64,000 nucleotides of DNA from Anaeramoeba ignava BMAN. Lineage: Eukaryota > Protista > Anaeramoebae. The stretch lies in the NCBI GenBank assembly GCA_028826165.1, contig JAPDFW010000122.1, forward strand, positions 62,001-126,000. Reading direction: 5' to 3'. How positions within the stretch are numbered: the stretch's first letter is position 1; every line of letters begins with the position of its first letter. Positions 1-64,000 of the stretch are shown here, piece by piece. Both the position numbers and the translations under genes were made by a program. The notes beneath the pieces are model-generated. The model did not search any database. It was not told where the DNA came from and saw nothing but the letters and a program-made list of their open reading frames with translations.

Positions 1-3000
1 TCCCAAATTAAAAACAGAAGAAGATTTAAAATTATTTGAAGAAACAATTCAACAATTTAAAAATGAATTTGAACAAAAAAAAAAGAAAGAAATTGAAGAA
101 TTTAAAGAATTTATTCAACAAAACAAAATTGAAAATGAAAATGAAAATTTAGAAAAAATTATTCAAGAAATAAAAAATAGAATTAAATTCCAAAAAAATA
201 AATATTTAGAAAAAATTGAAAAGAAAATTCAAGAAATTGAAATTAAAAATGAAAATTTAAATGAAATTGAAAAAATAATTCAAGATTTTAACAATGAAAT
301 TGAAAAAAGAAAAAATGAATTTTATTCAAAAATTGATCAAGAAATCAAAAATATTCAAAATGAAATTGAAAATCAAAAATTAAAAATAGAAATTCTTCAA
401 TCAACAGAAAAAACAATAAATTTTTTACAAGATCTTTCAAATTCAATTCAACAACAAGATAAAAGTAAATCAAACTCAAAAACAAAACAAAAGAAAATTT
501 AATTTAATTTAATTTAATTTAATTTAATATTTTTAAACCAAAAACAAAAGAAATAATTGAAATTGATATTCCTTTTATTGCCGAATGTATGAATAAATTT
601 CCAAATAATGAAATTATTCAAGAAAATGGATGTTTTATTTTACAAAAATTTGCAAAAGAAAATGAAGGTAAAATATTTATTTTTTTGAAACAATTTTTGA
701 ATAACAATATTAAAAATAATAATTGAAATTTTAAAGATAATCAAATAGAAATAAAAAAATTTAATGGATTTGAACCTCTTATAAATGTAATGAATAATTT
801 CCCAAATAATGAAGATATTCAAATAAAAGCATCTGAAGCTTTATTAATATTTTCAGGAGGATTAAAAAGTAAATTAATTTCTTTTTTTAACAAAATCATA
901 AATCAAAAATCATAAATCAAAAAAAAAAATGAATTATTTGCAAATTTAAATCTTTTTCTTTTTCTTCTTTCACAAAACAAAAAGGAGAAGAAATAGAAAA
1001 TCGGAAATTACAAGGAATTGAAATTTCTAAATTAAATGGAATTAAAACAATTATTAATACAATCAATAATTATCCAAATAATCAAATTATTCAAGAAAAA
1101 TCTATTTCAATTTTAATTAATATTGCAATTAATTCAGGTAAAAAAATTTATAAGAAAAAACAAATATTTATTTCCATAATTTTTACATTTCCAATTCTCA
1201 TCAAAAATTTTAAAAAATTTAATTTATAAAATGAAATGAGAAAATTAATTTCAATTTCAATTTCAAATTTATTTCCCAAAAAAAATATCAAAAAAATAGA
1301 AAACAGAATTGAAATTAGAAATTTAAAAGGAATTGAACCTATTATTAAATCAATGAATAATTTCCCAAATAATCAAGATATTCAAGAAAATGGATGTGGA
1401 GCTTTATTGAATATTGCTGTTGATAATGGTAAATAAAAAATAATCAAAAATCCAAATATTTTAATCAATTATTTATTATTAATTATTAATCAAAAAAAAT
1501 ATTTAATCAATTTCAATTTATTTCCAAAAAAATCCAAAAAAAATTAATTTCAATTTCAATTTATTTTCCAAAAAAAAATATCAAAAAAAATAGAAAACCA
1601 AATTGAAATTAGAAATTTAAAAGGAATTGAACCTATTATTAAATCAATGAATAATTTCCCAAATAATAAAGATATTCAAGAAAAAGGATGTTGGGCTTTA
1701 TCGAATATTGCTGTTGATAATGGTAAATAAAAAATAATCAAAAATCCAAATATTTTAATCAATTATTTATTATTAATTATTAATCAAAAAAAATATTTAA
1801 TTAATTTCGATTTATTTCCAAAAAAATCCAAAACAAATTAATTTCAATTTCAATTTCAATTTCAATTTCAATTTCAATTTATTTCCCAAAAAAATAGAAA
1901 ACCAAATTGAAATTAGAAATTTAAAAGGAATTGAACCTATTATTAAATCAATGAATAATTTCCCAAATAATCAAGATATTCAAGAAAAAGGATGTGGAGC
2001 TTTATTGAATATTGCTGTTGATAATGGTAAATAAAAATCAAAAATCAAATAAAATTATAAATTAAAATATTTTAATCAATTATTTATTATTAATTATTAA
2101 TCAAAAAAAATATTTAATCAATTTCAATTTATTTCCAAAAAAATCCAAAAAAAATTAATCCAATTTCAATTTCAAATTTATTTCCCAAAAAAAATATCAA
2201 ATAAAAATAGAAAACCGAATTGAAATTAAAAATTTAAAAGGAATTGAACCTATTATTAAATCAATGAATAATTTCCCAAATAATCAAGATATTCAAAAAC
2301 AAGGATGTTGGGCTTTATTGAATATTGCTGTTAATAATGGTAATTAAAAAATAATCAAAAATCCAAATATTTTAATCAATTATTTATTATTAATTATTAA
2401 TCAAAAAAATATTTAATTAATTTCAATTTATTTCCAAAAATCCAAAAAAAAATTGATTTCAATTTCAATTTATTTCCAAAAAAATAGAAAACAAAATTGA
2501 AATTAGAAATTTAAAAGGAATTGAACCTATTATTAAATCAATGAATAATTTCCCAAATAATCAAGATATTCAAGAAAAAGGATGTTGGGCTTTATCGAAT
2601 ATTGCTGTTGATAATGGTAAATAAAAAATAATCAAAAATCCAAATATTTTAATCAATTATTTATTATTAATTATTAATCAAAAAAATATTTAATTAATTT
2701 CAATTTATTTCCAAAAAAATCCAAAAAAATTAATTTCAATTTCAATTTCAATTTCAATTTATTTCCAAATAAATAGAAAACCAAATTGAAATTAGAAATT
2801 TAAAAGGAATTAAACCTATTATTAAATCAATGAATAATTTCCCAAATAATCAAGATATTCAAAAACAAGGATGTTGGGCTTTAAATAATCTGTCTTTTAA
2901 TGATGGTAATTAAAAAATAATCAAAAATCCAAATATTTTAATCAATTATTTATTATTAATTATTAATCAAAAAATATTTAATCAATTTCAATTTATTTCC

Positions 3001-4096
3001 AAAAAAATCCAAAAAAATTAATTTCAATTTCAATTTCAATTTCAATTTATTTTCAAAAAAATAGAAAACAATATTGAAATTAGAAATTTAAAAGGAATTA
3101 AACCTATTATTAAATCAATGAATAATTTCCCAAATAATCAAGATATTCAAAAACAAGGATGTGGAGCTTTATTGAATATTGCTGTTGATAATGGTAATTA
3201 AAAATCAAAAATCAAATAAAATTATAAATTAAAATATTTTAATCAATTATTTATTATTAATTATTAATCAAAAAAATATTTAATTAATTTCAATTTATTT
3301 CCAAAAAAATCCAAAAAAATTAATTTCAATTTCAATTTCAATTTCAATTTATTTCCAAATAAATAGAAAACCAAATTGAAATTAGAAATTTAAAAGGAAT
3401 TAAACCTATTATTAAATCAATGAATAATTTCCCAAATAATCAAGATATTCAAAAAAAAGGATGTTGGGCTTTAAAGAATCTATCTTTTAATGATGGTAAA
3501 TAAAAAATAATCAAAAATCTAAATATTTTAATTAATTATTTATTATTAATTATTAATCAAAAAAATATTTAATTAATTTCAATTTATTTCCAAAAAAATC
3601 CAAAAAAAAATTAATTTCAATTTCAATTTCAATTTCAATTTCAATTTCAATTTATTTCCCAAAAAAATAGAAAACAAAATTGAAATTAGAAATTTAAAAG
3701 GAATTGAACCTATTATTAAATCAATGAATAATTTCCCAAATAATAAAGATATTCAAAAACAAGGATGTTGGGCTTTATCGAATATTGCTGCTAATGATAA
3801 TGGTAAATAAAAATAAAAAACAAATAAAATTATAAATTAAAATATTTTAATCAATTATTTACTATTAATTATTAATCAAAAAAATATTTAATTAATTTCA
3901 ATTTATTTCCAAAAAAATTCAAAAAATTAATTTCAATTTCAATTTATTTTCCAAAAAAATAGAAAACAAAATTGAAATTAGAAATTTAAAAGGAATTGAA
4001 TCTATTATTAATGCAATGAATAATTTCCCAAAGAATCAAATTATTCAACGAAAAGGGAAATATGCTTTAAAAAATTCAATTGAATCTTTTAAATAA
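1..4096 (+). CDS. Armadillo-repeat protein with N-terminal coiled coil, 5' partial, multi-exon
   Basis: Manual splicing. Coiled-coil exon <1-464, then ARM exons 551-667, 737-868, ~985/997-1137, 1300-1428, 1594-1722, 1898-2026, 2211-2339, 2488-2616, 2777-2905, 3065-3193, 3367-3495, 3671-3802, 3963-4096 (TAA). All introns are phase-1 GT-AG. Unit ENQIEIRNLKGIEPIIKSMNNFPNNQDIQEKGCWALSNIAVDN is an ARM consensus (helix-3 W-x-x-x-N). Confidence 0.85.
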
Positions 4097-4098
4097 TG
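1138..4098 (+). repeat. Tandem exon+intron repeat, 10 units of about 280-315 bp, one ARM repeat per exon
   Basis: Near-identical 129-nt exons (one 132 nt) separated by near-identical introns (gtaaataaaaaataatcaaaaatcc...atttcc(a)ntag). Confidence 0.95.
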
Positions 4099-4464
4099 GT
4101 AAATAAAAATAAAAAAAAATCAAAAAATTATTTTCTGATTTTTCAATTATTTTTTATTAATCAAAAATGGAATAAATTAATGATTTAATTTAATATTTTT
4201 CATTTCAAAAATAAAAAGAAAATAATCAATCAAAAATAAAAGATTGAATGGAAAGAAATCAATCAATCAAAAATCAATGAATCAATTCCCAAATAATCAA
4301 GATATTCAAGAAAAGGAAAATGGACTTTAGAAAAATTACAAAACAATTAAAATCAAATCAATTTTCATTTTTAAAATTTAAAATTTTTTGATTTCTTTTC
4401 TTTTTAAAATCAAATTCAAAAAAAAAAAAATTAAAAATTATTTAATAATTTTTCAAATATTTTT

Positions 4465-5029
4465 CAAAATCAATCAATTAATTCAATCAATTAATCAATC
4501 AATCAATCAAATCAATCAATTCAATCAATCAATCAATTAATAATTGTAATAATCAATCACCAAATCAATCAATGCTTAAAATAAATTTTAAAATCAATCT
4601 TAAAAATCAGAAAATCAATCAATCAATTTAAAAAACCACCAATCAATCAATTTTAAAAAATTTTAAAATCAATCTTAAAATAAATTTTAAAATCAAATTT
4701 AAAAAAAATCAATCAATCAATCAATTTTAAAATCAATCAATCAATCAATCAAAAATAAAAATCCAATCATTAACACTAAAATTCAAAATAAATAAAATCA
4801 ATTTAAAAAATCAATTAAAATCAATTTTAAAAATTACCTAAAATAAAATAAAATAAATTACCAAAACCAATCAATCAATTGGTAATTAATAATCAACTAA
4901 TCAATAATCAATAAATCCATCAATCAATCAATCAATCAATCAATCAAATTAAATCAAATCAAATCAATCAATCAATCAAAAAATAAAATCAAAAAATCAA
5001 AATAAATCAATCAATCTTAAAATCAAATG

Positions 5030-5098
<69 letters not shown>

Positions 5099-5155
5099 CA
5101 ATCAATTTAAAATCAATCAATCAATCTTAAAATCAATCTTTAAAATCAATCTTAA
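4465..5155. repeat. Degenerate (AATC)n microsatellite
   Basis: Runs of aatcaatcaatc between two convergent genes. Confidence 0.85.
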
Positions 5156-5450
5156 AAATTTAAAAAAATGGAAAAAAGAAAAATAGATGAAATTGGAATT
5201 GGAATTTAAATGTAAATTTAATTTAAAAAATTTGATTGATTGAAAGAAAAAAAAATAAAAGAGAAAACAAAAAAAAAGTTGATGCTTGCAAAATCAATCT
5301 TTTCCTTCTTTGATTTACAAAATCAATAATAAACTATTCCAAATAAAAGAGAAAGAGAAAGAAAAAGAAAAAGAAAAAGGAAAAAAAAAAGGAAAAAGTT
5401 TCCAAATTGTTAAATGTGAGAAAATCACAAATTTCAATGATCTATTTTAA

Positions 5451-7966
5451 TTATTTATAATCATGAATGGAAAAATGAGCTTTAAATAAAGTGGCAGTTT
5501 TTTGCTCTTTTCTTTGTTCTTTGAGTCTTTTTCTTTCTTCTTGTCTTCTTTTCCAAGCTTCATCATCCATTTGTTTTGGTTCATTTTGTTCTATTTGCAT
5601 ATTTTGATTTTGATTTTGATTTTGAATTTGATTTTGAATTTGATTTTCTTGTTTTGGTAATTGTGAATCATTTTTGAATTGGAATTCTTTTGCTTGTTTT
5701 TGTTTGAGTTCTTGTTTAATTTGGTCTTCTTTTGTTTTTTTTTGGAGTTCTGACCAAAGATCGTCTTCTTCGTTATCTTGGTTGTTTTCGACTTTTTGCT
5801 CATCAATTTCGATTGATTTGGGATCGTTGAAAAGAACTGGAGATTCGACTAAAGTTTTCCACCCGTCAGTATTGACAACACGGGGGATTATTTTATGTTC
5901 TGTTTGACCAAAAGCTTCGACAAAAAGTGAATGTGATTGGATTTCCTCATTGGGTTTAATTTCTAGTGAATTTTTTTCAAAATGTTCTTGTGGAGAAGTT
6001 TCGGGAGCTTCATCGCCAAGTATACTATCAATTACTTGGGATGGATTTTCTTTGGTTTGGAAATACATTTCCACACAGCGGTTTAATAAACACCATGTTT
6101 TTTGATTTAATGAATCAATGTGAATATTGATTTCTTGTGTTGATTCTTGGTTGGTTTGATTGTGTATTTGGTAGCTGTCTCCCATTCCTTCCTTGAGGAT
6201 TTCGGAAATGAGATCTTCTGGCATATTTTCCAGTTGCGAAAGGGTTGAATTTTTTTCCTCGTTTGTTAAATCGCGAATTTGCAGATTTTTGATTAATTTT
6301 TGGGTAATTTTGCGAATTCTTCGTGATTCTTTCCATGCAATTCGACGCTCATTTGTTGTAGATTTCGAGCGGGTTATGATTTGTTTTCTGTTTGATTTTT
6401 CTTCCTGTGTTTTTTGTTGTTTGGTTGCTTTTTGGTTAAATAATGTGTCCAAAGTCTGTTTTAATTGAATTAGTGATGGATTGCTTGAAATTTCGTGAAA
6501 AAGTTGTTTTTGGCCTTGGTTTGGTGTTTGGGAATATAATTGCTTGGTGATTTGAAGCTGGTATGATAGGTATAGTAATGATGATGTTAGTTGTTGGATT
6601 AGCATCAATGATTCTTGAAGTTTTTGCTTTGTTTGTAATTGTTTTTCTTTTTGTTTTTCGATTTCTTTTTGTTTTTCTATTTCCATTTGTTTTTGTTTTT
6701 TTTCTTTTTGCTTTTGTCTTTTTAGTTTCTGTTTTTGTTTCTGTTGTTTTTGTTTTTGTTTTTGTTTCTGTTTTTGTTTGTGTTTTTGTTTGCGTTTTTG
6801 TTTGTGTTTTTGTTTGTGTTTTTGCGTGATTTTTCTTTTTCTTTTTCTTTTTCTTTTTCTTTTTCTAAAGAAGTTATTTCATAATTGCCAAGATTTTCTA
6901 TTTTAATTTCTTCAGTATTTGAGTTATCTTGGAGTTGTTTTGATTTAAAATTTCTGGTTTGTTTAGAAATTGATGTTTCTGAAGGGTTGTTGATAATTAA
7001 ATTATTATTTTGAATTTGATTTAAATTATTATTTTGAATTTGATTTAAATTATTATTTTGAATTTGATTTAAATTATTTTGATTTAAATTATTTTGATTT
7101 TGAATTTGATTTTGAATTTGAATTTGATTTTGATTTTGGATTTGATTTTGATTTTGGATTTGATTTTGATTTTGATTTTGATTTTGATTTTGATTTTGAT
7201 TTTGATTTAAATTTTCAATTTCAATTTCATCTTCACTTTCATCTTCATCTTCACTTTCATCTTCATCTTCATCTTCACTTTCATCTTCATCATCTTCATC
7301 ATCTTCATCATCTTCATCATCTTCATCTTGATTTTCAATAAATTTTTCAATTTCATCCTCAAGATTTCCATTTTCATTTTCATTTTCAAATTTAATTTCA
7401 TTTTCATTTTCATTTTCATTTTCATTTTCAAATTTAATTTCATTTTGATTTAAATTTAAATTTAAATTTTGAAATGGAAATTGATTCTGATTCAATTTTA
7501 ATTTATATTCACTTATTTTTTTCTTCAAATCTGGTAAAAGTTTTTCAAATTGTGTTTGTAATTGAACAGCACAATTATAACCCCAAGAATTTCTTTCATT
7601 AAAATATTTTGCATTAGAAATTATCAAGTGAAAATCAGCAGAAAATTCTTTAATTTTTTTATATTGATTTGCTTTTGTTTTGTTTCTCATTGTTTGTAAA
7701 TCCATTGGATTTTTTATAACAGAATAATATCTTGGAATTTTATATTTTTTCACATCAACAGCTTCTCTAAAAGGTTCTGCACAATCATATTTCTTCAAAC
7801 GTTGTAATAGTTTTAAACATTCTTTAATTTTTTTTTGTTCAATTTTTTGTTCTTTTGTTTGTATGTTTTTTTCTTTTGTTTTCATTTTTTTTAAATCTTG
7901 ATTTATTAAAAAATCATTTGTTGTTTCTTTTTCGTTTATTTTGTTTTGGTTTGTTTCATTTTGCAT
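5451..7966 (-). CDS. Bromodomain + extra-terminal (BET/GTE family) protein; one apparent frameshift near 6820
   Basis: ORF 6722-7966 carries a bromodomain (AEPFREAVD...YYSVIKNPMDL...NAKYFN). ORF 5451-6686 carries an ET domain (LTNEEKNSTLSQLENM...INIHIDSLNQKTW). Adding one base in the homopolymer at ~6819-6823 joins them (...SRKKHKQKHKQ...). Confidence 0.8.
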
Positions 7967-8359
7967 TTGGTTTGTGATTTCTTGTGTGTTTTTTTGTTGG
8001 AATTGTTCTGGTTTTTGTCTTTTTTTTCTTAAATTTTTTTTGCGTTGATTTGTTCTTTTAATTTAATTTTTTAATTTAATTTTTTAATTTAATTTTTTAA
8101 TCAATTATTTAAATAACACTTACAATTCTTCTTCAATCATATTTTTATTAAATTTTATTTTATTCTTATTAAATAAAAACAAACAACAAAACAAAAGAAA
8201 AAGAAAAAAAAAAAAAAAGAAATTAAAAAAAATTTTTTTCTATTTTATTATTTTTCATTTTTTTTTTCAATTTTTTTCTCCTTTTAATTTATTTTATTTA
8301 TTTAAAACAAAAAAAGGGGAATTTTCTTTAAATTAAAAAATTAAATTAAATTAAAAAAA

Positions 8360-11169
8360 ATGTCAGATTTAGATGAATATTATGAATCTGAACAAGATCT
8401 TGAAGAAAAAGTTGAAAAACTTGCAGAATTAATAAAAAAATCTCAATATATTGTAGTTTTTACAGGAGCAGGAATATCAACAGCAGCAGGAATTCCAGAT
8501 TATAGAGGACCAAGAGGTAAACAAATTATATACAAAATTATTTATAAAATTATTTATAAAATTATTTATAAAATTAAATATAAAATTAAATATAAAATTA
8601 TATATAAAATTATTTATAAAATTATTTATAAAATTATTTATAAAATTATTTATAAAATTATTTATAAAATTATTTATAAAATTAAATATAAAATTAAATA
8701 TAAAATTATTTATAAAATTATTTATAAAATTAAATATAAAATTAAATATAAAATTATTTATAAAATTATTTATAAAATTAAATATAAAATTATTTATAAA
8801 ATTATTTATAAAATTATTTATAAAATTAAATATAAAATTATTTATAAAATTATTTATAAAATTATTTATAAAATTAAATATAAAATTATTTATAAAATTA
8901 TTTATAAAATTATTTATAAAATTATTTATAAAATTATTTATAAAATTAAATATAAAATTATTTATAAAATTATTTATAAAATTAAATATAAAATTAAATA
9001 TAAAATTAAATATAAAATTATTTATTAAATTAAATATAAAATTATTTATTAAATTATTTATAAAATTAAAAATAAAATTAATTATAAAATTATTTATAAA
9101 ATTATTTATAAAATTATTTATAAAATTATTTATAAAATTAAATATAAAATTAAATATAAAATTATATATAAAATTATTTATAAAGTTATTTATAAAATTA
9201 ATTATAAAATTATTTATTAAATTAATTATAAAATTATTTATAAAATTATTTATAAAATTAAATATAAAATTATTTATAAAATTATATATAAAATTATTTA
9301 TAAAATTATTTATAAAATTAAATATAAAATTAAATATAAAATTATTTATAAAATTATTTATAAAATTATTTATAAAATTATTTATAAAATTAAATATAAA
9401 ATTAAATATAAAATTAGATATAAAATTATTTATAAAATTATATAAAAATTATTTATAAAATTAATTATAAAATTATTTATAAAATTATTTTATAAAATTA
9501 TTTATTAAATTAATTATAAAATTAATTATAAAATTATAAAATTATTTATAAAATTATTTATAAAATTATTTATAAAATTATTTATAAAATTATAAATAAA
9601 ATTATTAATAAAATTATTTATAAAATTATTTATAAAATTATTTATAAAATTATTATAAAATTATTTATAAAATTAAATATAAAATTAAATATAAAATTAT
9701 TTATAAAATTATTTTATAAAATTATTTATAAAATTATTTATAAAATTATTTATAAAATTATTTATTAAAATTATTTATAAAATTAAATTATTTATAAAAT
9801 TATTTATAAAATTATTTATAAAATTATTTATAAAATTATTTATAAAATTATTTATAAAATTATTTATAAAATTATTTATAAAATTATTAATAAAATTATT
9901 AATAAAATTATTTATAAAATTATTTATAAAATTAATTATAAAATTAAATATAAAATTAAATATAAAATTAATTATAAAATTAAATATAAAAATTATTTAT
10001 AAAATTATTTATAAAATTATTTATAAAATTATTTATTAAATTAAATATAAAATTAAATATAAAATTATTTTATAAAATTAAAATTTATAAAATTATTTAT
10101 TAAATTATTTATAAAATTATTTATAAAATTATTTATAAAATTATTTATAAAATTATTTATAAAATTATTTATAAAATTATTTATAAAATTATTTATAAAA
10201 TTATTTATAAAATTATTTATAAAATTATTTATAAAATTATTTATAAAATTATTTATAAAATTAAATATAAAATTAAATATAAAATTAATTATAAAATTAA
10301 ATATAAAATTATTTATAAAATTAATTATAAAATTATTTATAAAATTATTTATAAAATTATTTATAAAATTATTTATAAAATTAAATATAAAATTAAATAT
10401 AAAATTATTTATAAAATTATTTATTAAAATTATTTATTAAAATTAAATATTAAATTATTTTATTATTTTTTAAGGTGTTTGGACTTGTATTAATAAAGGA
10501 GAAGAACCACCAATTTCTAAACTTTGGGATGAAATTCAACCAACTTTAACACATATGGCAATTAAAAAATTAGTAGATTATGATATAGTGAAATATATAA
10601 TATCACAAAACACGGATAATTTACATTTACAAAGTGGAATACCAATTTCCAAAATAAGTGAAATGCATGGAAACGGAAAAAAAGAATATTGTTCAAAATG
10701 CAAAAAGATTTTCTACAGATCTTTTCCTGTTCGAGATCCAGACGCAAGTAAACATAAAACAGGTAGATTTTGTGAAGATTGCGGAGGTGAACTTTTTGAT
10801 TCTATTGTTGATTTTGGAGATAAACTTCCACAACTTGATCTAAATAGAGCTTTTGAACATTCTAAAAAAGCAGATCTTGTTATTGTTCTTGGATCTTCTC
10901 TTCAAGTTTCTCCTACTTCTGAAATGCCTCTTTATACTCTTGAAAATGACAAAAATCCTGGAAATTTAGTTATTGTTAATTTACAAGTTACTCCAAAAGA
11001 TCAATTTGCTTCTCTTAAAATTTTTGCTGAATCTGATATTGTTATGAAATTATTAATGAAAAAACTTGGAATTCATTTTGAATTATGGGATGAATTAGAA
11101 GAACAAAATAAACAAAATCAAACAAATGAATCAAATGAATCAAATGAAACAAATGAAAATCAAAAATAA
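8360..11169 (+). CDS. NAD-dependent deacylase, class IV sirtuin (SIRT6/SIRT7-like)
   Basis: Exons 8360-8516 and 10475-11169. Motifs [44 protein letters not shown], two CxxC zinc pairs, LGSSLQV, IVNLQ. Confidence 0.93.
8517..10474 (+). repeat. 1958-nt sirtuin intron filled by 12-bp satellite (AAAATTATTTAT and variants)
   Basis: GT at 8517 and AG at 10473-10474 join RGPR-G-VWT in frame; the interior is tandem 12-mer. Confidence 0.93.
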
Positions 11170-11309
11170 ATTTTAAAAAGTTTTTATCACTTTATGAAAA
11201 AAATTTTCCATCATTTTGTTTTCGGAAAATTTACGTAAATAAGAAAAGAATCTAAATTTGTATTTATTTTTTTATTTCCTTTTATTTCCTTTTCTTTTGT
11301 TTTTTCCTT

Positions 11310-14300
11310 TTATTTTTTTGATAATGAAATACTTGGTGTATTTTTTGGAGAAATTTTTGGAACATTTGGATTTAAATTTGGATTTTGATTTGGGTTTAAA
11401 TTTGGATTTGGATATAGATTTTGATATGGATTTGGATATGGATTTTGATATGGATTTGGATTTAAATTTTGAAAGAAATGTGGAAAATGGTTCAAATGTG
11501 AAAAAAATGGATTTGGTGGAAAATTATTTTGGTTCATAAAATTTTGTTGTGGGAATTCATCTTTCCTTAAAAATGAATCATTTTTTTGAAATTCATTCTC
11601 ATAAGAATTTGTATTATGAGTAGGGTTAAAAGATGGAGATAAATAGTTATGATCAAAATTTGGATTAGGAGAGGGAATGACTAAATATAAAAGAATTTAT
11701 AAATATTTTTTTTATAAATATAAAAGAATTTATAAATATTTTTTTATAAATATTTTTTTTATAAATATTTTTTTTACCTAAAGGATTAGCTTCTTGGGAT
11801 TGATTTCCTTTCATTAGTATATTTAATTGTGGATCAAAGAATAAATTTGGATCATTAAAATGTGAGAAATTTTGATATGGAAATGATGGATTTAAATTTT
11901 GATTTTGATTTTGATTTTGATTTTGATTTTGATTTTGAATTGGATTTAAATTTTGAATTTGATTTTGATTTAAATTTTGAATTGGATTTTGATTTGGATT
12001 TTGATTTAAATTTTGATTTTGGTTTTGAAATTGGTTTTGATTTAAATTTTGATTTTGATTTTGATTTTGATTTTGATTTTGATTTAAATTTTGGTTTTGA
12101 AATTGGTTTTGATTTAAATTTTGATTTTGATTTTGATTTAAATTTTGGTTTTGATTTAAATTTTGATTTTGATTTTGATTTAAATTTTGATTTTGAAATT
12201 GATTTAAATTTTGATTTTGATTTTGATTTAAATTTTGGTTTTGAAATTGGTTTTGATTTAAATTTTGAATTTGATTTTGATTTAAATTTTGATTTTGATT
12301 TAAATTTTGATTTTGAAATTGGTTTTGATTTAAATTTTGATTTGGATTTTGATTTAAATTTTGATTTTGTATTTGTGAATAAAATTGATTCCTAGGTTGT
12401 GTTGTTTTTTGAGGAGAATAATTGTTTGTTATATTCATTTGATTTGAAAATTGATTATTCAAATTATTCAAATTATTATTATTATTAAAAATTTTTCTAT
12501 TTTTTTCATCATCATTTCTAGTTATTATCATTGGATTTTTTTCTTCATTTTTTTTCGAAATTTCTTGGTTTTTCATTTCTGGTTTTTTTTGAATTTGTGA
12601 TTTTAAATTTTGTGATTGATTTCTATGATCTCCAAATTGAAAATGTTGTTGTGATTTTGTGATTAAATGTGAAGAAAAAACAACTCCAGTTGATTTTTCT
12701 GTTTGAGAAGGTATTTCGTTTTCTTGTTCAAGAATTTTTTCTAATTCTTCTTGAGTAATTGTTTTAGTTATTTGATATTTTTGTTTTGATTCTTTTGTTT
12801 TGATTCTTTATGTTTTGGTTCTTTATGTTTTGATTCTTTATGTTTTGATTCTTTATGTTTTGATTCTTTATGTTTTGATTCTTTATGTTTTGGTTCATTA
12901 TCAAGTTCATTTAAATTCATTTTTTCTATCATTTCAACTGAAATTGTTTCATCTTCATTTATTGGTTCTTTTTGTTTTTTAGTTTCTGGAATTATTTTTG
13001 TTGTTTTTTCTTTTTTTTTCCATATTCTTGTTCTTTGTGGATTATTTTTTTGAGAAAAATTTTGATTAAAATTATTTTGGTTTTGGTTTTGGTTTTGTTT
13101 TCGAATCCATCTTAGTTTTGGTTTAGATTGGAATTGATTTTGATTTTGATTTAGATTAAAATTATTTTGATTTTTTTGAATTTCTTGATTTTGATTTTTT
13201 TGATTTTCTTGAATTTGATTTTGATTTTGATTTTGATTTTGATTTTTTTGAATTTCTTGATTTTGATTTTGATTTTGATTTTTTTGAATTTCTTGATTTT
13301 GGTTTTGGTTTTTCTTCTTTTTCTTCTTTCCATTTTTTTGAGTTGATTTTGATTTTGGTTTTGATTTTGAATTTGATTTTGAATTTGATTTTGAATTTGA
13401 ATTTAAACTTTTCTTTATTTCTTCATTTTTTTGAGGTTCTTTATTTTTTCTTTGAAATCTTGGTTGATTTTCAATTTCTTTTTTTTCATTAAATTCTAAA
13501 CTTTGATCTAAAATGTTTGATTTATTTTTCTTCTTTTTTTTATTTCCAATTTTTTTCCACCTTGTAGTTTCTTTATCTTGACCTAAATTATTTATAAAAT
13601 TAAAAATAAAATTAATTATAAAATTAAATATTAAATTATTAATAAAATTATTTATAAAATTATTTATAAAATTATTTATAAAATTATTTATAAAATTAAA
13701 TATAAAATTATTTATAAAATTATTTATAAAATTAATTATAAAATTATTTATAAAATTAATTATAAAATTAATTATAAAATTAATTATAAAATTATTTATA
13801 AAATTAAATATAAAATTAAAAATAAAATTATTAATAAAATTATTTATAAAATTATTTATAAAATTATTTATAAAATTATTTATAAAATTAATTATAAAAT
13901 TATTTATAAAATTATTTATAAAATTAATTATAAAATTATTTATAAAATTAATTATAAAATTATTTATAAAATTAATTATAAAATTATTTATAAAATTATT
14001 TATAAAATTATTTATAAAATTATTTATAAAATTATTTATAAAATTATTTATAAAATTATTTATAAAATTATTTATAAAATTAAATATAAAATTATTTATA
14101 AAATTATTTATAAAATTATTTATAAAATTATTTATAAAATTATTTATAAAATTATTTATAAAATTATTTATAAAATTATTTATAAAATTATTTATAAAAT
14201 TATTTATAAAATTATTTATAAAATTATTTATAAAATTATTTATAAAATTATTTTATAAAAATAAATTAAATTAAATATAAAATTATTTATAAAATTAATT

Positions 14301-16704
14301 ATAAAATTATTTATAAAATTATTTATAAAATTATTTATAAAATTATTTATAAAATTAAATATAAAATTATTTATAAAATTATTTATAAAATTAATTATAA
14401 AATTATTATAAAATTAATTATAAAATTATTTATAAAATTAAATATAAAATTATTTATAAAATTAATTTATAAAATTATTTATAAAATTAAATATAAAATT
14501 ATTTATAAAATTAAATTTATAAAATTATTTATAAAATTATTTATAAAATTATTTATAAAAATTATTTTATAAAATTAATTATAAAATTATTTATAAAATT
14601 ATTTATAAAATTAAATATAAATTTATTTTAAAATTAAATTTATAAAATTATTTAAAAATTATTTATAAAATTATTTATAAAATTATTTATATAAAATTAT
14701 TTATAAAATTATTTATAAAATTATTTATAAAATTAATTATAAAATTATTTATAAAATTATTTTATAAAATTATTTATAAAATTATTTATAAAATTATTTA
14801 TAAAATTATTTATAAAATTATTTATAAAATTAAATATAAAAATTATTTTATAAAATTATTTATAAAATTATTTATAAAATTATTTATAAAATTATTTATA
14901 AAATTATTTATAAAATTATTTATAAAATTATTTATAAAATTATTTATAAAATTAATTATAAAATTATTTTATAAAATTATTTATAAAATTATTTATAAAA
15001 TTATTTATAAAATTATTTATAAAATTATTTATAAAATTATTTATAAAATTATTTATAAAATTATTTATAAAATTATTTTATAAAATTATTTATAAAATTA
15101 TTTATTAAAATTATTTATAAAATTATTTATAAAATTATTTATAAAATTATTTATAAAATTATTTATAAAATTATTTTATAAAATTATTTATAAAATTATT
15201 TATAAAAATTATTTATAAAATTATTTATAAAATTATTTATAAAATTATTTATAAAATTATTTATAAAATTATTTATAAAATTATTTATAAAATTATTTAT
15301 AAAATTATTTATAAAATTATTTATAAAATTATTTATAAAATTATTTTATAAAATTATTTATAAAATTATTTATAAAATTATTTATAAAATTATTTATAAA
15401 ATTATTTATAAAATTATTTATAAAATTATTTATAAAATTATTTATAAAATTATTTATAAAATTATTTATTAAATTATTTATAAAATTATTTATAAAATTA
15501 TTTATAAAATTATTTATAAAATTAAATATAAAATTATTAATAAAATTATTTATAAAATTATTTATAAAATTATTTATAAAATTATTTATAAAATTATTTA
15601 TAAAATTATTTATAAAATTATTTATAAAATTATTTATAAAATTATTTATAAAATTATTTATAAAATTATTTATAAAATTAATTATAAAATTATTTATAAA
15701 ATTATTAATAAAATTAATTATAAAATTATTTATAAAATTATTTATAAAATTATTTATAAAATTATTTATAAAATTAATTATAAAATTATTTATTAAAATT
15801 ATTTATAAAATTAATTTATAAAATTATTTATAAAATTATTTATAAAATTAAATATTAAATTATTTATAAAATTGAATATAAAATTAAATATTAAATTATT
15901 TATAAAATTATTTATAAAATTATATATAAAATTAATTATAAAATTATTTATTAAATTATTTATAAAATTAAATATAAAATTAAATATAAAATTAAATATA
16001 AAATTATTTATAAAATTATTTATAAAATTATATATAAAATTATATATTAAAATTATTTATAAAATTATTTATTAAATTATATAAAATTATTTATAAAATT
16101 ATTTATAAAATTAAATATAAAATTATTTATAAAATTAAATATAAAATTATTTATAAAATTAATTATAAAATTATTTATAAAATTAATTATAAAATTATTT
16201 ATAAAATTATTTATAAAATTATTTATAAAATTATTTATAAAATTATTTATAAAATTATTTATAAAATTATTTATAAAATTAAATATTAAATTATTTATAA
16301 AATTAAATATAAAATTATTAATAAAATTATTTATAAAATTATTTATAAAATTAATTATAAAATTAATTATAAATTTATTTATAAAATTATTTATAAAATT
16401 ATTTATAAAATTATTAATAAAATTAATTATAAAATTATTTATAAAATTATTTATAAAATTATTTATAAAATTATTTATAAAATTATTTATAAAATTATTT
16501 ATAAAATTATTTATAAAATTATTTATAAAATTATTTATAAAATTATAAGTTTTTTTTACATAATTTTTGTATTGTTAAATCTAAATCAAATCGATTTTCA
16601 GAAAGTATTTGAAAAGCTAAATCTTGTTTATTAGGAAATAATTCAATCAACTTCTCCATTTTTGATCTATGGATTTCTGGAATTTTATTTAAATTTTGAT
16701 TCAT
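11310..16704 (-). CDS. CUE/UBA-like domain protein with Q/N-rich low-complexity body (UBAP2/GIP1/Def1-like architecture); apparent frameshift near 12795
   Basis: Exons 16704-16560 (MNQNLNKIPEIHRSKMEKLIELFPNKQDLAFQILSENRFDLDLTIQKL), 13582-11778 (CQDKETTRWKKIGNKKKK...), 11680-11310. A one-base deletion in the run at 12793-12796 breaks a KHKES repeat. The 3' end is uncertain. Confidence 0.65.
13583..16559 (-). repeat. 2977-nt intron filled by the same 12-bp satellite family
   Basis: Minus-strand GT at 16559 and AG at 13584-13583; interior is tandem AAAATTATTTAT on the + strand. Confidence 0.9.
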
Positions 16705-16904
16705 TCTTCTTTTGAATTTTATTTGATTTTTATTATATATTTTTTTTTTTTAAAAAAAAGGAATAAAATGGAAGAAAAAAATGAAAAAAAAATTTTTTTG
16801 TTTTTTAAATTAAATTTTTATTTTATTACTAATATTTTTTTATAACTGACGAATTATTATTTTTATTTTTAATTTTTTTTTTTTCATTTTTTTCCTTTTT
16901 AAAA

Positions 16905-18108
16905 ATGAATGAAAATGATAATGAAAATTTTAGAAATAGAATAACATCAAAAACAAAAGAAAAAGAAAAAGAAATTTTAATTGAAAATGATATAAATTTT
17001 GGAGATAAAACACAAAAAACATTTCAAATTAAAAATGAAAACAAAATAAAAACTTTATTTAAAATTTTTGGGATTATAATTGGAATCATTTTAGGGACAA
17101 TTTTATTATCAAAAATAATATGTTTTGGATTGGATAAAATAGAATATAATTCTGCATTTAACAAACTGAAAAGCTACAAAACAAAAACAAGAGAATTGCT
17201 TCCAATTTTAATGCCAACTTATGGAAGAGAAAAATATTTAAATCAAGTATTAAACAAACTTGGAAATTTAACAAATTTGGATCAAGTAATGATAATTTTT
17301 TCTCAAGATGGAAATAACGAAGAAATAGCAAAATTAATTGATAATTTTATTGAAAATCACCCAAAAATTCCAATGGTTCACATGAAACACACAAGACCAT
17401 TTTTTAGGATTCCATCGCTTTTTCTTAAACGAACAGATTACGCAACTTCTGCGAACGTGAAATTTCTCTTAACCTTTTGCTTTTGAGCATCTTCATAGTG
17501 ATTCTGTTGTTGTTTTGGAAGACGATCTTCTTCCTTCTGAAGATTTTATTCAATATTTTATTTGGGTCAGAGAAAATATATTCAAGCCACAAAATAAGTT
17601 TATCCACGACCCCTTTGCAATTCCCAAAGAAACCCTTCCAACAACACATTCGCAAATGATTGACAATGCAAAAACTCAGGAATTCAAGAGGTTTTTTGTT
17701 GAAGAAAATCCAGAAAATCAGAAACTCAATTTGGATCTTTTTTTGGATCGAATTTTCACTGTTAACGGATTCAAAAAAAATTCAGCCAAATCTTCGAGTC
17801 CTTATGAGCTTGATTTCGCTCATTTTACTGTTTGGGGTTGGGGTTGTTCTGCCGCAAGATGGAAGTTGATTAAAATGGGATGGACTTGGTTTGCAAATTG
17901 GGATATTCAACTTCAATTAACAAGAAAATCTTATCAATTGTTTTCTCTTTCTCCCAGAATTTCTCGTGTTAGGAATATTGGAATGCAAGGAATTAATTTC
18001 AATGAGAAGGATGGAGATCCGAGATGGGATACTTATATTAGCGAAACACCAATTGATTATGAGGATCAATTTCCAATATTGAATAATAAAATATGCAATA
18101 CTGATTAA
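16905..18108 (+). CDS. Type II membrane GT-A glycosyltransferase (GnT-I/GT13-like); apparent frameshift at 17475-17484
   Basis: N-terminal TM helix, PILMPTYGR, IIFSQDG, VVVLEDDLLPSEDF, WGWG, WD and PRISRVRNIGMQG. Removing one T from TTTT joins ORFs 16905 and 17515. Confidence 0.8.
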
Positions 18109-18231
18109 AAATTAAAAATTAAAAATTAAAAATTAAAAATATTTTTGTTTTTGTTTTAAATTCTTGAAATGAAATGAAATCAAATCAAAAAGAAAAAAAG
18201 AAAAAGAATAAGAAAAAGAATGAAAATCAAT

Positions 18232-21200
18232 TCAAATGAACAAAACGCTAAATGTAGAAATTAAATCTTTTTGAATAAAATTTTGAATGTAAGCAAAAAG
18301 TCTTTTTCTTTCTTTAGAAGATTTGAAATTAAGTATAATTTCTTTTGATTTTGAAAATTGGATAGTGATTTTTTTTGGATCATTTCCGAAAAGAATAACT
18401 CTTGTGCTGTTAGTAAATTTCAAAGTGTCCTGCAACTTCAAGATGTCTGTATTGATGGCTTTTTGTTGGCTGATGCAAAACTTGTAGATATCGACTTGGA
18501 AAAGGAACAAAAATTGTTTGTAAATAACTAAGGAAATTGGAACGGTTTTTTTTGTTGTTTGTTCTGCAAGAAAATAAAGCAGATCCTCTTCTTCTAGTGT
18601 CGACAAATCAAGCTTGGAATTTCTGCTCTTGATGATGGAAGCAAAAGTACTTGTGAAAATGGAGGGATTGTATTTGATATTAAAGAAAGAAGCAATATTT
18701 TCGGGTGAATTTTTTTCGAGGATGCCGAAAAATTGTTGTGTAAGTTGCTGGTCTCTTGTTAGAAATATAAAGAAACTCGACGAATCATTCTTCTTCATAT
18801 TTATGGAGAAGAACTGATGTTGAAACCCAATGTGGATACTTTCTATTTGGTCGAGTTTGTCTGCCAGAATAAGGGAGAAATCGTCCTTTTCCTTTTTGGG
18901 ACGAATTGAGAAGATGTAAATGTTCAAATTGGTGATAATTAAATAGCATTCAGAGGCGTCCAAAAGACGCTCGTTTGGCTTGATGAAGAAGGTGTGAAGT
19001 GTAGCCAGTGCGAATTCCTTTTCGATTTTCTCAATAAAGTACTGCGCTTGCAAAAACTCAAACGCGCTGTTTGGGATTGTTAAGCTTGTTTCGTTGACTT
19101 CTTGGTTCAGATTGGCGAGTATCAATTTGGAATCAATGCTTCTTTGTCGTGTCTCCATTATGTGCTGCTCTTTCGGTGTTTCGGGTTGGGTTAAATTGTT
19201 CAAGTTGATGTTGTTTGATGCTTTGGATGATTTTTCGAAATTATCTTTTTCCAAATAATTATTTTCATATTGAACTCCAAAAAGAAGTAATCCGTCTGGT
19301 TTTTGATTTTGGTTGAGTAGCGTATTTCCTTGGTTTCCGCTCAAGATCCGATCAAGATTTTCGTTTTGATTTGAATTTTCGGTTTGATTGGGTTTTTGCT
19401 TTTCGGGACTTAAAAAATTCTTATTGTAAAATTTAACCGAATTCATTCTTTCTAGAACTTTTTTCCCCGCAAGGTTTACTGCATGGAGTTTTTTGGTTAT
19501 GTTTACAGAAGAGTCTTCGATCTCGCTATTTTCACTGACATCTTTTGATGTTGTTAAGTTGCTCATTTCTGAGGAATGTCTTTTATTTGCTGTTTGTTCA
19601 TCACCCGATTTTTTGGATTCAATATTATCGTGTTTTTCTGTTGATAATGACTCAGAATGCGGCTCTGTTTCTCCGCTTCTTGATCTTGAATCCTCGCCAT
19701 CCAAACTGAAAAAATTTTCCTTTTCGTTCTGATTTTGGATTTCCATTTGGAATTGCTCTTTTGGATCGAGAATTTGTCCTTCTAAATTGAAATAATAATC
19801 CGAAAGCTCCAAATTGTAAGTTTCTGGATATTCTCGTGAGGATCTTTTCTGATGGCAGAAAAAGCAATTGCTGGTAACATTTCTGTCTGCAATGATCCTA
19901 AATAACTCCACAATATATTCCATTTCTTTCATGTTTTGAATTCCATAAACAATTTCTGTCATTGAATTTGAATGCGAAGAATCATCAAAATAAAGTGCAA
20001 ACACAAACTTCTCCGCAGTGTTTGAAACAACAATTTTTGCCAAATTAATCAAGTTTAATTTCCTTGTGATTTTGTGTGAATAGCAATCCAACTCCAAAAC
20101 AATATTGAATTTCTTGTCGTTAAACTGAAGATAACGATAAGTAGTTGATCTTGACGATGTATTGACCATTTCGACAAGAATTTGGGTTTTAACCCTTTTC
20201 AATTCAAACAATTTATGCAGAATTCCCATGCTTTTTTCGTGCTTCAATTTGCGCTCCTTTTGTTGTGATATAATTTCCTTCTTTTTTTCATTTAAAATTC
20301 TTAGCCATTGTTCACCTCCTTCTTTTTTATATAAAGAAATTTCGTCCTCGAATTGGGAGAGTGTTGTATCATCCAATGGATCATCATCCACAAGTGTCCC
20401 TCCCAAATCAAGGATCGAATCAAGCGACTTGCTTGTAATTGGGCCTCCTCTTTGGCTTCTTTTTTGCATCAAAAGATTCGAACGTGATTTTGTTTCTTCT
20501 TGTTTTTTCTGTTGAATTAATTGGTGCTTTGTTTGGTATCTTTCCAGGTTCTTTTCCACATATTTCGAGTTTTGGAATGATGTCAATCCGTTGAAATTGT
20601 TGTCCTTCTCTTTTTTGAGTGTTCTTGCTTTTGATATTTCCTCTTTGTTTGTGAGCTCAAAATAATTGATTTCAATTTTTTCAATTGAAGCAAGTCGTTT
20701 TTTTTCTTGCTTTTTTTGGAGTATTTTCAAAATGGATTGCGTCAGCTCTCCTTGCTTGATAACGTGGTTGAGCGTGTCTTGATATTCCTTTTCTCTTTCT
20801 TTGACTTTCTGCTCAAAAATCATTTGCTGCTTTTTCGCCTCCATTTTTATTTCTTTCAAGATCTTCTTGTTTATTTCGCTTCATTTTTTCCATTTCCTTT
20901 TGTTTTTGCTTCATTTTTTTTTGCTCTTCCATTTTCTGTTTCTCTTCCTTTTTTTTCTTTTTGTTTGGATGCTTTTTTCTTTCTTTCTTAATATAATCAA
21001 TCAACTCCTGTTCTTTCTTGGAAATTGTCTTATTATCAAGATAAATCAAGCTTTTCAACACAAGAAAAGTTTGTGCTCTGTGTTCCTCCCTTTTTGTGCA
21101 GGGATTAAGAGCGATTTTAAGATCAAATAAATTGGGAATTTTTCGAAGAGCAGTTATTTCTTTAATTGACGTTATTTTATTTTCCGAAATGTCAAGTTTC

Positions 21201-22143
21201 TCAAGTGAATATAATTTTGTCAATCCTTTTGTTGATGTCAGTCGATTTCCTGATAGATTTAATTCCTTGATATACCCAAGAAACATGTAAATTTGAGAAA
21301 CTGAACTGATTTGATTGAATGATAAATTTAAAGTGTTTAAGTTTTTTATATTGATATAATTCATTCCTGTTATTTCAGTGATTTTGTTTGAATGAAGATC
21401 TAAATTTTCAATTTCTTGTAGTGATTTCTAAATATTTCCAAAAAAAAAAAAAAAGCAATTTAATCAATAATTATTTGAATATTGATTTTTTTAAATAAAA
21501 CAAAAATTTTTTTTTTACTAAAGATTCATCAAAAAAATTAATAAAATTATGTGTGCAAGTAAAGCTTTTAATCTTGTTAGTTAAAGAACCGTCGAGAAAA
21601 ACATCTTTAAAATTTTTCATCTTGCAGCTGTCCAAAGTCAAGTGGGTTAGCTTAGGGATAAATTTGTGCAAGTCATAAAAATCATTCAAATCACATTGAA
21701 AAATTTCTAATGATTTAAGTTTTGGAAATAAATCTGGTAAATTGATATTATAATTTCTTTCAGAATCATCGCTTGAATTTTCGATTCTAAGACTTAAAAT
21801 GTTATTCAAATATCCAACAATTGAACCTATTATTGAGCTCTTGTTTGGTTTGATTTCTTGTGTTTCTTTTTTTGGTTGAATAATTGCGCATTCATACATT
21901 TGTGTTCCAAAATATTTAACTTCATTATTATTCATTTTCAGTGTTTTCTTTCCAGAAAGATAATCCTCATCTATTTTTAATATCAATTTTTTAATTTATT
22001 TTTAATCAAAAAAAAAACTAAAACAACAAAAACAAACAATTTTCTGATAATTCTTTAAGTTTTTTTGTAAATTTTTTCAAATTAAACTCTTCATCGTTAT
22101 TATTAAATCTTTCTTCTTCTATATTTTCAATTAAATTTGTCAT
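18232..22143 (-). CDS. Leucine-rich-repeat protein, STK11IP/nischarin-like; apparent frameshift near 20845
   Basis: Exons 22143-22038, 21970-21519, 21427-18232. FDESLKSLQEIENLDLHSNKI followed by SDS22-type LRRs and LRRcap (LNPC), coiled coil, GGEQWL motif and probable PH-like C-terminal domains. Confidence 0.7.
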
Positions 22144-22336
22144 TAAAAAAAAAATGAAAGGAAAAAAATGAAAATTAAAAAAAATGAAAAATAAAAATTT
22201 ATTATTTTTTGAATTGAATTTATTCCACTTTTCTTTAGAAAGAAAAAGAAAAAGAAAAAGAAAAAATCAAATAGCGTAAAATAATCTACAACATTTGTTT
22301 TGAATTTTGAATTTTGAATTTTGAATTTTAAAGAAA

Positions 22337-24652
22337 TCAATTATTTTGAGAAATAAATTCTTTTTTATTAATAAAATCAATAACTCCTTGAGTAAATTTA
22401 AAATTATCTTCAATAATTTCCTTAATAATTTCAACTGATTTTAATGCTTGTTCTTTTGAAGTTAAAGGTAAATTTGCTACAAGATCATAAACAAAAGATT
22501 TTTGAGAAATTTCTCCAAGAAAATGAAGAAAAGATGAAATATTTTCTTTAAGAAATTCATCACTTTCTTTATAAAATTGAGCGTTTCCTAAATATGAATG
22601 ATTTGATAAACTTTGTGTAACTTTTGTTACTTGAATTAATGCTTTTCTTGCACTATTTGAGATTTTTTCTGTTTTTAAATAAAATTTTCCAATTAAAAAA
22701 TATTTTAATATTAATATTAATATTAATATATATATTTTTTTATTTTTTTAACCTTCATCCATTCCTTCAAATGTAGGAGTTGTAATTATTGGACAAATTA
22801 ATCGAAGAAAAACGAAAGATCCAATTACAGAAAGTTCCATTTCAGGAAATTTTTCAGTTACTCTTCTTCGAAGAAAAAAGCAAACTTCAGATATTTCTCT
22901 ATATAAATTTAATTATAGAAATATTATTTATAAATTTGAATTTTATAAATTTCAAAACAAACTTTGGAAGTAATTCTGGTTTTGAAAGGATTGAATTTAT
23001 TAAATTTCGTGTTTTTTCTTCAAGATTCTTTTTATTTCTTGATAAAAGATCTTCATCTTCAATATCACCAATAGAAACATTTAAATTTTCAGAATCTTGA
23101 ATTATTTCTTTAATTGGACCTTCAAGAACTTGTTGGAAATATTCATTTCCAAAAAGTTTTCCAAAACAAGTTAATGTTTTTGTTGTTAAAGTATTTCCTC
23201 TTAATAAAGTTGATGAAATATCTTTTGATTTTATTTGAGAGAAAAAAAAAACAATTTAAATTGATTTCCATTTATTTTTTTGATTATGTTTATTTTTATT
23301 ATTATTACCTGTTTTTTTAATTTCTTTTATTAATAAAAATTTTGTTAATTCAATTGATAAAGATTTTGATTCATAAATTCGTAAAAGAGATTCTGCAAAT
23401 AAATCAACATTATTTAATCTTAAAGTTAATGGTTCCATTTTATCAACTATTTCCAAATTTTCATCAAACATCTATTTTCGATTTATATTATTTTAAATAT
23501 TTAAATTATTTTAAATATTTATATTTATATTTATATTATTTTAAATATTTATATTTATATTATTTTAAATATTTATATTCATATTTATATTTATATTTAT
23601 ATTATTTTAAATATTTATATTATTTTTTATAAAAACCTCATATAATTGTTCATTTGAAACAGTAATTGAAAATTTATTTTTCTTTTTTTTAATTTTTTTC
23701 TTTTTAATTTTTTGATTTTCTTGAGTGAAACTAGTAATATCAAAAGCTCTTGGAGAAATAGGAGATTTAAGATCATTTAAAGAAATATCATTTATTCCAC
23801 GTTCTTCGTATTGTATTGTACCAAAAGAAGGACTTTTCTCCATTCTTCCAATTTCTGTTGTTGGTTGGAAAATAGTCATTTGAGGTTTTCTTTCAATTCG
23901 ATTTTTTCGAAAATCTTTTAAATCTCGTATTTTATTTTTAAGTTTATTGCTATTTGGTTTTATTTCTGGTTCTTCATCTTCAAAAGTGACTCTATTCAAT
24001 GATCTTGTTTTTGGAAGACGTCTTTTTTTATTTCGAATTTAGATTTAATTTTATAAATTAATTTTATAAATGAATTTTGATTTAATTTTATAAATGAATT
24101 TTAATTTAGATTTTGATTTTGATTTAAATAATTTACAAATCATCTGAAGAATTTCTAAAATGAGCCTTTTTTGTTTTTGGAATTTGAAAATGATCTCTAT
24201 TAAAATTTTTTTAAATTAAATTTTTTTAAATTTAATATTTAAATTAAGGGGTTCTTTTTTCGATTAAATTAGATAATAAAATAATTTTTGTTTTGTGTTT
24301 TGTTTTTAAATTTAAAAATAAAGCAAATAAGCAAAAAAAATTTCAAAAAGAAATAATAAAAAAAAAGAAATAGCAATCAAAAAAAGAAAATGAAATAAAA
24401 AATAAAAAATAAAAAGAGAATAAGAAAAACAAACTTAGGTTGATCATTGCTAAAAGATCCAAAAAACAAAGTTGTTTGAAGTTGAGTTCTAGTTTCAGAT
24501 ATTTCTTCTTGAGAAAGAAATTGTGGTCGATGTGATATTGTTGAACGTGATTTTTGTAATCGATATATTTTTACTTTTTGAACTTGTGTTTTTGGTTTTT
24601 CTTGATTCTCTTTTTTTTCTTGATTTTCTTCGTTTTCTTGCTTTTCTTGCAT
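22337..24652 (-). CDS. Ras GTPase-activating protein (RasGAP), 7 exons
   Basis: Spliced translation gives the arginine finger TLLRGNTLTTK, the signature GSFVFLRLICPII and ARKALIQVTKVTQSLSN. Six GT-AG introns; stop TGA at 22339-22337. Confidence 0.88.
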
Positions 24653-24919
24653 TTTGTTTTATCTTTAAAAATTTTCGTTATGATTTTTTATTGTTTTAAT
24701 TCTCTTAAATTAATTTAAAATTTTAAATTTAAAATTAAAAAAAAAGGAAAAAGAAAAAGGAAAAAGAAAAAGGAAAATGAAAATGAAAATGAAAAATTGA
24801 AATTTGTTTTTTTATTTTTTTTTTAATTAACAAAAAAAAAATTTAAATTAAGAAAAATTTTTCTTTTTTTTTCTTTTTTCTTTTTCGAATTTCTTTCTTT
24901 CATTTTTAATTTAAAAATT

Positions 24920-27150
24920 TTAAATCAAAATTAAATCAAAATTTAATCAAAATTTAAATCTAAAATTAAATCAAAATTAAATCAAAATTTAAATCTAAAA
25001 TTAAATCAAAATTAAATCAAAATTAAATCAAAATTAAATCAAAATTAAATCAAAATTAAATCAAAATTTAATCAAAATTAAATCAAAATTAAATCAAAAT
25101 TTAATCAAAATTAAATCTAAATTAAATCAAAATTAAATCTAAAATTAAATCTAAATTAAATCAAAATTAAATCTAAATTAAATCAAAATTAAATCAAAAT
25201 TAAATCAAAATTAAATCAAAATTAAATCAAAATTAAATCAAAATTAAATCAAAATTAAATCAAAATTAAATCAAAAATTTAATCAAAATTAAATCTAAAT
25301 TAAATCTAAATTTAAATCAAAATTAAATCTAAATTAAATCAAAATTAAATCAAAATTAAATCTAAATTAAATCAAAATTAAATCAAAATTAAATCTAAAT
25401 TAAATCAAAATTAAATCTAAATTAAATCAAAATTAAATCAAAATTAAATCAAAATTAAATCAAAATTAAATCAAAATTTAAATCAAAATTAAATCAAAAT
25501 TAAATCAAAATTAAATCAAAATTTAAATCTAAATTAAATCAAAATTTAATCAAATTTAATCAAAATTTAATCAAAATTTAAATCAAAATTAAATCAAAAT
25601 TAAATCAAATTAAATTAAAATTAAATCAAAATTAAATCAAAATTAAATTAAATCAAAATTAAATTTAATCAAAATTAAATCAAAATTAAATCAAAATTAA
25701 ATCAAAATTTAAATCAAAATTTAAATCAAAAATTAAATCAAAATTAAATCAAAATTAAATCAAAATTAAATCAAAATTAAATCAAAATTAAATCAAAATT
25801 AAATCAAAATTAAATCAAAATTAAATCAAAATTAAATCAAAATTAAATCAAAATTAAATCAAAATTAAATCAAAATTAAATCAAAATTAAATCAAAATTA
25901 AATCAAAATTAAATCAAAATTAAATCAAAATTTAATCAAAATTAAATCAAAATTAAATCAAAATTAAATCAAAATTAAATCAAAATTAAATCTAAAATTT
26001 AATCAAAATTAAAATTAAATCTAAATTAAATCAAAATTAAATCAAATTTAAATCAAATTTAAATCAAAATTAAATCAAAATTAAATCAAAATTAAATCAA
26101 AATTAAATCAAAATTAAATCAAAATTAAATCAAAATTAAATCAAAAATTAAATCTAAATTAAATCAAAATTAAATCAAAATTAAATCAAAATTAAATCTA
26201 AAATTAAATCAAAATTAAATCTAAAATTAAATCAAAAATTAAATCTAAAATTAAATCAAAATTAAATCAAAATTAAATCAAAATTAAATCAAATTCAAAA
26301 TTAAATCAAAATTAAATCAAAATTAAATCAAAATTAAATCAAAATTAAATCTAAATTAAATCAAAATTAAATCAAAATTAAATCAAAATTAAATCAAAAT
26401 TAAATCAAAATTAAATCAAAAATTTAAATCAAAATTAAATCAAAATTAAATCAAAATTAAATCAAAATTAAATCAAAAATTAAATCAAAAATTAAATCAA
26501 AAATTAAATCAAAATTAAATCAAAATTAAATCAAAATTAAATCAAAATTAAATCAAAATTAAATCAAAATTAAATCAAAATTAAATCAAAATTAAATCAA
26601 AATTAAATCAAAATTAAATCAAAATTAAATCAAAATTAAATCAAAATTAAATCAAAAATTAAATCAAAATTAAATCAAAATTAAATCAAAATTAAATCAA
26701 AATTAAATCAAAATTAAATCAAAATTAAATCAAAATTAAATCAAAATTAAATCAAAATTAAATCAAAATTAAATTAAATCAAAATTAAATCAAAATTAAA
26801 TCAAAATTAAATCAAAATTAAATCAAAATTAAATCTAAAATTAAATCAAAATTAAATCAAAATTAAATCAAAATTAAATCAAAATTAAATCAAAATTAAA
26901 TCAAAATTAAATCAAAATTAAATCAAAATTAAATCAAAATTAAATCAAAATTAAATCAAAATTAAATCAAAATTAAATCAAAATTTAAATCAAAATTAAA
27001 TCTAAAATTAAATCAAAAATTAAATTCAAAATTAAATCAAAATTAAATCAAAATTAAATCAATTTTAAATCAAAATTAAATCAAAATTAAATTAAATTTA
27101 AATCAAAATTAAATCAAAATTAAATCAAAATTAAATCAAAAATTAAATCA
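24920..27150. repeat. Intergenic 11-bp satellite (AAAATTAAATC)n
   Basis: About 2.2 kb of homogeneous tandem 11-mer. Confidence 0.95.
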
Positions 27151-27339
27151 ATTTAAAATTGAAATGATCCTTTTTTTTTTTTGGTTTTTATTAAAAACTG
27201 ATCAAATCATTTTTAATAAAAAAAACAAATCAAATCAAATCCAAAAAAAGGAATTTAAAAAAAAGGAATTTAAAAAAAAGGAATTTAAAAAAAGGAATTT
27301 AAAAAAAAAGGAAATTCATTTTCATTTTCATTTTCATTT

Positions 27340-29013
27340 TCATTCAAATTTACTTGATTCAATGTAATTAATAATATTATTAATTGTGATAATTTGTGGA
27401 CCAATTTTTGTTGCAAAATCAACACCTGAATAACCCCACCAATCCCAACAACTTTTCAATAAAAAAAGAGAAGAAAATTAATTAAATTAATTTTATAAAT
27501 GAATTTAAATTTTAATTTTAAATTTTACGCTTTTGGATTGAGAACATTTGATTGAGTTTGAGGGAAAACAACAACAATATTATTAGCTTCAGCCCATTCA
27601 AGATAACCAGCATTCAAAATAAAAACTTCACCAATATTTTCAGTTGATTGAAGACAACCATGAAAAACAACATGCAATTTACAAGAAGATTTTGAATTAG
27701 CACAATTAGTAGGAACATAAACATAACCTTTAGAATTAATGCCAATAAGTTCTGGGTCGACATGAAGAGGAACAAAATCATGTTGATTAATAGTACGAAT
27801 ATTGTTTGGATTATAAGAAACTTTTGATTTAAGTTTTCCATAAATATTTTGAAGTATTTGACCAGCCATATCATATCCACATTTGTTAATATAAGGTGAA
27901 CCAAGGAACGTGCAGGGGATATTCCCATAGTTTTCTGTAGGGAAACAATGTTCTGCTTCAATGTTAAAGTTTGTTTGGATTGATCTCACTCCGATTTTTT
28001 CATAATATGTTTGCAATTTCTTCATTACTCCTTGAACTACAACTGTGTCATTTAATCCTGAAACTAAAAATACTTTATCGTCTCGTAAATGTGATACTGG
28101 ATCAATGCTTAAAAGTCCTTCAGCATAGTATGTCTCTGCTATTAGTACATCTACAGAAATTAATATTGGATCTGTCATACATGAAGTTAATGCAATATCA
28201 ACATTTGCTTGAGAACTTTTTATAATTTGATTTATAAATTGATTTAGAAATTATTTAGAAATTGATTTAAATATTGATTTATAAATTGATTTAAAAATTG
28301 ATTTAAAAATTTATTTAAAAATTGATTTAAAAATTTATTTGAATATTTATTTAAAAATTAATTTAAAAATTTATTTAAAAATTTATTTAAAAATTGATTT
28401 AAAAATTGATTTAAAAATTGATTTAAAAATTTATTTAAAAATTAATTTAAAAATTTATTTAAATATTTATTTAAAAATTGATTTAAATATTGATTTAAAA
28501 ATTTATTTAAAAATTGATTTAAAAATTTATTTAAAAATTTATTTAAAAATTTATTTAAAAATTTATTTGAAGATTTATTTAAAAATTGATTTAAAAATTG
28601 ATTATAAATTTATTTAAAAATTTATTTAAAATTTGATTTAAAAATTGATTTAGAAATTTATAAAAAATTTATTTGGGAAATTTATTTAGAAATTTATTTA
28701 GAAATTTATTTAAAAATTGATTTAAATATTTATTTAGAAATTTATTTAAAAATTTATTTATAAATTATTATTCATATTCTCAATTAAATTAAATAAAATT
28801 AAATTAAATTAAATTAAATTAAATAAAATACCACCAATAAGGACCACCAGCAATAATACCAGCTCCCATAATTTCAGAAGAATGAGCCACATGGTACTGA
28901 ACAGCAAAATAACCTCCTGAAGATATTCCACTGACCGAAACTGCTGAAGTATTAATATTCAAAGCAATAACAATCCAAAAAAGAAAAAGAAAAAGAAAGA
29001 AATGAATGATCAT
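27340..29013 (-). CDS. Secreted poly(3-hydroxybutyrate) depolymerase-like esterase
   Basis: Exons 29013-28832, 28215-27529, 27451-27340. Signal peptide, lipase box [41 protein letters not shown]. Confidence 0.88.
28216..28831 (-). repeat. Intron with 12-bp satellite (AAAAATTTATTT/AAAAATTGATTT on + strand)
   Basis: GT-AG intron on the minus strand with tandem 12-mers. Confidence 0.85.
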
Positions 29014-29123
29014 TTTAAAAAGAAGAAAAAATTTGAAAGAAAAAAAATAAAAAAAAAATTTGTTTTTTTTGGATTTTATTTTTTTATTTTTTTATTTTTT
29101 TATTTTTTTATTTTTTTAATAAA

Positions 29124-29573
29124 ATGACTTCAGAAGAATTTTATATAAGATATTATGTTGGTCATAAAGGGAAATTTGGTCATGAATTTTTAGAGTTTGA
29201 ACTTCGACCAGATGGAAAATTGCGGTATGTGAACAACAGCAACTACAAAAACTCGAAAAAAATCAAAAAGGAAGCATTTGTAAATGAAATAGTATTAAAT
29301 GAATTTCGACGAATAGTTGATGCAAGTGAAATTATGAAAGAAGATGATTCAACTTGGCCGTTACCTGATAAAGTTGGAAGGCAAGAAATGGAAATTGTTA
29401 TGAATAATGAACATATTTCTTTTACTACTTCTAAAATTGGTTCTTTGCATGATATCCAAGAAACTCGTGATCCTGAAGGTCTTCGTACTTTTTATTATTT
29501 GGTTCAAGACCTTAAAAGTTTAGTTTTTTCTTTGATGGCTTTACATTTTAAAATTAAACCTATTCAAAAATAA
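29124..29573 (+). CDS. MAGOH: Mago nashi, exon junction complex core subunit
   Basis: [37 protein letters not shown]...[15 protein letters not shown]; intronless. Confidence 0.98.
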
Positions 29574-29599
29574 ATTTCAAAATCAGATTTTCAACAGAA

Positions 29600-31380
29600 A
29601 TTAAATAATTTTAATATATAATTTTAATAATAAATTTAATAATAAATTAAATAATAAATTTAATAATAATTTTAATAATAATTTTAATAATAATTTTAAT
29701 AATAAATTTAATAATAATTTTAATAATAATTTTAATAATAATTTTAATAATAATTTTAATAATAAATTTAATAATAATTTTAATAATAATTTTAATAATA
29801 ATTTTAATAATAATTTTAATAATAATTTTTAATAATAAATTTTAATAATAATTTTAATAATAAATTTAATAATAATTTTAATAATAATTTTAATAATAAT
29901 TTTAATAATAATTTTAATAATAATTTTAATAATAAATTTAATAATAATTTTAATAATAATTTTAATAATAATTTTAATAATAATTTTAATAATAATTTTA
30001 ATAATAATTTTAATTTTAATAATAATTTTAATAATAATTTTAATAATAATTTTAATAATAATTTTAATAATTTAATAATAATTTTAATAATAATTTTAAT
30101 AATAATTTTAATAATAAATTTTAATAATAATTTTTAATAATAATTTTAATAATAATTTTAATAATAATTTTAATAATAAATTTAATAATAAATTTTAATA
30201 ATAAATTTAATAATAAATTTAATAATAAATTTAATAATAATTTTTTAATAATTTTAATAATAAATTTAATAATAATTTTAATAATAATTTTAATAATAAT
30301 AATTTTAATAATAATTTTAATAATAATTTTATTAATAAATTTAATAATAAATTTAATAATAATTTTAATAATAAATTTAATAATAATTTTAATAATAATT
30401 TTAATAATAATTTTAATAATTATAATAATAATTTTTAATAATAATTTTAATAATAATTTTAATAATAATTTTAATAATAATTTTAATAATAATTTTTAAT
30501 AATAATTATAAATTTAATAATAATTTTAATAATAATTTTAATAATAATTTTAATAATTAATAATAATTTTAATAATAATTTTAATAAATTTTATAATAAT
30601 AATAATAATAATTTTAATAATAATTTTAATAATAAATTTAATAATAATTTTAATAATTATAATAATAAATTTAATAATAATTTTAATAATAATTTTAATA
30701 ATAATAATTTTAATAATAATTTTAATAATAATTTTAATAATAAATTTTAATAATAAATTTAATAATAAATTTTAATAATAATTTTAATAATAATTTTTAA
30801 TAATAATTTTAATAATAAATTTAATAATAAATTTAATAATAAATTTTAATAATAAATTTAATAATAAATTTAATAATAATTTTAATAATAAATTTAATAA
30901 TAATTTTAATAATAAATTTTAATAATAAATTTTAATAATAAATTTAATAATAATTTTAATAATAATTTTAATAATAAATTTAATAATAATAAATTTAATA
31001 ATAATTTTAATAATAATTTTAATAATAATTTTAATAATAATTTAATAATAATTTTAAATAATAATTTTAATAATAATTTTAATAATAATTTTTAATAATA
31101 AATTTAATAATAATTTTAATAATAAATTTAATAATAATTTTAATAATAATTTTAATAATAATTTTAATAATAATTTTAATAATAATTTTAATAATAAAAT
31201 TTTATAAATAATTTTAATAATAATTTTAATAATAATTTTAATAATAATTTTAATAATAATTTTAATAATAATTTTAATAATAATTTTAATAATAATTTTA
31301 ATAATAATTTTAATAATAATTTTAATAATAATTTTAATAATAAATTTAATAATAATTTTAATAATAATTTTAATAATAAA
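29600..31380. repeat. Intergenic 12-bp satellite (AATAATAATTTT)n
   Basis: Tandem A/T-only 12-mer starting just after the Mago stop codon. Confidence 0.95.
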
Positions 31381-31476
31381 TAGAAAAAGATTTTGTTTTA
31401 AAATTTTTGATTTTCAAAATTTATTTTTTCATTTTTTTTCTTTTTAAAATCATTTTTTTTATAATAAGAAAAACAA

Positions 31477-34400
31477 ATGGAACAAAAATGTATTAATAAT
31501 CAAATTTTATCACACTTGGGATATACAACAAGATGGAAAGGAAATGAAATAAAACTTTATATTAATACAGAAGAAATTAAAACAGAAGAAATTAAAACAG
31601 AAGAAATTAAAAAAAAAGGAGTTAAAAAAGATAAATTATTACGCACATTTAAAACACCAGCAGAAGTTAAACAAGTTATTTTTTGTCTTTTTCATCGAAC
31701 GGACATAAATGATTTTACTGAACAAAATATAAACGAAGAAGAAAATAATAAAACAGAAGAAAAATACTCACTTGTTTTAGCAGCTTTATACAAGGGTGGT
31801 TTAACTCTTTATTCTATGTCAGGGAAAATTTTTCATGTTCCTTTACCTTGTTCAATTAGTTCAATTTTTCCACTTCCGATTGGAATAATTTTACAGAGAG
31901 ATTCTTCAAATAGAGTTTATCTTGATAATTCAAGAAATGAAAATGAAAATGAAAATGAAAATCAAAATCAAAATCAAAATCAAAATCAAAATGAAAATCA
32001 AAATCAAAATCAAAATCAAAATCAAAATCAAAATCAAAATGAAAATCAAAATCAAAATCAAAATCAAAATCAAAATCAAAATGAAAATCAAAATCAAAAT
32101 TTAAAAATCAAAATCAAAATCAAAAATCAAAATCAAAATTTAAAAAATGAAGATTTAAAAAATGAAGACTTAAAAAATGAAGACTTAAAAAATGAAAATA
32201 ATTTGGAAGAAAATTTCCCAGTTATGTTCACTTTAATGCATCCTTTAGAAGCTTTAAGACCTGTTGCTTTTTATTCCTTAATTGAAAATAATTTTGATGA
32301 AAATTTATTAATGACTCCAAATCAATCTTCAAAAAAACCACATCAATGGTTCATCACCCCTCAATCACAAGGAGGAATAACAACAAATAATACAACAAAC
32401 ACAAAATTTAGTGGAGAATATGGTATTTTTGGATCAGAAAATCCATTATTAGTAACAGATCCAAAAATCAAAATAATTTTCACATCAACAGATTTCCCAA
32501 TTATTTTAACTTTCCATGAAGAAAATCGACAGCATCGCCTTTGGATGATACGGCGCTCTGCTGCTGTTGAAGAGCAAAGACTCGCTACAACTCCTGTTTT
32601 CTCGCACTCTTCAACAAGAACTTCCCCGTTTCCTTTTTCAAGAAGTGTTCGTTCTCCTTTCACAAGTGGAGTTTTTAGTTCTGCTCAAACAAATATTTTT
32701 AGTTTGAAAATTCTTGAGGATATTGATGAACAATTAAGAGATACTTATTCTGAGATTTTTCTACAGTTAATTTGGGAAGAGAATGAAAATGAAAATGAAA
32801 ATGAAAATATTCAAAAAATTAATCATCCGTTTTCAAAAATATTTATCGGTTCTTCATCTGAAAAAATCCTTTTATACCTATTCTCAAAACAAAATCACCT
32901 TTTGCGTTCTTTATCTATAAATTTCCAAAACTTCACTGCTGAAGAATATTTTACACTCGAGGAAATACAAGATATTGTTCCAATTCAATTGACTCATCCT
33001 GATAATAATTATTATAATTTCAGTATTCACAAGTACAATCAAGACATCAGCTCAAAATTTCTGTATCAAGAAAACAAAGAAGAAAAAAAACAATATGGAA
33101 CGCAATATCTCGATTATTTACACCCAAAAGATATAAGAAATTCCAATGCAAATGGAGGATATTCTGTTTTTGACTTGCCTTTTATTTCACAAAATCAAAG
33201 GGGATATTTATTCAAAACTTTCATTTACGAGTTTCTTGTTCTTAGAGATGGAATGCTTTCTGTTTATTCTGACAACGATAAGCTTTGCGATATTTCTGTG
33301 TTTAGTCTTCTTGATCCAATTTTTATCGCAGATTTTGATGGTCTAAAAGAGAAAAAACAAAAAGAAACATCAGATACTGAATTCGAATCACCATTGACAT
33401 CTTCTCCATTTAAAAGAATGAGAATTTCATCATCTCCACTTTTTCCAAATAACGAAACAAATAAAGAAATTGAAAAAAAAGAAGTAAATTCAGAAAATCA
33501 AAATCAAAATCAAAACACAATAATTGGATTAAAAGATTCTATTGGTGATTCCGTTACATTAACTTTCTCCAACGGATTTACTTTGCGAGTGTCTTTACTC
33601 CCTTTGCGTATTCGTTCTCTTCTTGTTCAATTATGTATTGATGCTCTTGATCTGACTTTATCCAAAAAAATGTCTTTAAAAATCAAATCAATATTTTTTG
33701 CGAGATTGAATACATTTTCGTTTTCAAAAAATAATTCTTTTAGAAATCAATGGGAGATTTTACAGGAAATTATTTTAGAAAGAAAATATTGGGAGGATGA
33801 CAGCAAACAAACAGAAAAACAGAATGAGGAGAAAAAGGAAGAAAAAGAAGATGATTGGGAAAGTTTTTTATCAAGTGATTTCCATCAAGAACAAAAAAAC
33901 ACAGAATGGATTCGAAATTTAAATATTGAAGAAAAAAAACAAGAGACAAAAAAACAAAACGAGAAGGAAAAAGTTGGTTGTTCCACTTTTTCTTCATCAT
34001 CTGAAAGACTTGATGCTCTTTATTCACTTCATCTTGTTTATGAGGAATGCAAACTAGATGTTCTTAAAAAAGAGTTTTGCAATATTTTGGGATCTCTTTT
34101 GGTAAGATTGGCGATTGATTTGGGACAAGAATTGTTTGTGGAATATTATTTGCATGATTTTGGAAGTGGAATTCTTCCCAAAAATGGATTTCAATTTAGT
34201 ATTTTGGAGGAAATGAATGAACAGTATTTATTAACACCACCAAATATTTTTGCATGGATTATGGAGCGAATTTCAGGAGAGGAAAGAGGAAACCCAACGT
34301 TTCTAAACAAGAAATATGGTTATAATAAATCCTATTTGAGGAATTTTTCTGAGAAGGAGAAAATTTTAAAACAACAAAAACAAAAACAAAAACAAAATTT

Positions 34401-37400
34401 AGAAAAAATTGATATGGAAATTGAAGAGAATCAAGACTTGGAAAATAATTTAGCAACAATAAAAACCTTCAGCAGAATTTCGAATGAAAATTTTACAATA
34501 AAAAATATATTCCCAATAATTTCGTGTTGTTTTGCAACAAGAAAACTTTGTTATATATTTGATATTCTTGGGAATTGGGATGATCAAGAAAGATACAACA
34601 CATCAGCATATAAAACAACAAAGAAAATGGAGAAGGATTTAAGAGAGGAAAAGGAATTCAAGGAAGAAAAGGAATTCAAAGAAGAAATGAACACACAATC
34701 AAAATTAAAAGCATTTCAAACACCAAGTATGAAAAATTTGCAGTATAAAAAGGAAGAAAAACAGACAAAACAAAAAACAGAGAGAAACCAAGAATATCAG
34801 CAAACACCGCGAACAGAGAACACGAAATACAGCCAATATCAAGGCTTCCCTGTGATGTCAACACCAACACTACCATTATTATTGCAAATAGAAGCAACAC
34901 CCCAATTCTCGCCAATTCGCAAATTTTCAAACGTAAAAGTGGAAGAAAGAATAGTGCTCACAGCTGCAAAAGAGGGGATCACATGGGAAGACATTGAGGA
35001 AAGACTTCCGTTTGGGATATCGCTTCCAATTCGCGAAGCAATAAGAAAATGCAGCAAAAAGCCGCGCAAAAATTGGCCCGAATCTGCATTACAACTTGTG
35101 CAAAGAAAGGATTTATCTGAACAACGCAAATATTACGAATCCAAAATAACGGAAAAACAGAAATACACTAGTTATGAGAATTATGAGAATTATGAGAACG
35201 AAAAACGGATAAGAAACAGTGATTCATGGGGAAAAGATCACAAAAAGTTTCTCAGTTTGCGCTTTCCAAATGATTTTCGAATCCGCGAAGTAAAACGGAT
35301 TTTAAGTTCAAGAAGAACATTGCCAATATATGAACGGGATGAAACACTGCCCGATGCGCCGAAACTGCGACGCGAACAATTAGATCACCAAGCATTGCGC
35401 GCAGTGGCTCTTCCAACAGCTCGCGGGATGTTTGAGCTTGGATCATATCGACCGTTAATGACAGAAACACTCAAAATCCCTCCTTTAACGCTTGACGGAA
35501 GACTTCTCAGCAAACGGAACGCAATCATCAAATACGATCCAAGTCAATCAAATATCTCCAGTTTGGATTGGCCCGAATTCCACAATGGTGTTGCTGCTGC
35601 GCTTCGATTTATTCCCAATTCCTCAAGTGATTTCGGATCAATTTCTCAAACAATCACGCGAAATTGGCTTGTTTATAATATCACAGACAAGCTAAGTAGT
35701 CAGCACGCCGGACTCGCGTTTGGATTCGGACTTACTGGCTGTCTTGGCGAACTCGCAAAGGTTGATCTCGTTCATCTTCTCCAACAAGGCAACGAGCTCA
35801 TGAACATTGGACTTCTTTTGGGAATGGGTGTTAATAAAATTTCCACTATGGATCAGACAGCTGTCAAAACGTTAACGATCCACATTCCGGCATTTTTACC
35901 CACAAAAAGTTCTCAATTTTCTGTTCCTCCACTTGTGCAAGCTGCCGCTGTTCTTGGGCTTGGTTTTGTTCATCTGGGAACTGCTCATCGCCGCACTGCA
36001 GAGGTGCTTATTGATGAGATTTCAAGGATTGGAGATGATTCCACTTTGGCTTATCGCGAGTGTTATTCACTTTCTGTTGGGATTGCCTTTGGTCTTGTTA
36101 CACTGGCAAAGGGTATACACGCTTTCGGACTTGCTGATATGAAGGCTGGGGAAAAGCTTCTGCGGTACATCACTGGTGGACGCAAATCTGATGAGCAAAT
36201 CAATCAAGAGCAGCACGATGACAGTTTTCATGATCAATTTTCGCAATCAAATCAATCACAACGTGTTTCTCTTATTAAAGAAGGTGAAATGGTTAATTCC
36301 GATGTAACTGCGCCAAGTGCAACTATTGCTCTTGCGCTCATGTTCTTGAGAACTGGCAATCGTGCTGTTGCTTCTCGTCTTCAAATTCCTGATACTTTGT
36401 ATCTTCTTGATTCTTTTCGCCCTGATGTTTTGTTTTTGAGAGTTGTTGCGAGAAATATTATTATGTGGGATGAAATTAAGCCAACAAAAGAATGGATTGA
36501 TGAGCAAATACCCGGAGTATTAGGGAGTATTATTGTTGGGAAATCAAGAAATAATTTAAATTTGAATGAAAATCAAAATCAAAATCAAAATCAAAATCAA
36601 AATCAAAATCAAAAGAAAATTAATTTCAATAATATAAATAACCTCCTAAACTCAACTTTTGGTTACTCCCTTGACATCAACTCTCTTACAATCGCAAAAC
36701 TAGCAATAATAGCAGCTGCAGCTTCAGCAATTGGTCTCAAATACGCAGGAACAATGAACAAAGAAGCTGCAGAATCAATCACAGAACTCATTGAAGAATA
36801 CGAAGAAATCAAGCGCAAAAACACTTCATTTTATACATCATCAACAAGTAATTTTGAGATGTATTTCACAACACTATTAATATCACTAGGAATCATTATG
36901 GCAGGATCAGGCGATCTTAAAACATTTCGTCTTCTAAGAAAATACCACAAAAAAGTGGATTCACAACGGACATATGGAGAACACATGGCAACCCATATGG
37001 CAATTGGATTTCTTTTCCTTGGCGGAGGAAGATATACTCTTTGCAACTCAAATCTTGCTGTTGCTTCTCTTTTATGCTCTCTTTTCCCCATTTTCCCAAG
37101 AACATCCTCAGACAACCGCTACCATCTTCAGGCTCTGCGCCATCTATATGTTCTTGCAGTCCAACCACGATGCATGGAAACGCGAGATGTTGATACTGGA
37201 GCTTTGTGCTCTGTCCCAATTAATATTATTTTCAACGATCCAAAAATTCCATCTTTAGATCTCACAACTCCTTGTATTCTTCCGCAAATTGATTCCATAA
37301 AGAAAATCGAACTTGTTTCTCACATTCATTGGCCTCTTCGGATTAGAATCCGAAACTTTGTTTCTTCCCCTGATACTCTTTCTTTCTCCCAAAGAAACTT

Positions 37401-38286
37401 CCATCCCGCTCTTGCTTATCTCCGCAATGTTTCTGTTAAAAAACGCTATTTTTTTGGATCAACTTCTTCCAACTTGATCAACTTTGATCAACTCAATTCA
37501 ATTTTGGCACATTTTCCAAAAACTGAAAATTTTCCAACTTTTTTAGAAAAACAAAATTTTTCACCTTTTGTTCAGAATGATTCTTCCTTACCTTTTTCAA
37601 CTCCGCAATCTCTTAATTTCTTGACAAATTCACCTTTTCAAACTGCTCTTCTTGACTCTTTAAAAAACCGTCAATTAGATTCTTTACCAATTTATTTTAG
37701 TCTTATTTCTTGTCTTAAAGAGCTTTCAAATCCACATATTTTTTCTACTCAACAAATCTCAATTTCTCCTGTTTGGAAACTTTGGAATTCCCTTTTAATT
37801 TTTGAGTTTGTTCAGAATGGAAAATTTTTTAAAAACAAAAACCAAGTGAGTCTAGTTGATTCTTCTTTTGTTCAATTACTCCATCTTCAATTTGAGCATT
37901 TATTTACATTTCAAGAATCGAAAAGTTTTTTGAAGAGTATTTTTAATGAAGATTCTTTATCTAATCAAAGCTTTGATAGTTTGCTTTATCTTTATATCAA
38001 AGCAATTATTTCTGGAGAACAAATTCAAGATCTTTTTTGGTTTAATTCAATTTTTGCTTGTTTTTTAACTTATATTAATGTTCCTAATATTCAAATTCTT
38101 CGTCAAATTTCTCATTATTTTCAAGGTAATTCCAAGAAAGATTTAGATGTAAATTCCAATATTTTGGTTTTGAAAATTATGAAATGTTTAGAGAAGAAAA
38201 ATTATTCTTTAAATAATACAAAATTTTTAACACAAATTACAAAAATTACAAAAATTACACAAAAGATTTTAGAAAATAAAATTTAA
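31477..38286 (+). CDS. ANAPC1: Anaphase-promoting complex subunit 1
   Basis: 2269 aa intronless ORF. WPEFHNGVAAAL, PC repeats, YGEHMATHMAIGFLFLGGG, DNRYHLQALRHLYVLA, TPCILP. Confidence 0.96.
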   Translation: MEQKCINNQILSHLGYTTRWKGNEIKLYINTEEIKTEEIKTEEIKKKGVKKDKLLRTFKTPAEVKQVIFCLFHRTDINDFTEQNINEEENNKTEEKYSLVLAALYKGGLTLYSMSGKIFHVPLPCSISSIFPLPIGIILQRDSSNRVYLDNSRNENENENENQNQNQNQNQNENQNQNQNQNQNQNQNENQNQNQNQNQNQNENQNQNLKIKIKIKNQNQNLKNEDLKNEDLKNEDLKNENNLEENFPVMFTLMHPLEALRPVAFYSLIENNFDENLLMTPNQSSKKPHQWFITPQSQGGITTNNTTNTKFSGEYGIFGSENPLLVTDPKIKIIFTSTDFPIILTFHEENRQHRLWMIRRSAAVEEQRLATTPVFSHSSTRTSPFPFSRSVRSPFTSGVFSSAQTNIFSLKILEDIDEQLRDTYSEIFLQLIWEENENENENENIQKINHPFSKIFIGSSSEKILLYLFSKQNHLLRSLSINFQNFTAEEYFTLEEIQDIVPIQLTHPDNNYYNFSIHKYNQDISSKFLYQENKEEKKQYGTQYLDYLHPKDIRNSNANGGYSVFDLPFISQNQRGYLFKTFIYEFLVLRDGMLSVYSDNDKLCDISVFSLLDPIFIADFDGLKEKKQKETSDTEFESPLTSSPFKRMRISSSPLFPNNETNKEIEKKEVNSENQNQNQNTIIGLKDSIGDSVTLTFSNGFTLRVSLLPLRIRSLLVQLCIDALDLTLSKKMSLKIKSIFFARLNTFSFSKNNSFRNQWEILQEIILERKYWEDDSKQTEKQNEEKKEEKEDDWESFLSSDFHQEQKNTEWIRNLNIEEKKQETKKQNEKEKVGCSTFSSSSERLDALYSLHLVYEECKLDVLKKEFCNILGSLLVRLAIDLGQELFVEYYLHDFGSGILPKNGFQFSILEEMNEQYLLTPPNIFAWIMERISGEERGNPTFLNKKYGYNKSYLRNFSEKEKILKQQKQKQKQNLEKIDMEIEENQDLENNLATIKTFSRISNENFTIKNIFPIISCCFATRKLCYIFDILGNWDDQERYNTSAYKTTKKMEKDLREEKEFKEEKEFKEEMNTQSKLKAFQTPSMKNLQYKKEEKQTKQKTERNQEYQQTPRTENTKYSQYQGFPVMSTPTLPLLLQIEATPQFSPIRKFSNVKVEERIVLTAAKEGITWEDIEERLPFGISLPIREAIRKCSKKPRKNWPESALQLVQRKDLSEQRKYYESKITEKQKYTSYENYENYENEKRIRNSDSWGKDHKKFLSLRFPNDFRIREVKRILSSRRTLPIYERDETLPDAPKLRREQLDHQALRAVALPTARGMFELGSYRPLMTETLKIPPLTLDGRLLSKRNAIIKYDPSQSNISSLDWPEFHNGVAAALRFIPNSSSDFGSISQTITRNWLVYNITDKLSSQHAGLAFGFGLTGCLGELAKVDLVHLLQQGNELMNIGLLLGMGVNKISTMDQTAVKTLTIHIPAFLPTKSSQFSVPPLVQAAAVLGLGFVHLGTAHRRTAEVLIDEISRIGDDSTLAYRECYSLSVGIAFGLVTLAKGIHAFGLADMKAGEKLLRYITGGRKSDEQINQEQHDDSFHDQFSQSNQSQRVSLIKEGEMVNSDVTAPSATIALALMFLRTGNRAVASRLQIPDTLYLLDSFRPDVLFLRVVARNIIMWDEIKPTKEWIDEQIPGVLGSIIVGKSRNNLNLNENQNQNQNQNQNQNQKKINFNNINNLLNSTFGYSLDINSLTIAKLAIIAAAASAIGLKYAGTMNKEAAESITELIEEYEEIKRKNTSFYTSSTSNFEMYFTTLLISLGIIMAGSGDLKTFRLLRKYHKKVDSQRTYGEHMATHMAIGFLFLGGGRYTLCNSNLAVASLLCSLFPIFPRTSSDNRYHLQALRHLYVLAVQPRCMETRDVDTGALCSVPINIIFNDPKIPSLDLTTPCILPQIDSIKKIELVSHIHWPLRIRIRNFVSSPDTLSFSQRNFHPALAYLRNVSVKKRYFFGSTSSNLINFDQLNSILAHFPKTENFPTFLEKQNFSPFVQNDSSLPFSTPQSLNFLTNSPFQTALLDSLKNRQLDSLPIYFSLISCLKELSNPHIFSTQQISISPVWKLWNSLLIFEFVQNGKFFKNKNQVSLVDSSFVQLLHLQFEHLFTFQESKSFLKSIFNEDSLSNQSFDSLLYLYIKAIISGEQIQDLFWFNSIFACFLTYINVPNIQILRQISHYFQGNSKKDLDVNSNILVLKIMKCLEKKNYSLNNTKFLTQITKITKITQKILENKI

Positions 38287-38319
38287 ATCTTTAATTTAAA
38301 TCTTTAAATTTTTAAATCT

Positions 38320-41300
38320 TTAAATCAATTTTATATCAATTTTATATCAATTTTAAATCAATTTTATATCAATTTTAAATCAATTTTATATCAATTTTAA
38401 ATAAATTTTATATCAATTTTATATCAATTTTATATTAATTTTAAATCAATTTTAAATCAATTTTAAATCAATTTTAAATCAATTTTAAATCAATTTATAT
38501 CAATTTTATATTAATTTTAAATCAATTTTATATCAATTTTAAATCAATTTTAAATCAATTTTATATCAATTTTAAATCAATTTTAAATCAATTTTATATC
38601 AATTTTATATTAATTTTAAATCAATTTTATATCAATTTTAAATCAATTTTAAATCAATTTTATATCAATTTTATATTAATTTTAAATCAATTTTATATCA
38701 ATTTTATATTAATTTTATATCAATTTTTATATCAATTTTAAATCAATTTTATATTAATTTTTATATCAATTTTAAATCAATTTAAATCAATTTTATATCA
38801 ATTTTATATCAATTTTAAATCAATTTTAAATCAATTTTATATCAATTTTTATATCAATTTTAAATCAATTTTAAATCAATTTTAAATCAATTTTATATCA
38901 ATTTTAAATCAATTTTATATCAATTTTATTTCAATTTTATTTCAATTTTATATTAATTTTATATCGGGAATTTTAAATCAATTTTAAATCAATTTTATAT
39001 CAATTTTATATCAAATTTTATATCAATTTTATATCAATTTTATATCAATTTTATATCAATTTTAAATCAATTTTAAATCAATTTTAAATCAATTTTATAT
39101 CAATTTTATATCAATTTTTATATCAATTTTAAATTAATTTTAAATTAATTTTAAATTAATTTTATATCAATTTTAAATCAATTTTATATCAATTTTATAT
39201 CAATTTTATATCAATTTTATATCAATTTTATATCAATTTTATATCAATTTTAAATCAATTTTAAATTAATTTTAAATCAATTTTAAATCAATTTTATATC
39301 AATTTTATATCAATTTTATATCAATTTTATATCAATTTTAAATAAATTTTATATCAATTTTAAATCAATTTTATATCAATTTTATATCAATTTTATATCA
39401 ATTTTAAATCAATTTTTAAATTAATTTTATATCAATTTTATATCAATTTTAAATCAATTTTATATCAATTTTATATCAATTTTATATCAATTTTATATCA
39501 AATTTTATATCAATTTTATATCAATTTTATATCAATTTTAAATCAATTTTTTATATCAATTTTAAATCAATTTTAAATTAATTTTTATATCAATTTTATA
39601 TCAATTTTAAATTAATTTTAAATCAATTTTATATCAATTTTAAATCAATTTTATATCAATTTTAAATCAATTTTATATTAATTTTATATCAATTTTAAAT
39701 CAAATTTAAATCAATTTTAAATTAATTTTAAATCAATTTTAAATTAATTTTATATCAATTTTAAATTAATTTTATATCAATTTTAAATTAATTTTATATC
39801 AATTTTAAATCAATTTTATATCAATTTTTAAATCAATTTTATATTAATTTTAAATCAATTTTATATTAATTTTAAATCAATTTTAAATCAATTTTATATT
39901 AATTTTAAATCAATTTTTTATATTAATTTTAAATCAATTTTAAATCAATTTTATATTAATTTTAAATCAATTTTATATTAATTTTATATCAATTTTATAT
40001 CAATTTTATATCAATTTTAAATCAATTTTAAATCAATTTTAAATTAATTTTTAAATCAATTTTAAATTAATTTTAAATCAATTTTATATCAATTTTAAAT
40101 CAATTTTAAATCAATTTTATATTAATTTTATATCAATTTTATATCAATTTTAAATTAATTTTAAATCAATTTTAAATTAATTTTAAATCAATTTTAAATC
40201 AATTTTATATCAATTTTATATTAATTTTTATATCAATTTTATATTAATTTTAAATTAATTTTAAATCAATTTTAAATCAATTTTATATTAATTTTATATT
40301 AATTTTTTATATCAATTTTAAATCAATTTTAAATCAATTTTTTATTTTAAATCAATTTTATATCAATTTTTATATCAATTTTATATCAATTTTATATCAA
40401 TTTTAAATCAATTTTATATCAATTTTTATATCAATTTTAAATCAATTTTAAATCAATTTTATAAATCAATTTTAAATCAATTTTAAATCAATTTTAAATC
40501 AATTTTAAATCAATTTTATATTAATTTTATATCAATTTTATATCAATTTTATATCAATTTTATATCAATTTTATATCAATTTTATATCAATTTTAAATTA
40601 ATTTTAAATCAATTTTATATTAATTTTAAATCAATTTTATATTAATTTTAAATCAATTTTATATCAATTTTATATCAATTTTATATTAATTTTAAATCAA
40701 TTTTAAATCAATTTTAAATCAATTTTATATCAATTTTAAATCAATTTTTATATCAATTTTAAATCAATTTTATATCAATTTTATATTAATTTTAAATCAA
40801 TTTTATATCAATTTTAAATCAATTTTATATCAATTTTATATTAATTTTAAATCAATTTTATATCAATTTTAAATCAATTTTATATCAATTTTAAATCAAT
40901 TTTAAATCAATTTTATATCAATTTTAAATTAATTTTAAATCAATTTTAAATCAATTTTATATCAATTTTAAATTAATTTTAAATCAATTTTATATTAATT
41001 TTAAATCAAAACTAAAATAATTTTAAATCAATTTTAAATCAATTTTAAATCAATTTTAAATCAATTTTATATCAATTTTATATCAATTTTATATCAATTT
41101 TATATCAATTTTAAATCAATTTTAAATCAATTTTAAATCAATTTTATATCAATTTTAAATCAATTTTATATCAATTTTATATCAATTTTAAATCAATTTT
41201 AAATCAATTTTAAATCAATTTTATATCAATTTTAAATCAATTTTAAATTAATTTTAAATTAATTTTAAATCAATTTTAAATCAATTTTAAATCAATTTTA

Positions 41301-41360
41301 TATCAATTTTAAATCAATTTTAAATCAATTTTATATCAATTTTATATCAATTTTATATCA
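38320..41360. repeat. Intergenic 11-bp satellite (ATCAATTTTAW)n
   Basis: About 3 kb tandem array beginning about 35 bp after the APC1 stop. Confidence 0.95.
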
Positions 41361-41523
41361 AAATCTAAATAATTTAATTAAAAAAAATGAGTCAAAATTA
41401 AATAAAATTCATAATAAAATTAAATTTTTTTTTAATTTTTTTTTTTCATTTTTTTATTTCATTTTTCTTTTTTAATTTTTTAATTTTTAATTTGTGGTTT
41501 TTTTTTTATATTTTTTTTGGAAA

Positions 41524-43600
41524 ATGTTTGAAGATAATCCGTTAAAGATTGTTCTTGTTGGAGGAGGTTCAGGTTTGTTAATTTAAAAACTTAAAAAAAT
41601 TTAAAAAAATTTAAATTAAAAAAATTTTTTTTTTTTTCGAATTTTGTTTTCTCATAAATTATTGCTTTTTTTTTTTCTTTCTTTCTTTTATTATTTTAAA
41701 TATAATCAGTTGGAAAATCTTGTTTAGCAACTCAATTCCTTCAAGGAAAATTTATTGAAGATTATGATCCTACAATCGGTAATTAATATTTTACTTACTT
41801 TCTTTTTTTCTTACAAAAAAAAAAAAACAAATTGAAAATTTCAAAAAAAAAACCCTAAAAAAAAAAGCAAAAAAAAAATTTAAATTTACAAACTTTTTGA
41901 ATTATATTTATAATTTTATTTATAATTAAATTTATAATTAAATCCTTTTTTTTTTAATTTGTCTTAATTATCAAAAAAAGAAAAAAAAGAAAAAAAAGAA
42001 AAAAATTTTTTTTTAATTTCAATCAATTAAATTAAATTAAATATTTATTTAAATAATTAATTAATTAATTATTTATTTATTTAGTTGCAAGCCATCAAAA
42101 AGTTATGGAAATTGAATCTGAACAAATACATGTTGAAATTATTGATACAGCAGGTCAAGAAGAATACAGATCAGCAAGAGATAAAGTAAACTAATCCAAC
42201 TTTATTTATCCTTTTTTTTTCTAAATTAAAAATTCAAAATGAAAAACAATTTTTAAAGCAAAATTTTTAAAGCAGTTTTCAAAGAACAAATCAAAACAAT
42301 TTAAAACAATTTAAAATGAAATTTAAAATGAAATTATAATTAAATTTATCAACAAATTAATAATTAAATTTATCAATAAATTAATAAATAAATTTATCAA
42401 CAAATTAATAATTAAATTTATCAACAAATTAATAAATAAATTAATAAATAAATTAATAAATAAATTAATAAATAAATTTATCAACAAATTAAATAAATTA
42501 ATAAATAAATTTATAATTAAATTTATCAACAAATTAATAAATAAATTTATCAACAAATTAATAAATAAATTTATCAACAAATTAATAAATAAATTTATCA
42601 ATAAATTTATCAATAAATTAATAAATAAATTAATAAATAAATTAATAATTAAATTAATAAATAAATTAATAATTAAATTAATAATTAAATTAATAATTAA
42701 ATTAATAAATAAATTAATAATTAAATTAATAATTAAATTAATAATTAAATTAATAATTAAATTTAAAATTAAAATTAATAAATTCAAAACAAAATTTATA
42801 ATGAAATTTAAAATGAAATTTAAAATGAAATTTATAATTATATTTAAAATGAAATTTATAATTAAATTTATAATGAAATTTAAAATGAAATTTATAATGA
42901 AATTTATATCAAAATTTAAAATGAAATTTAAAATGAAATTTATAATTATATTTATAATGAAATTTATATTTATATTTATATTTAAATTTATATTTTTTAG
43001 TATATAAAATTAGGAGAAGGATTTATTTTAGTTTTTAGTATTATTGCTCGTCAAAGTTTTGTTGAAGCACAACTTCTTCATGAATCAATTCGTCGAGCTA
43101 ATAATTTTAATAAAGCACCAGTTATAACTGTTGCCAATAAAATGGGTTATTTTTTTAATTAATATTCTTTTAAATGAAATTTATTTATTTATTTAATTTT
43201 ATTTAAAATAGATTTAGAAAATGAAAGAATTGTTTCAAAAGAAGAAGGAGAAGAATTAGCAAATAAATATTCCAGTCAATATTATGAAACGTAAATAATT
43301 TTAATAATTTAATTTAAAAAAAAAATTTTTTAATTTAAAAATAAATAAATTTTAAAAATTGGATAAAAAATTTTAGATCAGCAAAAACTGGAAAAAACGT
43401 CGATTTATGTTTTGAAACTATTACAAAATTATTGAAAGAAGCAAGATTAAATAAAGCACAACAACCAGTTACAACTCAATCTTCAAATTCTAAATCATGC
43501 TGTTTAATTTTATGGTAAAAAACAAAAACAAAAATAATTTTTAATTTTTTAATTTTTTAATTTTTTAATTTTTTAATTTTTAATTTTTTAATTTTTTAGA
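41524..43600 (+). CDS. Ras-family small GTPase (not in the ORF track)
   Basis: Exons 41524-41572, 41710-41778, 42085-42185, 43001-43145, 43212-43290, 43377-43514, plus 43600 (split TG|A stop). GGGSVGKS, YDPTI, DTAGQEEY, NKMD, ETSAK, C-terminal CCLIL. Confidence 0.92.
42320..42990 (+). repeat. Two adjacent 12-bp satellites inside Ras intron 42186-43000
   Basis: AAATTAATAAAT/AAATTTATCAAC units followed by AAATTTATAATG-type units. Confidence 0.85.
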
Positions 43601-43852
43601 GGAAAAAAAATCATTTTCTTTTAAGTTCTTTTTGATTCCAAAAATTTAATTTTTCCATCAAAAAAATTTTTTTACTTTTTTTTTTTTGCTTTTTCATTCA
43701 ATTTTCTTTTGTGTCATTTAATCAAAAAGATTTGAAAACGAATAAAAACAAAAAACAAAAAACAAAAAACAAAATTTAATTTAAAATTCCAAATTTTTTT
43801 TTTCATTTTTTTATTCTTTTTAATTTAAAATTTAATTTAAAATTTAATTTAA

Positions 43853-45454
43853 ATGACAAACAAAAATCCTTTTGAAAATCATTTTGAAAATTTAAATGAA
43901 AATTTAATTGAAAATCAAATTGAAAATCAAATTGAAAATCAAAATGAAAATTTAAATGAAAATTTAAATGAAAACGAAAAAGAAAAAACAATAGATGAAG
44001 AAAAGAGAATAACGGAAAATAAGGAAAAAGAAAAACCAGAAGAAGAAGATATACAATATACATTTTCAAAGAGAAAATTAACGCTAGTTGGGAATGATTT
44101 AGAAACAATACCCGAAGATTTAATCAAAAAATTTGGGGCAAAAACAAAAGAACTTGAAATGAGTCATAATGCAGTAGTGTCAATGGAGCAATTTAGTTTA
44201 TTCCCTTCTCTTAAAACTTTAATTCTTGATAATAATTGTGTTACTTCAAAAAGTCCAATTCCAAGAATGAAAAAACTTGAAACTCTTTGGGTTAATAAAA
44301 ATCAAATTGAGGATTTGGAAGAGTTCGTTAATTCCTTGAAAAAATTACCTCGTTTAAATTATTTATCAATGCTTGGTAATCCTGCTTGCCCTAGTGTTTT
44401 CTCAGGAAAAGATCCAGGAGAATATACAAAATATAGGTTGGAATTTTATAATTAAATTTATAATTAAATTTATAATTAAATTTATAATTAAATTTATAAT
44501 TAAATTTATAATTATATTTAAAATGAAATTTATAATTAAATTTATAATTATATTTATAATTAAATTTATAATTATATTTATAATTAAATTTATAATTAAA
44601 TTTATAATTAAATTTATAATTAAATTTATAATTAAATTTATAATTAAATTTAAAATTAAATTTATAATTAAATTTATAATTATATTTATAATTAAATTTA
44701 TAATTAATTAAATTAAATTTAAATTAAATTTATATTTATAATTAAATTTATAATTAAATTTATAATTAAATTTATAATTAAATTTATAATTAAATTTATA
44801 ATTAAATTTATAATTAAATTTATAATTAAATTTATAATTAAATTTATAATTAAATTTATAATTAAATTTATAATTAAATTTAAAACAAATTTATAATGAA
44901 ATTTAAAACGAAATTTATAATTAAATTTATAATTAAATTTAAAATGAAATTTATAATTAAATTTAAAATGAATTTTATAATTAAATTTAAAATGTGGATT
45001 TTTTTTTAATTTTGAATTTCCTTTTTAGAAAATTTGTTTTATCACAATTACGGGGATTAACTTATCTAGATTCTACTCCTGTTACTCATCAAGAAAAAAG
45101 ATCAGCTTTTCGTTATTATAAAGAATTAAAAAAAGCAAAAGTAAATCAAATTAAAAAATTTCAAATTAAAAAATTTCAAATTAAAAAATTTCAAATTAAA
45201 AAATCAAATTAAAAAAAAAATCTAAAATAATAAATTATTATTTATAGCAAGAATCAGGTCAATTAGATGATGATTCTGAAAATGAAAGAAGTGATGAAAA
45301 TCAATCAGATGAAAGTGATGAAGAAATTGAAAAATTTTTGAATCGATCATCAAAAAAAAATCGGTAAAAAAAAAATATCAAAAATTTTTAATCAAAAAAA
45401 TTTATTAATCTTTAAATTTTTAAATTTAGATTTTTGAGACAATATAATTTATAA
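43853..45454 (+). CDS. LRMDA (C10orf11)-like leucine-rich-repeat protein
   Basis: Exons 43853-44436, 45029-45140, 45248-45363, 45430-45454. LKTLILDNN, LETLWVNKN, LSMLGNPACP, YRKFVLSQLRGLTYLDSTPVT; the spliced C-terminus NRFLRQYNL resembles the family NRFI tail. Confidence 0.8.
44437..45028 (+). repeat. Intron with 12-bp satellite (AAATTTATAATT)n
   Basis: GT-AG intron dominated by tandem 12-mer. Confidence 0.88.
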
Positions 45455-45509
45455 CTTGATTTTTTGAAATTTTTCTTTCAATCCTTTTTTTTTTGAAAAA
45501 AAAAAGAAA

Positions 45510-45830
45510 GATCAAAATCAAAATTAAAATCAAAATCAAAATTAAAATTAAAATTAAAATTAAAATCAAAATCAAAATTAAAATCAAAATCAAAATTAAA
45601 ATTATAATCAAAATCAAAATCAAAATTAAAATCAAAATTAAAATCAAAATCAAAATTAAAATCAAATTCAAAATCAAAATTAAAATTAAAATTAAAATTA
45701 AAATCAAAATTAAAATCAAAATCAAATTCAAATTCAAAATCAAAATCAAAATCAAAATCAAAATCAAAATCAAAATTAAAATTATAATCAAAATTAAATC
45801 AAAATTCAAAATTAAAATCAAAATTAAAAA
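45510..45830. repeat. Intergenic 6-bp repeat (AAAATC/AAAATT)n
   Basis: Tandem hexamer; source of the spurious KIKI/ILIL ORFs. Confidence 0.9.
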
Positions 45831-45850
45831 AATTTAATAAAAAAAAATTT

Positions 45851-45880
45851 TTTTCATTTTTTTCATTTTTTTCATTTTTT
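45851..45880 (+). promoter_or_regulatory. Tandem TTTCATTTT initiator-like motif (representative copy)
   Basis: Three copies at 9-nt spacing shortly before the ATG; the same motif precedes most genes in the window on their own strand. Confidence 0.5.
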
Positions 45881-45896
45881 CTTTTTAAAAATAAAA

Positions 45897-47608
45897 ATGG
45901 AAAACTTTTATGAATTTGAACAAAACAATGAACTTATAACAGTTATAATCAAAGTACCTAAAGGAACAAAAAAGGAAGATATTCTATTTAAACGTACGAA
46001 AAAAAGTTTAAGCGCGGGAGTGAAGAATGTTGATCCAATAATCGAAGGATTGTTGTTCGATGAGATTGATCCTGATGGATCTATTTGGTCTTTTGACAAG
46101 CAACAAACACTTTCAATATATCTTGAAAAAAGAAACCCGCGTGTTTGGCCACTCCTTATAGTACGGCCAGATAATGGGAAAATAGATAGTCATTCAGAGT
46201 AGGATTTATTGATGATATTTTTTTAATCCAGAAAAAAATCCATTTTTCCGTTATTTTTTAAAATGAAAGTCGAAATATTTTAATTACATTATTGTTTATT
46301 TAAATAAGACATTTTTCTGTTATAATTGTATTTAGCAATTGTTTTAATATCAACACATGAAATTATTTTCCAAGTCAATTTTAATTGAAAGAGTGGTTTT
46401 ATTATGGATTTTCAATAACAAAAAACACATTCAAAAACACATTTTTATTTTCGTTCAAATTGAATTTCTAAATGGATTTAATATTTTTTATTCAAAAGGT
46501 TTTTGCTTTCAAATCTTTATGAGAATCAGAACCATTTCGTAGATGCTTTGAATCTATTAGAAAGCAGCGCAGAAAAAGGGAGTATTTTATCAATACTCAA
46601 ATTGGCAACACTTTATGTTGAAAAAGAAACTCCGTATCCAATTCAACAGGATGTCAATAAGTCTTTCGAATATTGGATCAAAGCAGCGAATTTAGGGAGT
46701 GTTGAGGCTCAGTTTTTTGTTGGTCATTGCTATCATTCTGGTGAATTATGCGATCCAAATCTTGAAAAAGCAACTGAATATTATAAACGTGCTTTAGAAA
46801 ATGGCGAGTTCAATTCTGCTTATTATCTAGGTTGCATTTATTATGAAGGAGGTAAATATTTCAATTCAATTTATCTTTTTGGTTCTTTTTTTAATTTGTA
46901 TTTAAATTGAAATTGGATTTACCGTTTTGATTTTAATTGAATAATTAAGTATGAAAATTTATTCTTTAAAACAATCAAAAATTTTTTTTTTGCAATTTAA
47001 AAATAAAAGGAGAAAAAATTGAACAAAATGATGAACTTGCTGTTAAATATTGGGATCTTGCTTATAAAAATGGAAATAATCCAGAAGCACTTTATAATCT
47101 TGGTTTAATGAATTTATCAGGAAGAGGAATAGAAAAAAATGTAGAATTAGGAAAGGAATATTTAGAAAAAGCAACAAAAATGAGTCCAGATTTAACAATT
47201 ACAGAAGAAGTTATGAAAATAATTGCAAATGAAGAAAATGAAAATTCAAATGAAAATTCAAATGAAAATCCAAATGAAAATGAAAAAGAAAATTTAAATG
47301 AAAATTTAAATGAAAATGAAAAAGAAATTGACAAAGAAAAATTAAAAGAAATGCTTGAAAAAGAAATTCAAATTGACAAACAAAATGAAAATGAAAATGA
47401 AAATGAAAATGAAAATGAAAAAGAAAAAGAAAATGAAAAAGAAAATGAAACTACTTTTTCAAAAATTACTTCAAAAATTAAAACTATTTCTAAAAGTAAG
47501 AAAACTTGGGTTATTGGTGCTCTTATTTTAGGAACTGCTGCTTTAACTTATTATTTCAAAAACAAAAAACCAAATGATAAAGAAGAATCAAAATCTGATT
47601 TAGATTAA
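45897..47608 (+). CDS. CS (p23/Hsp20-like) domain + Sel1/TPR-like repeats + C-terminal tail anchor; Tom36/ATOM69-like architecture
   Basis: Exons 45897-46198, 46499-46851, 47010-47608. CS domain (YEFEQNNELITVIIKVP...GSIWSF...IYLEK...WPLL), about 4-5 Sel1 repeats (AANLGSVEAQFFVG, ALYNLG), TM WVIGALILGTAALTYYF flanked by lysines. Confidence 0.8.
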
Positions 47609-47638
47609 TTTTAAAAAAAAAATAATAATACAAAAATT

Positions 47639-47670
<32 letters not shown>

Positions 47671-48088
47671 TTTCTCTTTTAAAAACAAATTTAAATTTAA
47701 AATAAAATTTAAAAATTAAAATTAAAGAAAAAGTTGTTTAATTTTGGTTCTTTTGCTTGTTAAAAAAAAAATTATTATTCTTTTAAAAAAAAAAAAAGAA
47801 TAAAAAAAGACAAAAGAAAAAAATCGGAAAAAAATCGGAAAAAAAAAAGTAAAAAGAAAAAAAAGTGTTTCAAAAAAAAAAAATTTGAGAAAATTAGAGC
47901 AACTAAAAAGCTATCGTTTTCCAATTAATTTTACTTTTAAAATTTTAAAAAAAATTTAACTTACTTTTAAAAATTTTTCATTTAATCTAGTTTTTTTTTT
48001 GTTGCTTTTTAAATTAACTAATTAAATTAAATCAAATTAAATTAAATTAAATTAAATTAAATCAAATTTAATCTAATTTAATTTAAAA

Positions 48089-52709
<4,621 letters not shown>

Positions 52710-53195
52710 TTCTTTTTTTTTAAAGGAAAATGAAAAAAATGAAAAAATGAAAAAAAAATATTAAAAAAAATTTTTACATAAACATCATAATCAAAAAACA
52801 TTTACATAAAAAAATACATTTATATAAAACATTATTATTATAAAAAATAAATTAATAATTTAAATTAAAAAAAAATTTTTTTTTTTTCTTTTTTTTATTT
52901 TTTTTTTTTATTTGATTTATTTACAACTCATCATTTGATCTTTTTCTTTTTTTATTTTATTTTTTAATTAAAAAAAAAAAACAAAAAAACAAAAAATTTT
53001 TTTTCTTTTTAGTTTTATTTATTTCCTATTTATTTTTTTAAATAGATTTATTTAAAATTGATTTAAATTATTATTAAATTTAATTTTTCTTATTTTTATT
53101 TATTTTTTGATCAATAAAATTAAAAAAAAAATTTTTTTTTCTTTTTGTTTTTCTCCTTTTTAATTTTATTCTTATTTTTGTTTTTGTTTTTGTTT

Positions 53196-54890
53196 TTAAT
53201 TTTGTTTTTGTTTTTGTTCTAAAAAAATTTTATTTACTTTTGTTTCTAAATTTGGTTCATTTTCATTTAATTGAAAATAATCCATTGCTTTTGATAAATC
53301 TTCAATTACATTTTCATTAATAAATTGATAATATTTTTCTTCAATTTCATCTAAATATAAATAATCAATTAAAATTTTTAAAGAGATCAAAGATAAACCA
53401 CTGTAATCACTAACTTGATTAGAATCATCATTAATAACCGATAAAAACATTCCTCTAAATAATTCGCTTCTTGCCCACAAAACCAATTTATGAACTTTAA
53501 TGTTTTCAGAATCAGATTTAATAATAAAATCTTTGCTTTCTTCATCATTTCTCATTTTTAAAAAATTCTCTTTTAGGGAAAATTTGACATCAAAAAGAAA
53601 ATCTGTCATTTCTAATTTTCGTAGTTTTTCTTGAAGATCTTCATTCAAATATATTTTTGCATATAAATATTTAAGAACATTCATTGCTTCTTGAGTATTT
53701 AATTGGTTCAGAACTTGTTTTAAATTAGAAATGTTGTTTTCGCCAATAACATGTTTTAATAATAAATAATGACAACCGATTTTACCGTCGATTGTGTTAA
53801 TTTGAATATCACAAGCCTCTTGATTATCCAAAAAATTCAACAAATCCAAATCAAGTGAAGAAGAGGAAGAAAAATACAGGAAAGAATTAAAAGCACCTGC
53901 AGAAACACGGCAGTATTGGAGCTCATGAACAAGCTCAGGGATATGTATTTGTATCGGTTTTGTAGCTGAATCATAATTATTGCTTCCTAATTGTCCACTT
54001 GAATTAATTCCAAAAACGAATAACTTATTGGATCGTGTCAATACAAGTGTATGAAAACAACCACTATCAACATCAATAATATCTTCATCTTGCAGAGAAT
54101 CAATGTGAGCAAAAAACTTTTGGTGGGTGTCCAAGCCTAATCCATTAAAAGCATAATCACCACAACCGTAAATTTGAGATTTTCCATTGTTTTTAACAAG
54201 CATAATTGATTGTTCAAATCCTGTTATAATTTTAATAATCTCTCCCTTTGGAATATTTTCCACAGGATGATTGAAAACTTCATCTTTAATATCACCAATT
54301 CCAAGAGAAAACGTTCGGTTAAAACCAGAAACAAATAGTTTATTATTATTCATCAACATCCACAAACAATAGGCATAATTCCCAGCAAAAATATTTTTCA
54401 CGTCAGATTTGATAAGAACTGGAGAATTACAAACAGAAGGTTTATCCAATCCAAATTGATGTTGAGAATTTCTTCCATAACCATAAACATTTCCATTCTC
54501 GCTAAGCATATAAGTTTGATAAACTCCACAAACAACTTTGATTATTTTTTCTTTTTGAATTTTTGGATCAAATATTTTTTTCACTTTTTCGTTGCTTTCT
54601 TCATCTTGTAAATTTCCATTCGAATAAACTTCCCCGTTCTCAGTAAGTAATAAATATCCGTTGTAACTTACTGATGCCATTATGATTTTACAATCAATTT
54701 GGATTTCTTCTTCTTTTTGGTTTTTAATTTGTAGTGCTTTTCCGTTTTTTTGGATTATAATTATATTATTATTTCCACTTGATAAACTTTGAACTCCAAA
54801 TTCATGTGAATAAAAAACTTTTTTTGGTGTTAAAGCACCATTACTTGAAAAACCTTGAGGAGAACCCCAAAACCAAACTTCATCTTGCAT
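53196..54890 (-). CDS. RCC1-repeat + BTB/POZ domain protein
   Basis: RCC1 repeats (VYGYGRNSQHQFG, SGCFHTLVL, FGINSSGQLG) and two BTB-like domains (KVHKLVLWARSELFRGMF). Confidence 0.9.
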   Translation of the reverse strand: MQDEVWFWGSPQGFSSNGALTPKKVFYSHEFGVQSLSSGNNNIIIIQKNGKALQIKNQKEEEIQIDCKIIMASVSYNGYLLLTENGEVYSNGNLQDEESNEKVKKIFDPKIQKEKIIKVVCGVYQTYMLSENGNVYGYGRNSQHQFGLDKPSVCNSPVLIKSDVKNIFAGNYAYCLWMLMNNNKLFVSGFNRTFSLGIGDIKDEVFNHPVENIPKGEIIKIITGFEQSIMLVKNNGKSQIYGCGDYAFNGLGLDTHQKFFAHIDSLQDEDIIDVDSGCFHTLVLTRSNKLFVFGINSSGQLGSNNYDSATKPIQIHIPELVHELQYCRVSAGAFNSFLYFSSSSSLDLDLLNFLDNQEACDIQINTIDGKIGCHYLLLKHVIGENNISNLKQVLNQLNTQEAMNVLKYLYAKIYLNEDLQEKLRKLEMTDFLFDVKFSLKENFLKMRNDEESKDFIIKSDSENIKVHKLVLWARSELFRGMFLSVINDDSNQVSDYSGLSLISLKILIDYLYLDEIEEKYYQFINENVIEDLSKAMDYFQLNENEPNLETKVNKIFLEQKQKQN

Positions 54891-55093
54891 TTTTATATTT
54901 TTTTTTTATAAATTAGGGAAAAAAATGAAAAAAATGAAAAAAATGAAAAAAGGAAAAAAATTTAAAAAAAAAAAAGGAAAAAGATTTTCATCAAATTTTT
55001 GTTTTGAAATGTTCTTGTTTTTCTTAAATTATAAAAATTTTTTTTTTCATTTTTTTCATTTTTTTCATTTTTTTCTTCTTTTTTTTTTAAGTG

Positions 55094-58000
55094 ATGTCAC
55101 AATCAGATTTTAATCCACACACAGCTCTTGGTTCACATCGATGGCAAGCTTTCCTTTTATCTTTATTATTCTTATTTTTTGGTTTAATTTCTTTATCAAT
55201 ACTTTTTTATCAATTCATTACAAGGTATTTTTAAAAAGATTCCGAATAAAAAGAAGAAAAAGAAAAAAAATTTTTTTTCTCTTTGATTTAATAAGATTAT
55301 ATTATAAATAAATTTATAAATAATTTTACAAATAATTTTACAAATAATTTTACAAATAATTTTACAAATAATTTTATAAATAATTTTATAAATAATTTTA
55401 TAAATAATTTTATAAATAATTTTATAAATAATTTTATAAATAATTTTACAAATAATTTTATAAATAATTTTATAAATAATTTTATAAATAATTTTATAAA
55501 TAATTTTATAAATAATTTTATAAATAATTTTATAAATAATTTTATATAATTTTATAAATAATTTTATAAATAAATTTAATTTAATTTTAAATAATTTTAT
55601 AAATAATTTTATAAATAATTTTATAAAATAATTTTATAAATAATTTTATAAATAATTTTATAAATAATTTTTATAAATAATTTTATAAATAATTTTATAA
55701 ATAATTTTATAAATAATTTTATAAATAATTTTATAAATAATTTTATAAATAATTTTACAAATAATTTTATAAATAATTTTATAAATAATTTTATAAATAA
55801 TTTTATAAATAATTTTATAAATAATTTTATAAATAATTTTATAAATAATTTTATAAATAATTTTATAAATAATTTTATAAATAATTTTATAAATAATTTT
55901 ATAAATAATTTTTATATTTAATTTTATAATTAATTTTATAATTAATATTTATTTAAAATAATAATTTTATAATTAATTATTTATAAATAATTTTATAAAT
56001 AATTTTATAAATAATTTTATAAATAATTTTATAAATAATTTTATAAATAATTTTATTAATAATTTTATAAATAATTTTATAAATAATTTTATAAATAATT
56101 TTATAAATAAATTTTATAAATAATTTTATAAATAATTTTATAAATAATTTTATAAATAATTTTATAAATAATTTTATAAATATTTTATGTTAATTTTATA
56201 AATAATTTTATAAATAATTTTATAAATAATTTTATAAATAATTTTATAAATAATTTTATAAATAATTTTATATTTAATTTAATAAATAATTTTATATTTA
56301 ATTTTATAAAATAATTTTATATTTAATTTTACAAATAATTTTATAAATAATTTTTAAAATAATTTTATAAAATAATTTTATAAATAATTTTATAAATAAT
56401 TTTATAAATAATTTTATAAATAATTTTTATAAATAATTTTTATAATTAATTTTTATAAATAATTTTATAAAATAATTTGTATAAATAATTTTATAAATAA
56501 TTTTATATTTAATTTAAGATTATATTATAAATAAATTTATAAATAATTTTATAAATAATTTTATAAATAATTTTATAAATAATTTTATAAATAATTTTAT
56601 AATTAATTTTATAATTAATTTTATAATTAATTTTATATATAATTTTATAAATAATTTTATAAATAATTTTATTTTATAAATAATTTTATAAATAATTTTA
56701 TAAATAATTTAATAAATAATTTTATAAATAATTTAATAAATAATTTAATAATTTTATAATTAATTTTATAAATAATTTTTATAAATAATTTTATAAATAA
56801 TTTTTATAAATAATTTTATAAATAATTTTATAAATAATTTTATAAATAATTTTATATATATAATTTTATAAATAATTTTATAAATAATTTTATATTTAAT
56901 TTTATAAATAATTTTATAAATAATTTTATAATTAATTTAATAAATAATTTTATAAATAATTTTATAAATAAATAAATAATAATTTTATAAATAATTTTAT
57001 AATTAATTTTATAAATAATTTTATAAATAATTTTATAAATAATTTTATAATTAATTTTATAAATAATTTTTAAATAATTTTATAAATAATTTTATAAATA
57101 ATTTTATAAATAATTTTATAAATAATTTTATATAAATAATTTTATAAATAATTTTATAAATAATTTTATAAAATAATTTTATAAATAATTTTATAAATAA
57201 TTTTTATAAATAATTTTATAAAAATAATTTTTTATAAATAATTTTATAAAAATAATTTTATAAATAATTTTATAAATTTTTATAAATAATTTTATAAATA
57301 ATTTTATAAATAATTTTATAAATAATTTTATATTTAATTTTATAAATAATTTTATAAAATAATTTTATAAAATAATTTTATAAATAATTTTATAAATAAT
57401 TTTATAAATAATTTTATAAATAATTTTATAAATAATTTTATAAATAATTTTATAAAATAATTTTATAAATAATTTTATAAATAATTTTATAAATAATTTA
57501 ATAATTTTATAAATAATTTTATAAATAATTTTATAAATAATTTATATTTAATTTAATAAATAATTTTATAAATAATTTTATAATTAATTTTAATAAATAA
57601 TTTTATAAATAATTTTATAAATAATTTTATAAAATAATTTTATAAATAATTTTATAAATAATTTTATAAATAATTTTATAAATAATTTTATAAATAATTT
57701 AATAAATAATTTTATAAATAATTTAATAAATAATTTTATAAATAATTTTTATTTAATTTAATAAATAATTTTATAAATAATTTTTATATAATTTTATAAT
57801 TAATTTTTAATTTAATAAATAATTTTATAATTTTATAAAATAATTTTATAAATAATTTTATAAATAATTTTATAAATAATTTAATAAATAATTTTTGTAA
57901 ATAATATTATAAATAATTTAATAAATAATTTTATAAATAATTTTATAAATAATTTTTATAAATAATTTTATAAATAATTTTTATAATTAATTTTATAAAT

Positions 58001-59245
58001 AATTTTATAAATAATTTAATAAATAATTTTATAAATAATTTTATAAATAATTTTATAAATAATTTTATAAATAATTTTATAAATAATTTTATAAATAATT
58101 TTATAAATAATTTTATAAATAATTTTATAAATAATTTTATAAATAATTTTATAAATAATTTTATAAATAATTTTATAAATAATTTTATAAATAATTTTAT
58201 AAATAATTTTATATTTAATTTTATAAATAATTTTATATTTAATTTTATAATTAATTTTATAATTAATTTTATAAATAATTTTATATTTAATTTTATAATT
58301 AATTTTGTTTAAATTTAAAAGGAAAAAATATCGATATAATGAAACTGGCGTATTTTATTTTGCAACTTTGATTTTGTCAACTATTTTCCTTCTATGGGAA
58401 TGGATTATTAGTTTCTTTACACTTCCTTGGAGTTATGATGCAATAGCTTATCTTTTTCATCATTACATCCCTTTATTTTTACAATTTGGAATGTAAAATT
58501 ATATTTAAAAATTTATAAATTAAATTAAAATTTATATCGAATTTTTAGGTTTTCAATCTTCGTTTTATTCATTTTGAAGATTTATTACTTCATCCAAAAC
58601 AAACAAAACAAATTTAAAATTTTCTTTCGAATTTATCTTCTTATAGTTTTCTTACTTTTTTGTATAATGTATGCAGTTTGTGTGATTCTTGATTCTTATG
58701 AAGGAAGATCATATCAAAAAACATTCAACGAATTATCAGCCATTTTAATCGGAATTTTTGTTATTATTTTTACAATAATCTCAATTAAAATTGGAATTGT
58801 TCTCAAAGATTTTGGAACTGTTCAACATAAAACAAGTCGGAAAATTAAAATTTTTTCCGTTTTCTTATTTATATATTTGTCAGTTTTTATTTTTCGGATG
58901 TTTTGGTTGATTTTTGATTTATCAGATGCTAATACACTTTATGACAACATGAAAAATTGGGAAAATGATGGCGATTCAAGATATTATACTGCTAATCTCA
59001 TTCTTCGCGGATTTCTTGAATTAGTTCCAACAATTATTATTGTAACTATTTTCCATTTTGGAGTTATGAAAAGAAAAAAAATATCAGAGTTACTTGATTC
59101 AGAAAAAAATTCTTTAGTCGCTCCAAAAGTTACAATTCAATCTCGTCATTCAAATTCTTCAAGTCTTTTATGTTGTGGTTGTTGTCATAAAAAATCTGTT
59201 TGGAAAGAATCAAATAATGAGTTTCTTGATGAAGATCTTTTTTAA
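55094..59245 (+). CDS. Seven-TM protein, GPR137/TM7SF1 (TOM1)-like
   Basis: Exons 55094-55224, 58322-58492, 58549-59245. About 7 hydrophobic helices, IPLFLQFGMFS, ELVPT, Cys-rich tail CCGCC. Confidence 0.72.
55225..58321 (+). repeat. 3097-nt intron filled by 12-bp satellite (ATAAATAATTTT)n
   Basis: Reverse complement of the sirtuin-intron unit; GT at 55225 and AG at 58320-58321 keep the frame. Confidence 0.9.
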
Positions 59246-59443
59246 TTCAATTTAGTTCCAAATTTTGTTAATTGATTGTCTTTTTTTTTTGTTCTTTTTC
59301 TTTTTCTTTTTCTTTTTCTCAATTTGATTTGGAAAAAGAAAATACGTTTTTTTTCTAACTTTTGATAATGATTTAATCAAAAAAAAAAAAATTTTAAAAT
59401 TATTTTTCATTTTTTCTTTTTTTAAAAATAATCATTTCGAAAA

Positions 59444-62400
59444 ATGAATCTTTTTTCTCTCATTTTATTTCTGTTTTTATTCTATCTTTCTTTTTGTTCT
59501 AGAATTCATATTGACCCAAAAATTCATCCTTTTTACTTTCAAAATCAACTCTCAAAACAAATTCCAGAACATTTTATAATTGATTCAAAATCAATCCAAA
59601 AGAAAATTTCAAACAAAAATAAATCACTTACATATTTATCAGCAATTATCAATTTACGAAATGAAGAAATGGATGAAAAAAAGCAAAAATCAAAGAAAAA
59701 AACGAAAAAAATCAATCAATTAAAAGCAAAAATTTATTTTATCAAACCTTCTATTGTTAGATTGAAAATATCAGAAAATCAACCAATCCAAAAAAGATAT
59801 AAATGTTCAGAAGCTCTTCAAGAGAATTCTTTTGAATATCATACATTCAAAATGGATTTACAAGAAGATTATGTTGAAATCATTATTGATGGAGAAGATA
59901 ATATCAATTACAATAATGAGGAAAATGTTATCTCTGTTAAACTTTTCTTCAATCCTTTTAATATTCTTGTTAAAAATCAAGATTTCCCACTTTTCTCAAT
60001 TAATTCTGATTCTTTATTGAGATTTGAGAATGACCAAGAAAATGATTTGGAATCAATTGCAATAGATACTGCTTTTATTAATTCCCATAAAGTTTATGGA
60101 ATTCCAGAAAGACCAACAGATGATTTACATTTAAAAAATACAACAAAAGAAAATCCTTTAATTTTATTTAGTTGTGATGCTGGAAGATATTCAATTAATT
60201 CAGGAGACTCTTTGTATGGAAATGTTCCTATGGCTATTGGTATTCATGATATTTCGGATCGATCTGAAATTATAAATCCAAGAACATCTTCAATATTTTG
60301 GATGAATTCTTCAGAAACTTATGTTGATATTGAAGATTGTGAAATTAAATATGAAAAGGATAATCTAAATACGCAAGGAAAAAGACTTTATTGGAATAGT
60401 CAATGTGGATATTTAAAATTTATAATTTAAAATTTATTCAATTTATTCAATTTATTATTTATTATTTAGGTGGGAATATTGATATTTTTTTGCTAACTGG
60501 AAAAAATAATAATCCAAAATTCATTTGGAATCAATATTTCACAATTACTGGTTATCCAATGTTTCCTCCTTTATTTTCTATCGGATATAATCAATGCCGT
60601 TGGAATTACTACACTCAAAAAGAATGCTATGATATCAATGATACATTCAATAAACACAATATCCCTTATGATGTTTTATGGCTTGATATCGATCATACAG
60701 ATGAAAAAAAATACTTCACTTTTGATAAATCAAATTTCCCGAATCCTAAAAAATTACAACAAGATTTAAATTTAGATGGTCGAAAAACTATTGTGATTGT
60801 GGATCCTCATATTAAAGTTGATGAATCATGGGAAGTTTATAAACAAGGGAAAAAAGATTCATTATTTATTCTAGATTCAGATGGAAAAGAAGAATTTATT
60901 GGTTCATGTTGGCCAGGGTATTTTTACTTTATATATATAAATATATAAATATAAATAATGAAAATTAATTTGGAATTTATTAAAAAAAAAAATAGGAAAT
61001 CTGCTTGGGTTGATTTTTTAAATCCAAAAGGTAATTTTTATATTTTTTGTTTTTAAATTAAAATTCCAAAAAAAAATAATTTTTTGTTCCACTTTTTTTT
61101 TGTTTTTTTTTAAGCTGTTGATTGGTGGACTTCTTTATTTAGTTATGAAAATCACAAAGATTCAACACCAAATCTTTTTGTTTGGAATGTAAAACAATAT
61201 TTTTTTTTTGGAATTAAAATTAAAATTAAAATTAAAATATTCAAAATAAAAAGGATATGAATGAACCAGCAATTTTTCACGCCCCACGCAAAACAATTCC
61301 TGAGAAGGCAAAACATTGGGGAGGAGTGAACCATCGAGATCTTCATAATGCGTATGGATTGTTAATGCACAAATCAACATATCAAGGACTTCTTGAAAGA
61401 GAAGAAGATAAGAACCGAAGACCTTTTGTTTTAACTCGTTCATTTTTTGCCGGATCGCAAAAATTTTCAGCAGTTTGGACTGGAGACAACACCTCGCAAT
61501 GGGACCACTTAAAAGCAACACCCTCGATGATAGCTAATTTGAATCTTGCAGGCATTCCCTTTAGTGGGGCTGATACTGGTGGTTTTTTCGATGATCCAAC
61601 TCCAGAACTTTTTGTCCGTTGGTTCCAATTAGGATCTCTTCATCCCTTCTTTAGAGGTCACTCTCACCACAGAGCAAACAAGAAAGAGCCTTGGGTTTTC
61701 GGGGATCCTTATACTTCTCTTGTCAGAAATGCTATCCAAACAAGATATAAATTGATTCCACTTTTTTACACTTTGTTCTATCAGTCTTCAAAATTTGGAT
61801 TTCCAATAATTCGTCCTTTGTGGCTTGAATTTGGATTTGATTCCATAACTTCCAAAGATAATATCGAGAACTCTTCGTTTATGATAGGTGATTCCCTTTT
61901 ATGCTATCCTATTCTTGAACCAAATAGCAAAATTAAATCTATTCTTTTACCACGAAATTCTGTTTGTTATGATTTTTTCACGCATTACAAATATGTGGGG
62001 AATGGTAAGGAATTCTTTCTTCTGTGCAATCTCTCAACAACTCCTATTTACATTCGTGGGGGTTCTATTGTTCCATTGAGGAGAAATGTTGAAGCTAAAA
62101 AAAGTGGAACAGAAATGATGTTTGATCCTTTATTGATTCTTATTGCTCTTGATAACAACATGAATTCCCAAGGATTTTTGTATCAAGATGATGGTGTTTC
62201 TTTTAATTACCAAACGAAGAATGAGTTTATTTATCAAAGTTTTACATTTAGTGAATTTTGTCTTGATTCAAAAAATTTAAATAATCAAAAAGAACAAAAA
62301 ATTCCAGAAAAATTTCAACTTGAAATTGAAGAGATTGTGATTTTAGGAATTCCTTATTCTGTTAATGTTAATGGGATTACAAGTGATTATCATAATGAAG

Positions 62401-62525
62401 ATATAGAATTTGAAAAGTATCAAGTTGAGCATGGGAATGAAAGTTATCAAAAGATTGTTATTAAGAATGTTAATTTACGAATTGGGGATGATTGGAAATT
62501 AAGACTAAATTTAAAAACCGATTAA
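59444..62525 (+). CDS. GH31 alpha-glucosidase (glucosidase II alpha subunit-like), signal peptide
   Basis: Exons 59444-60404, 60470-60917, 60996-61030, 61115-61188, 61254-62525. GYNQCRWNY, WLDIDHT, CWPG, catalytic WNDMNEP, WTGDN, GADTGGF. Confidence 0.93.
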
Positions 62526-62534
62526 AACCCGATT

Positions 62535-63585
62535 AAAACAGAATTTTAAACAGAATTTTAAACAGAATTTTAAACAGAATTTTAAACAGAATTTTAAAAA
62601 GAATTTAAAACAGAATTTTAAACAGAATTTAAACAAAATTTTAAACAGAATTTAAACAGAATTTAAAACAGAATTTTAAACATAATTTTAAAAAGAATTT
62701 TAAACAGAATTTAAAACAGAATTTTAAACAGAATTTTAAAACAATTTAATAATTTTAAAAGAATTTAAACAGAATTTAAACAGAATTTAATAATTTTAAT
62801 ACATCAATTTAAAACAAAATTTTATTAATCAATTTTAAACAGAATTTTAAACAGAATTTAATAATCAATTTATTAATCAATTTAATAATCAATTTAATAA
62901 TCAATTTAATAATCAATTTATTAATCAATTTATTAATCAATTTATTAATCAATTTATTAATTAATTTATTAATCAATTTATTAATTAATTTATTAATTAA
63001 TTTAATAATCAATTTATTAATTAATTTAATAATCAATTTATTAATCAATTTATTAATCAATTAATTTATTAATCAATTTAATAATCAATTTATTAATCAA
63101 TTTAATAATCAATTTAATAATCAATTTATTAATCAATTTATTAATCAATTTAATAATCAATTTATTAATCAATTTAATAATCAATTTATTAATCAATTTA
63201 ATAATCAATTTAATAATCAATTTAATAATTAATTTAATAATCAATTTAATAACCAATTTATTAATTTATTAATTAATTTAATAATCAATTTATTAATCAA
63301 TTTAATAATTAATCAATTTAATAATCAATTTAATAATCAATTTAATAATCAATTTAATAATCAATTTAATAATCAATTTATTAATCAATTTAATAATCAA
63401 TTTAATAATCAATTTAATAATCAATTTAATAATCAATTTAATAATCAATTTATTAATCAATTTATTAATCAATTTATTAATCAATTTAATAATCAATTTA
63501 TTAATCAATTTAATAATCAATTTAATAATCAATTTAATAATCAATTTAATAATCAATTTAATAATCAATTTATTAATCAATTTAA
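62535..63585. repeat. Two consecutive intergenic 12-bp satellites, (AAACAGAATTTT)n then (TTAATAATCAAT)n
   Basis: Begins right after the glucosidase stop; unit switches at about 62860. Confidence 0.92.
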
Positions 63586-63727
63586 GAAAAATGGAATAAA
63601 TTAAGAATTAGGGAAAAAATAATAAAATTCAAAAAAAATGACTAATTTTTACAAAATATTGTTTTTTTTTAATTTTTTTTAATTTTTTTTAATTTCATTT
63701 TTTTCATTTTTTTCATTTTTTTTCTCT

Positions 63728-64000
63728 ATGCAAACAAGAGATAATCCATTAGAAGAAGACGATAAACCAATAAAAGCATTAGACGATGCAGATATTGAGC
63801 TTATCAAAGCTTATGGAGCAGGACCATACAATCAAAAAATCAAACAAACGGAAGAAGACATCAAAAAACTAATGCGAAATGTAGCATCATTAACGGGTAT
63901 AAAAAACATAAGAGAAAAGAAAAGAAAAAAAACAAGGAAGAAAATTAAGAGAAGAAAAACAACACAATAGGTATTAAAGAAAGCGATACAGGACTTGTAC
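63728..64000 (+). CDS. PSMC2: 26S proteasome regulatory ATPase Rpt1, 3' partial
   Basis: Exons 63728-63896 and 63971->64000: IKALDDADIELIKAYGAGPY...LTGIKESDTGL. Confidence 0.92.

Follow-up and report, generated by a model that had tools for sequence, protein, structure and literature searches.

A one-exon-per-repeat armadillo array in Anaeramoeba ignava: a candidate germline-diversified specificity module of a putative ubiquitin-ligase receptor

A run of near-identical armadillo (ARM) repeats, one to an exon and differing mainly at a handful of codons, raises the question of what such an array recognizes and how its differences arise. This run lies near the start of the window, the 64,000-nucleotide stretch of Anaeramoeba ignava DNA that was analyzed. 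It makes up the C-terminal half of a gene that is intact and apparently unannotated, with 14 predicted exons and 1,378 residues, and that is missing from the annotated protein set. From the N terminus, the predicted protein has a BTB domain, a coiled coil, three divergent ARM repeats, the nine near-identical modules, and a cap repeat, with every part encoded on the forward strand. Exon 1 starts 1,972 nt upstream of the window (G000:C123:60028; open frame L003:6019-8499, ATG at L003:6028), its 3' end fills positions 1-464, and a phase 1 donor GT follows at 465-466. Its product contains His/Ser/Lys and Asn/Gln low-complexity runs, the BTB domain, and a long coiled coil. Three divergent ARM-like exons follow, each of phase 1-1. 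Exon A (551-667), read from sequence and frames, forms the N-terminal cap region, matches the ARM_LRRK2 profile PF23744 at E 2e-4, under the cut-off, and is also conserved in paralogues L004-L007. Exon B (737-868, 132 nt) and exon C (985-1137, 153 nt) were placed from sequence, frames, and paralogues; exon B scored 48 bits against a profile made from cassette units E1-E9, and the predicted exon C acceptor at 983-984 was picked by reading frame.

The nine cassette exons occupy 1300-1428 (E1), 1594-1722 (E2), 1898-2026 (E3), 2211-2339 (E4), 2488-2616 (E5), 2777-2905 (E6), 3065-3193 (E7), 3367-3495 (E8), and 3671-3802 (E9). Eight are 129 nt long, and E9, at 132 nt, has an additional codon in the helix 3-helix 1 loop. 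The terminal exon (3963-4096, TAA stop at 4094-4096) encodes a C-terminal cap repeat in which GK replaces GC and helix 3 differs; paralogue arrays likewise end in homologous cap exons. Each cassette exon consists of 2 + 3n + 1 nt and is therefore phase 1-1, and all 13 introns of the gene model are phase 1. The array introns (148-184 nt, all GT..AG) are 85-98% identical and differ chiefly in (AATTTC)n length. Tandem Repeats Finder returned a single array at 1289-4056 (period 289, 9.4 copies, 86% matches, score 3694), and intron alignment supported the same exon-plus-intron unit of about 289 bp. The original prediction of one ARM repeat per symmetric phase 1 exon, set among near-invariant introns, was thus borne out; its unit translations agreed exactly with the translated exons, and AGA/CGA and CTG/CTA are, as it had stated, the sole synonymous variants in the array. 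Because a module is one phase 1 exon plus a near-identical intron of about 160 nt, whole units can be lost, gained, or exchanged in frame.

Identification of the units as ARM repeats came from profiles and structure prediction. Exons were searched singly, and each one tested aligned with Pfam Arm (PF00514) at profile positions 4-40 of 41. Among the four internal exons scored, E9 alone exceeded the cut-off of 20.6 bits (24.4 bits), and E1, E2, and E6 fell below it at 17.5-19.4 bits. E3, E4, E5, and E7 were read from sequence; E5 also served as the query in family searches. E6 and E8 belong to an 'NLSFN' helix-3 subtype that several arrays share. In the PDB, the best match of the unit profile was the LRRK2 ARM domain (E 8e-13), and a paralogue array matched Vac8 at E 4e-23. 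Structure was predicted for the annotated paralogue array P0155:548-847 rather than for the window's own spliced product. This AlphaFold (AF2) model (pLDDT 95.4, pTM 0.91) has three helices per unit: H1, which starts at residue 42 and ends at residue 7 of the following unit, H2 at 11-20, and H3 at 25-38. Its best Foldseek matches were designed ARM repeat proteins (TM 0.7-0.8) and ODAD2 (TM 0.85-0.87).

A further domain had been expected N-terminal to the array, and the upstream exon 1 supplied it as BTB plus coiled coil. Pfam BTB (PF00651) matched amino acids 279-375 of exon 1 with 37.8 bits (E 2.4e-9, cut-off 20.5). The closest solved BTB is that of SPOP, in a match of modest E (2.4e-6) that covers the BTB and the following helices; Pfam BACK gave no match. 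Cullin binding is absent in many BTB proteins, and for this protein Cul3 binding is predicted purely from the domain family. The genome encodes a candidate partner: ORF L021:1759-3192 (C58) best matched human Cullin-3 (E 4e-119), with Cul4B next (2e-101), and a Cul3 N-terminal exon lies at C58:18893-19177. Cullin loci on C71, C74, and C64 were rejected as Cul3, since they match Cul1/2-like or Cul4-like proteins instead. One RING-kinase-SH3 protein with a sister array is named a RING-type E3 by UniRef, and the arrays weakly match the ARM domains of the Cul2 receptors ZER1/ZYG11B and the ARM_ARMC5 profile. As judged from sequence, the window protein is likeliest to be a cytosolic cullin-3 substrate adaptor. 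An intracellular cullin-ligase substrate receptor appears more likely than a surface receptor because the protein has a BTB and a coiled coil, and no N-terminal signal-like start was found in it.

Alternatively, the array may serve endogenous partners without degradation, in Vac8/ODAD2-like scaffolding or tethering or in Rab/TBC regulation, with the BTB and coiled coil acting only in oligomerization. The closest natural solved relatives, Vac8, ODAD2/ARMC4, and the LRRK2 ARM domain, include no degradation receptor, the coiled coil between BTB and ARM is long, and this organism has greatly enlarged membrane-trafficking families (PMC11550330). However, E3-type domains are the common theme of the arrays, which also sit on RING-kinase-SH3 and RCC1-BTB proteins; the BTB is nearest to that of a Cul3 adaptor, and the weak ARM matches are to Cul2 receptors. 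Housekeeping scaffolds, moreover, seldom diversify rapidly. We therefore regard a purely scaffolding role as unlikely.

The original prediction also called for a genome-wide search for paralogous arrays and proposed that units are duplicated or swapped. A search with the 42-aa unit gave 1,451 first-look candidates, and all 150 that were scored reached E < 1e-15, on more than 25 contigs. The family thus has at least 150 such exons and perhaps about 1,400; the original prediction had not recognized that the gene belongs to a family with hundreds of modules. Arrays of about 5-23 units were found at 11 loci, the window included, on BTB, RING-kinase-SH3, or RCC1-BTB proteins, and the 10 other arrays also consist of equal-length one-repeat exons with symmetric phase. 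Close paralogues, 94-96% identical upstream of the array, carry 9, 23, 9, at least 4, and at least 5 units, and duplicated unit blocks are visible in arrays. These germline gains, losses, and block duplications bear the proposal out. Germline duplication of units is well supported, and we infer short-tract gene conversion between units and paralogues. All looked-up named proteins at least 45% identical to the unit were from A. ignava; matches from other organisms did not exceed 44% identity and were ordinary ARM proteins, the distant ones including U-box-kinase-ARM proteins of other protists. A unit-profile search of JGI metagenome contigs returned no relative, and A. flamelloides proteins were absent from the looked-up relatives, a non-exhaustive set. 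As far as the collections searched show, this very large family appears specific to Anaeramoeba ignava, and it looks like a store of binding specificities kept in the germline.

Diversity could instead be generated within a single cell, by alternative splicing of the symmetric exons or by somatic rearrangement of units, giving many receptors per gene. A skipped exon would leave the frame intact, since all 13 introns are phase 1 and units and splice sites are near-identical. One unit in the annotated paralogue model P0005 is seven residues short, through either an alternative acceptor or an annotation slip. Splicing at the repeat-bounding phase 1 introns was confirmed by a transcriptome ORF in one distant paralogue only; the five sequencing runs on record include none recorded as RNA, and a three-unit paralogue query found no short proteins of the kind expected from transcript fragments. 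Against combinatorial diversity, no weak/strong pattern was seen among splice sites, and a somatic step is unnecessary when hundreds of fixed genomic modules already encode diversity. Lamprey VLR genes likewise use repeat modules with variable concave-face residues as a recognition repertoire. Their germline copies are incomplete and are built up in somatic cells with cassettes from the flanks, whereas the A. ignava gene is complete and open across its 14 exons. Diversification within the single cell is very unlikely.

Variability was followed across 98 units from the 11 arrays. In the window array, the variable codons are 2, 6, 12, 25, 29, 30, 33, 36, and 38-42. Over all 98 units, six codons (2, 29, 30, 33, 36, and 40) hold 6-10 residues each and are the only ones with an entropy of at least 1.95 bits; the remaining positions are near-invariant. 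These six residues form 84 distinct words among the 98 units, while the scaffold is identical in 27 units. Positions chosen from the window array predicted the variable ones in the 10 other arrays, where diversity was 0.12-0.29 at the chosen codons versus 0.016-0.076 at other codons. Along helix 3, variability is periodic with a maximum at 100-105 degrees per residue, as in an alpha helix, and the hypervariable positions fall on one face of helix 3 and the adjoining loop. Asn37, which in importin-alpha and designed ARM repeat proteins (dArmRPs) holds the peptide backbone, is kept in 81 of the 98 units. Positions 29, 30, and 33 coincide with the pocket positions of the designed binders (PMC11228518), in a register anchored at W33 by primer text. 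On the model of the paralogue array and helical periodicity, rather than coordinates of the window protein, the six variable residues are predicted to line a peptide-binding groove.

Selection was assessed by comparing diversity with that of introns between the same exons rather than by a formal codon model. Introns were chosen as the neutral standard because synonymous sites, which were dropped for this purpose, are few and biased at 81% A+T and so make a poor yardstick; at the hypervariable codons, moreover, paths of several steps between codons push pS up. In all 11 arrays, nucleotide diversity at the six codons (0.21-0.40) exceeded that of the introns (0.02-0.12), with a ratio of 2.6-12.2 (median 4.6; sign test p = 5e-4). 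The claim that variation is focused on helix 3 therefore stands, on one face and above the neutral level. Selection favoring diversity on the groove is well supported, although the introns themselves could be homogenized more efficiently than short exon patches. DGR-like templated hypermutation was considered and set aside, as the variants are whole-codon alternatives common to units and the germline copies are diverse already.

Under a reading without selection for diversity, the array would be a young amplification in which unconstrained surface sites drift neutrally or old differences have escaped homogenization. Pooled pN/pS in the window array alone is only about 1.7, from few changes; scaffold pN/pS is close to 1, which fits homogenization rather than purifying selection as the cause of scaffold identity, and scaffold diversity is not below intron diversity in 3 of 11 arrays. 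Neutral sites, however, cannot outpace introns as the six codons do, identical positions recur across independent arrays with helical periodicity, and these positions often carry Trp, Tyr, Arg, and Gly codons, which mutation biased toward 81% A+T would not yield. In L006, a duplicated block of two units also speaks against drift: its introns carry about 9 substitutions in 303 nt and its scaffold none in 255 nt (7.6 expected, P = 5e-4), and its exon difference is confined to codon 33 (GGA>TGG). The neutral account is largely refuted, and we give it slightly less credence than within-cell diversity. An assembly or polishing artefact in unit number, order, or sequence is hardly credible: the close paralogues on C69 and C33 do stop at contig ends inside arrays, so repeats can break the assembly, but the window array of about 2.8 kb sits inside a 165-kb contig, all its units are open, in frame, and intact at their splice sites, the eleven arrays share one grammar with the annotated paralogues bearing the same units, and the differences are codon-wise, unlike random errors.

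The best explanation as a whole, to which we assign a probability of roughly 0.6, is a germline-diversified ARM array under groove selection that acts as the specificity module of a putative Cul3-type ubiquitin-ligase receptor. Unequal crossing-over in the germline would lengthen and shorten arrays, gene conversion of short tracts among units and paralogues would keep introns and scaffold alike, and selection would favor or protect differences at groove-facing positions. Each array would then present its own row of side-chain pockets on a constant groove that binds the peptide backbone. The SPOP-like BTB may recruit the genome-encoded Cul3-like cullin, making the protein a substrate receptor of a cullin-RING ubiquitin ligase. 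It could target the cell's own proteins or those of viruses, symbionts, or prey. Recognition of symbionts or pathogens, as first suggested, is conjecture, and nothing in the analysis points specifically that way. A bolder version, which we hold only tentatively and consider rather doubtful, envisages a germline repertoire of hundreds of dArmRP-like peptide readers on BTB/Cul3 and RING ubiquitin ligases. New specificities would arise by cassette duplication and micro-conversion for degradation-based intracellular surveillance against proteins of viruses, prey, or sulfate-reducing symbionts, possibly with extra diversity from in-frame exon skipping.

Several known systems resemble parts of this arrangement. 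In human ARMC5, plant ARIA/ABAP1 (ARM-BTB), plant PUB U-box-ARM proteins, and ZYG11B/ZER1, an ARM array recognizes the substrate of a ubiquitin ligase. These proteins are single-copy or form small families with diverged repeats and have neither cassette exons nor hypervariable modules; compared with ARMC5 and ARIA/ABAP1, the domain order also differs, the BTB of the A. ignava protein being N-terminal. The LRRK2 ARM domain (PF23744) shares the helix 2-helix 3 turn motif FP-N--Q--GC-AL, but LRRK2 has few, diverged repeats in a ROCO kinase, and the likeness is limited to the ARM subtype. Expanded, positively selected E3 substrate adaptors were reportedly described by Thomas in Genome Res in 2006. 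The BTB-MATH (nematodes, grasses) and F-box families likewise combine lineage-specific expansion and rapid change in the substrate-binding domain with a conserved cullin-docking domain, and they have been proposed as an intracellular defense against foreign proteins (PMC4091423, PMC8120010). They bind through one MATH or FBA fold that changes by point mutation, whereas the A. ignava counterpart is an exon-cassette array varying in length, order, and pockets.

The closest parallel in exon architecture is found in the Ectocarpus ROCO-LRR and NB-ARC-TPR genes, which have fixed-length one-repeat exons of symmetric phase with intense exon shuffling (PMC3341825, Zambounis et al. 2012; PMC11378527, Front Plant Sci 2024). 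Genes there also arise and are lost, some exons persist as inactivated relics, and exposed residues are under diversifying selection (PMC3341825; PMC11378527). These features are common to the brown alga and the anaerobic amoeba. The repeat differs, being ARM (43 aa/129 nt) in A. ignava and LRR (24 aa/72 nt) or TPR in Ectocarpus, as does the attached domain, BTB or RING as against ROC-COR or NB-ARC; the arrays examined had BTB, RING-kinase-SH3, or RCC1-BTB instead of any NB-ARC or ROC-COR fusion. Unlike those of Ectocarpus, the A. ignava introns are near-identical, and no reversed intronic units were seen among them.

The dArmRPs (PDB 5AEI, 5MFC, 5MFM; PMC11228518) are likewise built from an N-cap, identical internal 42-aa modules, and a C-cap. 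They are man-made, with about 20% sequence identity to the A. ignava arrays, for which peptide binding is predicted by analogy. For protein engineering, the arrays would represent a natural counterpart of designed armadillo binders, one in which the scaffold is fixed, Asn37 is conserved, and natural selection has already produced dozens of pocket combinations. These combinations, at positions that include those used in the laboratory, could be mined for new peptide-pocket specificities.

If our reading is true, ARM joins LRR and TPR as a third repeat type whose single-repeat exon cassettes are assembled into a rapidly evolving repertoire for recognition. This repertoire would also be the first of its kind to carry ubiquitin-ligase domains in place of NB-ARC or ROCO switches. 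The main text of the Anaeramoeba genome papers examined does not mention armadillo, BTB, or ankyrin families, and a full-text literature search combining armadillo repeats, exon shuffling, and diversifying selection returned nothing relevant. The host is a deep-branching anaerobic protist with bacterial symbionts, many acquired foreign genes, and many virus-derived inteins. Because it manages symbionts, acquires foreign genes, and bears such inteins, degradation-based defense or partner control is a testable idea.

Part of the family is decaying, because some arrays (L005, L011) hold units with stops or frameshifts. In the window, a donor-like GT persists at 4099-4100, just 3' of the terminal exon. 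Past the stop codon, a degenerate unit relic lies on the forward strand at 4238-4315; it retains helix 2 and the start of helix 3, has no splice sites, and scores 29 bits against the unit profile.

The cassette exons in the window form the 3′ end of a larger gene, as seen in the DNA upstream. Nine internal cassette exons (eight of 129 nt and one of 132 nt), read from the sequence, occupy window positions 1300–3802, and a terminal exon encoding a cap-like repeat follows at 3963–4096. This layout, with its phase-1 boundaries, matched the original prediction base for base. Each array exon has the form 2 + 3n + 1, giving phase 1 at both ends, and the array introns are 148–184 nt long with GT..AG throughout. 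Tandem Repeats Finder reported a single tandem array (period 289, 9.4 copies). Introns within the array are 85–98% identical to one another, with the number of AATTTC units as the main difference. Directly 3′ of the gene (window 4468–5130) is an extended, imperfect (AATC)n/(CAAT)n microsatellite field. The window, C123:62001–126000, has a G+C content of 18.7%; 80.65% A+T was published for the A. ignava BMAN genome (PMC11550330). Stretches of 0.3–2.3 kb with no G or C occur at window 8534–10473, 13584–16548, 29598–31382, and 55450–58306, made of ~12-bp A/T units such as AAAATTATTTAT, with G+C of 0.001 over 2 kb.

Exon 1 (812 codons) starts at position 60028 of the contig (C123). Its product has low-complexity runs of His/Ser/Lys and of Asn/Gln, a BTB domain (PF00651, 37.8 bits, Pfam), and a long coiled coil, supplying the N-terminal domain that the original prediction had proposed to seek upstream of the window. 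Three divergent ARM-like exons (window 551–667, 737–868, and 985–1137) lie between exon 1 and the nine cassettes. The predicted gene model comprises 14 exons with 1,379 codons, counting the stop, and 13/13 of its introns are phase 1. No signal-peptide-like start was seen at the N-terminus of the predicted protein, and the gene had no annotated counterpart in the protein sets searched. Immediately 5′ of the gene (C123:54001–57300), a long open frame encodes the RNA polymerase second-largest subunit; it is split by an insert without similarity to its flanks, which fits the intein paper PMC10710043.

The cassette exons of the window encode an armadillo (ARM) array. The exons of this gene were searched singly, and single exons aligned in register with Pfam Arm over profile positions 4–40 of 41; one exon alone exceeded the curated cut-off. 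A paralogue array matched yeast Vac8 at E 4e-23, and a profile of the units matched the LRRK2 ARM domain, engineered and designed ARM proteins, Vac8, and importin-alpha. Fold prediction was run on the array of an annotated paralogue (P0155, residues 548–847), and the AlphaFold model was confident (pLDDT 95.4, pTM 0.91). Its best structural matches were designed armadillo repeat proteins (TM 0.7–0.8) and ODAD2/ARMC4 (TM 0.85–0.87). Within the P0155 model, helix 1 begins at unit position 42 and ends at position 7 of the following unit, while helix 2 spans 11–20 and helix 3 spans 25–38.

Variation among the units is concentrated at six codons. Across 98 clean units from 11 fetched arrays, amino-acid entropy reached 1.95–2.6 bits (6–10 residues) only at codons 2, 29, 30, 33, 36, and 40; positions 25, 26, and 37 were moderately variable and the remainder nearly fixed. 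The 98 units carry 84 different six-residue words, while the 30-position scaffold is identical in 27 units. Along helix 3, variability has its maximum at 100–105 degrees per residue, which is the period of an alpha helix; the variable residues are thus aligned in a single stripe on this helix. The focus on helix 3 originally proposed from the window was borne out, at codons 29, 30, 33, and 36. Position 40 lies in the loop between helix 3 and helix 1 of the P0155 model, and position 2 adjoins it at the start of helix 1. In importin-alpha and designed ARM proteins, the concave groove is lined by helix 3, with Asn37 holding on to the peptide backbone; this Asn is retained in 81/98 units. In designed ARM binders, whose module has 42 residues, positions 29, 30, and 33 are among the pocket residues and were re-selected for new specificity, and the printed primer N-E-Q-I-L-Q-E-A-L-W-A-L sets Trp at 33, the same register as our unit numbering (PMC11228518).

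At such a base composition synonymous sites make a poor standard, and therefore the introns between the same exons served as the comparison. Nucleotide diversity at the six codons was 0.21–0.40 vs 0.02–0.12 in introns, higher in 11/11 arrays, with ratios of 2.6–12.2 (median 4.6); scaffold diversity was 0.015–0.076. As a guard against circular site choice, codons picked from the variation of this window alone were applied to the 10 other arrays, where their diversity was 0.12–0.29 vs 0.016–0.076 at the remaining codons. A recent two-unit block duplicate at one paralogous locus (L006) is informative. Its introns differ at ~9/303 positions and its scaffold at 0/255 nt vs 7.6 expected (P = 5e-4), while codon 33 carries a two-base difference, GGA vs TGG. 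Both alleles occur frequently across the family, and so this change is most simply explained by a short conversion tract that came from another unit, as we infer here. Intron lineages of five close paralogues are intermixed, with the nearest neighbor in the same array for 25/45 introns vs 12.8 by chance; the units are therefore either older than the gene duplications or moving between loci. Since neutral sites cannot outrun introns, we conclude that diversity at the six positions is favored or shielded from homogenization; this comparison is less than a formal codon-model test, and such a test would itself be confounded by recombination. The evolutionary signature of the array is well supported.

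The family is large. Copies of the window's opening 600 nt occur at 94–96% identity on C69, C33, C46, and C93, with many more at 65–92%. The genome-wide search for paralogous arrays suggested with the original prediction, run with a 42-residue unit, returned 1,451 first-look candidates, and 150/150 of those scored had E < 1e-15, spread over >25 contigs. Close paralogues have 9, 23, 9, at least 4, and at least 5 units, the last two being cut by contig ends, and distant ones have ~5–14 per array. Intron length is array-specific among the 11 loci, at ~135, 160, 230, or 270 nt. Among the named proteins looked up, all those more than ~45% identical to the unit are from A. ignava, and a scan of JGI metagenome contigs with the unit found no relatives.

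The same cassette arrays end the RING finger–protein kinase–SH3 proteins (P0005, P0155), which make up another sizeable family, with a locus at C68:277179–279126 and at least 35 other paralogous N-termini on C71, C110, C82, C61, C62, C108, the C128 cluster, and elsewhere. P0005 is A. ignava KAJ5075045.1, 100% identical to C68. In its annotated model (residues ~670–680), one unit starts without the seven residues E-N-x-I-E-I-R, which could reflect an alternative acceptor inside the cassette exon, truncation of the unit, or an annotation error. Several C128 copies carry an in-frame TAA in the kinase part. Cassettes are also present in ARM-RCC1-BTB proteins (P0007, P0027, P0028), and some paralogues (P0001–P0003) are without an amplified array.

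From these domain compositions, what the family architectures share is a putative E3-ligase module attached to a variable ARM array. The closest solved structure to the BTB region is SPOP, a Cul3 adaptor, at E 2.4e-6 only, and a RING finger is present in the sister architecture. The genome holds at least 8 cullin loci, of which the one on C58 has human Cullin-3 as its best match (E 4e-119); the remaining loci examined are Cul4-like or Cul1/2-like. Such a pairing fits the inferred role of the array protein, which would act as the substrate receptor of an E3 ligase, with the row of ARM pockets setting specificity. A non-degradative scaffold role, like that of Vac8 or ODAD2, is possible. That the array recognizes symbionts or pathogens is conjecture.

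Of the systems described so far, the ROCO-LRR and NB-ARC-TPR families of Ectocarpus come nearest: each exon holds one repeat, exons are shuffled, some persist as relics, and selection is diversifying (PMC3341825). The A. ignava array differs from these families in repeat class, partner domain, and lineage. Designed ARM binders offer a structural likeness. BTB-MATH and F-box adaptors, which are expanded and positively selected and were reportedly also treated by Thomas in 2006, offer a functional one. A full-text literature search for ARM repeats, exon shuffling, and diversifying selection together returned nothing relevant, and armadillo, BTB, or ankyrin families go unmentioned in the main text of the symbiosome genome paper, which was the single Anaeramoeba paper checked for these terms.

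The cDNA-type evidence in this analysis is one transcriptome ORF (P0050), which is identical over 450 residues to a distant BTB-ARM paralogue on C74 and spans two phase-1 introns (GT-AG) located at repeat boundaries; further on, the tail of the ORF diverges from that locus, probably as a chimera. Two paralogues 96% identical upstream (L004, C69:1–7000; L005, C33:1–7000) run off their contig ends within the array, indicating that the assembly breaks at these ARM arrays; in L004 the tail of another array is present as well. Stop codons or frameshifts interrupt some units (L005, strand-oriented 6813–6941; L011, 3908–4301), so the family is partly decaying (birth and death). Two paralogous BTB-ARM genes (C77:273500–283499 and 251500–261499) lie inverted, ~28 kb apart, each with 10–11 units, ~270-nt introns, Asn at unit position 6, and helix-3 words in common.
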